From Dehalococcoidia bacterium (GTDB lineage Bacteria > Chloroflexota > Dehalococcoidia > Lucifugimonadales > Australimonadaceae): a DNA stretch of 64,000 nt. The translations under genes were made by a program, and so were the position numbers. The notes beneath the pieces were generated by a model, which had not been told where the DNA came from, ran no database searches, and saw nothing but the letters and a program-made list of their open reading frames with translations. Positions 1-64,000 of this stretch are shown one piece after another. The stretch is taken from positions 1,474,822 to 1,538,821 of the forward strand of contig OZ242210.1 of assembly GCA_965206315.1 (NCBI GenBank), given 5' to 3'. Positions within the stretch are counted from its first letter, which is position 1. Each line of letters opens with the position of its first letter.

Positions 1-1
1 G

Positions 2-700
2 TGCGCGACCGTCGCCGCCACCATCTTTGTGAACCCCACGCAGTTCGGCCCCAATGAGGACCTCGACCGCTACCCGCGCTCGCTCGCCGCCGACCTCGCG
101 CTGCTGGAGCAGGAGGGCGTCGACTGCGTCTTCACGCCCTCGGTCGACGAGATGTACCCGGCGGGCTTCACGACTACCGTCCACCTGGACGGCCCCGCGC
201 TGCCGCTGGAAGGCGAGGCCCGCCCCGGACACTTCGACGGCGTCGCCACGGTCGTGGCTAAACTCCTGCTGCAGTCGCTGCCGGACCGCGCCTACCTCGG
301 ACGCAAGGACGGCCAGCAGACCGCCGTCGTCCGGCGGCTCGTGCGTGACCTCGACATCCCCACGGAGATAGTCATCGTTCCCACGGTGCGCGAGCCGGAC
401 GGTCTTGCGATGAGCAGCCGCAACGCTTACCTGTCGCCGGAGCAGCGCTCCGCAGCGCCGGTCGTCTTCCGCGCACTCTCCGCATCGCGCGACCGCTTCC
501 ACGCCGGACAGCAGGACATCGCTGAGCTGGAGGGGGCGGCACGTCGCATGATCGAGGCGTCGCCCCTGGCGTCGGTCGAATACGTCGCAGGCGTCGACCC
601 CGACACGATGGAACCGTGGGACGGGCGCGGCCCGTGCATGCTCGCCGCCGCCGTCCGCATCGGCAGCGTACGCCTCATCGACAACGTCATCCTCGACTGA
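2..700 (+). CDS. panC: pantoate--beta-alanine ligase, C-terminal part (5' end lies outside the window)
   Basis: The frame is open from the window edge. It carries TIFVNPTQFGPNEDLDRYPR and AMSSRNAYLSPEQR, both PanC hallmark motifs. Confidence 0.9.
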   Translation, partial: CATVAATIFVNPTQFGPNEDLDRYPRSLAADLALLEQEGVDCVFTPSVDEMYPAGFTTTVHLDGPALPLEGEARPGHFDGVATVVAKLLLQSLPDRAYLGRKDGQQTAVVRRLVRDLDIPTEIVIVPTVREPDGLAMSSRNAYLSPEQRSAAPVVFRALSASRDRFHAGQQDIAELEGAARRMIEASPLASVEYVAGVDPDTMEPWDGRGPCMLAAAVRIGSVRLIDNVILD

Positions 701-702
701 TT

Positions 703-905
703 CTCCGTCGTTCCTGCGCAGGCAGGAACCTCGCTCCCTGTCCGCCCCCCTCGCCCCTTGGGAGAGGGCAACGCGCTTTAGCGTGGGTGAGGGTCAGTGG
801 TGCGGGGCGTGTCATCCCGAGCGAAGCGCAGCGGAGCCGAGGGATCTCTCGGGTGCCTGGTCCCTTCCCCCTTGATGGGGGAAGGTTAGGATGGGGGTGA
901 CCTTG
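703..905. repeat. Intergenic cluster of hairpin REP-like repeats (families C, A, 'gtcatcccgagcgaagcg' and D)
   Basis: Contains ttcctgc-gcag-gcaggaa (711-728), ccctcgcccc..gggagaggg..gggtgaggg, gtcatcccgagcgaagcgcagcggagccgagggatc, and ccttccccc-ttgat-gggggaagg. The same units recur at 4160-4365, 10855-10880, 49110-49140, 54913-54962 and 55660-55700. Confidence 0.8.
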
Positions 906-927
906 GAGCGCGGGTAGAGCGCTTCCC

Positions 928-2196
928 CTAGATCTCGCGTGTCAGCGTCGCGAGGAACTCCTGGTTGCTCTTCGTGCGGCTCATCCGCTCGATGACGCGC
1001 TCCGCCGCCTCGGACGGGTTCATCGCGTCTGTCGAGATGAGCGAGCTCATCCGCCGCAGCAGGTACACCTGACGCAGCGTCAGCTCGTCCAGCAGCAACT
1101 CCTCGCGGCGCGTGCCGGAGCGCTGGATGTCGATCGACGGGAACGTGCGCCGCTCGGCGAGGCGGCGATCCAGGTGCAGCTCCATGTTGCCGGTGCCCTT
1201 GAACTCCTCGTAGATGACGTCGTCCATGCGGCTGCCGGTCTCAACCAGGCACGCGGCGAGCACGGTCAGGCTCCCCGCCTCCTCCGTGTTCCGCGCCGCG
1301 CCGAAGAAGCGCTTGGGCGGGTAGAGCGCCACCGGGTCGATGCCGCCGGAGAGCGTGCGCCCGCTCGTCGGCACCGCGACGTTGTACGCGCGGGTGAGGC
1401 GCGTGATCGAGTCGAGCAGCACGACCACGTCGCGACCGTCCTCGACGAGCCGCTTGGCGCGCTCCAGGCACAGCTCCGCGACGCGGCAGTGGTCCTCGAC
1501 CGGCTCGTCGAACGTCGCGCTGTACACCTCGCCGTCCACGGAGCGCTTGATGTCGGTCACTTCCTCGGGACGCTCGCCGATGAGCGCAACCATGATCTGG
1601 ATGTCCGAGTAGTTCGCCGTGATGCCGGAAGCTATCTGCTTGAGTAGCGTCGTCTTGCCCGCCTTGGGCGCCGCGACGATGAGCCCGCGCTGGCCACGTC
1701 CCACCGGAGCGAGGATGTCCATCATCCGGGTGGAGACCTCGTGTGCGGTGGTCTCGAGTTTGATCTGCGTGTCGGGGAAGATGGGCGTGAGGCGCTCGAA
1801 GCTCTTGCGGCGTCGCGCGACCACGGGGTCGAGGCCGTTGATCGACTCGACCTTCGTGAGGCCGTGGTAGCGCTCCGACTCCTTCGGCGTGCGCACCTGC
1901 CCCAGCACGAGGTCGCCGGTGCGGAGTCCGTAACGCCGCACCTGCGTCTGGGAGACGTACGTGTCGGTCATGCTGCGCGAGCGTCCGTTGTGGCGGAGGA
2001 AGCCGTAGCCGTCCGGCAGCACTTCCAGCACGCCGCTCGCGAGCTGATGGTCCTGGCTCTCCGCCCACGACGTGAGCACCCCGTAGAGGAGGGCGTCGTG
2101 GGTCCGGGGCGGCGGACCTTCCCGCTCAGGCTCCATCTCGTTGAGGAGCGCAAGCAACTGCTCAGATGTCTTGGACTGGAGTTCCGCGAGGTTCAT
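928..2196 (-). CDS. rho: transcription termination factor Rho
   Basis: 422-aa ORF with an N-terminal [15 protein letters not shown], an RNA-binding [14 protein letters not shown], a Walker [12 protein letters not shown], and C-terminal [17 protein letters not shown]. Confidence 0.95.
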
Positions 2197-2371
2197 GCAG
2201 CGACTTCTCCGATGCTATGCGATGCGCGTGCGCGCACTCGCGCGCCTTGCGCCACAGGGATATGCGTACTGGTGAGTGGTGTATGAGCCGTAGATGGGGT
2301 TTGTACTGCCTGGCGGGTTCCGGGGGACTGGCGCGAAGCAGGATGCATCCGAACGATGCGTTGACTGTCTT

Positions 2372-2401
2372 AGTTTACCCGTGCATGCAACACGGTTGCA
2401 A
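2372..2401 (-). promoter_or_regulatory. candidate sigma70-type promoter for rho (TTGCAA-18-TAAACT on the minus strand)
   Basis: ttgcaa lies at 2396-2401 and agttta (reverse complement of TAAACT) at 2372-2377. This would give a leader of about 170 nt. Pattern match only. Confidence 0.3.
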
Positions 2402-2445
2402 CCCCTCTCCACCGCATTACCACGCCATTCCCGCCCCTCGCCCCA

Positions 2446-4146
2446 TCACGCCCCGTTGCCCATCGGCAGTTCGGGTTGCGCGCCCTCGCGCATGACGTGC
2501 GTCGCCGCGGCGGCGAACTCGCGGAACAGCGGGTGTGGCTGCTCCGGGCGCGAGCGGAACTCCGGGTGGAACTGCACCCCCACCATGAACGGGTGCTTCT
2601 CCAGCTCCACGATCTCGACGAGCGTGCCGTCCGGAGAGAGGCCGGATGCGAGCATCCCCGCCTCGTAGAGCGTTTCCCGGTACGCGTTGTTGAACTCGAA
2701 CCGATGCCGGTGGCGCTCGTTCACCTCCGGCGTGCCGTAGGCCTTCGCGGCCCTGGAACCGTGCGCCAGCACGCACGGGTAGTTGCCGAGGCGCATCGTC
2801 CCGCCCATGTCGTTGACGCTCCGCTGGTCGAGCATCAGGTCGATCACCGGGTCCGGCGTCTCCGGATCGAACTCGGTCGAGTTCGCGCCCGTGAGGCCGA
2901 GGACGTTCCGTGCGTGCTCGATGACCATAACCTGCATGCCGAGGCACAGCCCGAGGTACGGTAATTGACGCTCGCGCGCGTAGCGTACCGCCTGGATCAT
3001 CCCCTCGACCCCCCGGCTGCCGAAGCCGCCCGGCACCACGATGCCGAGCGTGTGGCTGAGCCACGCGTCCGGACCGTCGCGCTCGATGTCCTCCGAGCGC
3101 ACCCAGTCGATGCTCACGTCGCGATCGTGGTACAGCGACGCGTGACGCAGCGCCTCGCGGACCGACAGGTACGCGTCCGGCAGGTCGGCGTACTTGCCCA
3201 CGACCGCGATCGGTAGCGGCCCGTGCGGGTTCGCCATGCGCTCCGTCATCGCCTCCCAGCGCGACAGCCCGTTGCCGTTGCGCGGCGCGAGGCCCAGCTC
3301 ACGCACGAGGATCTCGCCGACGCCCTCCTGTTCGAGCACGAGCGGGGCCTCGTAGATGTTGGACAGCGTCTCCATCGGAATGACCGCGTCCGGGGCCACG
3401 TCGCAGAAGAGCGCTATCTTTTCCTTAATTGAATGGGGGATCGGATGGTCGGACCGACAGATGATGGCGTCCGGCTGGATGCCTATCGCGCGAAGCTCTT
3501 TAACGGAGTGCTGCGTCGGCTTCGTCTTCAGCTCCCCCGTCGCCCCGATGTACGGCAGAAGCGTGACGTGCACGTAGAACGTGTTGCCGCGACCCACCGC
3601 CATCCGCATCTGGCGTATCGCCTCGAGGAACGGCTGACCCTCGATGTCGCCGACCGTACCCCCGACCTCGACCAGCACGACGTCCGGCGCGCCTTCTCCC
3701 TTGTCCCCCCCATCATGTGCATCCTGTCCATCGATGTAAGTTCTTTCCTCCCGCTGCGCCCGAAGCATGAACTCCTTGATGACGTTCGTCACGTGCGGCA
3801 CCGTCTGGATCGTGCCCCCGAGGTGATCGCCGCGACGCTCCTCCCCGAGCAGCTGCGTGTACACCTGCCCCGCCGTGATGTTCGAGTTCGACGTCAGCTC
3901 GATGTCGATGAAACGCTCGTAGTGCCCCAGGTCGAGGTCCGTCTCGCACCCGTCACGCGTCACGAACACCTCCCCGTGCTGGTACGGCGACATCGTCCCC
4001 GGGTCGACGTTCAGGTACGGGTCGAGCTTCTGCACCGCCACCGTCAGCCCCCGGCTCTTCAGGATGCGCCCGATCGCCGCCGCGCAGATCCCCTTCCCGA
4101 TCGAGCTCACCACGCCCCCCGTCACGAAGATGTACTTCGTCGTCAT
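2446..4146 (-). CDS. pyrG: CTP synthase
   Basis: MTTKYIFVTGGVVSSIGKG at the N-terminus and a GATase domain (LGLCLGMQ, HRHRFE). Start is set at the ATG at 4146. The 51 further upstream codons in the ORF track translate REP repeats. Confidence 0.95.
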   Translation of the reverse strand: MTTKYIFVTGGVVSSIGKGICAAAIGRILKSRGLTVAVQKLDPYLNVDPGTMSPYQHGEVFVTRDGCETDLDLGHYERFIDIELTSNSNITAGQVYTQLLGEERRGDHLGGTIQTVPHVTNVIKEFMLRAQREERTYIDGQDAHDGGDKGEGAPDVVLVEVGGTVGDIEGQPFLEAIRQMRMAVGRGNTFYVHVTLLPYIGATGELKTKPTQHSVKELRAIGIQPDAIICRSDHPIPHSIKEKIALFCDVAPDAVIPMETLSNIYEAPLVLEQEGVGEILVRELGLAPRNGNGLSRWEAMTERMANPHGPLPIAVVGKYADLPDAYLSVREALRHASLYHDRDVSIDWVRSEDIERDGPDAWLSHTLGIVVPGGFGSRGVEGMIQAVRYARERQLPYLGLCLGMQVMVIEHARNVLGLTGANSTEFDPETPDPVIDLMLDQRSVNDMGGTMRLGNYPCVLAHGSRAAKAYGTPEVNERHRHRFEFNNAYRETLYEAGMLASGLSPDGTLVEIVELEKHPFMVGVQFHPEFRSRPEQPHPLFREFAAAATHVMREGAQPELPMGNGA

Positions 4147-4159
4147 ACGACACCCCACC

Positions 4160-4365
4160 TTCGTCGTTCCTGCGGAGGCAGGAACCTCGCCTCTGGTGGG
4201 GCAGGGGAGCGGGCGGCCTGGTCCCTTCCCCCTTGATGGGGGAAGGTTAGGATGGGGGTGAACGCGGCGTAGCGGGGTAGGGTGGAGCGGTGTGCCCAAC
4301 TCCCCTCGCCCCCTGGGAGAGGGAAACGCGCAACAGCGCGAGGGTGAGGGTCGCGTGGGTGAGGC
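4160..4365. repeat. REP-like repeat cluster (families C, D, A)
   Basis: Contains cgttcctgcggaggcaggaacctcgc, ggtcccttcccccttgatgggggaaggttaggatgggggtga, and ccctcgccccctgggagagggaaacgcgcaacagcgcgagggtgagggt. Confidence 0.8.
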
Positions 4366-4515
4366 GTCGGGTCGACAACGAAAGAGGGGACACTACGCCG
4401 CAGGTGGCTCGCCACCGATCTCGAGCGCGGCGTCGTCGCTTGCACGCAGCGATTCTAGGCACCGCTGGCGCCGAGTGTCAATCGACGCGTCCCTGCAACC
4501 CCGCACACTGGCGCA

Positions 4516-4545
4516 TTGACACATCACGCCCCACGCTGGTAGAAA
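4516..4545 (+). promoter_or_regulatory. candidate promoter of surface-protein paralog 1 (TTGACA-18-TGgTAGAAA, extended -10)
   Basis: TTGACA at 4516-4521 and TAGAAA at 4540-4545, preceded by TGg. The same two boxes occur upstream of paralog 2 (12507-12535), although the spacer sequence differs. Confidence 0.5.
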
Positions 4546-4759
4546 GAACCTTGCGTGTTGACGCAGGCACATACGCGAGGCGATTGGCCGGAACTGCCCT
4601 TTGCATCCTATTGCAAGGGCGGCGGCTCTCGTTGGACAATAGCATCCCTGCCATGCCGCGCAGCACTTTGCGCGCACGCAGACACAGACGAATAACGGAC
4701 CACCCTGCTCTCGGAGAGAGCGCCAAGCCCAAGACTACAGCTCCATAAGGGGGGTAGAA
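4546..4759 (+). promoter_or_regulatory. long conserved 5' leader of surface-protein paralog 1 (structured 5' UTR candidate)
   Basis: Nearly identical to 12536-12749, with 3 mismatches across 4535-4831. Hairpins at 4549-4567, 4596-4620, 4648-4663 and 4707-4721. SD aagggggg lies just before the GTG at 4760. Confidence 0.5.
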
Positions 4760-7700
4760 GTGAGATTCACCAAGATTCCGCTCATAGCGACATTGATGGC
4801 AGTGGCGCTCTCGCTGCTCATCGTTCTCCCGACGCTGGCTCAGGTCAGCGGCGACCGAACCGACGGCCGGCTCTCCGCCGGCGACTGGATCGACGTCCGC
4901 GTCGCCGACAACATCGACGACCTCAACAACACGCCGGATGAAGCTACTCCGGCCCCTGCGAACATCGGCAACAACGATGATGCGTGGGCCACCGCCACTG
5001 GCGGCGGAGCCTTCAACGCGCGGGACACCTACTTCGACGGCACCCTCTACGTCTCCAACAAGGACGATGCCTACAACACCATCCTCATCACCGCAAAGGT
5101 GAGCGGCACTGGGAACCTCCAGGCTTCGGGCCCGTCCGGTCGTGGAGATGACGCAGCTACTGAGGACAACCCCGACACACCAGCAGTCGAAAACGACGAG
5201 AGTGTGGTCGACTGTTACGATTCGGCTAACGGCGGCGTTGCCATCGCGACCGTCAGGAACAGCCGCAGCAACACCCCGGTCACGGCATTCCTCTTCCCGA
5301 CGAATGAAGATGAAGGCGGCACAGAGATTTACCAGGGTGTAGTCGCCATCCTTGACCAGGAAGACGCCATCGGGCCCCACAACGGCCCTTGTGCCGCCGA
5401 CCAGGTCGAGCCTGAACTCTACTTGGGCTCGGGCGAGCAGATTCTTGACGCCGACCGTGACATCGAGCCCGACCCGGTAGACGACCCCGCCACGGAAAAC
5501 GTCAACGAGCGCACCGTGGCCATCCGCGGCTACAACGACCCCGGCAACGATGACGGCTGGACGCACGCCAGCATGGCGGTGCTCCCCGCCCGCGACGGCG
5601 ACACCCTCACCATCACCGTGAAGGGCGTCTCCGGCTCCGTCCGCCTCGTCGTCGACGGCGCAGCGCCCGAGATCGAGGACGTCTCCCCCGCCTCCGGCGG
5701 CACCCAGAGCAGCACCAGCATCGACCTCGGCTTCACCGTCAGCGACGACGGCTCCGGCATCCGCTACGACGGCGAGTCCGGCGTGAGCGGCGACCCCGAC
5801 CTGACCCCCCACAACGGCGACCGCGACCAGCGCTTTGACGAGCCGATCACGAAGGTGGGCGCTGGCCAGGACCTCACCACTAGTCCCCCCACCTACGTCG
5901 CGGGCGACGGCAGCACCGAAGACATTATGGTGCTCTACGACGACGACGACTCGGGCATGACCATGCAGTATCTCATCAACACCAACTGCGCTAACGGCGG
6001 CACCCAGACGAGTGAGGCCCAGTGTGAATCGGGCGGGACCACGTACGACAACGACTCCAACTCCGCCTACACCGGCTACCTCATCAACTTCGACGCCGCT
6101 GACGATGTCTCCGCGTACGGCAGCAACGGCTGGACGCAGGGTATGAGGGGCGTTACGTACGACCTCGACATGCGCCTCGTGGGCCAGGGCTTCGGCGAGT
6201 ACTTCTGGCAGGTTACCGCCAAGGACCGCGTCGGCAACATGGCCATCACCGACTCCGACGAGGACGACCCCGGCGCACAGCCCTACTCCTTCAAGGTCGA
6301 CGACGAGGGCCCGATGGTCCCGGACGAGGGCGCGCGCACCGGCATCGGCTACGAGCCCGGTGAGGGCGAGTTCAAGAGCCGCTCCTGGATCGCTCTCAGG
6401 TTCGTCAACGAGGACCAGGGCGATGCCGACCGCATCGACGCGGGCACCGTGGAGCCGGGCGACTTCACGGTCGAGGGCCACACGGTCATGAGCGTCGTCG
6501 TCCCGAGCGACAAGAAGGTCTGCAAAGAGGACGACCCGGCGACGGAAGAGGAAGAAGACGCCAAGAACATCGATTCTTTCGATTCCGGTTGTGACTTCGA
6601 GCCCCGCGCACGCATCTACCTGGAACTGGCGGACGCACTCGACTCCGACGAGACGCCCACCATCCAGCTGCTCGGCGGCGTCTTCAAGGACATCGCCGGC
6701 AACAACAACGTCACGCAGTCGCTCGAAAACGTGCAGGACAAGATCGCACCGGGCGTGAGCATCACGATCACCAGCGACAGCGGCGCGACCGGCCGCACCG
6801 CCACGGACGACGAAGGCTCCTTCACCGTGCGCGTCACCTCGGACGAGGATCTGCGCACCTTCCCGCGCCTCTTCTTCGCCACCCTCGAGGGCGAGGCGGA
6901 CGTCGACGATGGCGTCGGCGGCACAGCAAGTAACCTCGTGATCAGGGAAGCGACCACCACCCCACCGGACGGCAAGGAGCTGACCGAGAAGGAATCGAAC
7001 GTCTGGGAGAAGTCGTTCGAGGACGATGACATCGAGGGCGACGACGACCGGATCGTGGCGGTCGTCATCACCGCCGAGGACGAGGAAGGCAACAGCGGCA
7101 ACAGCGCCGGCTGGAAGGACAGCGACAGCAACGGCATCCCGAGTGCGGGCGACTCGCTCGACTTCAAGAAGCTGGACGCCGGCGGCTTCCTCCTGGAGAT
7201 CGACAGCGCCTTGGCGGCGGCGGAGATCGAGGTGCTGCCGTCCACCGACCCCGGTGAAGTCACGGACGAGACGGAGAGCCCGAACCCGTACATCCAGATC
7301 ACCTTCAGTGAACAGGATGAATACGGGATCCGCGTCACCGACGACAAGGGCACCACGGCCGAGAACGCCCCGGCAGTGGGGGACCCGGACTACGATGCCA
7401 ACTACGACCCGACCGACGACGACGAGAGGGGTACGTCCAGGAAGATAGACATCGGTGACGGTGACACGGCGAGGACGGACTCGCACCGCAGCGTCGAGAT
7501 TACGGCGATCACGCTCAACGGCAACGACATGCTGGCCGATATCGTCCAGGTCGACCCGTGGAAGTACGTGCTCGCGGTCACCGGCCTCGAGATCGGCGAG
7601 TACGAACTCGTCTACTCGGCCCGGGACGACGTCGGCAACGACGTCGAGGACGAGGACGAGACGTTCGAGGTGCTCGAGCGCCAGCCGTACGACATCGAGC

Positions 7701-8215
7701 TCCAGCCCGGCTGGAACCTCATCTCCCTCCCCGGCGACCCGTTCAACCCCGCCGTGGGCAGCGTCATCGGCGCCGACCTCAGGGCCGACACCGTCCTCGG
7801 CTACCAGGGCGGCGAGTGGGTCACCGCCGTCAAGAACGACGACGGCCGCTGGCAGGGCACGCTGGTCGACATCGTGGGTGGCTACGGCTACTGGGTGCGG
7901 ACCACCGCGGTCGAGACCATCGAGGTCGTGATTCCGCCCATCCTGCCGACCTCTAACCTGCCGACCGTGCCCGTGGTCTCCGGGTGGAACCTGCTGGGCG
8001 TCGTGGACGCAGACCAGACGAACATCGGCAACGAAGGCGACAGCGAAGACGCTGACGAGTACTTCACCAGCCTGAACACCTGGCGTGTGGCCTACAGCTT
8101 CGCGACCCAGCAGAACCAGTGGTCCAAGCTGCTGCCCGGCCAGGCCGACCACATGGTGGAGAACGGCAAGGGCTACTGGGTCTGGGTCACCCGCCCGGGC
8201 ACCCTCGTCCCGTAA
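4760..8215 (+). CDS. large acidic secreted protein, surface-layer-like family, paralog 1 (1151 aa)
   Basis: GTG start preceded by an SD. Signal peptide MRFTKIPLIATLMAVALSLLIVLPTLAQ. D/E/T-rich. The order of conserved blocks is shared with 12750-15677, 15805-19398 and 40184-43228, and the protein ends NGKGYWVWVTRPGTLVP. Confidence 0.85.
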   Translation: MRFTKIPLIATLMAVALSLLIVLPTLAQVSGDRTDGRLSAGDWIDVRVADNIDDLNNTPDEATPAPANIGNNDDAWATATGGGAFNARDTYFDGTLYVSNKDDAYNTILITAKVSGTGNLQASGPSGRGDDAATEDNPDTPAVENDESVVDCYDSANGGVAIATVRNSRSNTPVTAFLFPTNEDEGGTEIYQGVVAILDQEDAIGPHNGPCAADQVEPELYLGSGEQILDADRDIEPDPVDDPATENVNERTVAIRGYNDPGNDDGWTHASMAVLPARDGDTLTITVKGVSGSVRLVVDGAAPEIEDVSPASGGTQSSTSIDLGFTVSDDGSGIRYDGESGVSGDPDLTPHNGDRDQRFDEPITKVGAGQDLTTSPPTYVAGDGSTEDIMVLYDDDDSGMTMQYLINTNCANGGTQTSEAQCESGGTTYDNDSNSAYTGYLINFDAADDVSAYGSNGWTQGMRGVTYDLDMRLVGQGFGEYFWQVTAKDRVGNMAITDSDEDDPGAQPYSFKVDDEGPMVPDEGARTGIGYEPGEGEFKSRSWIALRFVNEDQGDADRIDAGTVEPGDFTVEGHTVMSVVVPSDKKVCKEDDPATEEEEDAKNIDSFDSGCDFEPRARIYLELADALDSDETPTIQLLGGVFKDIAGNNNVTQSLENVQDKIAPGVSITITSDSGATGRTATDDEGSFTVRVTSDEDLRTFPRLFFATLEGEADVDDGVGGTASNLVIREATTTPPDGKELTEKESNVWEKSFEDDDIEGDDDRIVAVVITAEDEEGNSGNSAGWKDSDSNGIPSAGDSLDFKKLDAGGFLLEIDSALAAAEIEVLPSTDPGEVTDETESPNPYIQITFSEQDEYGIRVTDDKGTTAENAPAVGDPDYDANYDPTDDDERGTSRKIDIGDGDTARTDSHRSVEITAITLNGNDMLADIVQVDPWKYVLAVTGLEIGEYELVYSARDDVGNDVEDEDETFEVLERQPYDIELQPGWNLISLPGDPFNPAVGSVIGADLRADTVLGYQGGEWVTAVKNDDGRWQGTLVDIVGGYGYWVRTTAVETIEVVIPPILPTSNLPTVPVVSGWNLLGVVDADQTNIGNEGDSEDADEYFTSLNTWRVAYSFATQQNQWSKLLPGQADHMVENGKGYWVWVTRPGTLVP

Positions 8216-8298
8216 CCCCGCCGCTCCCGAGCGGAGGCCCGCGCCTCACCGCGCAGCCTCCGCCCTGGCGGGTGACCCCGCCACAGCGACACACAACA

Positions 8299-8326
8299 GA
8301 GCCCCCTCCCCCAACGGAGGGGGCTC
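8299..8326 (+). terminator. GC-rich hairpin downstream of paralog 1 (gagccccctcc-cccaac-ggagggggctc)
   Basis: Perfect 11-bp stem about 85 nt after the stop codon. No T-tract. Confidence 0.4.
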
Positions 8327-8339
8327 CGCTGTCCCCCCG

Positions 8340-8995
8340 ATCCTGCCTCCCCTCATCGGCGCTAGCGCGCCCGCCCTCACCCGCCGGGAACACCCTCACC
8401 CACGCACTTTCAGTGCGCTCCCTCTCCCAGAGGGCGAGGGTAGGGAACCGGGCCCCCTCTGAGTGAGGGTCCCCCCCAGGACGCGGGGCAATAGCCCCCG
8501 TCATTCCAGCGAACGCGGGAATCCAGTGGCCTGGCCCCCCGGACGCGGGGCACAGCCCCCGTCATTCTCGCGAAGGCGGGAATCCAGAAGAAGAGCGGAG
8601 CGATGCCGGTCTGACCCCTCGCCCCCTGTGGTGAGGCGCGGTGGGTGTTCCTACCCCTCGCCCCCTGGGAGAGGGAAACGCGCGCCAGCGCGAGGGTGAG
8701 GGCCAACGTGTGACACGCACCCATTGCGCGGACCCGCCCCCATGCCCCACCATGGAACGCGACACCCAACCGAATACCGGACCGACACCCTCGCGGACGA
8801 GCCGCGGGAAAGGGCGCAAAGCCTCCTGAGAGCCAGGAGGCTTTTCCCTTTAAACCCTCACCCGCCACTTCGTGCCTCCCTCTCCCCCAGGGCGAGGGGG
8901 GGAACCGGGGGCCTCCCTGTCTGGCCCCTCGCCCCCTGGGAGAGGGCAACGCGCCTTGGCGTGTGGGTGAGGGTCAATTAATCGGTGGAGAAGAC
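8340..8995. repeat. large mosaic REP-like repeat array
   Basis: Successive units of families B (gcgcccgccctcacccgcc...ccctctccc), E (gtcattccagcgaacgcgggaatccag; gtcattctcgcgaaggcgggaatccag) and A (ccctcgccccctgggagagggaaacgcgcgccagcgcgagggtgaggg). A unique segment at about 8700-8850 interrupts the array. Confidence 0.8.
8818..8851 (+). terminator. intrinsic-terminator-like hairpin with T-rich tail (aaagcctcctg-agagc-caggaggcttt-tccctttaaa)
   Basis: 11-bp stem followed by a T-rich tail, which is unusual in this GC-rich window. It closes a non-repeat segment of about 150 nt. Confidence 0.45.
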
Positions 8996-8997
8996 CT

Positions 8998-10971
8998 ATG
9001 ACCGCCGTGCTCGAAGACTACAAGAACGACCCCGTTGCCTTCGTCGAGGAGGTCCTCGGCCACCCCCCGCCCTACGAGAAGCAGCGGGAGATCCTCCGCA
9101 CCGTCGCCGATGAGCGCCGCACCAGCGTCGTCGGCGCCAACGGCTCCGGCAAGGACTGGGCCGCCGCCCGCACCATGCTCTGGTGGCTCGCCACCCGCCG
9201 GCAGGCCATCGCCGTCGCCACCGGCCCCACCCAGCGACAGGTCGAACAGATCGTCTGGCGCGAGATGCGCGCCGCCTGGAAAGCCTCCAACGTCGACCTC
9301 GGCGGACGCATGAGCGGCTCCCAGTGGAACATCGCCGACGACCGCTACGCCATCGGCTTCTCCACCAACAAGGCCGACAACCTCCAGGGCTTCCACTCCC
9401 CGGAGCTCCTCGTCGTTGTCACAGAGGCCCACGCCATGCCGCAGGACCAGATGGAGGCCCTCAAGCGCCTCTACCCCGCCCGCATGCTCCTCACCGGCAA
9501 CGCCTTCTCCCGTGACGGCGAGTTCTTCGACTCCCACCACACCAAGCGCCACATCTACACCGGCGTCACCATCTCCGTCTACGACACCCCCAACTTCACC
9601 GGCGAGAACGGCGGCGCCCCCGGCATGCCCACCGAAGAAGACATCGAGGAGCGCAAACTCGACTGGGGCGAGGACCACCCCCTCTACCAGGGCTCCATCC
9701 TCGCCAAATTCCCCGACATGCTCGACGACTCCCTCCTCTCCCGCTCCGCCATCGAAGCCGCCGTCACCCGCTGGGAAGAGGGGGGAGAGGGCAACGCGCT
9801 ACGCGCCCCCGTCCCCCTCCCTCGCCCCCTGGGAGAGGGGGAGGAACCCTCCGCCCCCGTCCCCATCCCTCGCCCCCCGGGAGAGGGAAACGCGCCTTGG
9901 CACGAGGGTGAGGGTTCCCCTGCGTCCCCCTCTTCGGCGCTGTCGCGCCCGCCCTCACCCGCCGCTGCTGCGCGGCTCCCTCTCCCCCAAGGAGAGGGGG
10001 AGGAACCCTCCGCCCCCGTCCCCATCCCTCGCCCTCTGGGAGAGGGAAACGCGCGCCAGCGCGAGGGTGAGGGTTGCCCCCCGCCCCCTGATCCCACCCC
10101 TCGCCCCCTGGGAGAGGGAAACGCGGTTCACCGCGAGGGTGAGGGTGTTCCCCACCGCGAGGGTGAGGGTGTTCCCCACCGCGAGGGTGAGGGTTGCTCC
10201 CCGCCCCCCGATCCTTCCCCTCGCCCCTCGGGAGAGGGCGATCTCCCCACCCCTCGCCCCCTGGGAGAGGGAAACGCGCCCCAGCGCGAGGGTGAGGGTG
10301 CCCCCCGGCGCGTGGGTGAGGGCCCCCGCCTCGGCGTCGACGTCGCCCGCTTCGGCTCCGACCACACCGCCCTCTGCGTACGCCGAGGCTGGCGCGTCGA
10401 GTCCCTCCGCTCCTTCTCGCGCGTCGACACCATGCGCACCGCGGGTGAGGCTGCCGCACTCGTACGCGACCGCGACATCCCTGCCGTCTTCGTCGACGAG
10501 GGCGGCCTCGGTGCGGGCGTCGTCGACCGCCTCCGCGAGCTCGAGGTCCCCGTGCACGGCGTCCAGTTCGGCGGCAAGGCCCGCCAGTCCGGACGCTTCG
10601 CCAACAAGCGCGCCGAACTCTTCTGGGAGCTCCGGCGCCTCTTCAACGACAACCTCATCGCCATCCCCCGTGACGAGGAGCTCATCAGCCAGCTCCTCGG
10701 CCTCCGCTACGACGTCACGAGCGCCGGACAGGTCAAGATGGAGAGCAAGTCCTCCCTGCGCCGCCGCGGCCTCCGCTCCCCCGACAAGGCCGACGCCCTT
10801 GCCCTCGCCTTCATGGAGCCCCCCTCGCTCCAGATCTGGACCGGCCCCCCGTCCGTCGTTCCTGCGGAGGCAGGAACCTCGCATTTGCCCCCCGTCCGCG
10901 ACTCCACCTCCTGGCCCTCCTCCCCCTCCACCTCCCCCGAAACCCTCCGCAACCGCTTGGGGGTGTGGTAA
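8998..10971 (+). CDS. phage terminase large subunit-like protein, interrupted in frame by a REP array (possibly decayed or domesticated)
   Basis: N-terminal ATPase part with a Walker A-like VVGANGSGKD and a Walker B-like ELLVVVTEAH. C-terminal RNaseH-like nuclease part GVDVARFGSDHTALCVRRG ... KADALALAF. Residues about 262-440 are a translation of REP units (PLGEGNARQREGEG). The ORF tail reads into a family-C hairpin (VVPAEAGTS). Confidence 0.7.
   Translation: MTAVLEDYKNDPVAFVEEVLGHPPPYEKQREILRTVADERRTSVVGANGSGKDWAAARTMLWWLATRRQAIAVATGPTQRQVEQIVWREMRAAWKASNVDLGGRMSGSQWNIADDRYAIGFSTNKADNLQGFHSPELLVVVTEAHAMPQDQMEALKRLYPARMLLTGNAFSRDGEFFDSHHTKRHIYTGVTISVYDTPNFTGENGGAPGMPTEEDIEERKLDWGEDHPLYQGSILAKFPDMLDDSLLSRSAIEAAVTRWEEGGEGNALRAPVPLPRPLGEGEEPSAPVPIPRPPGEGNAPWHEGEGSPASPSSALSRPPSPAAAARLPLPQGEGEEPSAPVPIPRPLGEGNARQREGEGCPPPPDPTPRPLGEGNAVHREGEGVPHREGEGVPHREGEGCSPPPDPSPRPSGEGDLPTPRPLGEGNAPQREGEGAPRRVGEGPRLGVDVARFGSDHTALCVRRGWRVESLRSFSRVDTMRTAGEAAALVRDRDIPAVFVDEGGLGAGVVDRLRELEVPVHGVQFGGKARQSGRFANKRAELFWELRRLFNDNLIAIPRDEELISQLLGLRYDVTSAGQVKMESKSSLRRRGLRSPDKADALALAFMEPPSLQIWTGPPSVVPAEAGTSHLPPVRDSTSWPSSPSTSPETLRNRLGVW
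9775..10325. repeat. REP-like array inserted inside the terminase-like ORF
   Basis: About 10 family A/B units. They include cgcgagggtgagggtgttccccac repeated in tandem (10130-10200). Confidence 0.8.
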
Positions 10972-11530
10972 TGGGGAACACCACTCATGGCGCTATCGCG
11001 CCCGCCCTCACCCGCCCGCTATCGCGGCCTCCCTCTCCCCCAAGGAGAGGGGAGGGGACCGGGGCCCCTTCGCTATTCCCTTCCCCTCGCCCTCCGGGAG
11101 AGGGAAACGCGGTTCACCGCGAGGGTGAGGGTTGCCGCCCTTGCCTGCTCCCCTCGCCCCCTGGGAGAGGGAAACGCGCGCGAGCGCGAGGGTGAGGGCT
11201 GCCCCCGCCCCTCGCCGGGAACACCCTCACCCGCCACTTCGTGCCTCCCTCTCCCAGGGGGAGAGGGGAAAGAATGAAGGCGCCCGCCTTCCCATCCCTC
11301 GCCCCCTGGGAGAGGGCAACGCGCCCCAGCGCGAGGGTGAGGGTTGCCCTGTGCGCCAGCACGTGGGTGAGGGCTGCTCCCCTCGCCCCCTGGGAGAGGG
11401 AAACGCGCCCCAGCGCGAGGGTGAGGGTTGCCCTGCGCGTCACCGCGTGGGTGAGGGCTGCCGCCCCTGTCTGGCCCCTCGCCCCCTGGGAGAGGGCAAC
11501 GTGCGTCAGCACGTGGGTGAGGGTTTAAAA
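10850..11530. repeat. mosaic REP-like repeat array
   Basis: Family C hairpin (10855-10880), then alternating B and A units up to the DUF559 start. Confidence 0.8.
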
Positions 11531-11537
11531 TCCCCCC

Positions 11538-11885
11538 ATGGACTTCACCTCGAGAGCCCGCGGCCTCCGCCGCACCTCCACCGATGCGGAGCGACTGCTA
11601 TGGCAGCGGGTACGCAACCGAGCACTCGACGGGCACAAGTTCCGCAGACAGGTCCCCATCGGCCCATACATCGCCGACTTCGTCTGCGTCTCCGGAGGAC
11701 TGATCATCGAACTGGACGGGAGCCAGCACCACGAACAAACACCTGAAGACCAAGAGCGCACGCGATCGCTCGAAGGCGCCGGCTACCGCGTCCTCCGCGT
11801 CTGGAACAACGACGTCCTCCATCGCATGGACAAAGTACTGAACGCAATCATGGCCGAACTGAACGCAACCAAGGAGGACAGCTGA
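11538..11885 (+). CDS. DUF559 (Vsr-like) endonuclease domain protein
   Basis: Motifs TDAERLLWQRVRNR..GHKFRRQVPIGPYIADFVC....IIELDGSQH.........D..R...LEGAGYRVLRVWNNDVL are typical of the DUF559 family. Confidence 0.9.
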   Translation: MDFTSRARGLRRTSTDAERLLWQRVRNRALDGHKFRRQVPIGPYIADFVCVSGGLIIELDGSQHHEQTPEDQERTRSLEGAGYRVLRVWNNDVLHRMDKVLNAIMAELNATKEDS

Positions 11886-12500
11886 TGTGGAGTGTCAGTG
11901 GCGCTGTCGCGCCCGCCCTCACCCGCCGCTACGCGCCGCGCTTCAGCGCGCCCCCTCCTCCCCCAAGGAGAGGGGAGGGGACCGGGGCCCCCTGTCTGAC
12001 CTCCCTCGCCCCCTGGGAGAGGGAAACGCGCGTGAGCGCGAGGGTGAGGGTTGTCGCCACCGCGAGGGTGAGGGTGCCCCAGCTGATGTGGAGTGTCAGT
12101 GGCGCTGTCGCGCCCGCCCTCACCCGCCGCTACGCGCCGCGCTTCAGCGCGCCCCCTCCTCCCCCAAGGAGAGGGGAAAGAATGAAGGCGCCCGCCTTCC
12201 CATCCCTCGCCCCCTGGGAGAGGGAAACGCGCGCCAGCGCGAGGGTGAGGGTTGCCCCCTTGCCTAGCTCCCTCGCCCCCTGGGAGAGGGAAACGCGGTT
12301 CACCGCGAGGGTGAGGGTGTTCCCCCGGGTGAGGGTCGCCCATTGTCTGGCCCCCTCGCCCCCTGGGAGAGGGAAACGCGCGCCAGCGCGAGGGTGAGGG
12401 TCGCCCCCTTGCCTGCTCCCCTCGCCCCCTGGGAGAGGGAAACGCGGTTCACCGCGAGGGTGAGGGTTGTCCCCTCCGTGAGGGCGAGGGTTGCCCCCTA
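11886..12500. repeat. mosaic REP-like repeat array, including a 98-nt direct duplication that starts inside the DUF559 stop region
   Basis: 11879-11976 and 12080-12177 are identical (cagctgatgtggagtgtcagtggcgctgtcgcgcccgccctcaccc...). Family A units follow each copy. Confidence 0.8.
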
Positions 12501-12506
12501 TCCTCA

Positions 12507-12535
12507 TTGACACACGCGCCGTCCGCTGGTAGAAA
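12507..12535 (+). promoter_or_regulatory. candidate promoter of surface-protein paralog 2 (TTGACA-17-TGgTAGAAA)
   Basis: TTGACA at 12507-12512 and TAGAAA at 12530-12535. Same architecture as 4516-4545. Confidence 0.5.
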
Positions 12536-12749
12536 GAACCTTGCGTGTTGACGCAGGCACATACACGAGGCGATTGGCCGGAACTGCTCTCTGCATCCTA
12601 TTGCAAGGGCGGCGGCTCTCGTTGGACAATAGCATCCCTGCCATGCCGCGCAGCACTTTGCGCGCACGCAGACACAGACGAATAACGGACCACCCTGCTC
12701 TCGGAGAGAGCGCCAAGCCCAAGACTACAGCTCCATAAGGGGGGTAGAA
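12536..12749 (+). promoter_or_regulatory. conserved 5' leader of paralog 2
   Basis: Nearly identical to 4546-4759. Confidence 0.5.
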
Positions 12750-15677
12750 GTGAGATTCACCAAGATTCCGCTCATAGCGACATTGATGGCAGTGGCGCTC
12801 TCGCTGCTCATCGTTCTCCCGGGACTCGCACAGTCCTCTGGCTACGACGACACCCGGGGTACGCTCTCCAGCGGCTCCAGCCTGACGGTTTCTGTCGTGG
12901 ACACGCTTGGGACGACGTTGACTGGCGACCGCACTGGCTTCGAGGACACCGGAGCAGAGGTGCTTGCCGGCTCCTACTTCAACGGCACTCTCTACGTCTC
13001 GAACGACGATGACGCGCACAACCTGGTGCGGATCTCCGCTGTGGGCGGCTCCACCACCGAGTTCGCGGGGCCGTCCGGCTCTACGACGGATGTTCCCGAT
13101 GCTGCCAATGACACGCCGGATGACCCGACCACGGACGCAAACGAGTTCGCCGCCGCTTTCGACGAATCATCGGACAACGTCGACTGTGTCGTGGCGACGG
13201 TGCGGAACAACCGCAGCGGAAAGCGGATCAGCGTCAGCCTGAACAACGACACTGCGAATTCCACAGGACTCCTGAACTCGGTGGTCTTTGCGGTCGTCCC
13301 GAACGGCTTGGAGGAGATGAACAACGGCACCAGGGCGTGCGGCGAGGAAGCCGCTGATGACCCGGTGGCGGTTACTACACTCAGTGCCACTGACGGCACC
13401 GCCGTAACGGGTGCCACGGACACCGCAGACGGCGCGCGCATGCCGGCGCGCCACGGCGACACCCTGACCATCACGGTGAGGGGCGTCTCCGGCAGCATCA
13501 CCATCAAGGTCGACGCCGAGGGGCCGGAGTTCTCCGAGATCTCCCCCGAGCACGGCGCCTTCATCAGCTCCCAGACCGTCAAGTTCCGCTTCGTCGTCAG
13601 CGACTCCGACTCCGGTCTCGCGCACGACGGCGAGCTCGACTACTCCCAGGGCGACCGGGACGCGCGCGCCTACAACACCGACGGCGACAACTTCACGACC
13701 TCCGAGCCCCGCTCCGTGGTAACCACCGGCCAGTCCCGGGATATCCAGGTGATGATGGATGGCGGCGACCAGAGCGGGAACGGCAGCAGCGGCTGGCGCC
13801 AGCGCGGCGACCGGCCCGGCGTCTCCTACTTCCTGGACATGGCCGTCACCAACGTTTCTGAGGGCTCCAACCCCTGGTACCTGCAGGCCACCGACCGCGC
13901 GGGCAACACGGACCGCACCGACTCCAGCGCGAGCAAGGACGGCGACCAGCCCTTCAGCCTGACCGTCGACGTCTCCTCGCCGGAGTTCAGGGACGCCCGC
14001 ACGGGCATCTCCTACGACTCCGACAAGAAGAAGGAGGTCGTCAACCGCTCCTACATCGCGGTGACGTTCGAGGACGCGGACAGCCTCGATGCCGTGATGA
14101 ACATCGACCACACCAAGTTCCTCGTCGAGGATGCCGAGGTCGTCGGCGCCATCCACCTCTCCGACGACTCGGACTGCGACGAGGACGAGCCTCTGGACAT
14201 AGACGGGGTCTGCATCACCGACGACCAGGTGCCGGGCTCCCGCATCTACCTTGAACTGGCCGAGCCGCTCGCCCCCGACGCCGCACCCCTGGTTTCCATG
14301 TTTGGCGGCGCCGCGCTCGACCTCGCCGGCAACCCCAGCAACCAGGATGAGGTTACCGCAGCGGACAACATCGCTCCGGCCATCACGGTCACGATCGCCA
14401 CGGAGGTCGGCGACCGCCCGGTCATCAGGAACAATGGCGAAGTCACCGTCAGCATCAGCTCGGACGAGGACCTGCGCCGCCTGCCGACCGTCTACTTCGC
14501 CGAAGTCGTGGTGCATGCTGACTCGACAGAGGCGAAGCCGGTCCAGGGTCTGGGCGGCGTGCGCCGCGGCGACCGCGTGCAGACCGGCTCGGACGACAAC
14601 TCCTGGATGCGCGTCTACAACAACGGCGACGTCGGCAGTGATGACGCGCTCTACACGGTCATCGTCGTCGCCGAGGACGACGCGGACAACGTCGGCTCCA
14701 CGCCTGGCTGGACGCGGGACAGGAAGACCAAGGTGCCCGAGTCCGGCCACAAGGCCACCCTCGCGGATCTCACGGCAGGCGGTCTGCTCTTGGAGATCGA
14801 CACGGCCGCGAACGCCGGCAACGACCCCGACTTCTCGCTCTCCCCGCAGTCTGATGAAGGCGAGACGGAGAGCAACAACCCGTACGTCACCATCGATCTG
14901 ACCGACGAGGAGAAGGAGTACAGCGCGGCGCTCAAGGGCGACTCGCACACTGCAGTTGCGCTCGTCTCCGTCACGCTGAACGGCAACGACGTGAGCGACC
15001 ACGTCGCCGAGGTGGAGGACAACAAGTACACGTTCGCTGGGCAGAACCTCGGCATCGGCGAGTACGAGTTGAAGGTCACCGGCCGCGACGACGTTGGCAA
15101 CGAGGTGTCGGACACCTACGAGTTCGAGGTCACGGCGCGGGCTGCGTACGAAGTGGACCTCATACCGGGCTGGAACCTTGTCTCGGTGCCGGGCACCCCG
15201 CTCGACTCCAGCGTCCAGTCGGTCATGGGCGACACCATGCAGGCAACCATCGTGCTGGCCTACCAGGACGACGCATGGCTCACCGCCGTCAACGACAACG
15301 GCACGTGGCGCGGGACCCTCACCGACATCGTCGGCGGCTACGGCTACTGGGTCCAGACCACCGCCTTCGAGTCCATCTCGGCCCTGATCCCGGAGACGGA
15401 CACCTCGTCCATCCTCCCGACGGCCAGCGTCATCGCGGGCTGGAACCTGCTCGGCGTCGTGGACGTCCTGCAGGCCGACGCCGGCGACCCGCCGTCCGGC
15501 GGCGATGAGGCCGACGACTACTTCGACAACATCGAGTGGAAGGTCGCCTACTCCTTCAACACTTCGGAGAACACGTGGGCGAAGTCCATACCGGGCGACG
15601 GCGACAACGACGACGAGATCGTCAACGGCAAGGGCTACTGGGTCTGGAGCACGGAGGCCGGCACGCTGGTCCCGTAA
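12750..15677 (+). CDS. large acidic secreted protein, surface-layer-like family, paralog 2 (975 aa)
   Basis: GTG start. The first ~70 nt of the CDS are identical to paralogs 1 and 3. The protein ends NGKGYWVWSTEAGTLVP. Confidence 0.85.
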   Translation: MRFTKIPLIATLMAVALSLLIVLPGLAQSSGYDDTRGTLSSGSSLTVSVVDTLGTTLTGDRTGFEDTGAEVLAGSYFNGTLYVSNDDDAHNLVRISAVGGSTTEFAGPSGSTTDVPDAANDTPDDPTTDANEFAAAFDESSDNVDCVVATVRNNRSGKRISVSLNNDTANSTGLLNSVVFAVVPNGLEEMNNGTRACGEEAADDPVAVTTLSATDGTAVTGATDTADGARMPARHGDTLTITVRGVSGSITIKVDAEGPEFSEISPEHGAFISSQTVKFRFVVSDSDSGLAHDGELDYSQGDRDARAYNTDGDNFTTSEPRSVVTTGQSRDIQVMMDGGDQSGNGSSGWRQRGDRPGVSYFLDMAVTNVSEGSNPWYLQATDRAGNTDRTDSSASKDGDQPFSLTVDVSSPEFRDARTGISYDSDKKKEVVNRSYIAVTFEDADSLDAVMNIDHTKFLVEDAEVVGAIHLSDDSDCDEDEPLDIDGVCITDDQVPGSRIYLELAEPLAPDAAPLVSMFGGAALDLAGNPSNQDEVTAADNIAPAITVTIATEVGDRPVIRNNGEVTVSISSDEDLRRLPTVYFAEVVVHADSTEAKPVQGLGGVRRGDRVQTGSDDNSWMRVYNNGDVGSDDALYTVIVVAEDDADNVGSTPGWTRDRKTKVPESGHKATLADLTAGGLLLEIDTAANAGNDPDFSLSPQSDEGETESNNPYVTIDLTDEEKEYSAALKGDSHTAVALVSVTLNGNDVSDHVAEVEDNKYTFAGQNLGIGEYELKVTGRDDVGNEVSDTYEFEVTARAAYEVDLIPGWNLVSVPGTPLDSSVQSVMGDTMQATIVLAYQDDAWLTAVNDNGTWRGTLTDIVGGYGYWVQTTAFESISALIPETDTSSILPTASVIAGWNLLGVVDVLQADAGDPPSGGDEADDYFDNIEWKVAYSFNTSENTWAKSIPGDGDNDDEIVNGKGYWVWSTEAGTLVP

Positions 15678-15695
15678 CCGCAGGCTGAAACCTAT

Positions 15696-15723
15696 CCCCG
15701 CGGAGGTTGCTGCCTCCGCGGGG
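15696..15723 (+). terminator. perfect 11-bp hairpin between paralogs 2 and 3 (ccccgcggagg-ttgctg-cctccgcgggg)
   Basis: Read from the sequence. No T-tract, so it could be an attenuator, a processing site or a stabilizer. Confidence 0.4.
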
Positions 15724-15738
15724 AACGATGAAAGAGAA

Positions 15739-15804
15739 GAACGGACCACCCTGCTCTCGGAGAGAGCGCCAAACCGAAACTACAGCTCCACAAGGGGGGT
15801 AGAA
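15739..15804 (+). promoter_or_regulatory. truncated copy of the conserved leader (translation-initiation module) upstream of paralog 3
   Basis: aacggaccaccctgctctcggagagagcgccaa..c..aa.actacagctcca.aaggggggtagaa matches the 3' ~65 nt of the leaders of paralogs 1 and 2. No promoter boxes are present. Confidence 0.5.
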
Positions 15805-18800
15805 GTGAGATTCACCAAGATTCCGCTCATAGCGACATTGATGGCAGTGGCGCTCTCGCTGCTTATCGTGCTGCCGGGTATCGCGCAGACCGGCGACCTC
15901 ACCGACGGCAAGCAGTCCAGCGGCGTTGTCGACGTTGGTGTCTTCGACGACATCACGGACGCGCAGATGGCCAAGCTGACGAACAGCGCGAGCGACGTCG
16001 CGGGAGTCGACAGCATCGACTCCGGTGTCTTCATCCCCAGAGACACCCCTGTGCGCCAACACGGCACTGAAGCCGTCCACTCCTCGGGCGACCTCGCATA
16101 CTTGGCCGAAAACACAGTCTCCCCCCAGGACACGTTCTTCAAGAACACGCTCTACGTCTCCAACGATGGGAACGCCTACAACACCGTCCTCATCAACGTT
16201 AGGAGCGACGAAACCGCCACCTGTGACACTACCGACGGTACCGTTGCCAACGTGATGGCGACGGTGCGGAACAACCGCGCCGGCGGGGACCCGATAACGC
16301 TCGAGCTCGCCCTGTCGAGCACTGCTGGCAACTTCCAGGCGTTCTTCAAGGTCGTCGAGGACGGTGATGAGGGCACCCTCGTGGATGCTACCGGCACTGC
16401 GGTTGCGGGTGAAGACCCCGTCCCGTTCACCGAGCACGGCGGCCCGACGTGGTGTGCGGACACCAGCACCTACGACCACGACGACGACACCACCACCACA
16501 GAGATCCAGCGTGAGAGCACAGCGGCTACCGCGGGCTACAACCCGGTGCAGCAGGACCCGAATGCGAACCCGCCGACCCGCGGGGAGATTGCGACGATCT
16601 TCGCAGACCACGGCGACCGGCTGACCATCACGACGAACGCCGGTTCCGGCCAGATCGAGCTGGTGGTCGACGGCGAAGGCCCTGAGTTCACCGCCGTCAC
16701 GCCGGACGACAACGCGGTGTTGGAAGCCAGGGACGTCACGTTCAGCTTTGAGGTGCGGGACGACGACTCCGGCCTCCGCCACGACGGCGAGAGCGTCATC
16801 TCCCCTGACGGCGACTACGACGAGATCAATCCGGACGGCGACCACAACCTCGGCTCCGAGCCGCTCTCTGTGGACCCGGAGACGGCGGTCAACTCGAACG
16901 GCGAGTCCGCGGACATCGACGTGAACGTTGCGCCGAACCCGCGGAGCAAGACCGAGACGCCCACCGACCCGGAGTGGGACGACATCAGCGCGTCCGGCAC
17001 GTGGCGGATGGCCGGCAACCGCGCGGGCGTCGCCTACGCCTTTACGGCCGGCGCTCACAGGAACGATGACGCGTCCTACCTCTACCAGATTGAGGCCACC
17101 GACCGCGCGGGCAACAAGAACGCGACCGACGCGGAGTCCGACACGGACAACGTGGATGAGCCGTACGTCTTCCGCGTGGACAACACGGACCCCGACCTGA
17201 TCGATGCCCGGACGGGCATCACCTGGGACTCTGACAAGGACACGGAGGTGGTGGACCGCTCCTACGTCGCGCTGACGTTCAACGACGGCGCCGACGGCGG
17301 CGGGGACCCGCTTGGCGACGTCGACACCGACAACATCACCGTGGTCGGCTACACCATCGTGGGCTTCATTCACCCGAGTGAGAGGCCGGCCATCGACAGG
17401 AACCTGGGCATCCCGAAGCGGGCGAACTTCTCACCCACCAACATCCGGTACACGCCCGCTGAGCCATCCGGCACGCGACCGTCGCTGGTAGAGCCCACCA
17501 ACGACAATGCGTACACTGCGGCTTTGGCCGTGACGCCGGACTCAGACCGGACAACCGCGCAGAACAATCTTCTGCTCCTTGAGGGCCGGTTCGTTCACTA
17601 CGCGATAATCGACGCGCAGCCTGACGAGGCCAATGGGGACTCGCCGGAACCCGCCGAGCCGACCAGCACAGAGCCCGACTGTGACGACCTTGGCGAACTC
17701 ACCGCCGCCAACGTGGAGCTTTGTGGACAATGGGACCAGCACGAGATAGACAAGGCTGCGTATGACGCTGCCGAGGATGCCAAGGAAGCGGCAGACGAGG
17801 AGCACCAGGCTGCCGTCGACGCGTACAACGCTGCCCCCGGCAAGGACATCGTGGGCGGCGACATCGCAGACCCGCGCTCCCGCGTCTACGTGGAGCTCTC
17901 CGAGGACCTCCCGGCCGACGCCGAGCCGGATGTGGTGGTGATCGGCGGCGCGGTGCATGACCTTGCCGACAACACCAACGACGCGAAGACGGTCGATTCC
18001 GAGGACTGGATCGCGCCGAGCCTGACGGTGACCGTAACGGGTACCGCGAACGACCGCCCGGTCATCAACGGCGATGGCTCGTTCTCGATCGATGTGCGGT
18101 CGGACGAGGACCTGGCACGGCGCCCGGTGGTCTTCTTCGTGAGCATCGCAGCCACGCAGACCGAGGGCGAAGACACGGAGACAACCAACGACGACGAGTA
18201 CGAGTATGCCATCGATATGAGGGACGAGGCCTCCGCGCTGACGCAGGCGGAGGATGAGAACCACTGGACCAAGAAGTACAAGAGGTCCAGCATCGATGAC
18301 AGCGTCGGCACCGGCCTGATAGGCATCGTCGTGCTCGGCAAGGACTCGGAGGACAACTCCGGCGCGACGACGGGCTGGTCGCCCGACATGCACCGGAACG
18401 CCGGGAACCCCGCTGCGGACGACGAGCTGACTCTGTCCAAGATGGACGACGCGGGCCTGCTGGTCGAGATTGACGAAGAGTTCAACGCCGACGTGGACGA
18501 GGACCTCGGCGAGGTGACGCCGCGGAGCGACGACAAGGCGACCACGGAGAGCGCCAACCCGTTCGTCAAGCTCACCTTCGGGAACGAGGGCAAGGAGTAC
18601 AGCCTCGACGGGTTCAGCGGCGCGGACTCGCACAAGACCGTTACCGTGACGGAGATTACGCTGAACGGCGACGACGTCATGGCCCACCTGAACCGCGTGA
18701 GCTCGACCGAGTTCTCACTGGTGCTGCGCGACCTCGCGGTCGACTCCTACGAGGTCGTGTTCACGGCCGAGGACGATGCGGGCAACGAGTTGGAGGACGG

Positions 18801-19398
18801 CGAGTTCGACTTCAAGGTGAACCCGCGCGAACCGTACGAGATTGACGTGCAGCCGGGCTGGAACCTGGTCTCGCTGCCGGCGACGCCGGTGGACTCCGGG
18901 ATAGCCGACGTGCTGGCGAACAACCAGTACATCTCGCCGGTGCTCGGCTACCAGGAAGGCGACTGGATCACGGCCATTCGCGAAGAGGACGGCACGTGGC
19001 GCGGTCGGCTGACCGAGATCGTCGGCGGCTACGGCTACTGGGTGCACGCCCGGACGTTCGAGTCCATCGAGACGATGCTCTCCGAGGTCGACCCGGCCGG
19101 GATCCTGCCGACGGTGCCGGTGACGGCGGGCTGGAACCTGCTCGGCGTGCTGGACATCTTCCAGAACGACGCGGGCGACCCGCCGGGCGAAGAGAGTGCA
19201 AACGGCTTCGCAGCTGCGAACTACGAGGCTGACAACTACTTCAGCAGCATCGACTGGAAGGTGGCGTACACGTACGACACCACCCAGAGCCTGTGGGTCA
19301 AGACGGTGCCGGAAGCAACCAGCGACGGTGCCAACGAGATCAAGAACGGCAATGGCTACTGGGTCTGGTCGCCCAGCCCGAGTACACTCGTCCCGTAA
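15805..19398 (+). CDS. large acidic secreted protein, surface-layer-like family, paralog 3 (1197 aa)
   Basis: Start is set at the GTG at 15805 (VRFTKIPLIATLMAVALSLLIVLPGIAQ) by homology to paralogs 1 and 2. The ORF-track start at 15505 overlaps the end of paralog 2. The protein ends NGNGYWVWSPSPSTLVP. Confidence 0.85.
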   Translation: MRFTKIPLIATLMAVALSLLIVLPGIAQTGDLTDGKQSSGVVDVGVFDDITDAQMAKLTNSASDVAGVDSIDSGVFIPRDTPVRQHGTEAVHSSGDLAYLAENTVSPQDTFFKNTLYVSNDGNAYNTVLINVRSDETATCDTTDGTVANVMATVRNNRAGGDPITLELALSSTAGNFQAFFKVVEDGDEGTLVDATGTAVAGEDPVPFTEHGGPTWCADTSTYDHDDDTTTTEIQRESTAATAGYNPVQQDPNANPPTRGEIATIFADHGDRLTITTNAGSGQIELVVDGEGPEFTAVTPDDNAVLEARDVTFSFEVRDDDSGLRHDGESVISPDGDYDEINPDGDHNLGSEPLSVDPETAVNSNGESADIDVNVAPNPRSKTETPTDPEWDDISASGTWRMAGNRAGVAYAFTAGAHRNDDASYLYQIEATDRAGNKNATDAESDTDNVDEPYVFRVDNTDPDLIDARTGITWDSDKDTEVVDRSYVALTFNDGADGGGDPLGDVDTDNITVVGYTIVGFIHPSERPAIDRNLGIPKRANFSPTNIRYTPAEPSGTRPSLVEPTNDNAYTAALAVTPDSDRTTAQNNLLLLEGRFVHYAIIDAQPDEANGDSPEPAEPTSTEPDCDDLGELTAANVELCGQWDQHEIDKAAYDAAEDAKEAADEEHQAAVDAYNAAPGKDIVGGDIADPRSRVYVELSEDLPADAEPDVVVIGGAVHDLADNTNDAKTVDSEDWIAPSLTVTVTGTANDRPVINGDGSFSIDVRSDEDLARRPVVFFVSIAATQTEGEDTETTNDDEYEYAIDMRDEASALTQAEDENHWTKKYKRSSIDDSVGTGLIGIVVLGKDSEDNSGATTGWSPDMHRNAGNPAADDELTLSKMDDAGLLVEIDEEFNADVDEDLGEVTPRSDDKATTESANPFVKLTFGNEGKEYSLDGFSGADSHKTVTVTEITLNGDDVMAHLNRVSSTEFSLVLRDLAVDSYEVVFTAEDDAGNELEDGEFDFKVNPREPYEIDVQPGWNLVSLPATPVDSGIADVLANNQYISPVLGYQEGDWITAIREEDGTWRGRLTEIVGGYGYWVHARTFESIETMLSEVDPAGILPTVPVTAGWNLLGVLDIFQNDAGDPPGEESANGFAAANYEADNYFSSIDWKVAYTYDTTQSLWVKTVPEATSDGANEIKNGNGYWVWSPSPSTLVP

Positions 19399-19426
19399 CA
19401 CGGACGCGCACAGCAAGGGTACGAAC

Positions 19427-19457
19427 GAAGCCCCCGCCGATCACCGGCGGGGGCTTC
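19427..19457 (+). terminator. 13-bp-stem hairpin after paralog 3 (gaagcccccgccg-atcac-cggcgggggcttc)
   Basis: Perfect inverted repeat 29 nt after the stop codon. Confidence 0.5.
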
Positions 19458-19521
19458 CCCTCTCCGAAGGTTGCGAGGAAACCCGCATGACAACCGCGCC
19501 CCCCTCCCATAGAATCGGCCC

Positions 19522-20316
19522 ATGCCCCGATTCGCACACCCTCCCCGCGCGCTCCTCGCCCTCGCCGCGCTGCTGACCGCGCTACTCGCTGCGCTCCTCG
19601 CCGCCGCGCTCCTCCCCCCGCTCCCCGCCTCCGCCCAGGACGGCGACGGAGACGGCGAAGAGCGCCTCGAGAGCATCCCCCCGTTCCCCGTCGTCTACCT
19701 CCAGGGCACCGTAACCCTCGACGGCGCCCCCGTCGCCTCCGGCGAGATCGTCGTCCGCGTCGGCGACTGGGAACGCCCCACCCGCATCCCCGTCGTCGAC
19801 GGCCGCTTCGACTGCGCCAGCGACCAGGGCTGCCTCCTCGTCGGCCCCCCCGGCTACATCACCGAGGACCCCCTGCGCTACATCTACGTCGGCGAACCCG
19901 TCACCTTCCACCTGAACGGCGACCAGCAGGCCGACCTGACGTACCCCTTCGCGCACATGGCCGAGCCCTGCTTCGTGGGAAGCGTCGAGCTCCGCTTCGG
20001 CTCCGGCGCCGACCCGCGCACCGACCAGCCATGCCCCGGCGGCGCACCTTCCCCCACCATCGTCGCCCCCCCACCGACCCCAACCGCGACGCCCACCCCC
20101 ACCCCCATCCCCACGGCGACGCCCACCCCGCCCCCCACGCCGACGCCCGTGCCGCCCACGGCAACGCCCGTTCCGGCGCCAGAGCCCACGCCGACGCCCA
20201 CACCTGAGCCGTCGTCCGGCGGCGCTGGGATGCTCATCGTCGCGGTGGTGGTGCTCGTTGGCATCGCGGCCATCGTTGGCGTCGGAGTCGTCGCGCTGCG
20301 TCGCCGGCGGTCGTAG
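19522..20316 (+). CDS. secreted, C-terminally membrane-anchored protein with a Pro/Thr-rich linker
   Basis: Signal peptide ...LPPLPASAQ, a beta-rich domain (PVVYLQGTVTLDGAPVASGEIVVRVGD), a PTPTATPTPTP linker, a TM helix MLIVAVVVLVGIAAIVGVGVVAL and RRRRS at the C-terminus. Confidence 0.7.
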   Translation: MPRFAHPPRALLALAALLTALLAALLAAALLPPLPASAQDGDGDGEERLESIPPFPVVYLQGTVTLDGAPVASGEIVVRVGDWERPTRIPVVDGRFDCASDQGCLLVGPPGYITEDPLRYIYVGEPVTFHLNGDQQADLTYPFAHMAEPCFVGSVELRFGSGADPRTDQPCPGGAPSPTIVAPPPTPTATPTPTPIPTATPTPPPTPTPVPPTATPVPAPEPTPTPTPEPSSGGAGMLIVAVVVLVGIAAIVGVGVVALRRRRS

Positions 20317-20347
20317 GGTCGCCGCGCCAGGGGTCGGCGTCGCGTCC

Positions 20348-20356
20348 TGCTATACT
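20348..20356 (+). promoter_or_regulatory. extended -10 element (TGcTATACT) 7 nt upstream of the bioY ATG; possible leaderless transcript
   Basis: tgctatact at 20348-20356 and ATG at 20363. No SD lies between them. Confidence 0.35.
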
Positions 20357-20362
20357 CCCCGT

Positions 20363-21019
20363 ATGCAGACAACCCAGTCACGCCTCCCCCTCATCGACTC
20401 GATAATCCCCGGCAAGGGCCTCCTGCGCGACGCTGCGCTCGTGGCGGGCTTCGCCCTGCTCGTGGCGCTGTTCGCGCAGATCGCGGTGAAGCTCCCGTTC
20501 ACGCCCGTCCCCATCACGGGGCAGACGCTCGCGGTGCTGCTCACGGGCGGCGCGCTGGGCGCGAACCGCGGCGCTGCCAGCCTCGCGCTCTACATGCTCG
20601 TCGGCATGGTCGGCCTGCCGGTGTTCGCGCCGTCATCGCTCGGCGAAGGGACGGTCTTCCACTTCATCTTCCCGTGGGAGGGCAGCGCTGACCTCGTCTG
20701 GCAGATCGCCAGCGGCGGCTACATCGTCGGCTTCATCGGCGCAGCGTGGGTCGTCGGGCGGCTGGCGGAGCGCGGCTGGGACCGCAGCTGGCGTGTGCTG
20801 CTGGCGCTGCTCGCGGGCAACGTCGTGCTGTACGTTCCGGGGCTGCTCTGGCTCGGCTACTGGGCCGTGGACAACGAGTGGACGTCCGGCGCGAGCATCA
20901 TCCCGGACACGCTGCAGTGGGGCCTCTGGCCGTTCGTGGCGGGCGACCTCATCAAGCTGTACGTGGCCTCGGTCGCGCTGCCGGGCGCGTGGGCGCTCGT
21001 TGGGCGCAGGGAGCGTTAG
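20363..21019 (+). CDS. bioY: biotin transporter BioY
   Basis: Polytopic membrane protein carrying the typical BioY sequence PFTPVPITGQTLAVLLTGGALG...GLPVFA. Confidence 0.85.
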   Translation: MQTTQSRLPLIDSIIPGKGLLRDAALVAGFALLVALFAQIAVKLPFTPVPITGQTLAVLLTGGALGANRGAASLALYMLVGMVGLPVFAPSSLGEGTVFHFIFPWEGSADLVWQIASGGYIVGFIGAAWVVGRLAERGWDRSWRVLLALLAGNVVLYVPGLLWLGYWAVDNEWTSGASIIPDTLQWGLWPFVAGDLIKLYVASVALPGAWALVGRRER

Positions 21020-21021
21020 GC

Positions 21022-21675
21022 GTGGAGATCACCTGGATAGGCCACGCGGCGTTCCGTGTACGCTCCGGAAACAAGACGCTCGTCATGGACCCGTTCCCGC
21101 CGGAGCTGGGGCTGCGCATACCGCCGCCGCAGGCGCAGGCCGACCTCGTTACGCAGAGCAGCAGCGATCCACTCCATTCCGCGCTCGGCGCAGTGTCGGG
21201 CGAGCCGATAGCACTCGACGGCCCCGGCGAGTACGAGGCTGCGGGGATGCACCTGCGCGGCCTCCGCACGACGCGCCGCACGCAGGAGAGCGAGCCGCAG
21301 CAGTGGAACACCGTGTTCTCCGCGCAGGCCGAGGGCATCGTGTTCTGCCACTTGGGGAACCCCGACCGGCTGCTCACGAACCGGGAGGTCGATGCGCTGG
21401 GCTCGCCGCACGTGCTGATGGCGCCTGTGGGGAGCGATACCGGACTGTCGGCCGCGGACGTGGTCGAGATCGTGCGGAACGTCGAGCCGCGCATCATCAT
21501 CCCGATGCTTTACGCGCACAGCGGCAACAAGCATCCGCTGCGCGAGTTGGGACCATTCCTGCACGAGCTGGGCGTTCGCGAGCCGGAGGCGCAGCCGCGC
21601 CTGACCGTGACGCGGGCGAACCTGCCGGACGACACGCAGGTGGTCGTGCTGCAGCCCACGGGGGCGATGCTGTAG
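21022..21675 (+). CDS. MBL-fold metal-dependent hydrolase (UPF0173-like)
   Basis: GTG start giving VEITWIGHAAFRVRSGNKTLVMDPF..., then ...IIIPMLYAH. Family-level call only. Confidence 0.7.
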   Translation: MEITWIGHAAFRVRSGNKTLVMDPFPPELGLRIPPPQAQADLVTQSSSDPLHSALGAVSGEPIALDGPGEYEAAGMHLRGLRTTRRTQESEPQQWNTVFSAQAEGIVFCHLGNPDRLLTNREVDALGSPHVLMAPVGSDTGLSAADVVEIVRNVEPRIIIPMLYAHSGNKHPLRELGPFLHELGVREPEAQPRLTVTRANLPDDTQVVVLQPTGAML

Positions 21676-21733
21676 GGGCTTGCGTTGACCGCTGGCGCGT
21701 CGTGTTCCTAGAATGGCCGCCGGAAGGTGTGCC

Positions 21734-22408
21734 ATGCAAGAGATGCTCATCGACAGTATCCGCGTCAGCCTGATGAACTATCAGCGCGTCGTCATCCTCA
21801 AGGAGCGAGAGTCGGACCGCTATCTGCCGATACGTATCGGCTCCCCGGAGGCGGACGCCATCGCGCTGAAGCTGCAGGACGTCACGGCGGCGCGGCCCCT
21901 CACGCACGATCTGATGGGCTCGGTCATCACGTCGCTGGGCGCGTCCATCAAGCACGTCGTCGTCTGCGACCTTGAGAACGACACCTTCTTCGCCAGGCTC
22001 GTGCTGGCGCTGGCGGACGGCTCGGAGTCGGAGATCGACTGCCGCCCGAGTGACGCGATAGCGGTGGCAGTGCGCGGCGGGCAACTCGTGCAGGGCAAAG
22101 ACGGCGAAGAGCACTGGTTCTCGTCGCTGCAGGAGGCGGAGGAGTTCGCGCGGCAGGAAGGCGGCGACGCAGCAGCCGTGCGCTCCAAGGTGCCGATCTT
22201 CGTGGAGGAGCGCGTGCTGGAGCGCGCAGGGGTCGTCGTGGACGGCACCGTGGAGGAGGAGGGGAGCGAGGGTTCGCCGCGGCGAAGGCCGCGTCCCACA
22301 AGGCAGGGGGTCACCGAGGAGGAGATGGAGAAGCTCTCCGCGTTCTCGGAGTTCCTGGAGGACCTGCCGGGGCTCGAGGACCTTGGGAAGCCGGGGGAGA
22401 CGCAGTAG
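21734..22408 (+). CDS. bifunctional nuclease (BFN/DUF151) family protein with an acidic C-terminal tail
   Basis: Motifs VVILKERESDRYLPIRIGSPEADAIALKLQ....RPLTHDL and CRPSDAIAVAVR. SD ggaaggtg precedes the ATG at 21734. Confidence 0.8.
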   Translation: MQEMLIDSIRVSLMNYQRVVILKERESDRYLPIRIGSPEADAIALKLQDVTAARPLTHDLMGSVITSLGASIKHVVVCDLENDTFFARLVLALADGSESEIDCRPSDAIAVAVRGGQLVQGKDGEEHWFSSLQEAEEFARQEGGDAAAVRSKVPIFVEERVLERAGVVVDGTVEEEGSEGSPRRRPRPTRQGVTEEEMEKLSAFSEFLEDLPGLEDLGKPGETQ

Positions 22409-22447
22409 GCGCGCTTCATGCCTTCGGGCGGCTCCCTGCGCCGCTCC

Positions 22448-22545
22448 CTGGATTCCAGCATTCGCTGGAATGACGATGCCCTCCATACCATCCGGTACCC
22501 TCATCCCAGCCCTCTCCCCTTGTAGGGAGAGGGAGCAAGAGGACG
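22448..22545. repeat. REP-like hairpins (family E and ccctctccc-cttgta-gggagaggg)
   Basis: ggattccagcattcgctggaatgacg and ccctctccccttgtagggagaggg. Confidence 0.7.
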
Positions 22546-22568
22546 TTTCGCTTTGCTTGTGCGGCATA

Positions 22569-22586
22569 TTGTGATAGGATTCACGC
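22569..22586 (+). promoter_or_regulatory. Rex-operator-like site upstream of the atp operon (TTGTGAT-AGGA-TTCACGC)
   Basis: Matches 11 of the 14 arm positions of TTGTGAA-N4-TTCACAA. It overlaps a possible TTGCTT-16-TAGGAT promoter and ends 17 nt before the atpZ ATG. Confidence 0.35.
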
Positions 22587-22602
22587 AGCTCCTGATCAGT
22601 GT

Positions 22603-22851
22603 ATGAAACGCCGTTCGTGGTGGGTTTCAGCGGCGCAGTTCACCGGCCTTGGCTGGTACATTGCCACGGCGATCGTTCTCCCGACGCTGGCAGGGGTGTG
22701 GCTCGACGGCAGAGCGGGAACCTCGCCTCTCTTCCTCCTGGGAGGGCTCCTTTTCGGAGTAGTCCTCGCGTTCTACGGGGTCTACCGGATGGCGTCGGGT
22801 TACCTCACCGGCAGCAGGGACAGCAGCCGGGATGAAGAGGCTGACGGATAG
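22603..22851 (+). CDS. ATP synthase accessory protein AtpZ/AtpI-like
   Basis: 82-aa two-TM protein (FTGLGWYIATAIVLPTLAGVWLD) positioned first in the atp operon. Confidence 0.75.
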   Translation: MKRRSWWVSAAQFTGLGWYIATAIVLPTLAGVWLDGRAGTSPLFLLGGLLFGVVLAFYGVYRMASGYLTGSRDSSRDEEADG

Positions 22852-23723
22852 TGAAGAGTCGTCTGATCCTGTTGCCGGTCCTGGCGCTGGCCTTGCTTGG
22901 CGTGGTGCTGGGGCCGATAGGCGCCAAGCTCCTGGGCTTCGAGCGCTTGATCGACGCTCCGGCGGTGCACCTGGCGCCCCAGAAGATATTCGCTATCGGC
23001 GGCTTTACCGTCACCAACACGCTCCTCTCCGCCTGGCTCACGTGCATCGTCATCCTGCTCCTGTTCGGACTCGGCTCGCGCCGTATGGCCATGGTTCCGG
23101 GGCGTTTGCAGGGCTTCCTGGAGGTGCTGGTGGAGGCGCTCTACGGCTTCATCAGGGGTATGGCGGGAGAGCGCTATGCCCGGCGCTGGTTCCCGCTCCT
23201 CGCGACGATCTTCGTGTTCGTCGCGTTCAACGCGTGGATGGCGCTGCTGCCCATCTACCCCACGGTGGGTTTCAAGGCGGAGGGTGCGGACCACGTAACG
23301 ACGCACCTGCTGCGGAGCGCGGGCACGGACATCAACATGCCGCTTGCGCTCGCGCTCATCGCGTTCGTGTTCATCGAGGCGTGGGGGTTCCGCGTCCACC
23401 GGTTCGGGTACCTCCGGGAGTTCTTCCGTTTCGGAAACCCGGTGCAGACGTTCATCGGGCTGCTGGAGCTCATCAGCCACTTCATCCGTATCATCAGCTT
23501 CACGTTCCGTCTCTTCGGCAACATGCTCGCCGGAGAGATCGTCCTGTTCATGATGACGTTCCTGACCTTCTTCGTAACGCCCATCATCTTCTACGGGCTG
23601 GAGATACTGGTCGGGGGCGTGCAGGCGCTCGTGTTCATGGGCCTGACGCTCGTGTTCGCGGTGCTTGCAGTGGCCCCGCACGAGGGGCATAAGGAAGAGC
23701 ACGCAGAGGCCGGACAGCACTAA
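22851..23723 (+). CDS. atpB: F0F1 ATP synthase subunit a
   Basis: Polytopic protein with ISFTFRLFGNMLAGE (the conserved Arg motif). Operon context. Confidence 0.95.
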   Translation: MKSRLILLPVLALALLGVVLGPIGAKLLGFERLIDAPAVHLAPQKIFAIGGFTVTNTLLSAWLTCIVILLLFGLGSRRMAMVPGRLQGFLEVLVEALYGFIRGMAGERYARRWFPLLATIFVFVAFNAWMALLPIYPTVGFKAEGADHVTTHLLRSAGTDINMPLALALIAFVFIEAWGFRVHRFGYLREFFRFGNPVQTFIGLLELISHFIRIISFTFRLFGNMLAGEIVLFMMTFLTFFVTPIIFYGLEILVGGVQALVFMGLTLVFAVLAVAPHEGHKEEHAEAGQH

Positions 23724-23796
23724 GACCCGCCACCGCGCGGGCAGACGAGGCGGAACGCGGAACGCGCCGCCTGAACAGACCAAGGAGGTTTGGGGA

Positions 23797-24030
23797 ATGA
23801 ACGATTTCGGAGAGATGGGCAAGTTCCTCGCCGTGGGCCTGGCCGGGCTGGGCATGGCCGGCGCCGGTGTCGGCCTGGGTATCCTGGGCAGCGGTGCGAT
23901 GAACGCCCTCGGCAGGAACCCGGAAGCCCGTGACGCAATCGCGCCGAACATGATCCTGGCGCTGGCGTTCACGGAGGCCATCGGCATCTACGGCCTCGTG
24001 GTGGCCATCCTGCTCATCTTCGTTGCGTAA
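23797..24030 (+). CDS. atpE: F0F1 ATP synthase subunit c
   Basis: 77 aa, with GLGILGSGAMNALGRNPEA and ALAFTEAIGIYGLVVA. SD aaggagg precedes the ATG at 23797. Confidence 0.95.
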   Translation: MNDFGEMGKFLAVGLAGLGMAGAGVGLGILGSGAMNALGRNPEARDAIAPNMILALAFTEAIGIYGLVVAILLIFVA

Positions 24031-24075
24031 GCGGCGCGGCGTGAGCAACGTAACGCACATGAGGAGGCGGGCGAC

Positions 24076-24618
24076 GTGCTGGCAGCACCAAGACTAGCCG
24101 AAGAAGCAAGCGGCATAGGAGCGCTGGGCATAGACCCGTGGAGCCTGCTGGCCTACGTGGTCACCTTTGGCCTGCTCGTAGTGCTCCTCTACACCCTCGC
24201 GTACAAGCGCATCCTGGGAGTGCTCGACGCCCGGTCCGGCAGGATCCGGGACAGCCTGGAAGAGGCCGACCGCGTGCGCCGCGAGGCACAGGAGCAGCAG
24301 GAGGCGATGCAACGCACCCTGCTGGAGGGTCGCGAGGAGGGCCAGCGCGTGCTCGCTGAGGCGCGCGAGGCTGCGGAACGCTACCGCGAGCAGCAGGCGA
24401 CGCAGGCGCGAGCCGAGGCGGCGCAGCTGATCGACCGTGCCCGCGAGGAGATTCGACAGGAGCGCGACGCTGCCCTCGAGCAGGTGCGCTCCGAGTTCGC
24501 GTCGCTCGCGGTCAGCGCCGCCGAGCGCATCATCCACCGTTCGCTGGACCCCGACGCGCACCGCGATCTGATCGACGAGGTGCTCGCGGAGGGGGACGCC
24601 CGCGCAGGGCGGAACTAG
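24076..24618 (+). CDS. atpF: F0F1 ATP synthase subunit b
   Basis: An N-terminal TM helix followed by a long charged coiled coil. Operon position. Confidence 0.9.
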   Translation: MLAAPRLAEEASGIGALGIDPWSLLAYVVTFGLLVVLLYTLAYKRILGVLDARSGRIRDSLEEADRVRREAQEQQEAMQRTLLEGREEGQRVLAEAREAAERYREQQATQARAEAAQLIDRAREEIRQERDAALEQVRSEFASLAVSAAERIIHRSLDPDAHRDLIDEVLAEGDARAGRN

Positions 24619-24627
24619 GAGCGTGGG

Positions 24628-25200
24628 ATGGCGAAAGCGCCCATAGCGAAGCGCTACGCGCAGGCGCTCTTCTCCCTAGCGGAGACCGAGGGGAAGCAGG
24701 AAGCCTGGCTGGACAGCCTCTCCGGCATAGCCGAGGGGCTGTCAGACCCGTCGGCGGCGCTGTTCTTCAACGAGCCGCGTATACCGTCGGCGCGCAAGGC
24801 GGAGGCGGCTGCTCAAGTCGCTGCCGGAGCGGACCCGCTGGTGCGCAATTTCGTGGGGCTGCTCGTGCAGCGGCAGGCGGTTGGCTCGTTCGGCGCGGTC
24901 GTCAGCGAGTACGGACGCCTGCTGAACGAGAGCCTCGGGCGGGTGCAGGCCTCGGTGACGAGCGCCGTGCCCATATCGGCTGAGCAGCGGAGCACACTGA
25001 CGGCCTCGCTCGGGGCCATGCTGGACAAAGAGGTCGTTCTCGACGTCCAGGAAGATTCGGACATCATCGGCGGAATCGTCGTGCGGGTGGGAGACCAGAT
25101 CATCGACGGGAGCGTGCGCTCCCGCCTGAGCGATCTGCGGCAGAGCCTGGAACGGCAGGGCCTCCCCCGGACGGCGCGTGAAACGGAGGAGCGGGCATGA
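24628..25200 (+). CDS. atpH: F0F1 ATP synthase subunit delta
   Basis: [13 protein letters not shown]... OSCP-like sequence, with [20 protein letters not shown] near the C-terminus. Confidence 0.9.
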
Positions 25201-26702
25201 CGACTCGCGGACAGGACATCGCAGCCGTACTCAAGCGGCAGATCGAGGAGTTCGGCGGCGAGACTACCCTCACGGAAGTGGGGACTGTCGTAGAGGTTGG
25301 AGACGGCATCGCCACCATCCACGGCCTGAGCAAGGTCGGCTTCGGCGAGCTGCTGGAGTTTCCGAGCGGTCTGGCAGGCCTCGCGCTCAACCTCGAGGAA
25401 GACCTCGTCGGCGCGGCGATCATGGGGCCGGACGTCGGCGTGAAGGAAGGCGACCTGGTCAAGGCGACCGGTGAGATCGCCCGCGTGCCCGTGGGCGACG
25501 CGCTCCTGGGCCGGGTTGTGAACCCGCTCGGTGAGCCGCTGGACGGCAAGGGCGCGGTGCAGACGGACGGTATCCGCCCCATCGAGATCGTGGCGCCGAA
25601 CGTCGTGGTGCGGCAGTCGGTCAACAGGCCGGTGCAGACGGGCATCAAGTCGATCGACGGCATGATCCCCATCGGGCGCGGCCAGCGTGAGCTAATCATC
25701 GGCGACCGCTTCACGGGCAAGACCGCCATCGCCATCGACACCATCATCAATCAGAAGGGCGAGGACCTCATCTGCATCTACGTGGCTGTAGGCCAGAAGC
25801 AGAGCAAGGTCGCCTCGATCCAGGCGACGCTGGAAGAGTACGGGGCGATGGAGCACACGGTCATCGTGGCGGCCAACGCGTCCGATCCCGCGCCGCTGCA
25901 ATACCTCGCCCCGTACGCTGGCTGCGCCATCGGCGAGGAGTTCATGGCGAGCGGGCGCGAGGCGCTCATCATCTACGACGACCTCACGAAGCACGCGTGG
26001 GCGTACCGCCAGATGTCGCTGCTGCTCCGCCGCCCTCCGGGCCGCGAGGCGTATCCCGGCGACGTGTTCTACCTGCACAGCAGGCTCTTGGAGCGCGCCG
26101 CGCGGCTCGACGACGACCATGGCGGCGGCTCGCTGACCGCGCTGCCCATCATTGAGACGCAGGCGGGCGACGTGTCCGCCTACATCCCCACGAACGTCAT
26201 CTCCATCACGGACGGCCAGATCTACCTGGAGGCGGACCTGTTCAACAGCGGCATCCGCCCGGCGGTGAACGCGGGCCTCTCCGTGAGCCGGGTGGGCAGC
26301 TCGGCGCAGACGCGCGCGATGCGGCGCGTCGCCGGACGCATGCGGCTGGAGCTCGCGCAGTACCGCGCGCTCGCCAGCTTCGCGCAGTTCGGCGCGTCCG
26401 ACCTCGACGCGGCGACGAGGGCGCAGCTGGAGCGCGGTCAGCGGCTCACAGAGCTGCTGAAGCAGCCGCAGTACCGTCCGCAGAGCCTCCCCCAGCAGGT
26501 CTGCTCCATGTACGCCGCGGTGAACGGCCACATGGACGACGTGCCGGTGGACCGCGTGCGGGAGTTCGAGGAGCGCTTCGTCGGCTACCTGGAGACCTCC
26601 AAGCCTGAGCTGATGAGCGCGATCCAGGAGAAGAAGGACATAGACGAGGCGATCGAAGAATCACTGAAAGAGGCGATAGCCTCCTTCAAGGCCACGTTCT
26701 AG
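25197..26702 (+). CDS. atpA: F0F1 ATP synthase subunit alpha
   Basis: [19 protein letters not shown]-loop and overall alpha-subunit sequence. ATGA overlap with atpH. Confidence 0.97.
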
Positions 26703-26711
26703 GAGACCGCG

Positions 26712-29016
<2,305 letters not shown>

Positions 29017-29022
29017 GACGCC

Positions 29023-29463
29023 ATGCCCATGCGGCTCGAGATCGTAACTGCGGAGCGCGTGCTCTTCCAGGGCGACGTGGACGCCGTCGTAGCGCCCGGC
29101 ATCGACGGGGAGATCGGCATCCTGCCGAAGCACGCCGCCCTGATGACCGTGCTCCAGCCCGGCGAACTCCGCTACCGCACCGGCGGCAACGAGGAGCACT
29201 TCGTCGTGACCGGCGGCTTCATCGATGTGCACGGCGACAAAGTGTCCGTTCTCGCGGACGCGGCGGAGCGAGCGGATGAGATCGACCTCGCAAGGGCCGA
29301 GGAAGCCGTCTCTCGCGCCCGTCAGCGCATCGCAGAGCACCAGGAGGACTTCGACCTCGAACGCGCGCTGCACTCGCTGCGCAGGGCGCAGGTACGGCTC
29401 AACGTGACGCGCCGCCGCAGGGGTGCAGGCGTGCCGCAGCGGGAGCGCGGGGCCGGAGCCTGA
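29023..29463 (+). CDS. atpC: F0F1 ATP synthase subunit epsilon
   Basis: LEIVTAERVLFQGDVDAVVAPGIDGEIGILPKHAALMT. Confidence 0.93.
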   Translation: MPMRLEIVTAERVLFQGDVDAVVAPGIDGEIGILPKHAALMTVLQPGELRYRTGGNEEHFVVTGGFIDVHGDKVSVLADAAERADEIDLARAEEAVSRARQRIAEHQEDFDLERALHSLRRAQVRLNVTRRRRGAGVPQRERGAGA

Positions 29464-29473
29464 GGGCTGCCCG

Positions 29474-30124
29474 TTACACCCCTATCTCTCCGTTCGTGTT
29501 CGGGTTCAGGTAGTACGTCATCGACTGCAGCGAGACGACGGGGTCGACGTTCTGTATCCGCACTCCGTTCGGGACGATGGCGGACTTCGGCGCATAGTTG
29601 AGGATGGCCTTTACATCTGCCCCCACGAGCTGGTCTATCACGTCCTGCGCGACGCCCGCGGGCACTGCTACGATGGCGATCTTCACGCCCTCGGCGGCGG
29701 CCACCTCTCGGAAGTTGGCGAAGTCGTGCACGAGCAAACCCCCGGCCGGCTGTCCGATGATCTGGGGGTTGGAGTCGAACGCGCAGACGACGCGGAAACC
29801 CTCCGGCTCGAAGCCCGGATAGCTGATGATCGACCTGCCGAGCCGCCCGACGCCCACGACGGCGACGTTCCACGTCTGGTCGAGGCCGAGGATGTGCCGC
29901 AGCTGCTGCAGCAGATTGGGGATGCTGTAGCCGCGTCCCTGCTTGCCGAAGCGTCCGAAGTAGCTGAGGTCCTTGCGTATCTGCGCGGGCGTCGCCTGCA
30001 GGAATTCGCCCAGCTGCTGCGAGCTGATGACTTCCAGCCCTATCTCCTGGAGGTGGGAGAGCGCCCGGAGGTACTGGGGAAGGCGCTCGACGACCACCCC
30101 GGGTACCTGGGGTTCGGTGGTCAT
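29474..30124 (-). CDS. rex: redox-sensing transcriptional repressor Rex
   Basis: RLPQYLRALSHL winged helix, then a Rossmann fold VAVVGVGRLGRSI. Convergent with atpC, with a 10-nt gap. Confidence 0.93.
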   Translation of the reverse strand: MTTEPQVPGVVVERLPQYLRALSHLQEIGLEVISSQQLGEFLQATPAQIRKDLSYFGRFGKQGRGYSIPNLLQQLRHILGLDQTWNVAVVGVGRLGRSIISYPGFEPEGFRVVCAFDSNPQIIGQPAGGLLVHDFANFREVAAAEGVKIAIVAVPAGVAQDVIDQLVGADVKAILNYAPKSAIVPNGVRIQNVDPVVSLQSMTYYLNPNTNGEIGV

Positions 30125-30142
30125 GTGGCTCCGTCTCCTCGA

Positions 30143-30182
30143 TTGTGAAACGTTTGTGAAACGATAGTAACGACGTTCACAA
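30143..30182. promoter_or_regulatory. cluster of Rex half-sites upstream of rex (TTGTGAA x2, TTCACAA x1)
   Basis: TTGTGAA at 30143-30149 and 30154-30160, and TTCACAA at 30176-30182. The spacing is non-canonical (15 nt between inverted halves). Confidence 0.35.
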
Positions 30183-30209
30183 ACGTCAAGCAGACGGGGG
30201 CGCGCTCCC

Positions 30210-31427
30210 CTAGAGCGTCAGCTCCAGGATGTAGAGCCCGCCCTTGAGCCGGTCCACGACGTACATGATGCCGCTCTCGTCCACGTAGACGTCGTTGATG
30301 CCGTTGGACGGCGCTCCCTCCGGCACGGGCGGCACGAAGTAAGCCACCTCCTCCGGGCGGAAGGGGTCGCTCGTGTCGAACACCCGCACGCCCGCGTTGA
30401 AGAATGTGCCGTAGATCAACGTGTCGGACTGCGAGCAGGTGGGGACGGGCTGGTTCTCGTGGATGTTGTGCGCGCCGAACCGTCCGCCCCGACTGGCGAA
30501 GTCGTTGACGTCCGGCATCGGGAAGGTGCTGATGATGACTGGATTGCTCTCCTCGCGTATGTCCATCATCCAGATCAGTTTGGGGTGGTCCTCGCCGTTA
30601 TCCTTCACCGCCTCATGGGTCACCACCATCAGGTCGCGGCTGAACAGGGGCAGCGCCGTGTGGCAGAAGCCCGGGAAGGGAGGCGCGACGTTGATGCTGC
30701 CGACCACCGAGGGGTTCGCCTTGTCGGCGATGTCGAGGATGAATACCCCGGAGTCGAGGTAGCAGCAGTAGGCCCGGTCCGGGCGCTGGGGGTAGACGTT
30801 GGCGTTGTGCAGCCGGTGGCCTGAGTCGATCAGGGGGTGCCGCCACATGGGAGGAGCGTCGTCTCCCTCGCGGGTGCCGGGCACCCACCAGCGCCCGGCC
30901 TCCGCAGGGTGCTCCGGGTCGCGCACGTCCACGATCATGTAGAACTGGTCGTCGAGCTGGTTGCGCGGTTGGAAATCGGCCGCGCCGGTGGAGAGGTGCG
31001 CGTACTCGCCGTCGACCCACCAGAGGCAGTGGCAGCCACGCGAGTAGGGGCCTCCGAGGTCGAGGAAGCCGATGCGGCGGGGCCCCTCGTCTGCGTTGCT
31101 GATGTCGTAGACGCCCATCCCCGTGCCCGGCTGTCCCGGCTGCACGGACTGGTAGGCCACGAGCATCACGTCGTCCACGATGGCCAGCGAGTTGGAGCGC
31201 AGGTGCGGGTAGGCATGCTCTGTTTGCATCACCAGCCTGGGGTTGGCGACGTCCGTGACGTCGACGCTGGTGATGTCCTTGGGGGCGCTCTCGTGGGCCA
31301 GGTAGAGGATTCGCCGGCCATCGGCGTTCACGTGGAGGTGGACGCCCTCGCCGATGTTGCCGAAGCCGTTGAGGTCGTGGTGGGAGATGAGCCGCATGTT
31401 GCGGATCTCCTGCGTCTGCGTCGCCAT
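30210..31427 (-). CDS. LVIVD-repeat beta-propeller protein (cytoplasmic, no signal peptide)
   Basis: Repeated motifs VYDISNADEGP, VFILDIADKANP, IWMMDIREESNP, VRVFDTSDPFRP and MYVVDRLKGGLYILEL. Start at the ATG at 31427, preceded by aaggagg. Confidence 0.75.
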   Translation of the reverse strand: MATQTQEIRNMRLISHHDLNGFGNIGEGVHLHVNADGRRILYLAHESAPKDITSVDVTDVANPRLVMQTEHAYPHLRSNSLAIVDDVMLVAYQSVQPGQPGTGMGVYDISNADEGPRRIGFLDLGGPYSRGCHCLWWVDGEYAHLSTGAADFQPRNQLDDQFYMIVDVRDPEHPAEAGRWWVPGTREGDDAPPMWRHPLIDSGHRLHNANVYPQRPDRAYCCYLDSGVFILDIADKANPSVVGSINVAPPFPGFCHTALPLFSRDLMVVTHEAVKDNGEDHPKLIWMMDIREESNPVIISTFPMPDVNDFASRGGRFGAHNIHENQPVPTCSQSDTLIYGTFFNAGVRVFDTSDPFRPEEVAYFVPPVPEGAPSNGINDVYVDESGIMYVVDRLKGGLYILELTL

Positions 31428-31564
31428 AGCGCCTCCTTGAGAGTCCACGTTTGCGTCTGTGGGCTGCAAGTTAGCAGCAAACCGCACGCGCGTCATCTGC
31501 CTCTGGCGCGCGTCATGACGCGTGCTATAGTGGCGTGCATCCTCCTCTCGTGAGGTGCAGCCCC

Positions 31565-31858
31565 TTGTACATCGGCTCCTGCCGCCTCACCTTCCGGTTG
31601 CACGGCAACGACTCGCTCAAGGGCAAGCGACAGGTCTCGCGCTCGCTCATCGAACGCTTCCGGCAGCGCTACCACCTCGCTGCCGCGGAGGTCGCCGCGA
31701 TGGACGAGCACCAGCGGCTCGTCATCGGCATCGCCTGCGTCAGCAACGAGTACTCCCACGCAGAAGAGATGCTCAACAAGGCCGTCGCCTTCGCCGACAA
31801 CCACAACTCCGAAGCCGAGCTCGTCAACGTCGAACGCGCCGTCACCGCCGAGGACTGA
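31565..31858 (+). CDS. DUF503 family protein
   Basis: (M)YIGSCRLTFRLHGNDSLKGKRQVSRSLIERFRQRY...IGIACVSN. TTG start with SD gaggtg 7 nt upstream. An extended -10 TGcTATAGT lies at 31523-31531. The ORF-track start at 31535 is probably too early. Confidence 0.75.
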   Translation: MYIGSCRLTFRLHGNDSLKGKRQVSRSLIERFRQRYHLAAAEVAAMDEHQRLVIGIACVSNEYSHAEEMLNKAVAFADNHNSEAELVNVERAVTAED

Positions 31859-31860
31859 CG

Positions 31861-34146
31861 ATGGACGCGGCGCGGTTCGTCGAACAGCTGCGTACCGGCA
31901 GTCTCGCCGGGGAGATCGAACACGTGCAGGAGATGACGGAGCGCGAGGCCGCGCACGGCGAACTCGCGCACGCGCTCGATCCGCTCCTCGAAGCGGCGCT
32001 CGCGGAGCGCGGCCTGCTGCCGCTGTACACGCACCAGGCGCGGGCCGTCGACGCCGCGCTGAACGGACGCGACGTGGCGCTCGCCACGCCCACGGCGAGC
32101 GGCAAGAGCCTCTGCTACCACGTGCCGGTCGCGCAGGCGATGCTGACGGACACCAACGCTCGCGCGCTCTACCTCTTCCCCACCAAGGCGCTCACGCAGG
32201 ACCAGCTGCGCGGCCTGAAGGGCCTGCTGCCGCCGAAACTGGCCGGCCGCGTCGCGATCTTCGACGGCGACACCCCCACCGGCGAGCGGAGCGCGGTGCG
32301 GCGCTCGGCGCAGGCCGTGTTCACGAACCCGGACATGCTCCACGTAGGGATGCTGCCGCACCACCGCACGTGGGCGCGGCTCTGGCAATCGCTGCGCTAC
32401 GTCGTGATCGACGAGATGCACGTCTACCGGGGCGTGTTCGGATCGCACGTCGCCAACGTGCTGCGGCGGCTGCGCAGGCTGTGTGCGCACTACGGCAGCG
32501 ACCCCGTCTTCATCCTCTGTTCCGCCACCATCGCCAACCCCGGCGAACTGGCGGAGCGTCTCACCGGCAAGCCCGTGGAAGCGATCGAGGAGGACGGCGC
32601 TCCCCACGGCGGCAAGCACTTCGTCTTCTGGAACCCGCCGGTGGACCCGGAGGGGATACGCATCCGCGCGGGCAGCACGTCGTCGGCGCTGCTGGAGATG
32701 CTCGTGAAGCGGGAGGCGCGGACGCTCGTGTTCGTGCGCACGCGGCGGCAGGCCGAGGTCGTCTGCCTCGACGTCCGCAGGCGGCTCGAGCGGAGCGACG
32801 CCGAACTCGCGGCCCGCGTGCGCCCGTACCGCGGCTCGTACCTGCCGGAAGAGCGGCGCGCGGTGGAGCAGGGGATGCTGAACGGCGACCTGATGGGCGT
32901 CGTCGCGACGAATGCGCTGGAGCTCGGCATCGACATCGGCGGGCTGGACACGACCGTCCTCACCGGCTACCCGGGGAGCGTCGCGAGCACCTGGCAGCAA
33001 GCCGGACGCAGCGGACGCACGCACGAGGGCGCATTGAGCATCCTCGTGGCCCGCGACGACCCCCTCGACCAGTACCTCATGCGCCACCCGGACTTCGTCT
33101 TCGGACGCTCGCACGAGCATGCGCGCATACGGCCGGACAACCCGTACGTGCTCGGCCCGCACCTGAAGGCTGCTGCCTACGAGCTGCCCCTGGCGCCGGA
33201 GGAGGGCGGACTGTTCGGCAACGGCTTCGAGCCGCAGGTGGCCGCGCTCGCCGATGAGGGCGCGTTGCAGGAGCGCAACGGACGCTGGTTCATCGCGCCG
33301 TCGGTCGAGTACCCCGCGGGCGAGGTCAACATACGCTCCACGTCGCACGTGGACTACGCGGTCGTCGAGGCGCGGTCGGGCCGCGTGATGGAGCACGTCG
33401 ACGAGTACTCCGCGTTCAGCCAGCTGCACCCCGGCGCGGTCTACCTCCACCTCGGCGAGACGTACGTCGTCGAGGACCTTGACCTCGAAGCGCACGTCGC
33501 CTGGCTCTCGCGCAGCGAGCCTGCCTACTACACCGACGTGCACGAGCTGACCGACATCCGCATCGCGGAGACGCGCGCGACGAAGATGCTGAACGGAGCC
33601 ACGGTCTGCTTCGGCGACGTGGAGGTGTCGCGACACGTGATCGGCTACCGGAAGCGTCCGCTCTACGACGGCTCGCGGCGGCGCGGCGACAGCCTGAGCG
33701 AGACGACGCTGCAACTGCCCGCGCGCGTCTTCTCCACCGCCGCCGTCTGGTTCGACCTGTCGCCGGAGGTGCACGACCGCGCTCGGAAGGAGCGCGCCGA
33801 TCTCCCCGGCGGGTTGCACGCGGTGGAGCACGCGGCCATCGGCGTGCTGCCGCTCTTCGCGCTCTGCGACCGGAACGACATCGGCGGCGTCTCCACGGCG
33901 CTGCACCCGGACACCGGCGAGCCGCAGGTGTTCATCTACGACGGCCACCCGGGCGGCGTCGGCATCGCGGAGCACGCCTACGCCGTCATCGAGGAGCTGC
34001 TGGAGGCGACGCTGGGAGCGGTCGCGGAGTGCTCGTGCTCGGACGGTTGTCCGTCGTGCATCCAGTCGCCGAAGTGCGGGAACAACAACTACCCGCTGGA
34101 CAAGCGAGTCGCGGCGGACCTGCTGCGCGGGCTGTTGGAGAGGTAG
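31861..34146 (+). CDS. DEAD/DEAH-box helicase with a C-terminal DUF1998 zinc module (MrfA/YprA-like)
   Basis: Motif I ATPTASGKSL, motif II VIDEMH, and C-terminal CSCSDGCPSCIQSPKCGNNN. Start at the ATG at 31861. The ORF-track N-terminal extension overlaps DUF503 in another frame. Confidence 0.88.
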   Translation: MDAARFVEQLRTGSLAGEIEHVQEMTEREAAHGELAHALDPLLEAALAERGLLPLYTHQARAVDAALNGRDVALATPTASGKSLCYHVPVAQAMLTDTNARALYLFPTKALTQDQLRGLKGLLPPKLAGRVAIFDGDTPTGERSAVRRSAQAVFTNPDMLHVGMLPHHRTWARLWQSLRYVVIDEMHVYRGVFGSHVANVLRRLRRLCAHYGSDPVFILCSATIANPGELAERLTGKPVEAIEEDGAPHGGKHFVFWNPPVDPEGIRIRAGSTSSALLEMLVKREARTLVFVRTRRQAEVVCLDVRRRLERSDAELAARVRPYRGSYLPEERRAVEQGMLNGDLMGVVATNALELGIDIGGLDTTVLTGYPGSVASTWQQAGRSGRTHEGALSILVARDDPLDQYLMRHPDFVFGRSHEHARIRPDNPYVLGPHLKAAAYELPLAPEEGGLFGNGFEPQVAALADEGALQERNGRWFIAPSVEYPAGEVNIRSTSHVDYAVVEARSGRVMEHVDEYSAFSQLHPGAVYLHLGETYVVEDLDLEAHVAWLSRSEPAYYTDVHELTDIRIAETRATKMLNGATVCFGDVEVSRHVIGYRKRPLYDGSRRRGDSLSETTLQLPARVFSTAAVWFDLSPEVHDRARKERADLPGGLHAVEHAAIGVLPLFALCDRNDIGGVSTALHPDTGEPQVFIYDGHPGGVGIAEHAYAVIEELLEATLGAVAECSCSDGCPSCIQSPKCGNNNYPLDKRVAADLLRGLLER

Positions 34147-34160
34147 GCGCGCGCAATATC

Positions 34161-35855
34161 ATGAGGTACGTGCACCGAGGCGCCCGTTTGTTCTCCGTTT
34201 CCCTCCTGCTGGCCGTTACGGCGCTGACGTCCGCCTGCTCCATGCGAACGCAGGACGAAGTCGTTGAGACTCCTCCGGCATCCGGCGAGATACCGCTGCG
34301 CATCCTTGCCCTCAACGACTACCACGGCCACATCGCCACGTCCTCCGACTCCTTCGGCGGCGTGGGGCGCGCCGATTACCTCGCCGCCAACATCGAGGCC
34401 GCACGGGCCGAGGTCGAGAACTCCGTCTTCGTCTCCGCCGGCGACCTCATCGGAGGGTCACCCCTCATCTCCGCGCTCTTCTACGACGAGCCGACCATCG
34501 AGGCGATGAACCTGATGGGGCTGGACTTCAACGGCGTGGGCAACCACGAGTTCGACGAGGGGCTCGCCGAACTCCGGCGGATGCAGCACGGCGGCCCCCA
34601 TCCCGTCGACGGCGACCTTGACGGCGACCCCTTCGGCGGCGCCGATTTCGAGTTCCTTGCGGCCAACGTCATCGAGGACGCCACCGGCGAGACCGTCTTC
34701 CCTCCCTACGCCGTCCGGCGCTACGAAGGCGTTAGCGTCGCGTTCATCGGCCTCACCCTCCTGGGCACTCCGTCGATCGTGTCGCAGTGGGCGGTGGAGG
34801 GCCTGACCTTCCTGGACGAGGCAGAGACGGTCAACGCCCTGGTCCCCGGCCTGCGAGCCGAGGGCGTCGAGGCCATCGTCGTCCTGCTGCACGAGGGCGG
34901 GCGCTCCGACGGCGGGCAGAACGACTGCGGCTCGGGGCTTACCGGCCGCCTCGCCGACGTCGCCGCGCGCATGGACGACGCGGTGGACGTCATCATCGCG
35001 GGCCAGGCCAATGACGAGTTCGTCTGCCAGGTGGACGGGAAGTGGGTCACCATGGCCGACAACCGGGGACGGCTGTTCACGGTCATCGACGCCGCCCTGG
35101 ACCGAGGCACGGGAGACCTCGCGGTGAAGGCCGCCGAGAACGTTCCCAACACCCAGGCCGGGGTCACGCCCGATCCAGCGCTCACGGCACTCATCGACCG
35201 GTACGATGGCCTCTCGGCGCCGCTTGCCAACGCCGTCGTCGGCTCCATCACCGCGGACGTCACCCGCTGGAGGAACGCCGCGGGCGAGTCCGCGCTCGGA
35301 GACGTCGTCGCCGATGCGCACCTGGCGTCGACGCGAGCCGCCGGGAGCGGCGGCGCCGTGGTGGCCTTCATGCACCCCGGCGGCATCCGCGAAGACCTCC
35401 TCTTCGACAGTGCCGGCCCGGAGTCCGACGGGGAGTTGACCTACGGCGAGGCGTTCTCGGTGCTGCCTTTCGGAAACAGCCTCGTCACCGTGTCGCTCAC
35501 GGGCGCCCAGATAGCGGCCCTGCTCGAGTCCCAGTTCCGCGGCTCCACGGACGACACCAGCGATGTCCTCCAGGTCTCGAGCGGGTTCAGCTACACCTGG
35601 GATGCGGCGCGTCCGGTGGGATCGAGGGTGGACATCTCTACCATTGCGATCGACGGCGTCCCGGTCGATCCCGAGGCGACGTACCGCGTCACCGCCAACA
35701 ACTTCCTGGCTGACGGAGGCGACGACTACGCCATACTGAAGCAAGGCACCGAGCGCACCGGCGGCGACGTTGACGTCGCCGCCCTGGTCGCCTACTTCGA
35801 AGCCGCCAGCCCGGTCGCCCCAGGCCCGCAGGACCGCATCACCCGTCTCAATTGA
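34161..35855 (+). CDS. secreted bifunctional metallophosphatase/5'-nucleotidase
   Basis: Signal peptide ending LTSAC (possible lipobox). Motifs ILALNDYHGH and GNHEFDEG, plus a C-terminal 5'-nucleotidase domain (NNFLADGGDDY). Confidence 0.88.
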   Translation: MRYVHRGARLFSVSLLLAVTALTSACSMRTQDEVVETPPASGEIPLRILALNDYHGHIATSSDSFGGVGRADYLAANIEAARAEVENSVFVSAGDLIGGSPLISALFYDEPTIEAMNLMGLDFNGVGNHEFDEGLAELRRMQHGGPHPVDGDLDGDPFGGADFEFLAANVIEDATGETVFPPYAVRRYEGVSVAFIGLTLLGTPSIVSQWAVEGLTFLDEAETVNALVPGLRAEGVEAIVVLLHEGGRSDGGQNDCGSGLTGRLADVAARMDDAVDVIIAGQANDEFVCQVDGKWVTMADNRGRLFTVIDAALDRGTGDLAVKAAENVPNTQAGVTPDPALTALIDRYDGLSAPLANAVVGSITADVTRWRNAAGESALGDVVADAHLASTRAAGSGGAVVAFMHPGGIREDLLFDSAGPESDGELTYGEAFSVLPFGNSLVTVSLTGAQIAALLESQFRGSTDDTSDVLQVSSGFSYTWDAARPVGSRVDISTIAIDGVPVDPEATYRVTANNFLADGGDDYAILKQGTERTGGDVDVAALVAYFEAASPVAPGPQDRITRLN

Positions 35856-35912
35856 CCGCTAAAGCGCGGCGGGGTGAGGGTTGTCCTGGGCCGTCCTGAT
35901 AGACTGCGGCCC

Positions 35913-37046
35913 ATGACGACCACCACCGGGAAAGCGGCCTACGTCTACGACGACGTGCTCTCCGGCCACGTGCTGCGCGAGGGCCACCCGATGCGTCCGG
36001 TGCGCCTGCGCCACACCTATGCGCTGCTGCGCGCCTACGGGGCGTTCGAAGACGAGCATGCGCTGCTCGTCCCGCCGCGCCCCGCGACGCTCGACGAGCT
36101 GACGACGTTCCACACTGAGGAGTACGTCGAGACCGTCCGACGCCTCAGCAGCGGCGAGGAGGCCGACGGCGACCGGCACGGCTTCTCCGCGCACGGCGAC
36201 AATCCCGTGTACGAGGGGATGTACGAGGCCGCGCTGCTCTCGACCGGCGCGTCGGTGGAGGCGGCCGAGCTCATTGCGGACGGCGATGCGTCGGCGGCGT
36301 TCGCTCCGGCGGGCGGACTGCACCACGCGATGCGCGGGTGGGCGTCCGGCTTCTGCATCTTCAACGACCCGGTCGTCGCCATCAACGTGCTGCGCAGGCG
36401 CGGCCTGCGCGTGGTGTACGTGGACGTCGACGCGCACCACGGCGACGGCGTGCAGGCCGCCTTCTACCGCGACACGGACGTGATGACGGTCTCCGTGCAC
36501 GAGAGCGGTCGCTGGCTCTTCCCCGGCACCGGCATGGTGGCCGAGATCGGAGCGGGCGAGGCTGCGGGCTACTCCGTGAACCTGCCGCTCTTCCCGTACA
36601 CGGGCGACGACGTCTACCAGGAGGCGTTCGAGCGCGTCGTGCCGCCGCTCATCGAGGCGTTCGCGCCGGACGTGCTCGCGGTGCAGATGGGCGCCGACGC
36701 CTACGTCACCGACCCGCTGACCCACCTCGCGCTCAGCACGCATGGCTACGAGTCCGTCGTGCGCCGCTTGGGCGCCATGGGCTACCCGATGCTCGCGTTC
36801 GGGGGCGGCGGCTACGACCTCGACGCGACGGCGCGCTGCTGGACGCTCGCCTACGGCTCGATGCTCGGGCGCGAGTGGCCGGACGAGCTGCCGTCCGGCT
36901 CGGACGCCTACCTGACGAGCCTGTACCTGCGTGACGCCGTGCTGCCCCAGATCGAACCGCAGTTGCACGAGAAGTCGCGCGAGTTCGCGCAGCAGCAGGT
37001 CGCGGAGATCGAGCGGCTCATCTTCCCCGTGCACGGGCTCGCGTAG
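35913..37046 (+). CDS. histone deacetylase family protein (AcuC-like)
   Basis: HPMRPVRLRHTY, GGLHHAMRGWASGFCIFND and DVDAHHGDGVQ. Confidence 0.88.
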   Translation: MTTTTGKAAYVYDDVLSGHVLREGHPMRPVRLRHTYALLRAYGAFEDEHALLVPPRPATLDELTTFHTEEYVETVRRLSSGEEADGDRHGFSAHGDNPVYEGMYEAALLSTGASVEAAELIADGDASAAFAPAGGLHHAMRGWASGFCIFNDPVVAINVLRRRGLRVVYVDVDAHHGDGVQAAFYRDTDVMTVSVHESGRWLFPGTGMVAEIGAGEAAGYSVNLPLFPYTGDDVYQEAFERVVPPLIEAFAPDVLAVQMGADAYVTDPLTHLALSTHGYESVVRRLGAMGYPMLAFGGGGYDLDATARCWTLAYGSMLGREWPDELPSGSDAYLTSLYLRDAVLPQIEPQLHEKSREFAQQQVAEIERLIFPVHGLA

Positions 37047-37058
37047 GAGGCAAAACGC

Positions 37059-38141
37059 ATGCGCATAGCGTCGTTCGAGACGATGGCAGTCCGCATCCCG
37101 CGCGAGCCGGGGCCGTCCGCGCCGCGCGAGGAGGCTGACTACGTGACACTCCGCCTGCGCACGGACGACGGCATCGAGGGCATCGCCTACGCAGGGTTCG
37201 CGTCGACGCTCGTGACGAAGGCACTCAAGGAGACGGTGGACGCGCTCGCGGCGGAGACGGTCGGCGCGGACCCGCACGCCGTTGAGGCGATCGGACGCAA
37301 CCTCGCCCGCAAGGCCGGCGGCGGGTCGCCTGCCGGGCTCGTGACGCGCGCCATCTCAGCGATAGACGTGGCGCTCTGGGACATCCGCGGCAAGGCGCTG
37401 GGGATGCCGGTCTGGAAGCTGCTGGGTGCGGCCTCCGGCTCGGTCCCCACCTACGCCAGCGGCTTCCTCTGGCGGCACTACGATCTCGAAGCGCTCGCCA
37501 CCACCGCCGCCGGCCTCGTCGGGCAGGGTTTCCGCGCGATGAAGTTCCGCATGGGGGCCGAGGCATCTGCGCAGGCGGAGCTGGCGCGGCTGCGCACGAT
37601 GCGCGAGGCTGCCGGTCCCGATGTCGATCTCATGGTCGACATCAACCAGGGGTGGGACGTGAACCGGGCCATCGCGGTGGGGCGGGGCATGGCCGAGTAC
37701 GGCCTCTTCTGGCTGGAGGACCCGGTGCACTTCCAGGACTACGCCGGGCTCGCGCGCATCGCCGACGCGCTGGACACTCCCATCGCCGGGGGCGAGTACC
37801 ACTACGGCGTCGAGCCGTTCCGCCACATGCTGGAAGCGCGCTCCATCGACATCGTCATGGTGGACCTGCTGCGCGTGGGCGGCATCACGCAGTGGATGAA
37901 GGCCGCGCACATGGCGGAGGCGTACAACCTGCCGGTGGTGACGCACCTGGCGCCGGAGATACTCGGTCACGCGCTCGCCGCCGCGCCGAACGGCCTCTAC
38001 GTCGAGCACATGCCGTGGGCGTTCGCGCTGTTCGAGGAGGTGCCGCAGCTCGACCCTTCGACCGGGCGTCTCGTAATGCCGGACGAGCCCGGCCTCGGAC
38101 TTCGGTTCGATGAGGCCAGAATCTCGGCCAGCACACTCTAG
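37059..38141 (+). CDS. enolase-superfamily enzyme (mandelate racemase/muconate lactonizing family)
   Basis: KFRMG...DLMVDINQGW...LEDPV..., the typical metal-ligand pattern. Substrate unknown. Confidence 0.8.
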   Translation: MRIASFETMAVRIPREPGPSAPREEADYVTLRLRTDDGIEGIAYAGFASTLVTKALKETVDALAAETVGADPHAVEAIGRNLARKAGGGSPAGLVTRAISAIDVALWDIRGKALGMPVWKLLGAASGSVPTYASGFLWRHYDLEALATTAAGLVGQGFRAMKFRMGAEASAQAELARLRTMREAAGPDVDLMVDINQGWDVNRAIAVGRGMAEYGLFWLEDPVHFQDYAGLARIADALDTPIAGGEYHYGVEPFRHMLEARSIDIVMVDLLRVGGITQWMKAAHMAEAYNLPVVTHLAPEILGHALAAAPNGLYVEHMPWAFALFEEVPQLDPSTGRLVMPDEPGLGLRFDEARISASTL

Positions 38142-38176
38142 GATGGCGCTGAGCGGCGCGGTACAATCGAGGTGAA

Positions 38177-38530
38177 ATGAAACCGGGCGACGTCATACCG
38201 AAACCGTGGGGCAGCGAGCACATCGTCGACCTGAACGCGGCGTATTGCATCAAGTACCTGCGCATCCGGCGCGGCCAGCGGCTGAGTGTGCAGTACCACG
38301 AACAGAAGCGCGAGACGATGCTGCTGGTGCGCGGTAACGCCCTCCTGCAGCTCACCGACGAACAGGACGCCAAGAAGGACATCGTCATGGAGTTCGGCGA
38401 GCCTTACATCGTCGAGCCCGGCATGGTGCACCGCATCGAGGGGATGTCCACGGAGCCGGCCGTCATCCTCGAGGTGAGCACGCCCGAGCTGGAAGACGTC
38501 GTGCGGCTGCAGGACGACTACGGGCGCTAG
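38177..38530 (+). CDS. cupin domain protein (type II phosphomannose-isomerase-like)
   Basis: KPWGSEHI......K.L.I..GQRLSVQYHEQKRET....G. Confidence 0.75.
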   Translation: MKPGDVIPKPWGSEHIVDLNAAYCIKYLRIRRGQRLSVQYHEQKRETMLLVRGNALLQLTDEQDAKKDIVMEFGEPYIVEPGMVHRIEGMSTEPAVILEVSTPELEDVVRLQDDYGR

Positions 38531-38538
38531 CCTGCGCC

Positions 38539-39087
38539 ATGCGCCTCGAGACGCCCCGCCTCGTCCTCCGTGAGTACACGGAGGACGATTCCGTTGCAGT
38601 CCTCGCCTATCAGAACGACGCACGCTACCTCCGCTACTACCCGTGGGACGAGCGCACGCTCGACGATGCGCGGCGGTTCGTCCAGCGGTTCATCGACTGG
38701 CAGTCCGAGTCTCCGCGACGCCGCTTCCAACTCGCCGTTCTGCTGCGCAAGAACGGCGCGCTCATCGGCAGCTGCGGCGTGCGCCGCAAGCCTGACGACG
38801 ATACCGAGGCAGATATCGGCTTCGAGCTGTCGCCCGAGCACTGGGGCCGGGGCTACGCGACCGAGGCGGCGACCGCGATGGCGGAGTTCGCGTTCCGCGA
38901 GCTGGGGGTGCGCCGTCTCTCGTCGTGGTGCATCGCTGAGAACATCGCCTCCGCTTGCGTACTGGAGAAACTCGGGATGTCGCTCGAGGACAGGCTGCCC
39001 GCCGCCGAGCGCTTCAAGGGCCGCGACTGGGACACGCTCCTCTTCGGCATGACCCGCGAGCGCTGGGAGAGCGCCGCAGTCAGGTAG
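38539..39087 (+). CDS. GNAT family N-acetyltransferase (RimJ/RimL-like)
   Basis: LETPRLVLREYTEDD ... GFELSPEHWGRGYATEA. Confidence 0.85.
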   Translation: MRLETPRLVLREYTEDDSVAVLAYQNDARYLRYYPWDERTLDDARRFVQRFIDWQSESPRRRFQLAVLLRKNGALIGSCGVRRKPDDDTEADIGFELSPEHWGRGYATEAATAMAEFAFRELGVRRLSSWCIAENIASACVLEKLGMSLEDRLPAAERFKGRDWDTLLFGMTRERWESAAVR

Positions 39088-39137
39088 AATGGTTGTTCCA
39101 CAGCCCTTCTAAAGTTGCCGCGGAAAGGATCGCGAGC

Positions 39138-39530
39138 ATGGACCAACTCAGCTACTACCAGGCCAAACTGGCGTATGAGACGGACTCAGCGGACCTGTAC
39201 GCGGCCATCCAGAACGGCGAGGCCATCGTCGTGGTCGACGGACGCGCTGCGGCTGCCTACGCTCACGAGCACATTCCGGACGCGATAAGCCTTCCGCACC
39301 GGGAGATCAGCGCCGAGACGACCGCTTCGTGGGACAGGTCGAAGACCTACGTCTGCTACTGCGACGGCATCGGGTGCAACGCGTCGACGCAGACCGCGAT
39401 GAAGCTGCTGCAGCTGGGGTTCCAGGTGCGCGAGCTCATCGGAGGGCTGGACTGGTGGAAGCGGGACGGCTACCCGACCCACGGGTCCGAAGCGGGCGTC
39501 GCCGCGGGCATACGGTGCGGCTGCAACTGA
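39138..39530 (+). CDS. rhodanese-like domain protein
   Basis: VVVDGR....Y...HIPDAISLP ... VCYCDGIGCNASTQTAMKL (active-site Cys loop). Confidence 0.8.
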   Translation: MDQLSYYQAKLAYETDSADLYAAIQNGEAIVVVDGRAAAAYAHEHIPDAISLPHREISAETTASWDRSKTYVCYCDGIGCNASTQTAMKLLQLGFQVRELIGGLDWWKRDGYPTHGSEAGVAAGIRCGCN

Positions 39531-39538
39531 GCTGCCGA

Positions 39539-40162
39539 CTACCCGGCCTCGTATATCTCGAGACCCAGCGCCCGCTCGCCGGGCCCGCTCGACCGCCCCG
39601 GGCAGGCTGAAACCGCGACGATGCACGGCATCAACGCCCGCATGTCGATGTAGTCGCCAGCCTTCACGTCGAACGGCTCCTCCCAGAACGTCCGGCCGTT
39701 CTCGTCGATCCCCGTGCGCATGAAGATGTTGAACGGGTCGTGCACGTAGTTCCCGTCGAGGCCGAACGGCTCCACCGCCTTCGCGAGGATCTCCTGGCAC
39801 CCCGGCGAGTCGATGCCGTAGCGCTCCACCCTGCTGACGGCGCAGCACCGCCCGCTGAGCATGTCGTGCGTGACCGCCCCGCTGGGCGACGGCCGGTGCT
39901 CGACGGTGTCCGCGGTGACCTCGAGCATCGGACGCTCCCATGGCGCCCGCGTCCAGAGGGTGTTCCCCGCGGTGGGATGGATCGTCTCCCGGCGGCGCGT
40001 CACCGACGACCCCAGGTGCTCCCAGGGGTTGTCCAGGTTGAACGCGTTGAAGTCGATAACCTGCGGGCCTTCCGGCTGCGTCAATCGCAGGAGCTGTCCC
40101 TCCCGCAGAACAACCGCCAGACCGTCGTGCTTCCTGACGACATGCGTCTCAAGCAGTCCCAC
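39539..40162 (-). CDS. DUF1989 (urea-carboxylase-associated) family protein
   Basis: QVIDFNAFN......E.L....T ... GDYIDMRALMPCIVAVSACP. Family-level recollection. Confidence 0.65.
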   Translation of the reverse strand: MGLLETHVVRKHDGLAVVLREGQLLRLTQPEGPQVIDFNAFNLDNPWEHLGSSVTRRRETIHPTAGNTLWTRAPWERPMLEVTADTVEHRPSPSGAVTHDMLSGRCCAVSRVERYGIDSPGCQEILAKAVEPFGLDGNYVHDPFNIFMRTGIDENGRTFWEEPFDVKAGDYIDMRALMPCIVAVSACPGRSSGPGERALGLEIYEAG

Positions 40163-40183
40163 GTCGCCCTCCGAACGCAGAGC

Positions 40184-43100
40184 CTACGGAACGAGCGTGC
40201 CCGGCTCCGCGGACCACACCCAGTAGCCCTTGCCGTTCACGATCTCCGGAGGCTCGTCGTCGTCCGCCTCTTCGTCGTCCTTGTCGTCCTCCGGAGCGAT
40301 GCGCACCCAGCGATGGTACTGCCCGTCGAAGGTGTAGGCGACGCGCCAATCGAAGCTGCCGAAGTAGTTGTCGGCCTCGCCGTCTCCGTCTCCCGCTCCC
40401 GGCGCCTTCCCTGCCGCGTTCTGGAACAGGTCTATGACGCCCAGGAGGTTCCAGCCGTGGTTCACGCGGATCGTCGGCGGCAGCGACGTCGTCTCCTGCT
40501 CCGGGATCAGCGGCGCGACCGTTGCGAACGACATCGCGTATACCCAGTAGCCGTAGCCCGCTTCGATCTCCGTCAGGCTGCCGCGCCACGAACCGTCCTC
40601 ATCCACCGCCGCCGTCAGCCAGTTGCTGTCCTGGTACGACATCACTGCCGAGATTCCCCCACTGGGCGGGATCACGGCGTTCAGCGATGGGTCCACCGGC
40701 GTTCCCGGCACCGAGATCAGGTTCCAGCCCGGCGATATGTCGATCTCGTAGGCGCCGCGCGCCACCACCGAGAACGCGAACTCGCCCTCAGCCTCGTTCC
40801 CCGCCTCGTCGACCGCCTTGTAGACGACCTCGTGGCGACCCTGCGCCAGGTTCCCCGCCTGGAGCGCGAACTGCGCATCGTCGACCCTGCTCAGCCGCGC
40901 CGACGCGTCGCCGCCGTTCAGCGTGATCTCGGTGATGTACACCTTCGCGTGCGAGTCCGAGAACTCCGCGTCCGGGTTGTCGCCCCCGCAGCCGCCGTTA
41001 GTGCCCGTGGGGCAGAGCGCGTACTCCTCCCCCTCCGTCGAGAACAGCATCGCCACGATCGGCCTCGCGCTCTCCGTTTCGTCGTCTTCCTGCCCACGGC
41101 GCGGCGTCACCCGCAACTCCGGCGTTGCGTCGTCGTTGAAGTCCGAGTCCAGCTCGAGCAGCAGCCCCGCCTCGTCCATCGCCTCGACGTCGAGTGTGTC
41201 GCCGTCCGATGGGTTGTCCTGTCGTGATACCGGCTTCCAGCCGGGCGTCGAGAAGACGTTGCGGTTCTCGTCCTCCGCGGACACGATCACGCCGATCAGC
41301 TCGCCGAGGCCGGTCAGGCGGGACGCTTCGTACGCCCTGCGCCAGTGCAGCGGGTCCTCCTGCTCCACGAGCGCGCCGCCGGTCTGCACACTCCGTATCG
41401 AGTAGACGTACTTGCCGGTCTTCGTGCCGTTGTCCCTCGTCCCCTCGACCGTGTCGATGGCCACGAAGTAGACCGTTGGCCGGCGGCGCACCTCCTCGTC
41501 GGAGCGTACGTCCACGACGAATTCGCCGTCGCTGTTCGCGATCAGCCGCCCTTTCCCTTCCTCCCTGGCGGGCAGGGGGCCGGGGGTGAGGGTTGCCCCC
41601 TCCGCAAGCGCAGCAACGCCGACCCTGAAGAGCGGTGCGACGATGTCCTCCGCGGTGCGGTCGACGGAGTCGTTGGGGTTGCCTGCGAGGTCGTAGACGA
41701 TCCCTCCGAAGAGCAGCACGTCCGGCGTCTCGTCGGATGCCAGCTCGTCCGCTAGCTGCAGGTAGATGCGGCTGCGGGGGTCGTCTATCGGGTTGCCTTC
41801 GATGTCCATGGCCATCTCGTCGCCAGTCAGGCGGCCGGGGTGGACGATGCCCACCACGCGATGGCCGGAGACCGTGAACTGCTCGTGATCGATCCCGGAG
41901 CGCAACGGCTCACCGAAGTCCACCATGATGGAGTTCCGGTCGGGGACCTCCTTCTCTTCGCGCGTGTCGTAGCCGACGCCCGCCTGCACCGCGCGGACGG
42001 ACGGCTCCGTATCGTCGATCGTGAACGTGTACGGCTGAGGGTTGTCCGTGTCGTCGTACCACCCGACGCTCACGGTCTCGTTGCCGGCGCGGTCCCTGGC
42101 TGTCACCTGCATCTCGTACGAGCCCTCGTCGAAGTTGTTCCCGCGCGCAGCGTACTCGTAGGCGACGCCGGGGCGGTCCCCGAGCAGCGTCCAACGCCCG
42201 ATGTCCGTGATGTCCGACATGGAGCCTACCCGGAGGCTTATGTCGGCGGCCTTGCCGCTCACGGGGATCTGCCCGGCGGAGCGCACGGTGAGCGGTTCGC
42301 CGGAGGTCACCTGGTCGCGGTCGCCGTTGACCTGCGTGAGGTCGCCGTCCGCCGAGCGCACGAGTTCGCCGTCGTGCCGCAGGCCGGAGTCGTCGTCGCG
42401 CACCTCGAACGAGAAGTCGAGGCGGCCGGAACGCCAGGCGCTGTCGTGCTCCGGCGTGATCTCGTCCAGGTCCGGCCCCTCGCCGTCCACCTCCAGCGAC
42501 ACCTGACCGGCGCCCGCGATGCTGATAGTGACGGTGTCGCCGTGCCGCCCGAGGATCGAGGCAATCTCGGTCTGCCCCACCCCATCCGTGTCGTAGTAAG
42601 GTTCCCCGCTGCTGCCCTCCACGCATAGCGGACCGTCACTCGACTCGTAGTCATCTTGCCCAGCGGGTAATTCGGCACGCGGGTCGAGGACGCGGACGAA
42701 CGCCTGGTAATACGTGTTCCCCGAGCCCAACGGGGTCTCTGCCGTCGTTGGCATCTGCACCGTTATGGTGGCACGTCCGCTCCGCACCGTCGCCTCAACA
42801 CAGCCGTCCGCGTTCGGTGTCACTTTGGAATCGACCGCCGTGATGAGGATCGTGTTGTGCGCGTCGGGATCGTTGGAGACGTAGAGCGTGCCGTCGAAGA
42901 ACGTGTACTGAGGCTGTACCTCCGGGTTCGCCAGGTACGCGGTGTCGCCCGTGGTGTGCTCGTCGTCGGTTATCCCTGAGATGCGTGAGTAGGGAGGATC
43001 AGTGGGGACGTACGTGTTATAGGTGCTGTTGAATGCGTTCTTCGCGAGCTTCGCGTCCGCGATGTCGGAGAACACGCCGACGCTGAACCCGCCGCTGCCG

Positions 43101-43228
43101 GTCTTGCCTTCCGTCTTGTCGAAGGTCTGGCCGGACGCAGGCAGCAGCAACAGCGACACAGCGGCTGCCGCCGCGAGCATCGCCAGCAGGACCAGGGGTG
43201 TGTGTCTTCGGATAAGCATGGCCTTCAT
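40184..43228 (-). CDS. large acidic secreted protein, surface-layer-like family, paralog 4 (1014 aa)
   Basis: Different signal peptide (MKAMLIRRHTPLVLLAMLAAAAAVSLLLLPASGQ) and no conserved leader. The block order matches paralogs 1-3 and the protein ends NGKGYWVWSAEPGTLVP. Confidence 0.85.
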   Translation of the reverse strand: MKAMLIRRHTPLVLLAMLAAAAAVSLLLLPASGQTFDKTEGKTGSGGFSVGVFSDIADAKLAKNAFNSTYNTYVPTDPPYSRISGITDDEHTTGDTAYLANPEVQPQYTFFDGTLYVSNDPDAHNTILITAVDSKVTPNADGCVEATVRSGRATITVQMPTTAETPLGSGNTYYQAFVRVLDPRAELPAGQDDYESSDGPLCVEGSSGEPYYDTDGVGQTEIASILGRHGDTVTISIAGAGQVSLEVDGEGPDLDEITPEHDSAWRSGRLDFSFEVRDDDSGLRHDGELVRSADGDLTQVNGDRDQVTSGEPLTVRSAGQIPVSGKAADISLRVGSMSDITDIGRWTLLGDRPGVAYEYAARGNNFDEGSYEMQVTARDRAGNETVSVGWYDDTDNPQPYTFTIDDTEPSVRAVQAGVGYDTREEKEVPDRNSIMVDFGEPLRSGIDHEQFTVSGHRVVGIVHPGRLTGDEMAMDIEGNPIDDPRSRIYLQLADELASDETPDVLLFGGIVYDLAGNPNDSVDRTAEDIVAPLFRVGVAALAEGATLTPGPLPAREEGKGRLIANSDGEFVVDVRSDEEVRRRPTVYFVAIDTVEGTRDNGTKTGKYVYSIRSVQTGGALVEQEDPLHWRRAYEASRLTGLGELIGVIVSAEDENRNVFSTPGWKPVSRQDNPSDGDTLDVEAMDEAGLLLELDSDFNDDATPELRVTPRRGQEDDETESARPIVAMLFSTEGEEYALCPTGTNGGCGGDNPDAEFSDSHAKVYITEITLNGGDASARLSRVDDAQFALQAGNLAQGRHEVVYKAVDEAGNEAEGEFAFSVVARGAYEIDISPGWNLISVPGTPVDPSLNAVIPPSGGISAVMSYQDSNWLTAAVDEDGSWRGSLTEIEAGYGYWVYAMSFATVAPLIPEQETTSLPPTIRVNHGWNLLGVIDLFQNAAGKAPGAGDGDGEADNYFGSFDWRVAYTFDGQYHRWVRIAPEDDKDDEEADDDEPPEIVNGKGYWVWSAEPGTLVP

Positions 43229-43311
43229 ACCATCGTAACCCGAACGTCACCACCGCGTCACCACGACAAGGACGACAGGGAGAGTCGACCTGGACAGGAC
43301 GGAGACACCGT

Positions 43312-43335
43312 AGGGGCGGCCCGAAGGCCGCCCCT
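43312..43335 (-). terminator. hairpin after dnaK (aggggcggcc-ttcg-ggccgcccct on the minus strand)
   Basis: 10-bp GC stem about 30 nt after the dnaK stop. Confidence 0.5.
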
Positions 43336-43365
43336 GGCGATGTCTTACACGGCGTGAGGCGTGTC

Positions 43366-45279
43366 TTACACCTCGCGGTACTCGCCCTCGATGGTGTCGT
43401 CGTCTCCGGCGTCGCTGGCGCCATCGTCGGAGGGCGGGGCGTCGTCCGGGCCGGACGCTGCAGCCTCGGCCTGCTGGCGGGCGTAGACCGCCTCGCCGAT
43501 CTTCTGGACGGCGGCGGAGAGCGCCTGGGTGGCCGCCTGCAGCGACGCGGCGTCCGCGTCCTCCTGCGCGAGTACGCTCCGCACGTCGGCGATGCGCGCC
43601 TCGACCTCGCTCTTCAGGTCGGCGTCGATCTGCTCGCCGAACTCCTGCAGCGTCTTCTCGGCCTGGTAGGCGCTGGTGTCGGCGATGTTGCGCGCCTCGA
43701 TCTGCTCGCGCTTGCGGGCGTCCTCCTCGGCGTGCGCCTCCGCCTCCTTCACCAGCCGCTCGACCTCGTCCTTGGCGAGGCCGGAGCTTGCGGTGATGGT
43801 GATGCGCTGCTCCTTGCCGGTGGCCTTGTCCTTCGCGGAGACGTTCAGGATGCCGTTGGCGTCCAGGTCGAACGACACCTCGATCTGGGGGATGCCGCGC
43901 GGCGCGGGTGCGATGCCGTCCAGGTTGAAGCGGCCGATCGTCTTGTTCTCCCCGGCCATCGTGCGCTCGCCCTGCAGCACGTGTATCTCCACGCTGGGCT
44001 GGCCGTCCGCGGCGGTGGTGAACATCTCGCTCATGGACGTGGGGATGGTGGTGTTGCGCTTGATGAGCGGCGTCGCCACCCCTCCGAGCGTCTCGATGCC
44101 GAGCGTGAGCGGCGTCACGTCCAGCAGCAGGATGTCGGTGACGTCGCCCTGCAGGACGCCGGCCTGGATGGCCGCGCCGACGGCGACGACCTCGTCCGGG
44201 TTGACGCCCTTGTGCGGCTCCTTGCCGAACAGCTCCTTCGCCCGGTCGATGACCGCAGGCATGCGCGTCATGCCGCCCACGAGGACAACCTCCGCGACGT
44301 CGCCGGCGCTGACGCCCGCGTCCTTCAGCGCCTGCTGGCACGGGCCGACGGTGCGGGCGACGAGGTCGACGGTCAGCTGCTCCAGCTTGGAGCGGGTGAG
44401 GCTCATCGCCAGGTGCTTCGGGCCGGAGGCGTCCGCCGTGACGAACGGCAGGTTGATCTCCGTCTGCTGCGCGCTGGAGAGCTCGATCTTCGCGCGCTCG
44501 GCGGCCTCCTTCAGGCGCTGGAGGGCCATGCGGTCCTCGCGCAGGTCGATGCCCTGCTCGCGCTTGAACTCGTCGGCGAGCCAGTCGATGACGCGCTGGT
44601 CGAAGTCGTCGCCGCCGAGGTGCGTGTCGCCGTTCGTGGACTTCACCTCGAAGACGCCGTCGCCGATGTGGAGGATGGAGATGTCGAAGGTGCCGCCGCC
44701 CAGGTCGTAGACGGCGATGACCTCGTCCTGGTGCTTGTCGAGCCCATAGGCGAGCGCGGCGGCAGTGGGCTCGTTGATGATGCGCAGCACCTCCAGGCCC
44801 GCGATCGTCCCGGCGTCCTTGGTCGCCTGCCGCTGGCTGTCGTTGAAGTAGGCGGGCACCGTGATGACGGCCTGGTTCACCGGCTCGCCGAGCTTGGCCT
44901 CCGCGTCGGACTTGAGCTTCTGGAGCACCATGGCGGAGATCTCCGGCGGCGAGTAGTCGCGGTCGTTCATGACGACGGCGGCGTCTCCCGCCTTGCCGGC
45001 CTTGGTGACGTAGCCGAGCGTCTTGCGCTCCGCATCGGTCTCGGTGAACTTCCGCCCGATGAGCCGCTTCACGGAGTAGACGGTGTTCGTCGGGTTCGTC
45101 ACCGCCTGCCGCTTGGCCACCATGCCGACGTACCGCTCGCCGTTCTTCGGGTTGACTGCGACCACGGACGGCGTCGTGCGTCCGCCCTCGGTGTTCTCGA
45201 GGACGAGCGGCTCCCCCGCCTCCATGACGGCCATCGCCGAGTTCGTCGTTCCGAGGTCTATGCCTATTACCTTCGCCAT
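43366..45279 (-). CDS. dnaK: molecular chaperone DnaK
   Basis: [14 protein letters not shown]..., DLGGGTFD. Start at the ATG at 45279, preceded by aaggag. Confidence 0.97.
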
Positions 45280-45284
45280 TCCGG

Positions 45285-45857
45285 TCACTCCTTCGCTTGT
45301 TCGTCGTTGGTTGTCGTGTCGTCGCCCGCCGCTGCGCCTTGCGAGACGACGACCTGTGCGGCGCGCAGCACCCGGTCAGCACTGTGGTAGCCAGGCTGTA
45401 AGGTCTTGATAACCGTACCTTCGGGCTGAACAGTGCTAGGGATGAAGGCAAGAGCCTCATGCCGAGTAGGATCGAATACCTCGCCCTCTGCAGGGTCAAG
45501 AATTGCAACGCCTTGTCTAGCGAGACGTTGGACCATGTCATCAAAGGCAATCTTGATGCCTCCGTACAAATTAGGGTCAGCATCAGCAGGGAGGTTAACG
45601 ACAGTCGCCCAAATATGGTCGACCATAGGTATGAAGAGGTTCTCCACCATTCGTGTAAACGCCTTATGGGCTTCCATTTGGCGCTCCTCTTCTACTCTCC
45701 GCTTGTAGTTGACCAGGTCGGCCTGCGCGCGCTGGGCTATCGCCTTCATCTCGTCGCGCTCGCGCTCCGCTTGCGCGATGGAATCCTCCGGGGTCTGCGC
45801 CCCGGCCGCCTCGGGCTGGCCGACGCCGGTCTGTTCGTGCTCTTCGTTCGCGACCAT
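45285..45857 (-). CDS. grpE: nucleotide exchange factor GrpE
   Basis: [13 protein letters not shown] ... [16 protein letters not shown]. Confidence 0.92.
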
Positions 45858-45859
45858 GC

Positions 45860-46369
45860 TTACTGCTCTCCGGGCTTCCGTGGGGTCGGCCTGCTCGTGC
45901 CGAGGAACAACTCCATGATGTCCTGCATCGCCTGCTCGAACGGCATGGCCGCGCGCGCGGGCCGCGTTGGCGGTGCCTGCGACGCCTCCATCGCCGAGGA
46001 GAGGCGGTCGAAGACGGCCATCGCCATCTCGACGCCGGCAAGGTTCAGGCGCATCTCGTCCACGAGGTGCTTGATCATGCGCAGTTTCGCGATGTCGCGC
46101 TCCGAGTAGAGGCGCAGCATGCCGACCGTGCGCGACGGTCGCACGAGCCCCACGCGCTCGTACTTGCGGAGCGTCTGCGGGTGCATGTGCAGGATGCGCG
46201 CGGCCACGCTGATGATGTACAGCCCCTCCTCCGGGACGGGAGCGTCCTGCGGGCGCTCCGCCGGGGCCTGCGGCTGCCGTGCGGGAGGCGCGGCGCGCTG
46301 CCCCTCGGCGGTTATCCGAAGGGACGACAGGAGCCGTTCAGTGGCCGTTGGTCTGCGTCGCTGTTGCAT
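45860..46369 (-). CDS. hspR: MerR-family heat-shock repressor HspR-like
   Basis: YIISVAARILHMHPQTLRKYERVGLVRPSRT.GMLRLYSERDI..L..IK. First gene of an hspR-grpE-dnaK unit. Confidence 0.85.
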   Translation of the reverse strand: MQQRRRPTATERLLSSLRITAEGQRAAPPARQPQAPAERPQDAPVPEEGLYIISVAARILHMHPQTLRKYERVGLVRPSRTVGMLRLYSERDIAKLRMIKHLVDEMRLNLAGVEMAMAVFDRLSSAMEASQAPPTRPARAAMPFEQAMQDIMELFLGTSRPTPRKPGEQ

Positions 46370-46422
46370 CGCTACTGCCTCGCGGTGAGGGTGCTGTCTT
46401 CACCTCTGTGTCGGTAGTCCGT

Positions 46423-46461
46423 ATGATATGTATTGACACAGTCCATGTCAACTCTTATCAT
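46423..46461. promoter_or_regulatory. 39-bp palindrome forming two interlocked divergent promoters plus an HspR-type inverted repeat
   Basis: The palindrome reads atgata-tgta-TTGACA-cagtcca-TGTCAA-ctct-tatcat. Plus strand: TTGACA (46433-38), 17 nt, TATCAT (46456-61). Minus strand: TTGACA (46451-46), 17 nt, TATCAT (46428-23). Confidence 0.6.
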
Positions 46462-46561
46462 GCGGACACAGCGGAAAGGAGGCTCCGCTGAGATCGAGAG
46501 AACCGAACTCGGTCCACCGGCGTAGTTCTCTATGAAAGGTGAGTGGGGAAGGAGGACACCG

Positions 46562-46750
46562 ATGATACTCTTCAAAGCCTGCCAGCGGTGTAACGGGGAC
46601 CTTTACGACGCAGCCGACATCTACGGGCCTTACCTGGAATGCATCCAGTGCGGCCACATGATCGACCTGCCGGACGGACGACTCGCCAAGGCCGAAGCGG
46701 AAGGACGCGCGCTCAGGGCGGCGAAGGTGGCGGTGAGAGCGGCGGCGTGA
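46562..46750 (+). CDS. small zinc-ribbon protein (62 aa)
   Basis: MILFKACQRCNGDLY...YLECIQCGHMIDL contains two CxxC pairs. SD ggaaggagg precedes the ATG at 46562. Confidence 0.55.
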   Translation: MILFKACQRCNGDLYDAADIYGPYLECIQCGHMIDLPDGRLAKAEAEGRALRAAKVAVRAAA

Positions 46751-46795
46751 GACGAAGCGCACGCCCTTCGTGAGGCATACGGCGGACCCGGCGGA

Positions 46796-46823
46796 GCCCC
46801 GCCTCTCCAACGAGAGGCGGGGC
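46796..46823. terminator. bidirectional 12-bp-stem hairpin between convergent genes (gccccgcctctc-caac-gagaggcggggc)
   Basis: Perfect inverted repeat. It lies 6 nt after the DUF309 stop and 46 nt after the zinc-ribbon stop. Confidence 0.55.
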
Positions 46824-46829
46824 GTTCGC

Positions 46830-47309
46830 TTATCTCGGGGCATCGACGTCCGTCCTGGTGATGGTGGGGAACGGCGGGCCGAAGTGTCCGTCGCCGGCGG
46901 CGAGCCGGGCGTTCACGTCGTCCATCAGTCGCTGCGTGTCCACGCCGGCGTAGGCCGGGGCGAACGCCCGCAGGATGCGCACGGCCTCGGTCAGCTGGCT
47001 CCGCATCCCCTTCTCGTTCCGGCGCAGTGCGTGGGCGAACCCCGCGCCGAGCTTCGTGAGCGCAAGCAGGAAGAGCCGCTCCGGGTACGGCGCGTCCTTC
47101 CAGATCTCCTCGAACGTGTCGTGGCTGTCGCGGAACCGCCCGTCGTTGAACTCGGCGATGCCGCGCTGCAGCGTTGCGGACCGCGCGAGCGACGCGCCGT
47201 CGCCTCCGTCGCCGGTGCCCGCGACGTACGCGAGCCACTGAGCGTCGGCCTGGCGGCGGGCGCCGTGCGGGAACTCCTGCGGGGGACGGGCGAGCGGCTG
47301 CTGCGCCAT
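46830..47309 (-). CDS. DUF309 domain protein
   Basis: GIAEFNDGRFRDSHDTFEEIWK......RLFLLALTKLGAGFAH. The ATG at 47309 overlaps the ccmE stop (ATGA). Confidence 0.7.
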   Translation of the reverse strand: MAQQPLARPPQEFPHGARRQADAQWLAYVAGTGDGGDGASLARSATLQRGIAEFNDGRFRDSHDTFEEIWKDAPYPERLFLLALTKLGAGFAHALRRNEKGMRSQLTEAVRILRAFAPAYAGVDTQRLMDDVNARLAAGDGHFGPPFPTITRTDVDAPR

Positions 47310-47815
47310 CAGGCGCCAGAGGTCGTGGCGGAGGAGCCCTCGTATTCGTACGGGGCTTCGCCCTCGAGCGACTGGTACTTGGAGGCGCACTTCACGAAGA
47401 CGCGGTCGGTCATGAACACGCCGCCGGGCTCGTAAGTGCCCTCGAGCACGATCTCCGAGTGCGGGTTGAAGAAGAGGTCCGGCAGCACGCCGTCGTACGT
47501 GGCGTCGATCTGCGCGCCGTTCTCGTGCAACTGGAACGTCGCAATGGTGTTCTCGGTGCTTGCTCGGTCGAAGGAGCCCTCGACGAGCGCGCCCTTCACC
47601 TTGAGCGACTCCCCGGCGGCGGGGCCCTGCGCGACGAGCTCGTCGACCGTCAGGTAGAACGACGTTGCCGCCTGGAACGCGGTGAACCCGAAGTAGCCGA
47701 ATGCGGCGAGCAGCACGATGCCGACGATGATGAGCTTGCGCTGCTTCGTGAGGAACGAGGGCGCATCGGTAGCGCCAACGGGCGTTGCGGGCTGTTCTGC
47801 GGGCGTGTACTGCAT
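47309..47815 (-). CDS. ccmE: cytochrome c maturation heme chaperone CcmE, CXXXY variant
   Basis: N-terminal TM anchor, an OB-fold (LKVKGALVEGSF...) and VKCASKYQS in place of the canonical HDENY (Cys143 at 47387-47389, Tyr147 at 47375-47377). Confidence 0.85.
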   Translation of the reverse strand: MQYTPAEQPATPVGATDAPSFLTKQRKLIIVGIVLLAAFGYFGFTAFQAATSFYLTVDELVAQGPAAGESLKVKGALVEGSFDRASTENTIATFQLHENGAQIDATYDGVLPDLFFNPHSEIVLEGTYEPGGVFMTDRVFVKCASKYQSLEGEAPYEYEGSSATTSGA

Positions 47816-47832
47816 GGGTCTGCGCCAGAGTC

Positions 47833-47848
47833 TGTGAACCGCTTCACA
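47833..47848. promoter_or_regulatory. perfect Rex-operator-like palindrome TGTGAA-CCGC-TTCACA upstream of ccmE
   Basis: Located 18-33 nt upstream of the ccmE ATG. It abuts a minus-strand TACAAT (47853-47848). Confidence 0.55.
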
Positions 47849-47859
47849 TTGTAGCAGAA

Positions 47860-47886
47860 TCCCCGCTCCCCTCTGAGGAGCGGGGA
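47860..47886 (-). terminator. 10-bp hairpin after bicupin 1 (tccccgctcc-N7-ggagcgggga), followed by TTCTGCT on the minus strand
   Basis: Separates the bicupin genes from the ccmE transcription unit. Confidence 0.5.
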
Positions 47887-47932
47887 CTCGTTGCTGCTAT
47901 GTCTCCGATCGCCTTCGCAGGCGCTGGTCGGG

Positions 47933-49039
47933 TCACGCCCGGGCGGGGATGAACTCGTGCATACGGGACCTGAGGCCGCGCTTGGTGAGCTCGCTCTCGA
48001 AGAGCGCGTGGATGCGCGGGTCCTCGTCCTCGTACTCGATCTGCATCCCGCCGGCCTTCTCCGACTTGTCCATGTTCTCGTAGCTCCACATCTTGGACTC
48101 GAGAACCGGGTAGCGCGCGCCGCCGAAGTCGAACACGAGGTAGCGCGACTGCCCCGGCGACACGTTGAAGTGCTGGTGGTACGTCGGGCCGTCCGGCGGC
48201 GCGTAGAGCGTGCCCGGCTTCCAGTCGACGCGCACCGTGTCGACCGGGCTCTCGCCCTCCTTCCAGAGCAGCGAGTAACCCTCGCCGGTGACGCAGAAGA
48301 TGTGCGCGCCCGCGTTGTGGGCGTGCGCCTTCTTGTACGTGCCCTCGAAGAACTGCGAGATGTGGCAGTGCATCGACGAGTCGCCGAGCAGGAACTGGAT
48401 GTTGTTCCCCGCCGCGCCGCGGGCGACCCACGGCGGCAGCTCGAAGTTCACCAGTTCCGGCACGAAGTTCGTCTCCCACTGGTGGCGGCCCGGCTTCACC
48501 TGCCGGAACTCGCCCTCGCCGTCGAAGTACTTCTCTGCGGCCATCCGCTCCGGGAAGGAGAACGGGTTGTCGAAGATGAAGTCCGGGTTGCGGAAGACGT
48601 TGAAGATGATGGGGAGGTCGGTCACGGCGGCGAGCCGCGCGGGCTCGGTGCCGGAGCCGTTGAAGATCTGGTGCTTCGCGTTCAGCGGGATGGCGAAGAT
48701 GGCGCTCGGCCCCCACTCGAACGAGTACCGACGCCCGTCCGGACGCTCGATGACCGTCGAGCCGCGTCCGGAGATGACGTGGATCAGCTCGTCGTGCATG
48801 TGCTGTTCCTGGTTGAGCTCGCCGCCCGGCGGGATCTCCACGACGTACGCCGAGAGGTAGTCGCTCTTGCCCGCGACGTGCACGTACGTGCCGAGGCCGC
48901 CGAGGCGCTCCCACGGCTCGACCGGCACGGTGTGGCAGTCGACGGCGTACCCCTCGAAGACGGGGATGTTTTCTTCCTTCAGGAAATCGCGGTAGGGGAA
49001 CACCCCGTAATACGGATTGAATTCGACTTCGTCGCCCAT
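47933..49039 (-). CDS. bicupin protein (gentisate 1,2-dioxygenase-like), copy 1
   Basis: Two cupin motifs: EQHMHDELIHVISGRG and KAHAHNAGAHIFCVTGEG. Substrate unknown. Confidence 0.7.
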   Translation of the reverse strand: MGDEVEFNPYYGVFPYRDFLKEENIPVFEGYAVDCHTVPVEPWERLGGLGTYVHVAGKSDYLSAYVVEIPPGGELNQEQHMHDELIHVISGRGSTVIERPDGRRYSFEWGPSAIFAIPLNAKHQIFNGSGTEPARLAAVTDLPIIFNVFRNPDFIFDNPFSFPERMAAEKYFDGEGEFRQVKPGRHQWETNFVPELVNFELPPWVARGAAGNNIQFLLGDSSMHCHISQFFEGTYKKAHAHNAGAHIFCVTGEGYSLLWKEGESPVDTVRVDWKPGTLYAPPDGPTYHQHFNVSPGQSRYLVFDFGGARYPVLESKMWSYENMDKSEKAGGMQIEYEDEDPRIHALFESELTKRGLRSRMHEFIPARA

Positions 49040-49044
49040 GAGTA

Positions 49045-49268
49045 ACGCTCCGTTCGATGTATTCGGGACAGGCGTGAGCCTACACGACGCGGCCCACGCC
49101 TGCCACCCTCGTCCGTCGTTCCTGCCGAGGCAGGGACCTCGCCCCGCCGAGGGGCCCTCACCCGCCGCCGCTGCGCGGCGGCACCCTCTCCCTCAGGAGA
49201 GGGGTTCCCGTTGCCGCCCCCTGCCTGGCTCCCCTCGCCCTCTGGGAGAGGGGCTGGGGGTGAGGGGA
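49045..49268. repeat. REP-like cluster between the bicupin duplicates
   Basis: Family C hairpin (ttcctgc-cgag-gcaggga), ccctctccctcaggagagggg, and cccctcgccctctgggagaggggctgggggtgagggg. Confidence 0.75.
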
Positions 49269-49269
49269 G

Positions 49270-50376
49270 CTACCCCCTTGACCCCACGAACTCCCGCATC
49301 TTGGAGTTCAGGCCGCGCTTGGACAGCTCGCTCTCGTAGAGGTCCAGCACGCGCGGGTCCTCGTCCGTGTACTCGATCTGGTGGCCGCCTTCCTTCGTGG
49401 ACTTGTCCATGTTCTCGTAGCCGACCATCTTCGATTCGAGGACCGGGTAGCGCGCGCCGCCGAAACCGAACACGAGGTAGCGCGACGGCCCGTCGGCGAC
49501 GTTGAAGTGCTGGTGGTACGTCGGTCCGTCGGGCGGGGCATAGAGGGAGCCCGGCTTCCAGTCGACGCGGACGGTGTCGACCGGGTTCTCGCCCTCGCGC
49601 CAGAGGAGGGAGTAGCCCTCGCCGGTGACGCAGAAGATGTGCGCGCCCGCGTTGTGCCGGTGCGCCTTCTTGTACGTGCCCTGCTGGAACTCCGAGATGT
49701 GGCAGTGCATGGACGAATCGGCGAGCAGGAACTGGATGTTGTTCCCCGCCGCGCCGCGCGCCGCCCACGGCGGCAGCTCGAAGTTGACCAACTCCGGCAC
49801 GAAGTTCGTCTCCCACTGGTGGCGTCCGGGCTTCACCTCGCGGAACTCGCCCTCGCCGTCGAAGTAGCGGGAGACGTCGGAGCGCTCCGGGAAGGTGAAC
49901 GGGTTGCCGAAGATGAAGTCCGGGTTGCGGAAGACGTTGAAGATGATGGGCAGGTCCGTCACGGCGGCGAGCCGCGCGGGCTCGGTGCCGGAGCCGTTGA
50001 AGATCTGGTGTTTCGCGTTCATGGGGATGCCGAAGATGGCCGTCGGCCCCCACTCGAACGAGTACTTCTTGCCCTCCGGCGTCTCGATGACCGTCGCGCC
50101 CCTGCCGGAGACGACGTGGATCAGCTCGTCGTGCATGTGCTGCTCGGGGTTGAGCTGGCCGCCCGGCGGGATCTCCACGACGTACGACGACAGGTAGTCG
50201 GAGCGTCCGGCGAGGTGCACGTACGCGCCGAGTCCGCCGAGCCGCTCCCACGGCTCGACCTCGACCGTATGGCAGTCGACGGCGTACGCCTCGTGGATGG
50301 GGATGCCCTCGCTCTTGATGAAGTCGGTGTACGGGAAGTTGCCGTACCAGGGGTTGATGTCGAACTCGTCTCCCAT
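49270..50376 (-). CDS. bicupin protein (gentisate 1,2-dioxygenase-like), copy 2
   Basis: 368 aa, collinear with copy 1 and roughly four-fifths identical by eye. Confidence 0.7.
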   Translation of the reverse strand: MGDEFDINPWYGNFPYTDFIKSEGIPIHEAYAVDCHTVEVEPWERLGGLGAYVHLAGRSDYLSSYVVEIPPGGQLNPEQHMHDELIHVVSGRGATVIETPEGKKYSFEWGPTAIFGIPMNAKHQIFNGSGTEPARLAAVTDLPIIFNVFRNPDFIFGNPFTFPERSDVSRYFDGEGEFREVKPGRHQWETNFVPELVNFELPPWAARGAAGNNIQFLLADSSMHCHISEFQQGTYKKAHRHNAGAHIFCVTGEGYSLLWREGENPVDTVRVDWKPGSLYAPPDGPTYHQHFNVADGPSRYLVFGFGGARYPVLESKMVGYENMDKSTKEGGHQIEYTDEDPRVLDLYESELSKRGLNSKMREFVGSRG

Positions 50377-50443
50377 GGTTCCTCTCCTCCTCGCGCCAGG
50401 ATGCCGCGAGCGTACACGAACGCACGCCTACGCGCCAAGCGGG

Positions 50444-50496
50444 GGCCCTCACCCACGCGCTGAAGCGCGTTGCCCTCTCCCAGTGGGCGAGGGGAG
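50444..50496. repeat. REP family A unit (reverse orientation) at the left edge of the low-GC island
   Basis: gccctcacccacgcgctgaagcgcgttgccctctcccagtgggcgagggg. It shares cgcgctgaagcgcgttgcc with 52408-52457 in the same orientation. Confidence 0.7.
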
Positions 50497-50839
50497 TTTT
50501 CTGACGGTCTCAATTGGTCTCATTCGGTCCCAAAGCACGCCTACGGCCCAGCCCTCTTTCTTTTTTTGATGGTGACATTTGGTGCCATTTGGTGACATGC
50601 CACTCCTGCAGCCCCATCGATGCTCTGGGGCAGGCTCGCCACGCTGTCCGCCAAGGCGGCGCGTCGTCGCTGACCAGCGTACGCGCTCCAGCCGCGACCG
50701 CGAAAGAGCCGGGTGTCGCGGTGGGGGTGGGGGAGTGGGCGCGGCGAGCGGCTGGTATGGTGTCCCTGAAGGGTAGAAGTTCATTTGCCGCGCCCTACAG
50801 GGACACCCGCTGGGAGTGGAAACATGAGGGGAGGATAGG

Positions 50840-51247
50840 ATGAACGCGGATGAGTCGATCTGCGTACGGAGAGAGTGTGACCATCCGGCCATCTGCCGAG
50901 GGCTATGCGGTTGTTGTTGGCGCACATGGTGGTTCCAGATCGAGTTGCCTCACCGGATAGAAACATGGCCAAGAGTGGGGATCATGGCATGGCTTGCGGG
51001 TGAAGATCCGCCGCCCTGCGCAGTCGAGGGATGCGATAAGCCCTATGGCCCCGGGTGGGGAGTGGGTGGGGGATATGGCCTCTGCAAGCTCCACTATGGG
51101 CGTGCCTATCGGCATTTCAAGAAGATGGGCGGCGTTGCCGAAGGAGACGAGGGGATATGGTCTGCCTGGCAACCCATAGAGAAAGAGCTCATCGCTAGGC
51201 AGATACAGGACTTGGAATCTCTATTGAGCGAGTCGAACGAAGAGTAA
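50840..51247 (+). CDS. Cys-rich hypothetical protein with two zinc-finger-like motifs of the kind found next to HNH endonucleases
   Basis: C..reC.HP..CRGLC..C and C.veGC.KP......GLCKLHYGRAYRHFKK. SD gaggggagga precedes the ATG. Confidence 0.5.
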   Translation: MNADESICVRRECDHPAICRGLCGCCWRTWWFQIELPHRIETWPRVGIMAWLAGEDPPPCAVEGCDKPYGPGWGVGGGYGLCKLHYGRAYRHFKKMGGVAEGDEGIWSAWQPIEKELIARQIQDLESLLSESNEE

Positions 51248-51299
51248 TGCAGCTATGTTGAGAACAGTAGACAAGTACCGAGAAGGCGACGGAGGCACC

Positions 51300-52301
51300 T
51301 CATCGAAAGGCTGATCGTGTAACAGATACCTGAGGCAGAACCTGTGCAACCGAATGTCTGACCTCATTGAGGAAGCGGTCGGTTGCTTGCGGATGCACTC
51401 GAACCTCCTGGATTACTTTCTGGAGTGAGATTGGTATTCGGGGACACGGTTCGCTGGTATCGACCTGTCTCTTTGACCCCCACGCTCGCCTGATGAAGCT
51501 TCCTAGGCTGAGAAAGTTACTCCTGTCGAGATGTACTATCCTAAGTTCGTTCTCATGGCGATATTTCACATCCTTGTGGGTTGCTATGAATTCAGGTGAG
51601 TATATGTTTATCATGTCGGCTCTCTCGTGGGCCTGATACTCGAGATAGTGCACCTGCCATACGGAAGTATGGTCGTGTTCTTTCAGAGTCTCGTTAAGTT
51701 CACCGAAAGTTGTTCTTACGGTGACCGACCTAGGATTGCTACACAGTGCCCACATTGCTTGTGATTCCAGATTGTTGATGTGCCAGCAATTGACATAACA
51801 AGATTGATAGATATCTTCAAGTACACGGGAAAGCTGCAAGACCGGTGCCATAATGGGTGTTGGCAAGGGTGGCAATTCCACTAGATTGATGAGTTCTTGT
51901 AAGGCAGTGGTAGGCTTTCCTTCAAGAGGATCGACCAGATCCTGCAGACGGGATAGGTAGAGCGACTGGGTGTCAAGCAGATCCTGAAACTTCCAATAGT
52001 CTTGATATCTCCACACAGATAGCGAGCTGGGGAGCCCGGAGCCATTACGCTGAAAAGCATCAGGTGGAAAAATGTGGACACAGTGATCGGGTTCATCTGG
52101 GTTGAGAGTAGTTTCATGGCAAGGCAAATGTCCTCTCACGTACCCTAAAGCCATATAGGGATAGATCTCTATTAGTTTGTGTCCAACAGGATAAGGTCGT
52201 GCCTTAATCTTGATTGGCTTGCCTGCGGCTATGTCCCGCTCTAACTCCACCATGAGAAGAACCCGAAGAAACAAATCCACGATGAAGCGCAGCACTTTCA
52301 T
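51300..52301 (-). CDS. DUF2971 family protein
   Basis: WKFQDLLDTQSLYLSRLQDLVDPLEG and the later YRHENELRIV resemble DUF2971 (recollection). Strongly deviant low G+C. Confidence 0.55.
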   Translation of the reverse strand: MKVLRFIVDLFLRVLLMVELERDIAAGKPIKIKARPYPVGHKLIEIYPYMALGYVRGHLPCHETTLNPDEPDHCVHIFPPDAFQRNGSGLPSSLSVWRYQDYWKFQDLLDTQSLYLSRLQDLVDPLEGKPTTALQELINLVELPPLPTPIMAPVLQLSRVLEDIYQSCYVNCWHINNLESQAMWALCSNPRSVTVRTTFGELNETLKEHDHTSVWQVHYLEYQAHERADMINIYSPEFIATHKDVKYRHENELRIVHLDRSNFLSLGSFIRRAWGSKRQVDTSEPCPRIPISLQKVIQEVRVHPQATDRFLNEVRHSVAQVLPQVSVTRSAFR

Positions 52302-52407
52302 TTGTCCCCTGTCCTAGCACGTCGTATCGACGTATTCCGCCGTGCGCTCCAGCACACTCTGGATTCTCGCCTTCGCGAGAATGACGGGGGCTGCGCCCCG
52401 CGTCCGG

Positions 52408-52457
52408 TTCACCCTCACCGCGCGCTGAAGCGCGTTGCCTCTCCCCTTAAGGGAGAA
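52408..52457. repeat. REP family A unit at the right edge of the low-GC island
   Basis: ttcaccctcaccgcgcgctgaagcgcgttgcctctccccttaagggag. It is preceded by a family E hairpin at 52360-52386. Confidence 0.7.
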
Positions 52458-52460
52458 GTG

Positions 52461-52769
52461 CTATCCCTCCCGCTCCCCGAGCGTGCGGCGCAGGTCGTCC
52501 ACCTCGCGGCGGAGGTCGCGATTCTTGCGCCAGAGGAAGACGGCGTAGGCGAAGAAGCCCGCCCAGGTGAGCAGCGTGCCCGCGAGCAGGTAGCCGAGGT
52601 TGCTCTCGCCCGGCGCGGACTGCGCGATCGGAGCGGCAAGCGCGGCGGGCGAGAACAGCGCGAGCACGATGAGCGTGGCCGTCGCGGCGGCGATGAACCG
52701 GAAGGTGAGGGAGACGGCGATGGCCCGGTGTTCCCGGAAGGTGATGATGGAAGCGAGTCGGTTGCGCAT
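52461..52769 (-). CDS. CcmD-like small membrane protein, N-terminally extended
   Basis: The C-terminal TM plus charged tail GYLLAGTLLTWAGFFAYAVFLWRKNRDLRREVDDL resembles CcmD. The gene starts 8 nt after ccmC. Confidence 0.55.
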   Translation of the reverse strand: MRNRLASIITFREHRAIAVSLTFRFIAAATATLIVLALFSPAALAAPIAQSAPGESNLGYLLAGTLLTWAGFFAYAVFLWRKNRDLRREVDDLRRTLGEREG

Positions 52770-52776
52770 GTGGTCC

Positions 52777-53460
52777 TCAGGCGGCGGCGAGCCGCAGCTC
52801 CTCGACGGCCTCCTCGTCGCTGCGGAGCGCGTAGCGCTCGGCGATGAGGGCCGCGAAGAGCACGATGAAGGTGACGAACGAGAAGAGGAGCGTGAGCAGC
52901 ATCTCCCGCTCCAGCGAGCCCTGCGCGCCGGGGCCGGTGACGCGCTCCGGGTGCAGCCCGCCCCACCAGTCCGCCGCCATGTAGACGAACGGCACGGTCG
53001 CCGCGCCGATGATGGCGGTGACGGCGGCCCAGCGCCGGCCGCGCTCGGCGTCGGGCGCGTAGGCGCGCACCATCAGGCAGCCGATGAAGATGAGCCACAG
53101 CACGAAGGTGAGTGTCCCGTTCGCATCCCACACCCACCAGGTACCCCACACCGGCTTCGCCCAGACCGCGCCCGTGATGATGGCGACGGTGAAGAAGACG
53201 ACGCCGACCTCCGCCGAGGCGTAGGCGAGACGGTCGCAGACGCGCTCGCGCTTGACGAGGTACCAGACGCTGCACCCCGCGGCGAGCACGAACGCGAGCC
53301 AACTGGTGAGGATGACGGGGACGTGGAAGTAGAAGAGGCGCTGGACGATGCCCATCGACCGCTCGGTCGGGGCGTAGCCGAAGATGAGGTACATGTCTAT
53401 CAGCACGAGGACTCCCGCCACGAGCAGGAGTCCCAGTCTCCAGGCGCCGGTCACGCTCAC
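52777..53460 (-). CDS. ccmC: heme exporter protein CcmC
   Basis: WAKPVWGTWWVWDA tryptophan-rich motif. The GTG start at 53460 overlaps the ccmB stop (GTGA). Confidence 0.88.
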   Translation of the reverse strand: MSVTGAWRLGLLLVAGVLVLIDMYLIFGYAPTERSMGIVQRLFYFHVPVILTSWLAFVLAAGCSVWYLVKRERVCDRLAYASAEVGVVFFTVAIITGAVWAKPVWGTWWVWDANGTLTFVLWLIFIGCLMVRAYAPDAERGRRWAAVTAIIGAATVPFVYMAADWWGGLHPERVTGPGAQGSLEREMLLTLLFSFVTFIVLFAALIAERYALRSDEEAVEELRLAAA

Positions 53461-54134
53461 TCCTCCAACACGTACTCGAACACGAGCGATGATAGCACGA
53501 GGAAGACGGCGTCGAAGGCGACGATGAGCTGCAGCCAACCGCCGACGCCGTCCCAGCCCTCGCCGTCGAGCGCCTCCCGCGCGCCGGTGACTGCGCCGAT
53601 GAGCAGCGGCAGCGCAACCGGCAGGAAGAGCATGGGCAGCAGCACCTCCCGCGCCCGCGTGTGCACGGCGATGGCCGAGAAGAGCGTGCCGACCGCGGCG
53701 ATGCCGACCGTCGCGGCGAGCGCGATGACGATGAACCAGGCGTTGAAGAGCGAGAGGTCGTACAGGACGAGGAAGGCGGGCAGCATGAGCGCCTCCACCG
53801 TCACGAGCAAGGTGACGACGCTCAGGAGTTTGCCGAGGTACAGCGCCTCGCGGGGAACGGGGGCGAGGCGCAGGCCGTCCAGCGTGCCGCGCTCGTGCTC
53901 CAGCAGGAAGGTGCGGTTCATGCCGAGCACGGCGGTGAAGATCCAGGCGACCCAGACGATGCCCGGCCCGATGGAGGCGATGAGCTGCGGCGACGGCTCG
54001 AACGCGAAGGTGAAGATGAAGGCGACGACGAAGGCGAACGCGAGGACGGAGAAGAGCGTCTCGCGTGTCCGGAGCTCGAGGCGCACGTCCTTGGCGTAGA
54101 TGGTGAGCGCGGCGCGCAGCGTCTCCCGCATCAC
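53457..54134 (-). CDS. ccmB: heme exporter protein CcmB
   Basis: 225-aa six-TM protein between ccmA and ccmC, with FEPSPQL...GIVWVAWIF. Confidence 0.85.
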   Translation of the reverse strand: MMRETLRAALTIYAKDVRLELRTRETLFSVLAFAFVVAFIFTFAFEPSPQLIASIGPGIVWVAWIFTAVLGMNRTFLLEHERGTLDGLRLAPVPREALYLGKLLSVVTLLVTVEALMLPAFLVLYDLSLFNAWFIVIALAATVGIAAVGTLFSAIAVHTRAREVLLPMLFLPVALPLLIGAVTGAREALDGEGWDGVGGWLQLIVAFDAVFLVLSSLVFEYVLEE

Positions 54135-54889
54135 GCGGCCCCTTCTAACGTGTTGGGCGCCGGAACGCTGAGGAGCGCGGCGATCTCGTCGGGCGCCGCG
54201 CTCGCGGCCTCGCCGGTCGCGGCGATGCGTCCGCCGCGCAGGACGGCGAAGTCGTCGGCGAGCGCGAGCCCTCGGGTGGGGTCGTGCGCCGAGAGGACGA
54301 CGGCCCCGCCTCCGTTCGCGACTGCCCGCACGACGGTGTCGACGAACGCCTGGCCCTCCACGTCGAGGCCGGAGTCGGGCTCGTCGAGCAGGAGCAGTGC
54401 GGGTCGGTGCAGCAGCGCCCGGGCGATGGCGACGCGTTTCTGCATGCCGTTGGAGAGGCCGCGCACGCGGCGGTGGGCCCAGCGCTCCGCGCCGACGTCG
54501 CGCAGCACCTCGGCCGCCCGTTCGTCCGGCGTTGGCACGCCGTGAAGCCGGGCGTAGAAGCGCAGGTTCTCCTCCGGCGTGAGGTCGTCGTAGAGGAGGG
54601 AGCCATGGCCAACGTAGCCGGTGGCAGCGCGGACGCGCCCTGCGTCCTTATCGGCGTCGAAGCCCGCCGTCGTCACGCTGCCGGCGGTCGGCTTGACGAG
54701 CGCGGCGGCGACGCGCAGGAGCGTGCTCTTGCCCGCGCCGTTGTGTCCGAACAGGACGAGCACGCGCCCCCACGCCGCATCGAGGTCGACGGCGCGCAGC
54801 GCGTGGGTTATGCCGTAGGTCCTGGAGACGCCGCGCAGCTCCAGCGCGTGGCCGGAGCGCGGGGCGGTTGGTGCGGGGTTCGCTGCCAT
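54131..54889 (-). CDS. ccmA: heme ABC exporter ATP-binding protein CcmA
   Basis: Walker A GHNGAGKSTLL, signature LSNGMQKRVAIA and Walker B LLLLDEP. Start at the ATG at 54889. The ORF-track extension translates a REP unit. Confidence 0.88.
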   Translation of the reverse strand: MAANPAPTAPRSGHALELRGVSRTYGITHALRAVDLDAAWGRVLVLFGHNGAGKSTLLRVAAALVKPTAGSVTTAGFDADKDAGRVRAATGYVGHGSLLYDDLTPEENLRFYARLHGVPTPDERAAEVLRDVGAERWAHRRVRGLSNGMQKRVAIARALLHRPALLLLDEPDSGLDVEGQAFVDTVVRAVANGGGAVVLSAHDPTRGLALADDFAVLRGGRIAATGEAASAAPDEIAALLSVPAPNTLEGAA

Positions 54890-54972
54890 GGGGGTCGCGG
54901 GACAGTGTACCCTGTTCACCCCCATCCTAACCTTCCCCCATCGAGGGGGAAGGGACCAGACGGTACGGAGGT

Positions 54973-55602
54973 GTGAGCGTGGAAGTGTTCCGGCAGGTGG
55001 CGGCGGCGTTCGGCAGGCGCGGCATCCCAAAGGGGATGGAGGAGCGCGTGCCGCCCGGCCAGTACGTGACGCCGAAGATGCCGGTGATGAGCATGTCGCC
55101 GACGCCCGGCATCGACCTCGCCACGTGGCGGCTGCGGCTGTTCGGGGAGGTAGAGCGCGAGACGGAGCTGACGTGGGCGGAGTGGGAGTCACTCGCGCAG
55201 ACCGAGGTCACGGCGGACTTCCACTGTGTCACGCAATGGAGCCGGCTAAACGTCGGCTGGGAGGGCGTTCCTGCGTCGCGGGTGCTCGACCTGGCGCAGC
55301 CGACGGCGTCGGCGCGGTTCGCGATGCTGCACTGCTACGACGGCTACACGGCGAACATCGACGTCGAGGCGCTGCGCTCGCCGGACGTGCTGTTCGCGCA
55401 CCGCATGGACGGCGCTCCGCTCGAAGGGCAGCACGGCGGTCCGCTGCGGCTGGTCGTGCCGTCGCGCTACGGATGGAAGAGCGCGAAGTGGGTGAGCGGG
55501 GTCGAGTTCATGGCCGAGGACAGCCCCGGCTTCTGGGAGGAGCTGGGCTACCACATGCGCGGCGACCCGTGGCGCGAGGAGCGCTTCAGAGGGTGGCGGT
55601 AG
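54973..55602 (+). CDS. sulfite-oxidase-like molybdopterin-binding oxidoreductase
   Basis: FHCVTQWSRLNVGWEGV and GGPLRLVVPSRYGWKSAKWV. Confidence 0.82.
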   Translation: MSVEVFRQVAAAFGRRGIPKGMEERVPPGQYVTPKMPVMSMSPTPGIDLATWRLRLFGEVERETELTWAEWESLAQTEVTADFHCVTQWSRLNVGWEGVPASRVLDLAQPTASARFAMLHCYDGYTANIDVEALRSPDVLFAHRMDGAPLEGQHGGPLRLVVPSRYGWKSAKWVSGVEFMAEDSPGFWEELGYHMRGDPWREERFRGWR

Positions 55603-55842
55603 GGGTCTCCGGGGTGAGGTTCCTGCCTCCGGAGGAATGACGAAGCTACGCTCCGTCCGGTTCACCCCCATCCCAGCCTTCCCCCATCGAGAGGGAAGGG
55701 GCCAGGCAGGGCACCCACAAGGGGCACCCTACGCCCACAAACGGCTGCGAGATTCCCGCCTTCGCGGGAATGACGGAGTAACGCGGGAATGACGGAGTAA
55801 CGCAGGAATGACGGAGTAACGCAGGAACGACGAAGTAGGACG
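55603..55842. repeat. REP-like cluster ending in four tandem 19-bp units
   Basis: Families C, D and E, then cgcgggaatgacggagtaa x2, cgcaggaatgacggagtaa and cgcaggaacgacgaagtag (55763-55838). Confidence 0.8.
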
Positions 55843-56715
55843 CTAGACGGTGAAGGCGTTCAGCAGAGCCTCGGGGGAGCGGGCGGTGACGCGCTCGCGG
55901 ACGCCGCCCATGCGCTGGTCGAGCGAGGGTCGTGAGTCGTCCTGGTAGATGACGCCGAGGGGTACCCCGCCCTGCTCGATGATGTCTCGCGCGGCGCTCT
56001 TGCTGGTGGCGTCGTGGTCGTCGGGGATCTCCCAGGCCAGGGGGTCGATGCCCTTCGCCTTGTTGCCCTTGAGGAGGGCGTAGGTGTCGTTGTAGGTGGT
56101 GCAGGGGGAGTTGACGTGGACGATGGAGAAGCCATCGTGTTCCATGCCGCGCTTGATCATGGCGGCGAGGTCGCGGGGCTTGGTGGAGTAGCCGGAGGCG
56201 ATGTAGGTGACGCCGAGAGTGAGGTAGAGGTCGAGCGGGTTGAGGGTGGCCTCGAGCTTGCCGTAGGGGGTGGAGCTGGTGACGGTGTCCTCGACGGTGG
56301 TGGGGGACGACTGGCCCTTGGTGAGGCCGTAGACGCCGTTGTCCATGATGACGGCGCAGATGTTGAGGTTCCGCGCGGCCTGGGGCGCGATGTGCTCCAT
56401 GCCGATGCTGAGGAAGTCGCCGTCGCCCGCGACGACGACGACGTTGAGGTCCTCCCGCGCCATCTTCACGCCGAGGGCGAGCGGGAGCGAGCGTCCGTGG
56501 ATGCCGTGGAAGCCGTAGGGCTGCTCGCCCTCGTAGAGGTGGACGAGGTTGCCGGAGCAGCCGATGCCGGCGACGACGACGTTGTTGTGCATCGGGATCT
56601 CGCGTTCGATGTTCCAGTCGCGCATGGCGAACTCGAGGGCGCGTCGTACGCCGAAGTCGCCGCAGCCGGGGCACCAGAGGAAGTCGTACTCGGGGTTCTT
56701 GGCCGTTCCTGTCAT
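55843..56715 (-). CDS. korB: 2-oxoacid:ferredoxin oxidoreductase subunit beta
   Basis: WCPGCGDFG TPP/Fe-S motif and GDGDFLSIG. The ATG at 56715 overlaps the korA stop (ATGA). Confidence 0.9.
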   Translation of the reverse strand: MTGTAKNPEYDFLWCPGCGDFGVRRALEFAMRDWNIEREIPMHNNVVVAGIGCSGNLVHLYEGEQPYGFHGIHGRSLPLALGVKMAREDLNVVVVAGDGDFLSIGMEHIAPQAARNLNICAVIMDNGVYGLTKGQSSPTTVEDTVTSSTPYGKLEATLNPLDLYLTLGVTYIASGYSTKPRDLAAMIKRGMEHDGFSIVHVNSPCTTYNDTYALLKGNKAKGIDPLAWEIPDDHDATSKSAARDIIEQGGVPLGVIYQDDSRPSLDQRMGGVRERVTARSPEALLNAFTV

Positions 56716-58421
56716 GCGTTCACCGCCTGCGGTTGCCCGGCTCCGGCCAGGCGCGCCTTGATCCGCTCGCCGAGTTCCGTGGGACGGAACGGCAAGCCCG
56801 TGTACTGGGTGATGGCCTCTGCCTTGACGCCGAGGGAGCGCAGAACGCTCGCGAACTGTCCCTGGTAGTTGAGCTCGGGGACGAGGACGAGGTCCTTGGA
56901 GCGCAGCTCGTCCAGCAGCGCCGCAGGCAGGGGATTGAGGAACATGGTGTAGTACCACGCGATGTCCACGCCCGCGCCCCGCAGTTGCCGGTAGGCCTCG
57001 AGTGCGGGACCCTTGGAGCCGCCCCACGGCATGACGGCGACCGACGCGGAGGCGTTGTCGCTCTCGTAGGCGCCGTCCTCCAGCAGTTTGAGCTTGCTGA
57101 AGCGGCGCTCGGTCATGTGGATGTGGTACTTGGCGAGGTGGGTGGTGTCACCGTAGATGTCGTGCTCGGAGCCGTTGGCGACGTATGCGCCAGCGCCGCC
57201 GGGGACGGGGAACGGAGATATCTCCGTCGACTCGTATCGAAGATAGCCGTTCTCTCCCTTGTAGACGTCCCTGCCCTCGACCGGCGTGGCGGCGAGGTCA
57301 GGCTTGGGGATGTTCTGCGCGCGCTCGGCGAGGGAGTGCTCGCTGAGAAGGATGACGGGCCCCTGGTAGCGCTCGGCCCAGTTGAAGGCGTGGACGGCTC
57401 CGAAGAAGCACTCTTCCACGCTGCCGACGGCGAGCACGGGGATGGAGGAGTCGCCGTGAGCGGGGCTGAGCGCAGCGTTGAGGTCCGACTGCTCGGTCTT
57501 GGTGGGGAGGCCGGTGGCGGGGCCGCCGCGCTGCACGTCGACGATGACGCACGGGATCTCGGCCATCCAGGCGAGCCCGATGCCCTCGCCCATGAGGGTG
57601 AAGCCGGGGCCGGACGTGGCGGTCATGGACTTCTTGCCAGCGAACCCTGCGCCGACGATGCCGGTGATGGCCTCGATCTCGGAGCTGGCCTGGTAGGCGA
57701 ACTTGCCCTCGCCCACGAGGTTGCGCTCCATGTAGACGAGAACCGGCGTCGCGGGGGAGATGGGGTAGCCGAAGTAGAAGTCGATGCCGGCGTGCAGTGC
57801 GCCGACGGAGAGCGCGTCGTTCCCCTTGATGAAGACCTGCTCGTAGTCAGGCTTCTCGGGTTCGCCGAGGTCGCTGATGGGGTCTTCCTCGGCGAGGTGG
57901 GCGAGGCCGAGGTCGAGCGCCATGTGGTTGGCCTCGACGACCTTGTCGCGGCCCGCGAACCGCTGGGAGACGAACTCCTTGAAGTAGTTGACGTCCATAT
58001 TGATGAGCCGGGAGAGCCCGCCCATGACGACCATGTTGGCGGCACGGGACTCGCCGGTCTGCTTGGCGAGTTCGTCGAAGGGGACGGTCACACAGCGGAG
58101 GTGTTCATCGGAGAGGGGCGTTATGGAGGGGTCGAGGAGGATAATGCCGTCGTCCTGCACCTCGGTGCGGTGCTCGTGGTAGGCCTCGTCGTTGAAGGCG
58201 ACGAGGATGTCTATGGCATCCCCGGGGCTCTCGACCGGGGTACGGGAGACGCGCGCCTGCGTCCAGGTGGGGCCTCCGAGGATCTGCGAGGGGAAGGTAG
58301 CGAAGGTAAGCGCATGGTAGCCGACGCCGGTGGCAGCCCGGGCCAGCATCTCCGCTGCGGTTACGACTCCCTGGCCACCCTCGCCGGCAAAGCGGACGAT
58401 AATCTCACTTCGGCTGGCCAT
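56712..58421 (-). CDS. korA: 2-oxoacid:ferredoxin oxidoreductase subunit alpha (fused gamma-alpha domains)
   Basis: N-terminal gamma-type IVRFAGEGGQGVVTAAEML, then alpha-type GNDALSVGALHAGIDFYFGYPISPAT. aggagg precedes the ATG at 58421. Confidence 0.9.
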   Translation of the reverse strand: MASRSEIIVRFAGEGGQGVVTAAEMLARAATGVGYHALTFATFPSQILGGPTWTQARVSRTPVESPGDAIDILVAFNDEAYHEHRTEVQDDGIILLDPSITPLSDEHLRCVTVPFDELAKQTGESRAANMVVMGGLSRLINMDVNYFKEFVSQRFAGRDKVVEANHMALDLGLAHLAEEDPISDLGEPEKPDYEQVFIKGNDALSVGALHAGIDFYFGYPISPATPVLVYMERNLVGEGKFAYQASSEIEAITGIVGAGFAGKKSMTATSGPGFTLMGEGIGLAWMAEIPCVIVDVQRGGPATGLPTKTEQSDLNAALSPAHGDSSIPVLAVGSVEECFFGAVHAFNWAERYQGPVILLSEHSLAERAQNIPKPDLAATPVEGRDVYKGENGYLRYESTEISPFPVPGGAGAYVANGSEHDIYGDTTHLAKYHIHMTERRFSKLKLLEDGAYESDNASASVAVMPWGGSKGPALEAYRQLRGAGVDIAWYYTMFLNPLPAALLDELRSKDLVLVPELNYQGQFASVLRSLGVKAEAITQYTGLPFRPTELGERIKARLAGAGQPQAVNA

Positions 58422-58492
58422 CGTCTCAGTCCTCCTGGCGCAGTCAGGCACCGTGCGCAGCAAGCGGCCCGGCTGACACACGCCAACTAGGT

Positions 58493-58521
58493 AGGTTACG
58501 GAGCGCAGGGTAGGGTGTCAA
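58493..58521 (-). promoter_or_regulatory. candidate korAB promoter (TTGACA-17-TAACCT on the minus strand)
   Basis: tgtcaa at 58516-58521 and aggtta at 58493-58498. Confidence 0.35.
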
Positions 58522-58724
58522 TCGGCGCGATGCGGTGAAGGCGTCCATGCAGTACAAAGGTTCCCGCGCTCCGGAATCAACAGAGTGAACGATTCAGTCA
58601 TCCACGAGGGTTCAGCGAGGCGGAATCCTCTATCCCAACGAGTGGGCATGATTCGCGTCTTCCAGGCCAGATGAGACCGGGGCCGGGCGCCGAGTCCACC
58701 TGGGAGCGGTCAGGAACGAGCGCG

Positions 58725-58754
58725 TTGACACCGGAGAGAGGGCGGCGGTATGCT
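58725..58754 (+). promoter_or_regulatory. candidate citrate synthase promoter (TTGACA-18-TATGCT)
   Basis: TTGACA at 58725-58730 and TATGCT at 58749-58754. This leaves a leader of about 150 nt containing two hairpins. Confidence 0.4.
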
Positions 58755-58913
58755 CGCCGACGGCGCGAGAGTCCGGCGGGAGCCGGCTTCTCGAAGCGAA
58801 CCCAGGCATCCGGCGCGGAGGTTACATCCGCTCCGCGTCCGTGCAGCCCCGCTCCGCATCCCCCGATGGAGAAGGGGCTGATTTATGCCTGAGGTTCGAG
58901 GGAGGGAGGCTGC

Positions 58914-60053
58914 ATGGCCCAGAAGGAGATCGAGCTCAAGCGCGGGCTCAGGGACGTCTACTTCGAGTCCACTGAGTCCAGCCTGGTCATCGGCGACGTG
59001 GGACGCCTCATCTACCGGGGCTACGAGATCCACGACCTGGCCGAGCACGCGAGCTTCGAGGAGGTCATGCACCTCATGCTCGTGAAGCACCTCCCGACGC
59101 GCGCCGAGTTAGACGAGTTCGATTCGACCCTTCGCAGCAACCGGGCGGTGCCCCAGGAGGTCCTGGAGATCATCGAGCGGGTGAAGGATGCTCACCCGAT
59201 GGACGTGCTCCGCACCGGCATCTCCGCCCTCGCGGCGTTCGACCCGGAAGTCGACGACATCTCCCACGAGGCGACGCTGCGGAAAGGCCTCAGGATCACC
59301 GCCCAGACCCCCACCATCATCGCCGCTCACCACCGCATCCGCAGCGACCAGGCCCCGATCTCTCCCGACTCCTCCCTCTCCCACGCAGCGAACTTCCTCT
59401 ACATGCTCCTCGGCGAGCGTCCCGACGAAGAGACCGCCCGCCTGATGGACAAGGACCTCATCGTCCACCTGGACCACGGCTCCAACGCCTCCTCCTTCGC
59501 AGCCCGCGTTACGGCGAGCACCCTCGCCGACGTTCACGGCGCGATCGTGACCGGTCTCGGCACGCTCAAGGGTCCCCTGCACGGCGGGGCCGCCGAGGGC
59601 GTGATGAAGATGGCGCTGGAGATCGGCGAGGTCGACAACGTCGAGGAGTATCTCAAGGGCAAGCACGAGCGGCGCGAGCGCATCATGGGCTTCGGGCACG
59701 CCGTCTACCGCGCGGAAGACCCGCGGGCACGGCATCTTCGCGAGGGCTCCCGCCGTTTGGCGGAGAAGATGGGGGACCCGAAGTGGTTCCAGATCCTCAG
59801 CCGGGTGGAAGAGCACATGCGCCCGTACGCGGAGCGCGGGATATGCGTGAACGTGGACTTCTGGGCGGGCTCCGTGTACTACCTGCTGGGCATACCGGAA
59901 GACCTGTTCATCTCCATCTTCGCCGTTGCACGGGTGCCGGGTTACGTCGCACAGGTGCTGGAACAGCAGGACAAGAACATGCTCATCAGGCCGCAGATGA
60001 GATATGACGGACCGATAGACGTCGAGTTCGTTCCCATAGACCAACGAGGATAG
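58914..60053 (+). CDS. citrate synthase (or 2-methylcitrate synthase), small type
   Basis: LRDVYFESTESSLVIGDVGRLIYRGYEIHDL, HLDHGSNASSF and GFGHAVYRAEDPR. Confidence 0.92.
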   Translation: MAQKEIELKRGLRDVYFESTESSLVIGDVGRLIYRGYEIHDLAEHASFEEVMHLMLVKHLPTRAELDEFDSTLRSNRAVPQEVLEIIERVKDAHPMDVLRTGISALAAFDPEVDDISHEATLRKGLRITAQTPTIIAAHHRIRSDQAPISPDSSLSHAANFLYMLLGERPDEETARLMDKDLIVHLDHGSNASSFAARVTASTLADVHGAIVTGLGTLKGPLHGGAAEGVMKMALEIGEVDNVEEYLKGKHERRERIMGFGHAVYRAEDPRARHLREGSRRLAEKMGDPKWFQILSRVEEHMRPYAERGICVNVDFWAGSVYYLLGIPEDLFISIFAVARVPGYVAQVLEQQDKNMLIRPQMRYDGPIDVEFVPIDQRG

Positions 60054-60084
60054 ACTCTGCCAGGAGAGGGAGGCACGGAGCGTT

Positions 60085-60279
60085 ATGACCCAGCAGCAGG
60101 GGATCGAGGTTGCCGAGGCGGAGCCCGGCTGTGCGCATCATTGGGCTATAGAGAGCCCGAACGGGCCCACCAGTTACGGCACCTGCAAGCGGTGTGGGGA
60201 GACCCGCGAGTTCAGGAACTCCATAAAGATCACCAGTTGGGAATCGGAAGGCAGCCACGTCAACCGCAACCCGCGCTAG
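60085..60279 (+). CDS. small Cys/His zinc-ribbon-like protein (64 aa)
   Basis: CAHHWAIESPNGPTSYGTCKRCGETREF. SD ggagggagg is nearby. Hypothetical. Confidence 0.45.
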   Translation: MTQQQGIEVAEAEPGCAHHWAIESPNGPTSYGTCKRCGETREFRNSIKITSWESEGSHVNRNPR

Positions 60280-60312
60280 CCATCGAACGGCATAGCACTC
60301 CTGTCACGGCGC

Positions 60313-61485
60313 ATGACAGGCTTGTTCGCTCCCACCGGCGCTGACGCCGAAGCCCGCAGACGCATCGCGTTGCGCGGTCCCATCACGTTCGCCGAGTTCA
60401 TGGAGATCGCGCTCTACTGGCCGGACGGCGGCTACTACGCGTCGCGCCGCTCCTTCGGCCCCCTCGGCGACTTCTACACCGCACCGCTTGCACATCCCGC
60501 TTTCGGAGCGCTCGTCGCGCGCCAACTGCTCACGATGTGGCGTGCGCTGGGCAGCCCGGCGCCCTTCAACGTCATCGAGGCAGGCGCGGGCGACGGCACA
60601 CTGGCGATGGACGTCGTCGCGCACGCATCGGCGCTCGAGAGCGGTTTCCCGAACGCGCTGACGTACACGGCGGTCGACCTGCGCGAACCGCCCCCGGACT
60701 TCCCGTCCCGCTGGATACGCTCCGGGGGCGTCCCGATGGTGGGCGGCAGCGGGGTCGTGCTTGCGAACGAGCTGCTCGACGCCATGCCGCTGCACCGCGT
60801 TACGCAGGAGGGCGGACAGCTGCGCGAGCTGTTCGTGGACGCCGCGCCGGAGGGCGGCTTCATCGAGGCGACGGGCGAACCGTCAACCCCCGCGCTGGTC
60901 GAGCGCCTCGACAGGCTGGACGTCACGCTCTCTGAAGGTTTCCGAACGGAGGTGAGCCTGGCGTCGGAGGCGTGGCTTACAGAGGCGTTCGCCGCCATCG
61001 AACGCGGCTACCTTCTGTTGATCGACTACGGGCACGAGGCGTCGGCCTACTACGACGAGTCCCGGCGTGCGGGGACGCTGCGCTGCTACTCCGGCCATAC
61101 GCTGGGGATGAACCCGTACTTCGGCGTGGGGAGGCAGGATATCAGCGCGCACGTGGAGTTCACGTCCGTGCGGTCTGCGGCGATCGCAGCGGGATTCATG
61201 GAAGCGGGGGAGATGTCGCAAGCCGAATGGTTGCGGTTGCTGGGCATCGATGGCTATCGAGTGGAGATAGCGGAGCGGAGCGTACTGGGCCGCATCGAAC
61301 GTACGGCGAACCTGCATGGTATGGACGTCCTGGTGGACGGCGAGGGGATGGGCGGGTTCAGGGTGCTGGCGTTCGCCAGGGATGCGCCAACGGACGGAGT
61401 GCTGGGGGTGAGTCCACCGGAGTCTGTGCCCGCGCCGCTCGCCGGAGCGCGGCACATGCCGTTCGGGGTTACCCCACTCTGGTGA
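60313..61485 (+). CDS. class I SAM-dependent methyltransferase (DUF185/MidA-like)
   Basis: ITFAEFMEIALYWPDGGYY and NVIEAGAGDGTLAMDV. Confidence 0.82.
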   Translation: MTGLFAPTGADAEARRRIALRGPITFAEFMEIALYWPDGGYYASRRSFGPLGDFYTAPLAHPAFGALVARQLLTMWRALGSPAPFNVIEAGAGDGTLAMDVVAHASALESGFPNALTYTAVDLREPPPDFPSRWIRSGGVPMVGGSGVVLANELLDAMPLHRVTQEGGQLRELFVDAAPEGGFIEATGEPSTPALVERLDRLDVTLSEGFRTEVSLASEAWLTEAFAAIERGYLLLIDYGHEASAYYDESRRAGTLRCYSGHTLGMNPYFGVGRQDISAHVEFTSVRSAAIAAGFMEAGEMSQAEWLRLLGIDGYRVEIAERSVLGRIERTANLHGMDVLVDGEGMGGFRVLAFARDAPTDGVLGVSPPESVPAPLAGARHMPFGVTPLW

Positions 61486-61499
61486 CGAGCCTCCGCACC

Positions 61500-61612
61500 C
61501 ATACTCCCGGAGGGCCCTCACCCTAACCCTCTCCCTCAGGAGAGGGGATCAAACAGCCCGAGAGATGCTTCGACTCCGCTGCGCTCCGCTCAACATGACA
61601 AGGTCCACTGCG
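61500..61612. repeat. REP-like units (ccctctccctcaggagagggg; reverse 'gtcatgctgagcgcag' family)
   Basis: Same families as at 811-853 and 49190-49215. Confidence 0.7.
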
Positions 61613-61613
61613 C

Positions 61614-62447
61614 TCAGCATGACACGGGACGCGGAGGCGGCTCGCAGCGGCGGGCGGTGGCGATGAAGCCGGTGTGGCCGACCATGCGGTGGTCGGGGCG
61701 GGCGCTGGTCTCGGAGAAGTGCCACGGGCGCTCCAGCAGTTCGAACGCCTCCGCCATATGCCAGCGGTCGTCGCGGGTCAGGCGCATCATCAGTTCGTGC
61801 ACCTGCAGGACGGTCGGCAGGTAGGCGGCAAAGACCCCGCCCGTTCTCAGAACTCCGGCTGCGGCGTCGAGCAACCGCGATGGCTCCGGCACGTCCGCGA
61901 CGATGATGTCGGCCTCGTCGCTGCCGAGCCCGTCGGCGTAGGCGTCGCCGAGGACGATACGGTGGTTCGCGGCTCCGGGCGCGAGGTGCGCGACGTTCCG
62001 CTGCGCCGTTTCGACGACCTCCTCGCGGACCTCGTGCGAGACGAGCGAGCCGTCCGGCCCGACGGCGCGGAGGAGGGCCGCTGAAGCGGCGCCCGAGCCG
62101 AGCCCGACCTCGATGACGCGCGCGCCGGGGTACACGTCGGCGTGCATCAGGAGGGCGGCGAGGTCCTTGGGGTAGATCACCTGGCTCTGTCGCGGCAACT
62201 CCTTCACGGCGTCGGCGAACGGCGGACGGAGGATGAAGAGGCGGTGGCCTTTGTTGGTGACGAGGAAGAAACCCTCGTGCCGCCCGATGATCTCGTCGTG
62301 GGTGACGTAGCCGAGGTGCGTCTCGACGAGTGCGCCGCTCCTGAGTTCGACGCGGTATCGCCGCTTGCGCTGGTCGTAGACCAGGGCAACGTCGCCCTCG
62401 ACGAATGGGGCTCGTTTGAGGTCTGCTTCGCTGGGGGTAGCACTCAT
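61614..62447 (-). CDS. trmI: tRNA (adenine-N1)-methyltransferase TrmI (GCD14 family)
   Basis: QVIYPKDLAALLMHADVYPGARVIEVGLGSGAASAALL. Confidence 0.88.
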   Translation of the reverse strand: MSATPSEADLKRAPFVEGDVALVYDQRKRRYRVELRSGALVETHLGYVTHDEIIGRHEGFFLVTNKGHRLFILRPPFADAVKELPRQSQVIYPKDLAALLMHADVYPGARVIEVGLGSGAASAALLRAVGPDGSLVSHEVREEVVETAQRNVAHLAPGAANHRIVLGDAYADGLGSDEADIIVADVPEPSRLLDAAAGVLRTGGVFAAYLPTVLQVHELMMRLTRDDRWHMAEAFELLERPWHFSETSARPDHRMVGHTGFIATARRCEPPPRPVSC

Positions 62448-62469
62448 GAGTATCGCTGTTCGGAAACGA

Positions 62470-62497
62470 GGAGGGGCTGCGCCGCCGCAGCCCCTCC
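62470..62497 (-). terminator. 12-bp-stem hairpin after the peroxiredoxin gene (ggaggggctgcg-N4-cgcagcccctcc), followed by tcgtttcc on the minus strand
   Basis: Perfect inverted repeat 24 nt after the stop codon. Confidence 0.55.
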
Positions 62498-62520
62498 CGC
62501 ACGCTTCGTTGCCGCCGCGT

Positions 62521-62982
62521 CTATCCCTGGAGCTTGCTCAGCTCTTCGAGGATGGCGTTGGGGTCCGGCAGGACGCCCTGGTAGGCCTGGTGGTACCGGA
62601 CGGCGCCCTGCGGGTCGATGATGGTGACGGACCTGGTGCACATGCCGGAGTCCTCGTTGAAGATGCCGTAGGCCCGGGCGACCTCGCCGTGGGGCCAGAA
62701 GTCCGACAGGAGCGAGTGGGCGATCCCGCCCAGATTGGTGCCCCACGACCTGAGGGCGGGGCGGGCGTCGGCACCGAGGCCGAGGACGTGTGCGCCCTTC
62801 TCTTCGAACGACTTCAACGCACGGTTGAAGGTAGCGGTCTGAGTCGTTCAGCCGCCGGTGAACGCGGCGGGGAAGGAGTGGATGACGACCCACTTCTCAC
62901 CCTTGAAGCCGGCGAGGGAGACGTCCTCTCCGTTCTGGTCCTTGAGGGTGAAGTCCGGGGCTTGCTGGCCTACGTCCACCAT
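62521..62982 (-). CDS. AhpE-like peroxiredoxin with an in-frame TGA at the peroxidatic position (candidate selenoprotein, 153 aa)
   Basis: The ATG at 62982 is preceded by aggagg. Translation: MVDVGQQAPDFTLKDQNGEDVSLAGFKGEKWVVIHSFPAAFTGG-TGA-TTQTATFNRALKSFEEKG...LLSDFWPHGEVARAYGIF. The TGA (62848-62850) replaces the catalytic Cys. The ORF track reports only the 3' part (62521-62817). Confidence 0.7.
62805..62850 (-). ncRNA. SECIS-like hairpin immediately 3' of the in-frame UGA (cis element within the mRNA)
   Basis: Lower stem GAACGA/UCGUUC (62805-62810 with 62844-62849), a 13-nt 5' bulge, an upper 7-bp stem CUUCAAC/GUUGAAG (62812-62830) and a loop CGUGC containing GU. Confidence 0.5.
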
Positions 62983-63040
62983 GGTTGAGGCCTCCTGAGA
63001 GGGGGTGTGGCGGGTAGGATACCAGAAAGCGTGGGAGTGC

Positions 63041-64000
63041 TCAGGGCTGGATGAGCCCCTCCTGGGGCTGTGTCCAGGCTACCTTGGGCAGCATGGCGTG
63101 TTGCCTGGCACGTGCGAAGGATACGTCGTGGACGGGCACGTCGATGATCACCGGCGCCTGGCGTTCCAGTGCGAGCGGGAGCAGCCGTTCCAGGTCCAGA
63201 GGGTCGTCCGCCCGCATGCCTACCGCGCCGAAAGACTCGGCGAACCTGATGAAGTCCGGGTTGTGCAGGTCAGTTTCATAGGTGCCGGAGAAGAAATCAT
63301 CCAGATCGCGTGCGACGTTGCCGTAAGCGTCGTCCCTGAAGACGATGGTGACCACGTTGATGCCGTACTTGACCGCGGTTGAGAGCTCGGCGGCGTTGAA
63401 CATGAAACCACCGTCTCCGTTGATGCAGACGACGGCGCGGTCCGGCCGGGCGACCTTCACGCCCAGCGCCGTGGGGAACGCACCGCCAAGGTTGTAGGAG
63501 TAACCGGAGTCGACGTATGTCTTCGGGTGGTTCACCTTGTAGTGCGTGCGGGAGTAGTAGCCGAGCTGGGTAATGTCCCAGACGGTGAAGGCGTCGTCGG
63601 GGGCACCGTGCTGGATCGCTTCGATGATGGGGAACTGCGGCTCGTGGAGGTGGATGTCGTAGTAGGCGATGAGGCGTCGCGCAGCGGCGACCGCCGGTTC
63701 GGGCGATGGACGGTTCCCTGCGCCAGCCTCGGCGAGGTGGGGAAGGAGCGCTTCGATGGTCGCCCTGGCGTCACCGTGAAGGGGTATGGTGTTTGCCTGG
63801 ACCCGGGTGAGTTCGGAGTCGTCTACGTTGATGTTGATCAGGGTTGACGCTTCGCCCGCGGGGTTGCCCATCGAGAAGCGCGTTCCGACGCCTATCACGA
63901 CATCGGCCGACTGCATTACGTCGACGAGTTCGTTCATCTCCTGCACGTCCGCACGGGGGCTGAGGCAGGAGCCGTAGCACAGGGGGTGGCGGTCCGGGAT
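63041..64000 (-). CDS. thiamine-pyrophosphate-dependent enzyme (acetolactate-synthase-like), C-terminal part; 5' end outside the window
   Basis: GYSYNLGGAFPTALGVKVARPDRAVVCINGDGGFMFN TPP-binding motif. The frame is open up to position 64000. Confidence 0.85.
   Translation of the reverse strand: MPDRHPLCYGSCLSPRADVQEMNELVDVMQSADVVIGVGTRFSMGNPAGEASTLININVDDSELTRVQANTIPLHGDARATIEALLPHLAEAGAGNRPSPEPAVAAARRLIAYYDIHLHEPQFPIIEAIQHGAPDDAFTVWDITQLGYYSRTHYKVNHPKTYVDSGYSYNLGGAFPTALGVKVARPDRAVVCINGDGGFMFNAAELSTAVKYGINVVTIVFRDDAYGNVARDLDDFFSGTYETDLHNPDFIRFAESFGAVGMRADDPLDLERLLPLALERQAPVIIDVPVHDVSFARARQHAMLPKVAWTQPQEGLIQP

Follow-up and report, generated by a model that had tools for sequence, protein, structure and literature searches.

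A conserved, structured leader of surface-protein genes in sponge-associated Dehalococcoidia: a candidate cis-acting 5′ UTR with distal and proximal parts

Described leaders of surface-protein genes and the present locus

The mRNAs of certain abundant envelope and secreted proteins, e.g. those of Escherichia coli ompA and Bacillus subtilis aprE, carry a hairpin a few nucleotides from their 5′ end; in these stabilizers it is the pairing that counts, whereas the sequence does not. Other leaders are read by proteins: B. subtilis hag possesses a CsrA-regulated leader, and the S-layer gene slpA of Thermus thermophilus has a leader exceeding 100 nt, to which protein binds for expression control (SlpA/SlrA), with SlpA reportedly binding the leader of its own mRNA. 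At the DNA level, the sap locus of Campylobacter fetus contains one promoter that is moved by inversion among silent cassettes, and a conserved box of approximately 600 nt. Long 5′ UTRs with stabilizing structure and half-lives of 14–15 min have been documented for the S-layer mRNAs of Lactobacillus (PMC3666127).

The window (the whole stretch of 64 kb that was analyzed) is high-GC DNA of a sponge-associated Dehalococcoidia (Chloroflexota) bacterium and contains three co-oriented genes (4760–8215, 12750–15677 and 15805–19398, plus strand) that start with GTG and encode large secreted proteins. The closest relative of the first gene is located on a chromosome designated “MAG: Dehalococcoidia bacterium” (74% amino-acid identity); further relatives were found in sponge MAGs, among them one “SAR202 cluster bacterium”, and every homologue is annotated as “hypothetical”. 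The presence of a signal peptide (MRFTKIPLIATLMAVALSLLIVLP..AQ), the weak matches to Pfam (exclusively Ig-like), the lack of a homologue among the PDB sequences, and the high depth of the genes in metatranscriptomes suggest that the encoded proteins are of the S-layer type. Sponge SAR202 genomes have been described as devoid of peptidoglycan synthesis genes (PMC6306507), which makes a protein surface layer under tight control plausible.

The segment upstream of the first gene is probably a cis-acting 5′ UTR of approximately 209 nt that combines a distal mRNA-stabilizing domain with a proximal translation-initiation module for abundant secreted S-layer-type proteins: The distal domain would most likely shield the transcript from 5′-end-dependent decay and result in a long-lived mRNA; it comprises hairpin P1, located at the predicted 5′ end, the sequence-conserved hairpin P2, which is accompanied by an invariant unpaired stretch, and hairpin P3, the length of which varies. 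The proximal module (hairpin P4, hairpin P5 holding the Shine-Dalgarno (SD) sequence, the GTG and the first 19 codons) would set translation initiation, and it recurs, minus the distal domain, before the operon's downstream paralog. The stabilizing and the translational role as well as the exact 5′ end are proposed here, as is any factor that might read the invariant core. Long structured leaders of S-layer-type genes represent a known kind of element. The sequence family, its modular reuse and the invariant core are new.

The present locus resembles slpA of Lactobacillus (L. acidophilus ATCC 4356, L. crispatus K313) in the combination of a long leader, a strong promoter and a highly expressed gene for a surface-layer protein, which is a putative one in our case. 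In contrast to those leaders, to which it has no sequence or Rfam relationship, the present one occurs in Chloroflexota and has an invariant core, a reusable proximal module and several tandem paralogs; an effect on half-life is presumed here. The T. thermophilus leader is unrelated in sequence; a protein-bound leader of that kind, hypothetical for the present locus, would explain the invariant core. Covariation in P1 (see below) matches the behavior of the ompA and aprE stabilizers, the 5′ end being a predicted one in our case. That the distal domain contains helices conserved in pairing, including one at the presumed start of the transcript, fits a protection from 5′-end-dependent decay of the kind described for the S-layer mRNAs of Lactobacillus and for ompA.

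Conservation, transcription and coding potential of the leader

Promoter and leader are present in two copies (4516–4759 and 12506–12749, plus strand), which are 98% identical and gap-free when 4527–4826 is aligned with 12517–12816; within the leader, they differ at exactly the three positions listed by the first-pass annotation, i.e. 4575 (G/A), 4598 (C/T) and 4601 (T/C). In copy 2, the −35 box is located at 12507–12512, the −10 box at 12527–12535, and the GTG at 12750, with the hairpins P1 to P5 at 12541–12556, 12584–12612, 12638–12671, 12697–12711 and 12725–12747, respectively. Paralog 3 retains, as had been noted from the sequence before, the last hairpin and the SD module alone (AACGGACC...GTG; 15740–15804, plus strand, approximately 66 nt): This promoterless proximal module (P4 at 15753–15767, P5 at 15780–15802, GTG at 15805) is positioned downstream of the stop codon of paralog 2 (15677) and of a separate hairpin (15696–15723).

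More than 20 Dehalococcoidia/SAR202 genomes, most of them sponge-associated and belonging to three clades, have the element in front of genes of this same family. Based on an 18-mer from P4, a 21-mer from the core and a gapped core pattern, approximately 20 Dehalococcoidia species-level genomes of the genome collection carry the element, often in multiple copies, and all three probes matched only beside this surface-gene family; the divergent clades were reached via proteins with altered signal peptides. The search of a plasmid collection with the leader yielded no match; a metagenome scan with a pattern specific for clades 2 and 3 returned nothing, and its loosened version returned 120 chance matches, none with the leader. 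Among the relatives, junctions of type A comprise the promoter and the full leader, while those of type B follow the stop codon of an upstream paralog and consist of a different hairpin and the proximal module only; the type B junction of paralog 3 recurs among them.

The four-fold degenerate sites of pyrG, the divergently transcribed neighbor (2446–4299, minus strand), served as neutral yardstick: They are 64–85% identical between the window and its clade-1 relatives and 44% identical between the window and clade 2. Within clade 1, a core of approximately 85 nt and a proximal block of approximately 125 nt are nearly unchanged. In the comparison of the window with clades 2 and 3, the identity amounts to 26–48% for P1 and its linker, 78–84% for the P2 core (78–93% for P2 across clades), 45–53% for P3 and its linker, 76–80% for the proximal UTR, and 82–91% for codons 1–19; at both of the drifting places, P1 and P3, hairpins persist. 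The conservation of the leader thus far exceeds neutral divergence. The alternative that the segment is only a recent duplication free of structure-preserving substitutions failed, since the relatives share the element and pairing-preserving changes are present; P1 and P3 are the sites of these changes, rather than the second hairpin, which the first-pass annotation had emphasized.

Conservation of this kind could also have arisen mainly at the DNA level, by gene conversion among paralogs and exchange between co-resident symbionts, with the cassette of promoter, leader and signal peptide acting as a homology box for the shuffling of variable surface-protein bodies. Paralogous leaders within a genome indeed share derived states (C4628, CACTTT and GACG in the window copies; G, TACCTT and GAGG in both copies of OZ220673), the identity begins sharply near the −35 box (in type B near −66) and stops near codon 20–28, and the bodies of the surface genes are just 31–74% identical. 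Surface-layer genes with divergent bodies and a common block over the upstream region and the early ORF are also a feature of C. fetus sap. However, under conversion alone the copies of one genome would resemble each other and the genomes would drift at the neutral rate, whereas the cassette is at least 98% identical where the pyrG four-fold sites show the above-mentioned 64–85%. Between the clades, a mosaic is observed in which P1 and P3 keep their structure with free sequence and P2, P4 and P5 keep their sequence, which argues for selection on the RNA and not for recent transfer. Of the three copies that bear the cassette, two possess their own promoter, all three are co-oriented, and the box spans approximately 125–300 nt, unlike the single-promoter switching of C. 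fetus. Gene conversion does act, as the shared derived states demonstrate, but it cannot explain the slow change between genomes or the mosaic; a mainly DNA-level origin of the conservation is considered improbable. A cassette-switching locus of the sap type was rejected on the basis of the two promoters and the co-orientation; a fourth paralog (40184–43228, minus strand; 31% identical) lacks the box and has an unrelated upstream region and signal peptide.

The promoter of copy 1 (4516–4545, plus strand) was recognized from sequence and footprint: It consists of a −35 box TTGACA (4516–4521), an 18-nt spacer and an extended −10 box TGgTAGAAA (4537–4545). In the alignment, TTGACA and CTG.TAGAAAG are invariant across the three clades, and the spacer and upstream DNA are variable; invariant boxes amid variable DNA represent a classical phylogenetic footprint, here of a putative sigma-70-type promoter. 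A simple promoter scanner missed this promoter, TAGAAA being without the final T. Transcription is predicted to start at approximately 4551–4553, resulting in a leader of about 209 nt (roughly 4551–4759). P1 begins 6 nt past the footprinted −10 box, and its putative 5′-terminal position is taken from this promoter footprint.

The conserved part of the leader is present in many sponge metatranscriptomes. A contig from run X30 contains 4602–4831, joined to the coding sequence, one from run X33 covers 4615–4818 at a depth of 227, and contigs of other runs cover 4580–4720; as contigs join leader and coding sequence, the leader belongs to the mRNA. The first-pass annotation had named a transcription start close to the GTG, leaving no long leader, as the finding that would speak against its proposal; the contigs, which span the leader, do not bear this out, the start site itself being a predicted one. 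The proposal of a long, conserved and structured leader RNA upstream of the surface-protein genes is supported: Its conservation is above the neutral level, P1 and P3 show compensatory substitutions, and the leader is transcribed in one piece with the coding sequence. The public RNA evidence consists of assembled contigs that are broken at polymorphic sites and adapters, and it is conflicting across the promoter region: In four RNA runs no contig crosses the promoter, and in X30 and X43 (two of the nine RNA runs examined over the leader) contigs extend through the −35 box, which reflects either DNA carry-over or upstream read-through; in view of these contigs, P1 may not be 5′-terminal in every transcript. 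The best-matching runs, X1–X4, behave as DNA of a strain mixture.

An alternative reading of the same segment is that of a coding sequence: The leader would encode a 65-residue peptide (TTG at 4551 to TAA at 4746–4748), the translation of which is coupled to the main gene. The frame is present, as had been pointed out, and is open in both window copies and in about one third of the close relatives, its stop codon overlaps the SD, and two of the three differences between copies 1 and 2 are synonymous in it. When 28 clade-1 leaders were each translated from the equivalent TTG/GTG, the frame turned out not to be conserved: Owing to indels of 1–2 nt after P1, the invariant core is translated in each of the three frames (...LAGTALCILLQGRR..., ...WPELPCASYCKGGG..., ...FGQNCPLHPIARAA...); 17 of the 28 relatives reach the main gene in another phase, and internal stops are present in many of the 28. 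In addition, the leaders of clades 2 and 3 contain insertions of 20–250 nt, no SD precedes TTG 4551, which is situated at the predicted transcript start, and the frame has no Pfam match. The lack of frame conservation rules out the frame as a conserved gene, and a coupled leader peptide is regarded as extremely improbable.

Distal helices and invariant core

The decisive support for the putative RNA element is comparative and does not derive from the folding of single sequences. The folding z-score of the whole leader (single sequence) was unremarkable (−1.6), and that of the distal 143 nt was −2.6. Covariation was almost nil within the 28 clade-1 leaders, a comparison that is uninformative because nearly every predicted pair is invariant there. 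A covariance model comprising P1, P2 and P3 was built from ten leaders with a short P3; in 345 kb, its matches were limited to the two window copies and to the leaders of all relatives. Pair counts were obtained from an alignment of 41 sequences that was fitted to this model and is biased towards structure: In this model-fitted alignment, 90.3% of the cells were paired in comparison with 85.6% in shuffles (0/500), 14 pairs had changed on both sides (7.8 ± 1.8 in shuffles; 1/500), and the covariation score was 0.179 (0.105 in shuffles; 0/500). Controls with slid partners were paired to 33–52%. Most of the one-sided changes turn U-A or C-G into U.G on the plus strand, as would be predicted for an RNA read from this strand.

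Searches against Rfam 15 gave no match at gathering thresholds in the 64 kb window and, for 4500–4840 with E up to 10, only two lncRNA matches at chance level. With the leader, an abundant yet uncultured group of sponge and coral symbionts gains a clearly delimited candidate for a cis-acting RNA motif, one that is not represented in Rfam.

P1 (4551–4566, plus strand) is the hairpin UUGCGU GUUG ACGCAG at or near the predicted 5′ end. Its place is taken by UUGCGC/GCGCGG in the leaders L054 and L184 and by GCGUCCG/UGCGGAC in clade 3; three of six pairs change on both sides, and 95.8% of the cells are paired, L012 and L182 having a C.C mismatch. With three or four stem sequences at the same place, it is the pairing rather than the sequence of P1 that is conserved. 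The folding energy of P1 alone is not significant (mean z −0.8).

P2 (4594–4622, plus strand; CUGCCCUU-U-GCA UCCUAU UGC AAGGGCGG) is a sequence-conserved hairpin with a mean folding z of −2.36 (below −1.64 in 20 of 25 leaders). Its pairs are invariant or show one-sided changes to G.U, including the C/T difference at 4598. As the first-pass annotation had proposed, both copy differences in P2 keep the pairing possible, 4598 by formation of a U.G pair and 4601 by a shifted bulge. The hairpin recognized there at 4596–4620 corresponds to the core of P2 only. An outer helix around P2 (GGCCG/CGGCU) is poorly supported: It is paired to 80%, one of its pairs being unpaired in 23 of 37 sequences.

The adjacent core (4623–4647, plus strand) is nearly invariant and predicted to be unpaired; it includes UUGGACAAUAG (4632–4642), and the stretch GGACAATAG is invariant in all clades. 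CAAUAG (4637–4642) is complementary over 6 nt to CUAUUG (4608–4613) in the loop and 3′ arm of P2, suggesting a candidate pseudoknot, on which covariation is silent, both sides being invariant. That the P2 loop and UUGGACAAUAG do not vary in any clade goes beyond the needs of a plain stabilizer and might reflect a bound factor or a tertiary fold.

P3 (4648–4681, plus strand) has a fixed 5′ strand (CUGCC.UGC.GCGCAG), and its 3′ strand, loop and length are variable. The third hairpin of the first-pass annotation (4648–4663, CUGC/GCAG) represents the 5′ half of P3. In the 28 leaders, complementarity to the fixed strand is maintained by the variable part (mean z −2.1 when the variable part alone is shuffled; −1.98 across clades), although the partner strand differs in sequence, register and length. 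Nine to ten pairs covary, with all six apical and all three middle pairs changing on both sides; the base of the helix is CUGCC/GGCAG in clade 1, CUUGCC/GGCAAG in clade 2 and CCUG/CAGG in L185. The A/C-rich linker that follows (4682–4706, plus strand) is the insertion site for one to five extra hairpin units in relatives (five tandem units of approximately 40 nt in L061, one or two in L184 and L010).

All hairpins of the first-pass annotation are thus present in the sequence, and their standing differs: P1 and P3 are upheld by compensatory pairing, P2 by folding energy and P4 by its persistence under varying loops, while for P2, P4 and P5, which hardly vary, pairing is beyond proof by covariation. 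Pairing-only helices (P1, P3) and sequence-kept blocks (P2 core, P4, P5) are contrasted within a single RNA, which shows where a binding partner should be sought.

Proximal module and start of the coding sequence

P4 (4707–4721, plus strand; GCUCUC GGA GAGAGC) has an identical stem in 44 of 45 distinct modules and eight different loops of 3–7 nt (GGA, GGU, GUC, GGCAA, AACGC, AAACGC, AUACCC and GCAAACC). The preservation of the stem under loops of varying length points to an RNA hairpin and not to a DNA operator with fixed spacing. An interpretation of the palindromes P1 (at about +1) and P4 (some 50 nt upstream of the start codon) as operators that a transcription factor would bind in the DNA is rated as very unlikely: P1 overlaps the predicted start site, a typical position for a repressor, and the arms of P4 are invariant in sequence, but the arms of P1 are wholly different between clades and still complementary, the arms of P4 are separated by anything between 3 and 7 nt, and the substitutions favor G.U pairs, which are meaningless in duplex DNA. 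A two-site CsrA leader, suggested by the GGA in the loop of P4 approximately 35 nt upstream of the G-rich SD, was likewise rejected, since this loop is not conserved (GGU, GUC, GGCAA and AAACGC in other clades).

P5 (4735–4757, plus strand; CUAC-AG-CUCC AUAA GGGG-G-GUAG) contains the G-run of the SD (4749–4754). The hairpin has a predicted energy of −8.4 kcal/mol, with CUCC and CUAC paired to the SD run GGGGGGUAG; its stems are invariant, and the loops are AUAA, ACAA, AUCAA, AUCCAA or GCAA. From the SD through the start codon, the mean unpaired probability is 0.24. According to this prediction, P5 would sequester the SD.

A control of translation by way of the SD hairpin has to be weighed against the stabilizing role of the distal domain: The distal core (P2 and UUGGACAAUAG, possibly pseudoknotted) might be a riboswitch-like or protein-binding sensor, the input of which would be, e.g., the surface protein itself (autoregulation) or a factor of the envelope state. 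Such a sensor would agree with core loops and unpaired bases that are invariant in three clades despite near-saturated neutral sites, with the complementarity of CUAUUG and CAAUAG, and with the position of the SD inside a conserved hairpin. On the other hand, no Rfam family matched even at E = 10, no alternative pairing was found between the core and the SD hairpin, the candidate pseudoknot is invariant throughout, so that covariation is silent, and the predicted helix between UTR and coding sequence (4716–4724 with 4804–4812) is lost in clade 3. Furthermore, in paralog 3 and in all genes of type B the SD module comes without the core, which is consequently not required for the working of the module. 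Overall, a sensor of this kind is possible but unlikely. Still somewhat less likely is the more specific reading of the core (P2, UUGGACAAUAG and CUAUUG:CAAUAG) as a new regulatory RNA with a pseudoknot, confined to the surface-layer genes of marine Dehalococcoidia that lack peptidoglycan; if true, its input would be a protein or small molecule indicative of the envelope state, and it would set the surface-protein output via the conserved SD-sequestering hairpin.

The helix between UTR and coding sequence appeared in the minimum free energy (MFE) fold, where the 3′ arm of P4 plus GCC (4716–4724) pairs with GGCGCUCUC in the coding sequence (4804–4812). It was rejected: Its z-score is only −0.46, and clade 3 alters three bases of the coding sequence uncompensated and keeps the local P4.

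The proximal module proposed above extends into the coding sequence. The GTG and codons 1–19 (4760–4816, plus strand) belong to the signal peptide; their synonymous sites are frozen, and rare codons cluster among them: In 39 genes, the only changes within codons 1–19 are synonymous ones at codons 4 and 11 and a single replacement, which affects codon 14, and at codons 20–28 the amino acid is kept and the synonymous sites are free to vary. Six rare codons are found among codons 2–14 (AGA, ATT, ATA, ACA, TTG and GCA, each accounting for 2–11% of its amino acid in the window genes). The assumption that the frozen rare codons keep the start region unstructured found no support in 600 synonymous recodings, among which the native start region ranked at the 21st–79th percentile for MFE and accessibility, i.e. 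without a signal. An effect of the rare codons on the signal peptide or export, or else gene conversion, are candidate causes for the frozen synonymous sites. As a near-constant unit of promoter, leader, ribosome-binding site and signal peptide, the segment is a natural candidate for an expression and secretion cassette in Chloroflexota.

The delimitation of leader and start codon also corrects gene calls: Some public gene models begin at an internal Met (MAVALSLL...), and others extend the protein into the leader (MDNSIPAFPRR...).

Translation start and first codons of the surface-protein genes

The start position of the surface-protein genes is annotated inconsistently by the different gene callers (public protein models P0004, P0009, P0022 and others; P0037, P0043): several public models take the internal Met13 (MAVALSLL...) as their first residue, and two run upstream through the leader, the structured 5' untranslated region (MDNSIPAFPRRNHARSQ...VEVRFTK...). 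The conserved start is the GTG codon with its strong Shine-Dalgarno sequence. Codons 1-19 of paralogs 1, 2 and 3 (4760-4816, 12750-12806 and 15805-15861, respectively) carry frozen synonymous sites and many rare A/U-ending codons; neither feature was accounted for by a fold-based recoding test.

Hairpins in the leader linker and downstream of paralog 2

In relatives, the linker that separates leader hairpin P3 from P4 carries between one and five additional tandem hairpin units of about 40 nt (e.g. CGCCGCGTCCGGGGCAGCCGGGCGCGGAGGACAACGAGACAGG), as seen at L061:4741-5250 and L184:1171-1500 and also at the type-B junctions of loci L030 and L038 (paralog stop followed by a different hairpin and the proximal module only); with these units the leader reaches a length of more than 450 nt. 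They represent either an insertion hot spot or a selected hairpin array. Following the stop codon of paralog 2, a further hairpin is positioned at 15696-15723 (CCCCGCGGAGG-loop-CCUCCGCGGGG, U-tract absent). Relatives have this hairpin too, with compensatory substitutions in the stem (in locus L011, GGAGG/CCUCC is replaced by GGGGG/CCCCC), and it likely marks a 3' end or a processing site between paralogs that are transcribed together. A U-tract is likewise absent after all of the leader hairpins, and this is the sole relevance of the nearby gene for the Rho transcription-termination factor (928-2196, minus strand), two genes upstream of the leader.

Fourth paralog, divergent neighbour and REP-like repeats

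A fourth paralog (40184-43228, minus strand; 31% identical), which lacks every part of the leader cassette, has the C-terminal GYWVW...GTLVP module in common with the others. It starts with ATG, its signal peptide is not the one found in the other paralogs, and it directly follows a gene whose product terminates in a DnaK-like C-terminal sequence.

The divergent neighbour is pyrG (CTP synthase; ORF 2446-4299, minus strand), with the Pfam match beginning at residue 55 of the ORF. Its near-consensus promoter TTGACA-18-TAGAAT is situated at 4452-4481 (minus strand), and the untranslated stretch of about 300 nt (4140-4450 region) includes REP-like repeat units at 4210-4351. Densely packed REP-like hairpin repeats (CCCTCGCCCCCTGGGAGAGGG...GAGGGTGAGGGT) also occupy positions 8340-12500 between paralogs 1 and 2; at least 13 copies of one repeat family are located there, and these units showed very high depth in host and metagenome runs, up to approximately 85,000 in run X1.

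Follow-up and report, generated by a model that had tools for sequence, protein, structure and literature searches.

BoxC, also described as PIT or TMECO, is an old DNA repeat that is widespread in bacteria and still unexplained. Its units have the three-stem architecture of an 'intrastrand triplex' motif (Holder et al. 2015, PMC4666352), although triplex formation was not found by these authors in double-stranded DNA or in vivo. Other structured repeats are the CGTC-tagged REPs (Di Nocera et al. 2013, PMC3733652) and the NTS/SRM hairpins, which are cut by Ssn nucleases, single-strand enzymes of the GIY-YIG type (Chenal et al. 2025, PMC11893778). The REPs linked to RAYT are 20-40-bp simple palindromes with a GTAG tag (PMC3733652).

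The window analyzed here, a stretch of 64 kb from a sponge-associated Dehalococcoidia bacterium (Chloroflexota), includes about 4 kb that are packed with BoxC ("triplex motif") copies. The 21-mer core CCCTCGCCCCCTGGGAGAGGG was matched 28 times in the window at up to 3 mismatches against 0.02 expected, and none of 100 shuffles reached this count, indicating that the dense arrays reported by the first-pass annotation over this region are real and far beyond chance. Between 8.3 and 12.5 kb there are 23 full units, approximately 5.6/kb compared with 0.13/kb in the rest of the window. The stretch 8393-12466 holds 16 full plus-strand units with an 18-nt second loop and 7 minus-strand units, as well as about 8 'tail-only' units composed of the hairpin and GGGTGAGGG. 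The region is organized as follows:

8340-8703: array 1a, with a unit at 8393-8440 (minus), an extra CCCTCACCC at 8374, E hairpins at 8499-8526 and 8560-8587, a partial unit at 8616-8640 and a full A unit at 8655-8702 (plus)
8704-8850, plus strand: conserved, non-repeat leader of the TerL-like gene
8855-8973: array 1b, an inverted doublet of a unit at 8855-8898 (minus) and an A unit at 8926-8973 (plus)
8998-10971, plus strand: TerL-like gene, 657 aa (phrog_2 terminase large subunit, E = 9e-33)
9775-10325, plus strand: array 2, intragenic and in frame, with full A units at 9867, 10026, 10098 and 10251 (plus), units of stems 1+2 only at 9819 and 10218, a B unit at 9952-10004 (minus), a 24-nt tail three times at 10129-10202 and a tail at 10306-10322
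10975-11530: array 3, with B at 11005-11056 (minus), A at 11084 and 11151 (plus), a unit at 11224-11267 (minus), A at 11296, 11380 and 11476 (plus), and tails at 11351-11373 and 11435-11457
11476-11523, plus strand: full A unit that brackets the DUF559 cassette on the left, with 14 nt between its end and the start codon
11538-11885, plus strand: DUF559 nuclease gene, 115 aa, YcjD-like, Vsr-like PD-(D/E)XK fold (Pfam PF04480, E = 1.8e-40)
11886-12500: array 4, with one block of B (minus) at 11916, A (plus) at 12003 and a tail at 12058, a second block of B (minus) at 12117 and A (plus) at 12204, then A (plus) at 12270, a tail at 12327, A (plus) at 12353 and 12419, and a tail at 12474
11916-11979, minus strand: inverted B-type unit (repeat family D8), right bracket of the DUF559 cassette
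12500-12749, plus strand: conserved promoter/5'-leader region of the next surface-protein gene

The arrays listed earlier were thus all present, but that at 9775-10325 lies inside ORF 8998-10971 and positions 8704-8850 are not repeats. The flanking surface-gene copies proved to be true paralogues, 37-41% identical and with identical signal peptides. The 8704-8850 leader begins with GTGACACGC.CCC.TTGCGCG, promoter-like as judged by eye, and closes with a terminator-looking hairpin (agcctcctgagagccaggaggctttt); an Rfam search of it gave no match. In the relatives L117-L121 and L204 the motif likewise precedes TerL-like orthologues and paralogues, at a distance of 165-450 nt. Array 1b stops 24 nt short of the TerL start codon.

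Families A, B and D are BoxC/PIT/TMECO motifs of three-stem architecture, D being a second motif that shares this logic. An A or B unit consists of a C-rich stem (CCCTCGCCC), a 3-nt loop, a G-stem (GGGAGAGGG), a second loop and a mirror G-stem (GGGTGAGGG), in agreement with the TMECO pattern and with the E. coli copies catalogued by Holder et al. (PMC4666352). In this lineage the second loop, 18 nt overall, usually contains a nested 5-7-bp hairpin, with compensatory changes at 5 of 7 pairs and a covariation score of 0.211 compared with 0.087 for shuffled sequences; none of 500 shuffles reached 0.211 and slid controls failed. Over more than 400 units the length of loop 2 was bimodal, 3-5 nt or about 18 nt. 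The structure that matters may be a hairpin, a triplex or a G-quadruplex. The exact 21-mer core, with a variable loop and GGGTGAGGG after it, occurs at more than 116 loci of many phyla, its hosts including Chloroflexota, Cyanobacteria, Planctomycetota, several classes of Proteobacteria, Deinococcus and Binatia. The CGTC-tagged REPs are represented by families C and E, which correspond to NTS/SRM hairpins, and the two E units of array 1a each show one mismatch to the Neisseria NTS consensus CGTCATTCCCGCGMAVGCGGGAATCYRG. Of the five families proposed by the first-pass annotation, B was rejected as an independent one, since its units are A units that have diverged and are oppositely oriented.

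The view that this is a dispersed family and not one confined to a single locus was confirmed, since units occur in many genomes and elsewhere in the same window:

748, 4303, 22498, 49155, 49232, 50446 and 61515: A/B-type units away from the arrays
710, 4166, 22448, 49118, 52359, 55619 and 55748: C/E units away from the arrays
862, 4223, 54919 and 55665: D units away from the arrays
748-793, plus strand: dispersed A-type unit with a 16-nt loop 2
4166-4350, plus strand: units upstream of pyrG (C at 4166-4185, D at 4223-4258, A at 4303-4350)
22498-22533, minus strand: near-classical unit
49118-49266: dispersed cluster of a C hairpin at 49118 and an inverted doublet, with one unit at 49155-49203 (minus) and one with a 5-nt loop 2 at 49232-49266 (plus)
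50446-50493, minus strand: dispersed A unit with an 18-nt loop 2, bordering a low-GC island
61515-61546, minus strand: unit of the classical form CCCTCTCCT-ga-GGGAGAGGG-tta-GGGTGAGGG, its N3 second loop being as in TMECO

The panC-rho gap is filled by a C hairpin (710-729), the A-type unit at 748-793 and a D unit (862-897). The longest pyrG ORF (617 aa) reaches spuriously into the upstream units, the CTP synthase domain beginning at residue 55. The statement that almost every intergenic gap holds units was overstated, the number being about 11-12 of the 28 gaps longer than 30 nt.

Repeats that are dispersed, structured, intergenic and mosaic, with some inverted doublets, could be classical REP/BIME elements dispersed by a RAYT, a tyrosine transposase of the IS200/IS605 type, whose gene would lie in another part of the genome. 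The search for RAYT covered the 64-kb window, and, as noted before, no RAYT, transposase, integrase or Y1_Tnp domain was present among the approximately 50 window ORFs scanned with Pfam. The units, however, carry no GTAG tag and do not have the form of a simple palindrome, and their core is conserved base for base between phyla, whereas RAYT-linked REPs are, to our knowledge, lineage-specific. Furthermore, no link to transposons, phages or plasmids was found for E. coli BoxC, which is the same motif (Holder et al., PMC4666352), and CGTC-type REPs were published as lacking a RAYT and as Ssn nuclease targets (PMC3733652, PMC11893778). Spread by RAYT is therefore highly improbable, and "REP/BIME-like" is fair as a description of dispersed, structured, mosaic and clustered repeats but not as assignment to a RAYT-type family. 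Since the families are BoxC-type and CGTC-tagged and not RAYT-type REPs, RAYT is not the expected partner; the likely candidates are DUF559, encoded in the array, and Ssn-type GIY-YIG proteins, encoded in relatives.

Tandem periods of 24 nt (x3.0 at 10129-10202, 96%), 201 nt (x1.9 at 11879-12254, 91%), 149 nt (x1.8 in array 4, 95%), 84 nt (x2 in array 3, 93%) and 72 nt (x2, 85%) were detected by TRF, showing that the arrays grow by local tandem duplication. The amplification reported earlier is thereby confirmed, with periods of 24-201 nt at 85-96%; the duplication at 11879/12080 is real, although its unit is 201 nt (x1.9) and not 98 nt. Starting at 11879, it takes in the final 7 nt of the DUF559 gene. 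Once seeded, an array would gain or lose multi-unit blocks by slippage or unequal recombination. When the locus was compared among related genomes for expansion or contraction, unit numbers and families were found to differ at the same three sites. On the other hand, the 12500-12749 region hardly varies between the window, L117, L118, L119, L204 and L205, whereas all sequence leftward differs, and it is the fixed right edge of the variable gap. Units accumulate only where extra DNA is tolerated, in intergenic gaps and in the disordered hinge of the TerL-like protein.

The internal order and length of the arrays derive from a single assembly. Near-identical periods of 24-201 nt are hard to order, and the public runs are k-mer unitigs broken at each repeat, so that the arrays might be artefacts of assembly or low-complexity DNA that expanded at this place only. 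We give this very little credence. All unique/repeat junctions, including both DUF559 ones, have 100%-identical matches among the unitigs of four runs (three samples) and of one run of a different study, and comparable arrays occupy the same sites in independent assemblies of related genomes. In addition, units lie at 7 or more further window sites and in many other genomes, and the 657-aa frame is kept through the intragenic array, with the domain downstream under purifying selection.

The TerL-like protein consists of a terminase-type ATPase domain (residues 1 to about 260), a repeat-built hinge (about 260-445) and a nuclease domain (about 445-615); close to the C-terminus a hairpin of family C (10854-10881) is likewise translated in frame, as SVVPAEAGTSH. 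Array 2 reads PRPLGEGNA.QREGEG in translation and its units are spaced by 159, 72, 24, 24, 105 and 24 nt. It has no stop in the ORF frame compared with 8 in the third plus frame, and all seven TGA triplets of GGGTGAGGG fall in this single non-coding plus frame. The claim that all six frames are open across the arrays did not hold: the three intergenic arrays have 1-9 stops in each frame, and stop-free frames are limited to the intragenic array (two on the plus and one on the minus strand). Since two of three plus frames are stop-free over the array and the units often have lengths divisible by 3, an open frame is less improbable here than in ordinary DNA, and the 657-aa ORF could be an accident of stop-poor, GC-rich repeats that broke the gene into a pseudogene or two genes. 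To this we assign only a slim chance. The C-terminal domain continues in the same frame, with dN/dS of 0-0.13 in four lineages, and that of the N-terminal domain is 0.06-0.32, indicating that both domains flanking the hinge are under purifying selection. There are 857 homologues, and the 120 listed span 393-748 aa; in their alignment the length variation sits in the hinge, over which many keep a single ORF and where peptides derived from A, C, E or other repeats are present in many. The hinges are built from at least six repeat types, their length being 13-285 aa among the 61 listed homologues in which it can be delimited, and the insert-free homologues P0033 and P0116 are single ORFs of 445 aa. 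L117 and L119 differ by a dS of 0.05, yet their hinges are wholly different. In a sponge metatranscriptome, both domains of a close relative and its hinge/nuclease junction are represented by contigs, a weak indication in which DNA carry-over is possible. Selection inside the gene has kept only stop-free inserts of length 3n, so that the retained array would be translated. The PLGEGNA..REGEG stretch is thus most likely a true part of the TerL-like protein, and the warning of spurious proteins applies to the intergenic arrays but not to this one.

The DUF559 gene, overlooked by the first-pass annotation, is the sole gene inside the arrays and lies between inverted triplex units. Its product aligns with PDB 3HRL (E = 1.3e-24), keeping the ELDG.QH and RxWN motifs, and scores 96.6 bits, under the cut-off, with the NCBIfam YcjD model PRK09767. 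The right bracket begins 31 nt past the stop codon and is preceded by a GGCGC-TGTC-GCGCC hairpin. The left bracket is of subfamily A and the right one of subfamily B, whereas matched pairs are common elsewhere. All four DUF559 genes found within 116 random motif loci were bracketed at 60 nt or less, and 112 of the 116 loci had no DUF559 within 8 kb. Among 62 non-redundant metagenomic relatives a unit was present within 200 nt upstream in 68%, downstream in 65% and on both sides in 52%, the innermost pair being oriented (+,-) in 29 of 32. In the full set of 80 DUF559 loci unit density was 5.0/kb near the gene and 0.13/kb farther off, a 39-fold difference, and the two brackets of one gene were more alike than brackets of other genes (0.85 vs 0.70; 0 of 2000 permutations). 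In E. coli, the end of ycjD lies within a degenerate unit and 168 nt from TMECO no. 9. The closest relative on record of the window gene is 82% identical and there is no near-identical copy, and L204 and L205 have the gene in synteny, 73-79% identical, a pattern that suggests long-standing vertical descent more than recent mobility.

In the gap between TerL and the surface gene, genomes with DUF559 have 14, 4 and 14 full units and those without it have none, carrying instead a GIY-YIG gene and CGTC hairpins or an array of a 40-nt repeat. The GIY-YIG at this gap in L118 and L204 is of the Ssn type. The nucleases pair by family, DUF559 with triplex units and GIY-YIG with CGTC hairpins, and the latter pairing reflects sequence-specific cleavage (PMC11893778). 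L117 and L119 have arrays upstream of and inside TerL with no DUF559 at the locus, so any action of DUF559 would have to be in trans or past.

We consider it reasonably probable that the best explanation of the locus is one of amplified pan-bacterial structured repeats, a translated hinge and triplex units partnered by DUF559. By analogy we infer that the array-encoded nuclease has the triplex-type units as its cognate DNA. It would recognise the folded unit on single-stranded DNA and nick beside it, and when such nicks are repaired or copied, new units would be seeded and the locus would become unstable. DUF559 could be the mobiliser of the units, their mere maintainer or a passenger homing into them.

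The association gives no direction, and the gene could be a passenger inserting into older units. DUF559 would then be a selfish homing-type nuclease gene using triplex units or doublets as safe havens, with the units being host elements, or orphans that spread by recombination and slippage with no dedicated enzyme. Vsr-like folds include homing endonucleases (I-Bth0305I), DUF559 is far from most units, and arrays exist at sites with no DUF559 in cis. Insertion into the centre of a palindromic doublet would likewise give matched brackets, and the GIY-YIG in the same gap of relatives suggests a general landing pad. However, the array doublets are (-)(+) with stem 1 central, whereas the cassette is (+)gene(-) with stem 3 toward the gene, so the cassette is not a simple split of the common doublet, and each nuclease family keeps its own repeat family. 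We therefore regard this alternative as possible but doubtful, and favor partnership of DUF559 with the units, in which a nuclease gene inside an inverted unit pair resembles RAYT between REPs and ssnA between NTS.

The short repeats clustered at about 8.3-12.5 kb fall into five families, of which A, B and D consist of three-stem units and C and E are CGTC-tagged hairpins. The 21-mer CCCTCGCCCCCTGGGAGAGGG, with up to three mismatches allowed, gave 28 matches in the window, whereas shuffled sequences predict 0.02, and 24 of these matches lay within 8420-12439. A three-stem pattern search revealed 16 full (+) units with an 18-nt second loop (loop 2) and 7 (-) units in 8393-12466, and about eight 'tail-only' units in the window in which a hairpin is followed by GGGTGAGGG. 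The density of full units was about 5.6/kb in the arrays versus 0.13/kb elsewhere (8 units in the other 59.8 kb). Repeat and tandem-repeat finders recovered the families and local amplifications described in the first-pass annotation; tandem blocks of 24 nt (x3, 10129-10202) and 201 nt (x1.9, 11879-12254) were detected, and the tandem-repeat finder gave further periods of 149, 84, 72 and 48 nt in the arrays. On the other hand, units of any family occupy roughly 40% of intergenic gaps and not almost every gap as had been proposed, family B turned out to be diverged family A in the opposite orientation, and a DUF559 gene lying within the arrays had been missed. The features analyzed are listed below.

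4760-8215, 12750-15677 and 15805-19398 (also 40184-43228): tandem secreted giant paralogues
8998-10971: terminase-large-subunit-like (TerL-like) ORF
9775-10325: array in frame within the TerL-like ORF
11476-11523 (+): family A unit
11538-11885: DUF559 gene
11916-11979 (-): family B unit

The 64-kb window, on a contig of 2.87 Mb, belongs to the core chromosome, with panC, rho, pyrG, dnaK/grpE, citrate synthase, ccm genes and the ATP synthase operon among its genes, and no transposase, RAYT or integrase was found among the window ORFs scanned. The arrays are flanked by three paralogous secreted proteins of 975-1297 aa with identical signal peptides (MRFTKIPLIATLMAVALSLLIVLP). These paralogues share a conserved C-terminal module and are only 37-41% identical overall; across related genomes their nucleotide identity is 58-87%, compared with 88-94% for the neighbouring TerL gene. 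They give almost no Pfam signal (Big_13 in one) and may be a fast-evolving family of S-layer proteins or surface antigens. Elsewhere, a low-GC island at 50500-52400 (GC 0.51 versus about 0.67), edged by repeat units at 50446-50493 and 52359-52386, contains two ORFs without Pfam match (50840-51247 and 51300-52301) and was probably acquired horizontally as an insert.

Full-text searching with the two G-stems of the units pointed to the TMECO pattern, CCCTCNCCC-N3-6-GGGNGAGGG-N3-GGGNGAGGG, formerly known as BoxC or PIT elements (Holder et al. 2015, PMC4666352). TMECO elements were reported at 3610 positions in 262 proteobacterial genomes; they are always intergenic in E. coli, with no association with mobile elements found, show neither promoter nor terminator activity, are linked to locus instability, and form a triplex as a single strand in vitro with none detectable in vivo (PMC4666352). 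The same sequences have been described as a G-quadruplex-hairpin switch, HPGQ (Kaplan et al. 2016, PMC5100583). In the 16 (+) units of the arrays stems 1 and 2 match CCCTCGCCC-cct-GGGAGAGGG with at most one change, and the 7 (-) units are variants. The units thus have the 9-nt C-rich stem CCCTCNCCC, the 3-6-nt loop and the complementary G stem GGGNGAGGG of TMECO, and also its third 9-nt G stem GGGNGAGGG mirroring stem 2, with GGGTGAGGG present in every full unit. Loop 2 departs from the exact 3 nt of the published pattern, since 17 of the 31 window units carry 18 nt with a nested hairpin; classical short loops occur at 61515 and 22498 (N3) and at 49232 (N5). Because loop 2 is not N3, the A/B units are a variant of TMECO and not plain members. 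They also depart from an intergenic-only location, one array being in frame within the TerL-like ORF.

Among 24 different 48-nt units drawn from this genome and its relatives, 5 of the 7 pairs of the nested hairpin showed compensatory changes. This covariation far exceeded that of shuffled and slid controls, indicating that the loop-2 hairpin is itself selected. The computed energy of the predicted hairpin fold of the unit was -29.1 kcal/mol (z = -3.2). Stem-3 position 6 tracked stem-2 position 4 with an odds ratio of 4.3 in 448 loosely defined units, a noisy set in which kinship was ignored; as a test of triplex versus hairpin, this three-way stem covariation is significant but no more than suggestive, given that the loose pattern picks false third stems and that the sequences are related.

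The exact 21-mer was found in at least 116 loci in a scan of one genome per species. The 116 loci listed belong to Chloroflexota, Cyanobacteria, Planctomycetota, Binatia, Acidobacteriota, Deinococcus, Spirochaetota and several proteobacterial classes, and nearly all of these loci have a variable stretch between the 21-mer and a following GGGTGAGGG. Dispersal of the units is seen within the 64-kb window and in these other genomes. Different nested hairpins occupy loop 2 at the 21-mer loci of other phyla. Family D, with four copies of CCTTCCCCC-ttgat-GGGGGAAGG-tta-GGATGGGGG, follows the same logic in other letters, a Watson-Crick hairpin being accompanied by a mirrored G-strand (GGGGGAAGG / GGATGGGGG). 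Rfam contained no family for units of A-E at gathering thresholds. Its sub-threshold matches (E <= 1; miRNA-like families and Whalefall-1) were rejected as chance hits or look-alikes arising from the long imperfect palindromes of (-)(+) doublets. The window units belong to the BoxC/triplex class and are new in four respects: the nested-hairpin loop 2, the array form, the translated copy and the Chloroflexota host. Units with nested hairpins would escape the published search patterns.

Family E differs from the Neisseria NTS consensus CGTCATTCCCGCGMAVGCGGGAATCYRG by one mismatch at 8499-8526, 8560-8587 and 55748-55775, by two at 52359 and by three at 22448, and family C (CGTCGTTCCTGCGGAGGCAGGAAC) is a more distant variant of the NTS-type hairpin. 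Small GIY-YIG nucleases of the Ssn family, which act on single strands, have been shown to target NTS/SRM hairpins, and these hairpins typically bracket the ssn genes (71% on at least one side, 42% on both; Chenal et al. 2025, PMC11893778); 81% of SRM-rich genomes have an ssn gene. An earlier classification placed CGTC REPs among those with no dedicated transposase (Di Nocera et al. 2013, PMC3733652). No GIY-YIG gene was found in the window ORFs. In relatives, small GIY-YIG genes (89-116 aa) lie between C/E hairpins in gaps around the surface-gene/TerL cluster, once in the orthologous gap of locus L118 (8805-9074) and twice in locus L204 (2183-2533 and 9935-10285); these are likely Ssn-type cassettes that alternate with the DUF559 cassette at homologous sites. 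A 19-nt tandem repeat at 55763-55837 (x3.9, CGCAGGAATGACGGAGTAA, 94% matches) resembles the repeated half of a CGTC-type hairpin (GGAATGACG) and adjoins the NTS-like unit at 55748-55775 and a D unit at 55665-55700.

None of the families is a simple 20-40-bp palindrome with a terminal GTAG tag, as expected of RAYT-mobilised REP sequences, and no Y1 (PF01797) transposase was found among about 50 window ORFs scanned. The arrays had been described as REP/BIME-like. They are indeed an unusually dense and real cluster, but RAYT-type REP/BIME is the wrong class for them, and the repeats are of other known kinds.

The product of the ORF at 8998-10971 is TerL-like (phrog_2, E = 9e-33). The searched length range contained 857 homologues, of which the 120 listed span 393-748 aa, occur several per genome and, where named, come mostly from Chloroflexota of sponge metagenomes. 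Alignment of 14 homologues and inspection of the 120 listed revealed two highly conserved domains joined by a hinge. The hinge is 13-285 aa long in the 61 homologues in which anchors delimit it and is made of translated repeats, as follows.

Hinge peptides of TerL-like proteins and the repeats that they translate
PRPLGEGNA.QREGEG: family A
LPSPSGRGAGGEG: classical triplex motif
VVPAEAGTS: family C
SPRHSSERWNP: family E
CHSERSAAEPRNLSG, ERSPRDVSASLNMT and others: other repeats

The array at 9775-10325 had been taken as intergenic, and all six frames had been considered open across the arrays. This array falls within the TerL-like ORF and has stop-free frames, whereas the intergenic arrays contain stops in all six. 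Unit spacings in the intragenic array are all multiples of 3, and the seven TGA triplets of GGGTGAGGG all lie in its sole non-coding + frame. When the window was compared with three orthologous loci, dN/dS was 0.06-0.32 in the ATPase domain, and the nuclease domain, 3' of the array, gave 0-0.13. The low values on both sides of the array argue that the gene is maintained and that the ORF is most likely read through the array as one protein. Loci L117 and L119, from two strains of one sample, have entirely different hinges at a domain dS of 0.05, indicating that hinge turnover is fast relative to point substitution.

Rickettsia palindromic elements are intragenic, in-frame palindromic repeats, and the TerL-like gene has the same characteristics: the frame is kept, no stop is introduced, the flanking protein is conserved under purifying selection, and insert-free homologues exist, the near hinge-less P0033 and P0116 (445 aa) being single ORFs. 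Intragenic REPs have also been reported (Di Nocera et al. 2013, PMC3733652). Both the repeat class and the in-frame phenomenon are already known. We are highly confident of the identification of the units and of the in-frame hinge.

The TerL-like protein itself was considered as a mobiliser of the repeats and rejected, since its paralogues at loci L120, L121 and L122 lie in unrelated contexts and L122 has no units nearby. The family has 3-4 stand-alone copies per genome; no portal, capsid or small terminase genes were found near the TerL-like genes of the window, L120, L121 and L122. The paralogues are found in unrelated housekeeping contexts, often beside toxin-antitoxin-type small genes (DUF4160/DUF2442, BrnA, HicA, RHH). 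Every TerL-like gene examined, whether orthologue or unlinked paralogue, is preceded by a conserved leader at a distance of 165-450 nt; in the window it corresponds to a segment previously read as repeat DNA.

Positions of the TerL-like leader
Window: 8704-8850
L120: 7747-8000
L121: 7836-8000
L117: 6712-7000
L118: 6552-7000
L204: 3283-3491

This leader starts with GTGACACGCGCCC(A/C)TTGCGCG and has no Rfam match. By eye, the window, L120 and L121 copies contain TATGGT-like and CGCGGACGAGCCGCGGGAA segments and a terminator-looking hairpin at the end; the leader may combine a promoter with an attenuator, or may represent a small RNA.

These results also bear on annotation, since intergenic arrays give rise to spurious 'PLGEGNA' ORFs and false N-terminal extensions, for instance in pyrG, whereas the PLGEGNA-like stretch of the TerL-like protein is probably real protein. 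The longest pyrG ORF (2446-4299, - strand; TTG start, 617 aa) runs about 54 codons 5' of the CTP-synthase domain into C, D and A units at 4166-4350; orthologues are called at 548-565 aa, and the start of the window ORF is an example of a false extension derived from repeats.

The DUF559 product of the arrays (115 aa) matched PF04480 with E = 1.8e-40 (137.7 bits versus a gathering cut-off of 20.6) and the solved structure 3HRL with E = 1.3e-24, the ELDGxQH and RxWN motifs being conserved in the alignment. It is, by homology, a YcjD-like putative nuclease of Vsr fold. The A(+) unit ends 14 nt 5' of its start and the B(-) unit begins 31 nt past its stop. Starting from the motif, a DUF559 gene was present in 4 of the 116 loci listed, and all four genes were bracketed by units within about 60 nt. 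The association was therefore tested in the reverse direction using 80 metagenomic DUF559 relatives with flanks (51-61% identical), which gave 62 loci after removal of redundancy. A unit occurred within 200 nt upstream in 68%, downstream in 65% and on both sides in 52% of the 62 non-redundant loci, and about 81% of the full set of 80 had at least one bracketing unit. The frequencies on which the discovery of Ssn was based (71% on at least one side, 42% on both) were no higher. Unit density in the 80 loci was 5.0/kb within 200 nt of the gene and 0.13/kb farther away, and the innermost pairs were oriented (+)gene(-) in 29 of 32 cases. Brackets of one gene resembled each other more than brackets of different genes (0.85 versus 0.70; 0 of 2000 permutations). 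In E. coli K-12, which has 23 BoxC sites, the 3' end of the DUF559 gene ycjD lies inside a degenerate unit. Beyond it come a second ycjD 3'-end fragment and the element listed as TMECO no. 9 by Holder et al., the latter 168 nt from the ycjD stop.

These data establish a statistical and positional link of DUF559 genes with triplex units; a search of the accessible literature found no paper linking DUF559 or ycjD with BoxC and no biochemical data on DUF559 nuclease activity or its substrate, and the present locus adds a clean case to this unpublished association. By analogy, DUF559 could be the specific partner enzyme of the units, a possibility that we regard as doubtful, and a model in which DUF559 is a passenger explains much of the same data. 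An exact look-up gave no record of the window DUF559 protein, a homologue search revealed no copy above 82% identity, and there is therefore no evidence of its recent mobility. Its two brackets belong to unlike subfamilies (A on the left, B on the right). The window copy looks old and syntenic, and not recently mobile.

Six related loci, including the window, share the synteny pyrG - surface gene - TerL-like - surface genes. The leader of about 250 nt before the next surface gene is nearly identical at all six, whereas the DNA between the TerL-like gene and this leader differs completely.

Content of the gap between the TerL-like gene and the next leader
Window: DUF559; triplex-motif arrays; 14 full triplex units
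L204: DUF559, 79% identical to that of the window; triplex units; 4 full triplex units
L205: DUF559, 73% identical to that of the window; triplex units including an array of 87-nt period; 14 full triplex units
L118: GIY-YIG gene flanked by CGTC hairpins; 0 full triplex units
L117 and L119 (near-identical): no nuclease gene; eight tandem 40-nt GTCATGTTGAGCG units, one degenerate triplex unit and one NTS hairpin; 0 full triplex units

The gap thus offers a natural comparison, with either DUF559 and triplex units or GIY-YIG and CGTC hairpins, and indicates that each nuclease family accompanies its own repeat family in this small sample of three versus two independent cases. Loci L117 and L119 have triplex units in the upstream gap and in the TerL hinge, with no DUF559 gene in cis. 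Their 40-nt unit (cttgtcatgttgagcgyagccgaggwgtgcccctgc; x8 in tandem at L117 8846-9170 and L119 5992-6316) represents another family of hairpin repeats, whose translation gives the 'SLNMT'/'AQHD' peptides of TerL hinges in other homologues; no partner gene was in view for it at the two loci.

Unitigs of four runs from three samples matched all unique segments and repeat junctions of the locus at 100% identity, including 11472-11929, which spans both DUF559 brackets, and a run from a different study reproduced both DUF559 junctions. As short unitigs, they support the junctions, and the array lengths come from one assembly; the many unitig 'joints' reflect de Bruijn ambiguity among repeat copies. 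The DUF559 unitig (11472-11929) had a k-mer depth 2.5-4x that of the adjacent TerL unitigs in two of the four metagenome runs, X3 and X4 (67 versus 15 and 113 versus about 46), with no excess in the other two. The excess may reflect additional copies of an identical cassette, either in this strain or in others.

The identity of the units, their covarying hairpin, clustering and tandem periods, their turnover among relatives and their in-frame retention under purifying selection were all shown by the data. Array growth would proceed through slippage, or through unequal recombination, at structure-forming repeats, in line with the locus instability described by Holder et al. (PMC4666352), and selection would filter intragenic insertions so that the frame is kept and stops are excluded. 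The weakest step is that DUF559, by analogy with RAYT and Ssn, would recognise the folded three-stem unit with its lineage-specific nested hairpin; by nicking beside the unit it could seed new units and drive the arrays. We lean towards the explanation as a whole, its observed and conjectural parts being weighed together. The narrower proposal that DUF559 (YcjD-type) nucleases are the long-missing protein partners of BoxC/PIT/triplex repeats is tentative, in our judgement rather unlikely. If true, this would be the third independent bacterial nuclease-repeat partnership, after RAYT-REP and Ssn-NTS, and one intergenic 'landing pad' in these sponge-associated Chloroflexota would be taken in turn by a DUF559/triplex or an Ssn/CGTC cassette, each amplifying its own repeat only. 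Known in E. coli for about 30 years, BoxC/PIT/triplex motifs are present in hundreds of genomes and have been connected with genome instability; the nuclease link makes the 30-year-old question of their function, spread and partner directly testable, and the cross-phylum bracket statistics, E. coli ycjD and this locus together yield a hypothesis that can be tested in E. coli.

The window units resemble BoxC/PIT/TMECO in their three 9-nt stems and 3-nt first loop (CCCTC[G/T]CCC - N3 - GGGAGAGGG - loop - GGGTGAGGG), and in being multi-copy and dispersed, as single units and inverted doublets, with locus instability among relatives and no known transposase. However, their 18-nt covarying loop 2 exceeds the published N3 and the ITxF limits (loops of 1-6 nt), 23 units are packed into 4.1 kb compared with a published maximum of 143 per genome, and one array lies inside a gene and is translated, in contrast to the copies of E. 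coli, which are reported to be intergenic without exception. The host is a chloroflexotan, while all 262 genomes of the published census are proteobacterial, and an array embeds a DUF559 gene, a link absent from the Holder and Kaplan papers. This locus shows the triplex motif in the most extreme form so far, in that it combines an array arrangement with a covarying hairpin nested in loop 2 and with a copy translated as part of a gene.

Like REP/BIME with RAYT (the REPtron, with IS200/IS605-type Y1 transposases), the short structured repeats cluster into mosaics and one small nuclease-type gene is bracketed by inverted repeats, most copies being gene-less. Unlike them, the three-stem families A, B and D lack a GTAG tag, the tag of C and E is CGTC, no HUH/Y1 enzyme was found among the window ORFs scanned, and the core sequence is conserved across phyla. 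The repeat-nuclease-repeat layout of Ssn-NTS is closely paralleled here by DUF559 and triplex units, although the dominant repeat is not SRM and the embedded putative nuclease has a different fold, Vsr-like PD-(D/E)XK, as predicted from homology. As in Rickettsia palindromic elements and intragenic REPs, in-frame repeat DNA at a permissive site is retained as extra peptide between domains under purifying selection. In the TerL-like gene, on the other hand, a whole array (551 nt, about 185 aa, about ten units plus partial units) occupies one hinge, and this hinge has been refilled with different repeat families in many homologues.

What the first reader, a model, noticed from the sequence alone, without database searches (positions are those of the whole stretch)
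11515..12177. DUF559 (Vsr-like) endonuclease gene embedded in the repeat arrays and bracketed by inverted repeat arms: candidate nuclease associated with repeat spread
- Context: the only intact small gene inside the 4-kb repeat field is a DUF559 endonuclease.
- Flanks: its start codon lies 15 nt after a family-A arm (gggtgaggg, 11515-11523). Its stop is followed within 30 nt by the complementary arm (ccctcaccc, 11916-11924).
- Duplication: a 98-nt segment beginning inside the stop region (cagcTGAtgtggagtg...) is duplicated 201 bp downstream (11879-11976 and 12080-12177). This indicates recent local recombination or replication slippage around the gene end.
- From memory, DUF559 genes in many GC-rich genomes carry similar 'GEG.GVRA'-type repeat translations at their ends.
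- Hypothesis: a functional link, with the nuclease nicking or mobilising the hairpin repeats, or homing into them. To my knowledge this has not been established.
Basis: inference. Interest (0 to 1): 0.6.

Follow-up and report, generated by a model that had tools for sequence, protein, structure and literature searches.

The report
Nuclease gene nested in triplex repeats
A small, intact DNA-cutting-enzyme gene (DUF559) sits inside the largest array of a known but unexplained three-armed repeat in this Dehalococcoidia genome. The same gene-plus-repeat pairing recurs across bacterial phyla, which suggests one mobile cassette and makes DUF559 a candidate protein partner for these repeats.

Summary
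- Window 11538-11885 (+) encodes a 115-aa DUF559 protein (Pfam E 1.8e-40), the only small one in the 2.87-Mb genome.
- GGGTGAGGG ends 14 nt before its ATG. CCCTCACCC starts 30 nt after its stop. A 98-nt segment from the gene's end is repeated exactly 201 bp downstream.

The "arms" are parts of three-arm units (CCCTCGCCC / GGGAGAGGG / GGGTGAGGG). These belong to the published triplex-motif family (TM/PIT/BoxC). The local variant has an extra mini-hairpin, as in Rfam Whalefall-1.

The gene-repeat link is far beyond chance.
- In this genome, 0.7% of genes are bracketed by such units.
- Among relatives, 15 of 21 DUF559 genes have a repeat hairpin within 150 nt upstream.
- Among 80 homologues from many phyla, 43 do, about 57 times the local background.
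- In repeat-poor genomes, a third of all repeat hairpins lie at DUF559 genes.
- Each cassette's two flanks match each other.
- Filled and empty sites exist.
- dN/dS is 0.09-0.20.

Repeats are equally abundant in sister genomes that lack the gene, so they do not depend on it. My best reading is a mobile DUF559-repeat cassette. Nuclease action on the repeats is untested. I found no paper describing the pairing.

The parts
11538..11885 (+). DUF559 (Vsr-fold PD-(D/E)XK) nuclease gene, 115 aa, intact
   Evidence: Pfam PF04480 E 1.8e-40. PDB 3HRL E 1.3e-24. D47, E58, D60 and H64 are invariant in 18 relatives. dN/dS is 0.09-0.20.
11476..11523 (+). 5' three-arm repeat unit (triplex-motif type, 18-nt second loop): CCCTCGCCC-cct-GGGAGAGGG-caacgtgcgtcagcacgt-GGGTGAGGG. 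The third arm ends 14 nt before the ATG.
   Evidence: In 24 of 37 repeat-flanked homologues from other phyla the third arm ends 0-16 nt before the start codon.
11900..11976 (-).
   Evidence: (D8, D12).
11879..12058 (+). First copy of the local duplication. It begins 4 nt before the stop codon. Its first 98 nt are identical to 12080-12177.
   Evidence: D5: 180 nt, 89%. (98 of 98, unique in the genome).
12080..12259 (+). Second copy of the local duplication, without the gene
10987..11475 (.). Upstream repeat array: units at 11005-11056(-), 11079-11131(+), 11151-11198(+), 11224-11267(-), 11296-11343(+), 11380-11427(+)
12003..12498 (+). Downstream repeat array: units at 12003-12050, 12204-12251, 12270-12317, 12353-12400, 12419-12466. 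It includes a 149-nt internal duplication (12204-12335 / 12353-12484, 92%).
   Evidence: (D4).
9770..10330 (+). Further repeat units of the same family, read in frame inside the terminase-like ORF 8998-10971, between its ATPase and nuclease halves
8393..8973 (.). Outer edge of the repeat field: five more units on both strands

Best explanation
**What it is.** The ORF is an intact DUF559 nuclease gene under purifying selection. Together with the three-arm 'triplex-motif' repeats on its two sides it forms one discrete, horizontally mobile cassette.

**Anatomy.**
- The 5' repeat has the gene's orientation and serves as its leader. Its third arm, GGGTGAGGG, lies where a ribosome-binding site is expected.
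- The 3' repeat, direct or inverted, closes the cassette. When inverted it often supplies the stop codon from its loop.

**How it moves (inferred).** Such cassettes land in hypervariable intergenic gaps that already collect repeats. The most likely route is recombination through the repeat sequences. That recombination may be started by a nick or cut made by the cassette's own nuclease at a repeat.

**This locus.** In this genome the cassette lies in a gap between a terminase-like gene and a surface-protein gene. The repeat array around it has since grown by local tandem duplication. The 98-nt exact copy is the latest such event.

**Limit.** The roughly 180-210 repeat copies elsewhere in the genome do not need this gene.

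**Shown:** the association, the paired ends, filled and empty sites, selection on the protein, and local duplication.

**Inferred:** that the nuclease recognises or cuts the repeat, and the recombination route.
For: 1. **Enrichment.**
   - Relatives: 15 of 21 loci have a hairpin within 150 nt upstream and about 16 of 21 downstream.
   - The 80 best homologues in GTDB species genomes, from Proteobacteria, Binatia, Planctomycetota and Dehalococcoidia: 43 upstream, 32 downstream, 50 either, against 0.0094 per 150 nt farther out in the same loci.
   - Own-genome background: 0.7% of genes are bracketed.
2. **Repeat-poor genomes.** In ten genomes with 4-12 hairpins each, 25 of 74 hairpins lie within about 500 nt of a DUF559 gene. 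About 0.05 are expected.
3. **Matched ends.**
   - In an alphaproteobacterium with 9 paralogues, each 5' flank matches the reverse complement of its own 3' flank: score 68.5 against 25 for non-self, with no shuffle of 20,000 reaching it.
   - The same holds, direct or inverted, for 18 loci of this order: 69 against 29.6.
4. **Shared unit in different contexts.** Two different genomic contexts share homology that starts exactly at the 5' repeat unit and ends at the end of the DUF559 domain.
5. **Spacing.** The third arm ends 0-16 nt before the start codon in 24 of 37 loci.
6. **Filled and empty sites.**
   - At the window's own gap, repeat arrays plus the gene occur only in G000 and G016. Eight other species have 0-2 units there.
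   - A second hot spot gives an allelic series.
   - In Vogesella the spacer is 75 nt without any repeat in four species, and 820-940 nt with repeats plus DUF559 in three.
7. **Selection.** dN/dS is 0.09-0.20 and the catalytic-type residues are invariant.
8. **Paralogues in one genome.** G016 has two paralogues, each flanked by the repeat variant that its nearest relative carries in other genomes.
Against: - No target-site duplication was seen at any filled/empty pair. In Vogesella about 50 nt of the old spacer was replaced. The entry mechanism is therefore unknown.
- The 3' repeat varies in orientation, and some cassettes have none.
- In this window the 5' and 3' units are different subtypes (inverted self-score only 26).
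- Thirty of the 80 homologues have no such hairpin nearby, and four of the ten genomes checked for these have no such hairpin at all.
- The same gaps also collect unrelated repeats and genes, so part of the co-location could be a hot-spot effect.
- Nothing shows that the protein binds or cuts the repeat.
- The handles for the repeat-poor test were chosen among repeat-flanked loci.
- My gene calls for the background are crude.
Confidence: 0.5

Rival explanations
1. Passenger in a hot spot. Triplex-motif repeats and small foreign genes such as DUF559 both accumulate, independently, in a few permissive hypervariable intergenic gaps. The nuclease has nothing to do with the repeats.
For: - The window's gap holds different repeat families in each species: 36-nt and 80-nt tandem repeats and other hairpins.
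- The second hot spot holds unrelated 0.4-2 kb inserts in five genomes.
- Published work found triplex-motif loci hypervariable and found no mobility genes beside them (PMC4666352).
- Repeats are abundant in genomes without the gene.
Against: - It does not explain the 57-fold enrichment across phyla.
- It does not explain that a third of all hairpins lie at DUF559 genes in repeat-poor genomes.
- It does not explain the start codon 0-16 nt after the third arm, or the cassette-specific matching of the two flanks.
- At the window's gap, the DUF559 gene goes with triplex-motif arrays and not with the other repeat families.
- The other bracketed genes in this genome are housekeeping genes, at a rate of 0.7%.
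Confidence: 0.22
2. RAYT-like driver. The single-copy DUF559 nuclease nicks the hairpin repeats and thereby multiplies, moves or homogenises the whole genomic family, as RAYT transposases do for REP/REPIN sequences.
For: - There is one nuclease gene and about 180-210 repeats in this genome, and the gene sits in the largest array.
- Outside the genus, 6 of 7 genomes with a small DUF559 have at least 20 hairpins, against 3 of 32 without (Fisher p 1.7e-4).
- This genome has the most copies of the local variant in its genus: 79, against 34 for the next.
- Arrays next to the gene are larger than other arrays nearby.
- In G016, five near-identical 87-nt units lie beside the gene.
Against: - Within the genus, counts do not differ with the presence of the gene (medians 114 and 104, p 0.39).
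- G019, with no DUF559, has 34 copies of the variant. About 8 of them lie at sites where the strict patterns find nothing in G000; at two of the five such sites aligned, G000 keeps a decayed or partial unit.
- G058, G049 and G093 are repeat-rich without a flanked gene.
- Repeats occur mostly as single or direct copies, not as REPIN-like inverted doublets.
- The genome-size confound outside the genus was not removed.
Confidence: 0.15
3. Cis-regulatory reading. The repeats are portable leader and terminator modules (ribosome-binding site, RNA hairpins). DUF559 is a host or defence nuclease that happens to use them. The repeats play no part in mobility.
For: - The third arm sits at ribosome-binding-site distance.
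- In one relative the downstream host gene starts after an identical repeat plus ATG (L003).
- In this genome, 65% of units lie downstream of a co-oriented gene (p 8e-5) and 87.5% lie outside called genes.
- The pyrimidine arm pairs with the third arm through G-T, which is a pair only on the sense strand.
- A similar motif is filed in Rfam as an RNA, Whalefall-1.
Against: - The published repeats showed no promoter or terminator activity (PMC4666352, citing earlier work).
- It does not explain the matched cassette-specific ends, the co-transfer of repeats with the gene into repeat-free sites, or the patchy distribution of the gene.
- The single-unit folds are not clearly better than shuffles (z -0.8 to -3.0).
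Confidence: 0.1

Closest known systems
Intrastrand triplex motifs (TM_ECO / PIT elements / BoxC; Holder et al. 2015, PMC4666352)
   Same: - The three arms and their sequence match the published consensus CCCTCNCCC-N3-6-GGGNGAGGG-N3-GGGNGAGGG. Units seen beside DUF559 genes in relatives and in other phyla fit it, and 38 units in this genome have its 3-nt second loop.
- The units are intergenic and multi-copy, and their loci differ between close relatives.
   Different: - The units around this gene have an 18-nt second loop that holds a CGCG mini-hairpin, and a G in the middle of the pyrimidine arm.
- The paper found no mobility gene and no common flanking gene. Here a DUF559 gene is the recurrent neighbour.
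Rfam RF01762 Whalefall-1 RNA motif
   Same: The model is a CUCUCC/GGAGAG hairpin, then a second hairpin, then GGGUGAGG. This is the architecture of the 18-nt-loop variant. There are hits at window 11004-11053(-) and 9951-10000(-).
   Different: The scores, 24.5 and 23.6 bits, are below the gathering score of 37. No unit in the window or in four loci reaches it. It is filed as an RNA of unknown function with no gene partner.
REP/REPIN-RAYT systems
   Same: A single-copy nuclease-type gene is flanked by members of a short structured repeat family that has about two hundred copies in the same genome.
   Different: - The enzyme is unrelated: Vsr-fold PD-(D/E)XK rather than an IS200-type HUH tyrosine transposase.
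- The repeats have three arms and are not organised as inverted doublets.
- The repeats persist in sister genomes without the gene.
Vsr-like (EDxHD) homing endonucleases such as I-Bth0305I (from my own knowledge; not read here)
   Same: A small Vsr-fold nuclease gene behaves as a selfish insert, with presence/absence polymorphism at the same site in close relatives.
   Different: It is free-standing and lies in intergenic repeats, not in an intron or intein. Its target would be a dispersed repeat rather than a conserved gene. No cleavage site is known.
E. coli YcjD (NCBIfam PRK09767) and PDB 3HRL
   Same: A full-length match of the same small single-domain protein: 96.6 bits over residues 4-111, and E 1.3e-24 to 3HRL.
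   Different: The score is below the equivalog cut-off of 218 bits. The function of YcjD is itself unknown.
Small transposons and MITEs with terminal inverted repeats
   Same: Many cassettes have matched inverted ends of 35-60 nt.
   Different: No target-site duplication was seen, there is no known transposase family, and many cassettes have direct rather than inverted ends.

Membership tests
DUF559 (Pfam PF04480) | Match to the family profile above the curated cut-off | tested here: met
   137.7 bits against a cut-off of 20.6, over profile positions 3-108 of 109.
DUF559 (Pfam PF04480) | Conserved acidic and histidine residues of the Vsr-like PD-(D/E)XK core | tested here: met
   D47, E58, D60 and H64 are invariant in 18 aligned relatives. 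The protein aligns to 3HRL over residues 15-109. Catalysis itself cannot be tested here.
Vsr very-short-patch repair endonuclease | Match to the Vsr family profile and linkage to a cytosine methyltransferase | tested here: not met
   Pfam returns only DUF559 and MTES_1575, with no Vsr family hit. The neighbours are repeats, a terminase-like gene and a surface-protein gene.
Triplex motif (TM_ECO / PIT / BoxC) | Three arms CCCTCNCCC, GGGNGAGGG, GGGNGAGGG in this order | tested here: met
   There are 184 units in the genome and 29 in the window. The consensus was taken from PMC4666352.
Triplex motif (TM_ECO / PIT / BoxC) | Loops of 3-6 nt and 3 nt | tested here: not met
   The units flanking this gene have a second loop of 18 nt or more. 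88 of the genome's 184 units have exactly 18, and 38 have the canonical 3 nt.
Triplex motif (TM_ECO / PIT / BoxC) | Intergenic, multi-copy, at loci that vary between close relatives | tested here: met
   161 of 184 units lie outside called genes. Both loci studied are hypervariable across the genus.
Triplex motif (TM_ECO / PIT / BoxC) | Forms an intrastrand triplex in vitro | not testable with these tools
   It needs CD or NMR on oligonucleotides.
Rfam RF01762 Whalefall-1 | Score at or above the gathering threshold | tested here: not met
   24.5 and 23.6 bits against 37. No unit passes at gathering.
REP/RAYT | The nuclease is an IS200/IS605-type HUH tyrosine transposase | tested here: not met
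   The protein is DUF559 only.
REP/RAYT | The repeat family depends on, and co-occurs with, the gene | tested here: inconclusive
   They co-occur outside the genus (6 of 7 against 3 of 32). They do not within it (medians 114 and 104). G019 has 34 variant copies and no gene.
Homing endonuclease gene | Filled and empty alleles of the same site in close relatives | tested here: met
   Seen at the window's gap, at the second hot spot, and at the Vogesella acnD-prpF spacer with flanks 93-97% identical.
Homing endonuclease gene | The enzyme cuts the empty allele | not testable with these tools
   No biochemical data exist.
Transposon or MITE with terminal inverted repeats | Target-site duplication at the ends | tested here: not met
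   None was seen in Vogesella. A repeated 'ccgtcaa' at the second hot spot is also present in the empty alleles.

The most novel reading that the evidence does not exclude
DUF559 nucleases of the YcjD type are the long-missing protein partner of the BoxC / PIT / triplex-motif repeats, and of the 'Whalefall-1 RNA', which would then be a DNA element.
- The enzyme would recognise the folded three-arm unit. One possible substrate is the mismatch formed when the pyrimidine arm pairs with the third arm: G-T in this genome's variant, which is the kind of substrate Vsr-type enzymes act on.
- Its nick there would drive homing of its own cassette.
- The same nick would also drive the array growth, gene conversion and local genome instability that have been reported at these repeats.
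Probability: 0.25. Interest if true: 0.85.

Novelty: new variant of a known kind. Interest (0 to 1): 0.6.

Why it matters
Triplex-motif (BoxC/PIT) repeats have been known since the 1990s. They occur in hundreds of bacterial genomes and mark unstable loci. The main survey found no associated gene or mobility function. DUF559 is a large protein family of unknown function.

A reproducible, cross-phylum physical coupling of the two gives each a testable hypothesis. It points to a repeat-and-nuclease partnership that uses an enzyme fold unrelated to RAYT transposases. It can be tested with a 115-aa protein and 50-nt oligonucleotides.

For this genome, the coupling explains a 4-kb repeat field and shows how such arrays grow. 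The arrays can even sit in frame inside a gene.

Tried and rejected
- **Genome-wide co-localisation inside this genome.** It is impossible as stated because there is only one small DUF559 gene. I replaced it with cross-genome tests.
- **Dependence of repeats on the gene.** Rejected within the genus, both for total hairpin counts and for the window's own variant.
- **Comparison with G019.** Of the 27 repeat sites of G019 with an orthologous locus in this genome, 12 carry a unit of the same variant here, others carry changed units, and about 8 carry none that the strict patterns find. Of five of those 8 that I aligned, two hold a decayed or partial unit (an internal deletion at one, only the right half at another) and three hold none. 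So turnover also goes on without the gene. This test does not separate the hypotheses.
- **Target-site duplications.** None were found.
- **Fixed distance from repeat to start codon in the Dehalococcoidia set.** It varies from 0 to 96 nt. Only the cross-phylum set shows a mode at 0-16 nt.
- **Single-unit folding energy.** Not clearly better than shuffles.
- **Covariation within the 48-nt units.** Almost none. The copies are too uniform and the arms were fixed by my search pattern.
- **Other bracketed genes as alternative partners.** All are housekeeping genes.
- **Defence-system membership.** There are only weak matches to the C-terminal domains of large helicase-type proteins.
  - The look-up of encoding contigs had no exact copy of the protein.
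  - One Rfam call was over the size limit.
Full report
**1. What is there**

The window is positions 1474822-1538821 of a single-contig genome of 2.87 Mb and 66.5% G+C. Close relatives are deposited as Dehalococcoidia MAGs (OY764542.1 is G020 and OZ251500.1 is G008).

ORF 11538-11885 (+) encodes 115 aa.
- It matches Pfam DUF559 over almost the whole profile (E 1.8e-40).
- It matches the solved 'endonuclease-like protein' 3HRL (E 1.3e-24).
- It matches NCBI's YcjD model below the equivalog cut-off (96.6 against 218 bits).
- It is the only small DUF559 gene in the genome.

- GGGTGAGGG lies at 11515-11523, 14 nt before the ATG.
- CCCTCACCC lies at 11916-11924, 30 nt after the TGA.
- 11879-11976 is repeated without a single difference at 12080-12177. 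It occurs nowhere else in the genome. It sits within a 180-nt duplication at 89% identity.

**2. What the repeats are**

The 9-mers are arms of a unit of about 48 nt: CCCTCGCCC-cct-GGGAGAGGG-aaaCGCGCnnnnGCGCGa-GGGTGAGGG.
- The first arm can pair with the second with one G-A mismatch.
- It can also pair with the third arm with one G-T pair.

This is the published intrastrand 'triplex motif', also called PIT element or BoxC. Its E. coli consensus is CCCTCNCCC-N3-6-GGGNGAGGG-N3-GGGNGAGGG (PMC4666352).

That paper reports several things.
- The motif occurs in more than 260 genomes.
- It is always intergenic in E. coli K-12.
- It lies at loci that are rearranged between strains.
- No transposase, integrase or common flanking gene was found.

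This genome has 184 units by my pattern.
- 88 have the 18-nt second loop and 38 have the canonical 3-nt loop.
- 161 lie outside my crude gene calls.
- 65% lie downstream of a co-oriented gene.

The 18-nt-loop variant has the same layout as Rfam's Whalefall-1 'RNA' motif. The window hits that model only below threshold (24.5 against 37 bits).

The field around the gene is the largest cluster in the genome. Its units are local sub-variants arranged as recent duplications.

**3. Is the gene-repeat link more than chance?**

Within this genome n = 1, so I went to other genomes.

*Own-genome background.* 2.9% of genes have a unit within 150 nt upstream, 4.2% downstream and 0.7% on both sides. All the other bracketed genes are housekeeping genes.

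*Relatives.*
- Among 61 genomes of the same genus, family and order, strong matches to small DUF559 genes occur in 18. They are patchy: about half of the genus has one.
- Of the 21 loci I fetched, 15 have a repeat hairpin within 150 nt upstream and about 16 within 150 nt downstream.
- Several loci are orthologous pairs. Counting about 14 independent contexts, the excess is still p about 7e-8 against a 10% background.

*Other phyla.*
- I took the 80 best homologues among GTDB species genomes. They come from Alpha-, Beta- and Gammaproteobacteria, Binatia, Planctomycetota and Dehalococcoidia, and were not selected for their flanks.
- The same hairpin sequence lies within 150 nt upstream in 43, downstream in 32, and on either side in 50.
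- The background more than 300 nt from the gene in the same loci is 0.0094 per 150 nt.

*Repeat-poor genomes.* In ten genomes with only 4-12 hairpins each, 25 of 74 hairpins lie within about 500 nt of a DUF559 gene. These ten were picked among flanked loci, so the figure is conditional. It still shows that the repeats travel with the gene.

**4. Evidence that gene and repeats form one unit**

(a) *Shared boundaries.* Two different genomic contexts in the genus (L033/L045 and L035/L037) share 77-82% DNA identity. The shared stretch begins exactly at the 5' repeat unit. It runs through a spacer with AAGGAG and the ATG, and it ends at the end of the DUF559 domain.

(b) *Start-codon spacing.* In 24 of 37 repeat-flanked loci from other phyla, the third arm ends 0-16 nt before the predicted start codon. 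This is ribosome-binding-site distance. In the window the distance is 14 nt.

(c) *Stop codon.* Where the 3' unit is inverted, its loop (TTA, CTA or TCA read backwards) supplies the stop codon. The third arm then encodes the protein's tail.

(d) *Matched ends.* In one alphaproteobacterial genome with nine diverged paralogues, the 5' flank of a cassette matches the reverse complement of its own 3' flank. The score is 68.5, against 25 for other cassettes, and no shuffle of 20,000 reaches it. In 18 loci of this order, self scores 69 and non-self 29.6, taking direct or inverted.

(e) *Paralogues in one genome.* G016 has two paralogues with different repeat variants. Each matches the variant at its nearest relative in another genome.

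(f) *Selection.* The protein is under purifying selection (dN/dS 0.09-0.20). D47, E58, D60 and H64 are invariant. A few relatives carry pseudogenes.

**5. Filled and empty sites**

*The window's own gap* runs from the terminase-like stop to the surface-protein gene.
- It is about 1.56 kb here (10940-12500), against about 200-700 nt in eight other species of the genus.
- Each of those species fills it with different repeats. G019 has eight 36-nt tandem units, G021 has seven 80-nt units, and others have other hairpins. They hold only 0-2 triplex-motif units.
- Arrays of triplex-motif units plus DUF559 occur only in G000 and G016. G016 has five near-identical 87-nt tandem units next to the gene.

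*A second hot spot,* a divergent promoter region, gives an allelic series.
- It is empty (239-266 nt) in three genomes, including this one.
- It holds one unit in G001 and several in G021, G003 and G013.
- It holds unrelated inserts in five genomes.
- It holds repeat, DUF559 and inverted repeat in G016 and G017.
- G013 and G021 carry the same 5' unit at the same place without the gene.

*In Vogesella* the acnD-prpF spacer is 75 nt and repeat-free in four species.
- In three species it is 820-940 nt long. It then holds an inverted unit, three modules that each end in a unit, and DUF559.
- The TGA of DUF559 overlaps the prpF ATG.
- The flanks are 93-97% identical.
- No target-site duplication is visible. 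About 50 nt of the old spacer is replaced.

**6. Does the family of repeats need the gene?**

No.
- Within the genus, hairpin counts are the same with and without the gene (medians 114 and 104, p 0.39).
- The window's own variant has 79 copies here. It has 34 in G019 (no DUF559), 30 in G017, 27 in G013 and 26 in G016.
- Of the 27 G019 sites with an orthologous locus here, 12 carry a unit of the same variant in this genome. Others carry changed units. About 8 carry none that the strict patterns find. Of five of those 8 that I aligned, two hold a decayed or partial unit and three hold none.

Outside the genus the two do co-occur: 6 of 7 against 3 of 32 genomes have at least 20 hairpins (p 1.7e-4). 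Genome size is a confound there.

The direction of dependence therefore looks like gene on repeat, not repeat on gene.

**7. Mechanism**

*Most likely (0.5).* This is a selfish or at least mobile DUF559-repeat cassette. It enters repeat-bearing gaps by recombination through the repeats, perhaps after a nick by its own nuclease. The array then grows by slippage or unequal exchange. The exact 98-nt copy that starts 4 nt before the stop codon is a fresh trace of this.

*Shown:* steps 3-6 above.

*Inferred:* any action of the protein on the repeat.

*Rivals.*
- Hot-spot passenger (0.22).
- RAYT-like driver of the whole family (0.15).
- Purely cis-regulatory repeats (0.10).

*Speculation.* In this genome's variant the pyrimidine arm pairs with the third arm through a G-T pair. 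That is the kind of mismatch Vsr-type enzymes nick.

**8. What is known**

- My full-text search for DUF559 gave 25 papers. None links the family to these repeats.
[quoted passage not shown] Inverted flanking repeats would explain that.
- The triplex-motif paper explicitly found no partner.
- Earlier notes of this scan report the same pairing in E. coli ycjD, Clostridia, Bacteroidota and Actinobacteria. They pointed me to the BoxC literature. Their later checks put the 'partner enzyme' reading at 18-27%. I tested the pairing, the matched ends and the lack of dependence independently here.

**9. Limits**

- My gene calls are crude (GC3-based).
- My hairpin patterns miss diverged units.
- Several loci are orthologous and not independent.
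- There is no biochemistry.

Noticed in passing
window 8998-10971 (+), linker 9770-10330: A terminase large-subunit-like ORF (PHROG phrog_2 on both halves) carries about 560 nt of triplex-motif repeats in frame between its ATPase and nuclease halves. In 7 of 9 other species of the genus the linker is filled with different, species-specific repeats (95-462 nt) and the frame still stays open into the C-terminal half. Only G017 (frameshift) and G003 (stop in a 1.75-kb linker) are broken.
   Followed up: partly
window 9100-10940; G000 genome 2664471, 2173154, 793710 and others: The terminase-like gene is a multi-copy family. Several paralogues at 70-77% DNA identity occur in every genome of the genus. 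This is unusual for a prophage packaging gene.
   Followed up: no
window 4514-4831 and 12508-12824: The upstream region and 5' end of the surface-protein gene 12750-15677 are duplicated at 97% identity in front of gene 4760-8215. In G021 a different DUF559 lineage (58% identical protein) sits beside that paralogous region, facing away from it.
   Followed up: partly
window 11004-11053 (-) and 9951-10000 (-): There are sub-threshold hits to Rfam Whalefall-1 RNA (RF01762). Its consensus has the same hairpin, hairpin, GGGUGAGG layout as the local repeat variant. This orphan 'RNA motif' may be a DNA repeat of the triplex-motif family.
   Followed up: partly
orthologues of window 10971-12500 in G019 (L149), G021 (L156), G012 (L150), G015 (L155): The same intergenic gap holds unrelated tandem repeats in each species. 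Examples are eight 36-nt units 'ccttgtcatgttgagcg...' in G019 and seven units of about 80 nt ending in GGGAGAGGGtact in G021. The gap is a general sink for short repeats.
   Followed up: no
L034 9323-9677 and 9882-10307 (G047): One relative's DUF559 cassette lies about 200 nt downstream of the tmRNA gene, a classic landing site for mobile elements.
   Followed up: no
L045 (G021:C1), around the DUF559 pseudogene: This DUF559 copy has an in-frame TAG. Behind the cassette lies a diverged second copy of the 3' end of the upstream gene (...FKARRVIDGRDLYGE* against ...FKARRVIDERDPYKE*), as if the insertion had replaced the gene's end.
   Followed up: no
L143 (Vogesella aquatica), about 3340-3355: The TGA of DUF559 overlaps the ATG of the downstream prpF-like gene (ATGA). 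The insertion therefore replaced that gene's own ribosome-binding site and coupled its translation to the cassette.
   Followed up: partly
G000 genome-wide (one search list): GGGTGAGGG copies keep one strand over long stretches, for example all + from 2.25 to 2.41 Mb and all - from 2.46 to 2.55 Mb. This follows local gene orientation rather than replication direction.
   Followed up: partly
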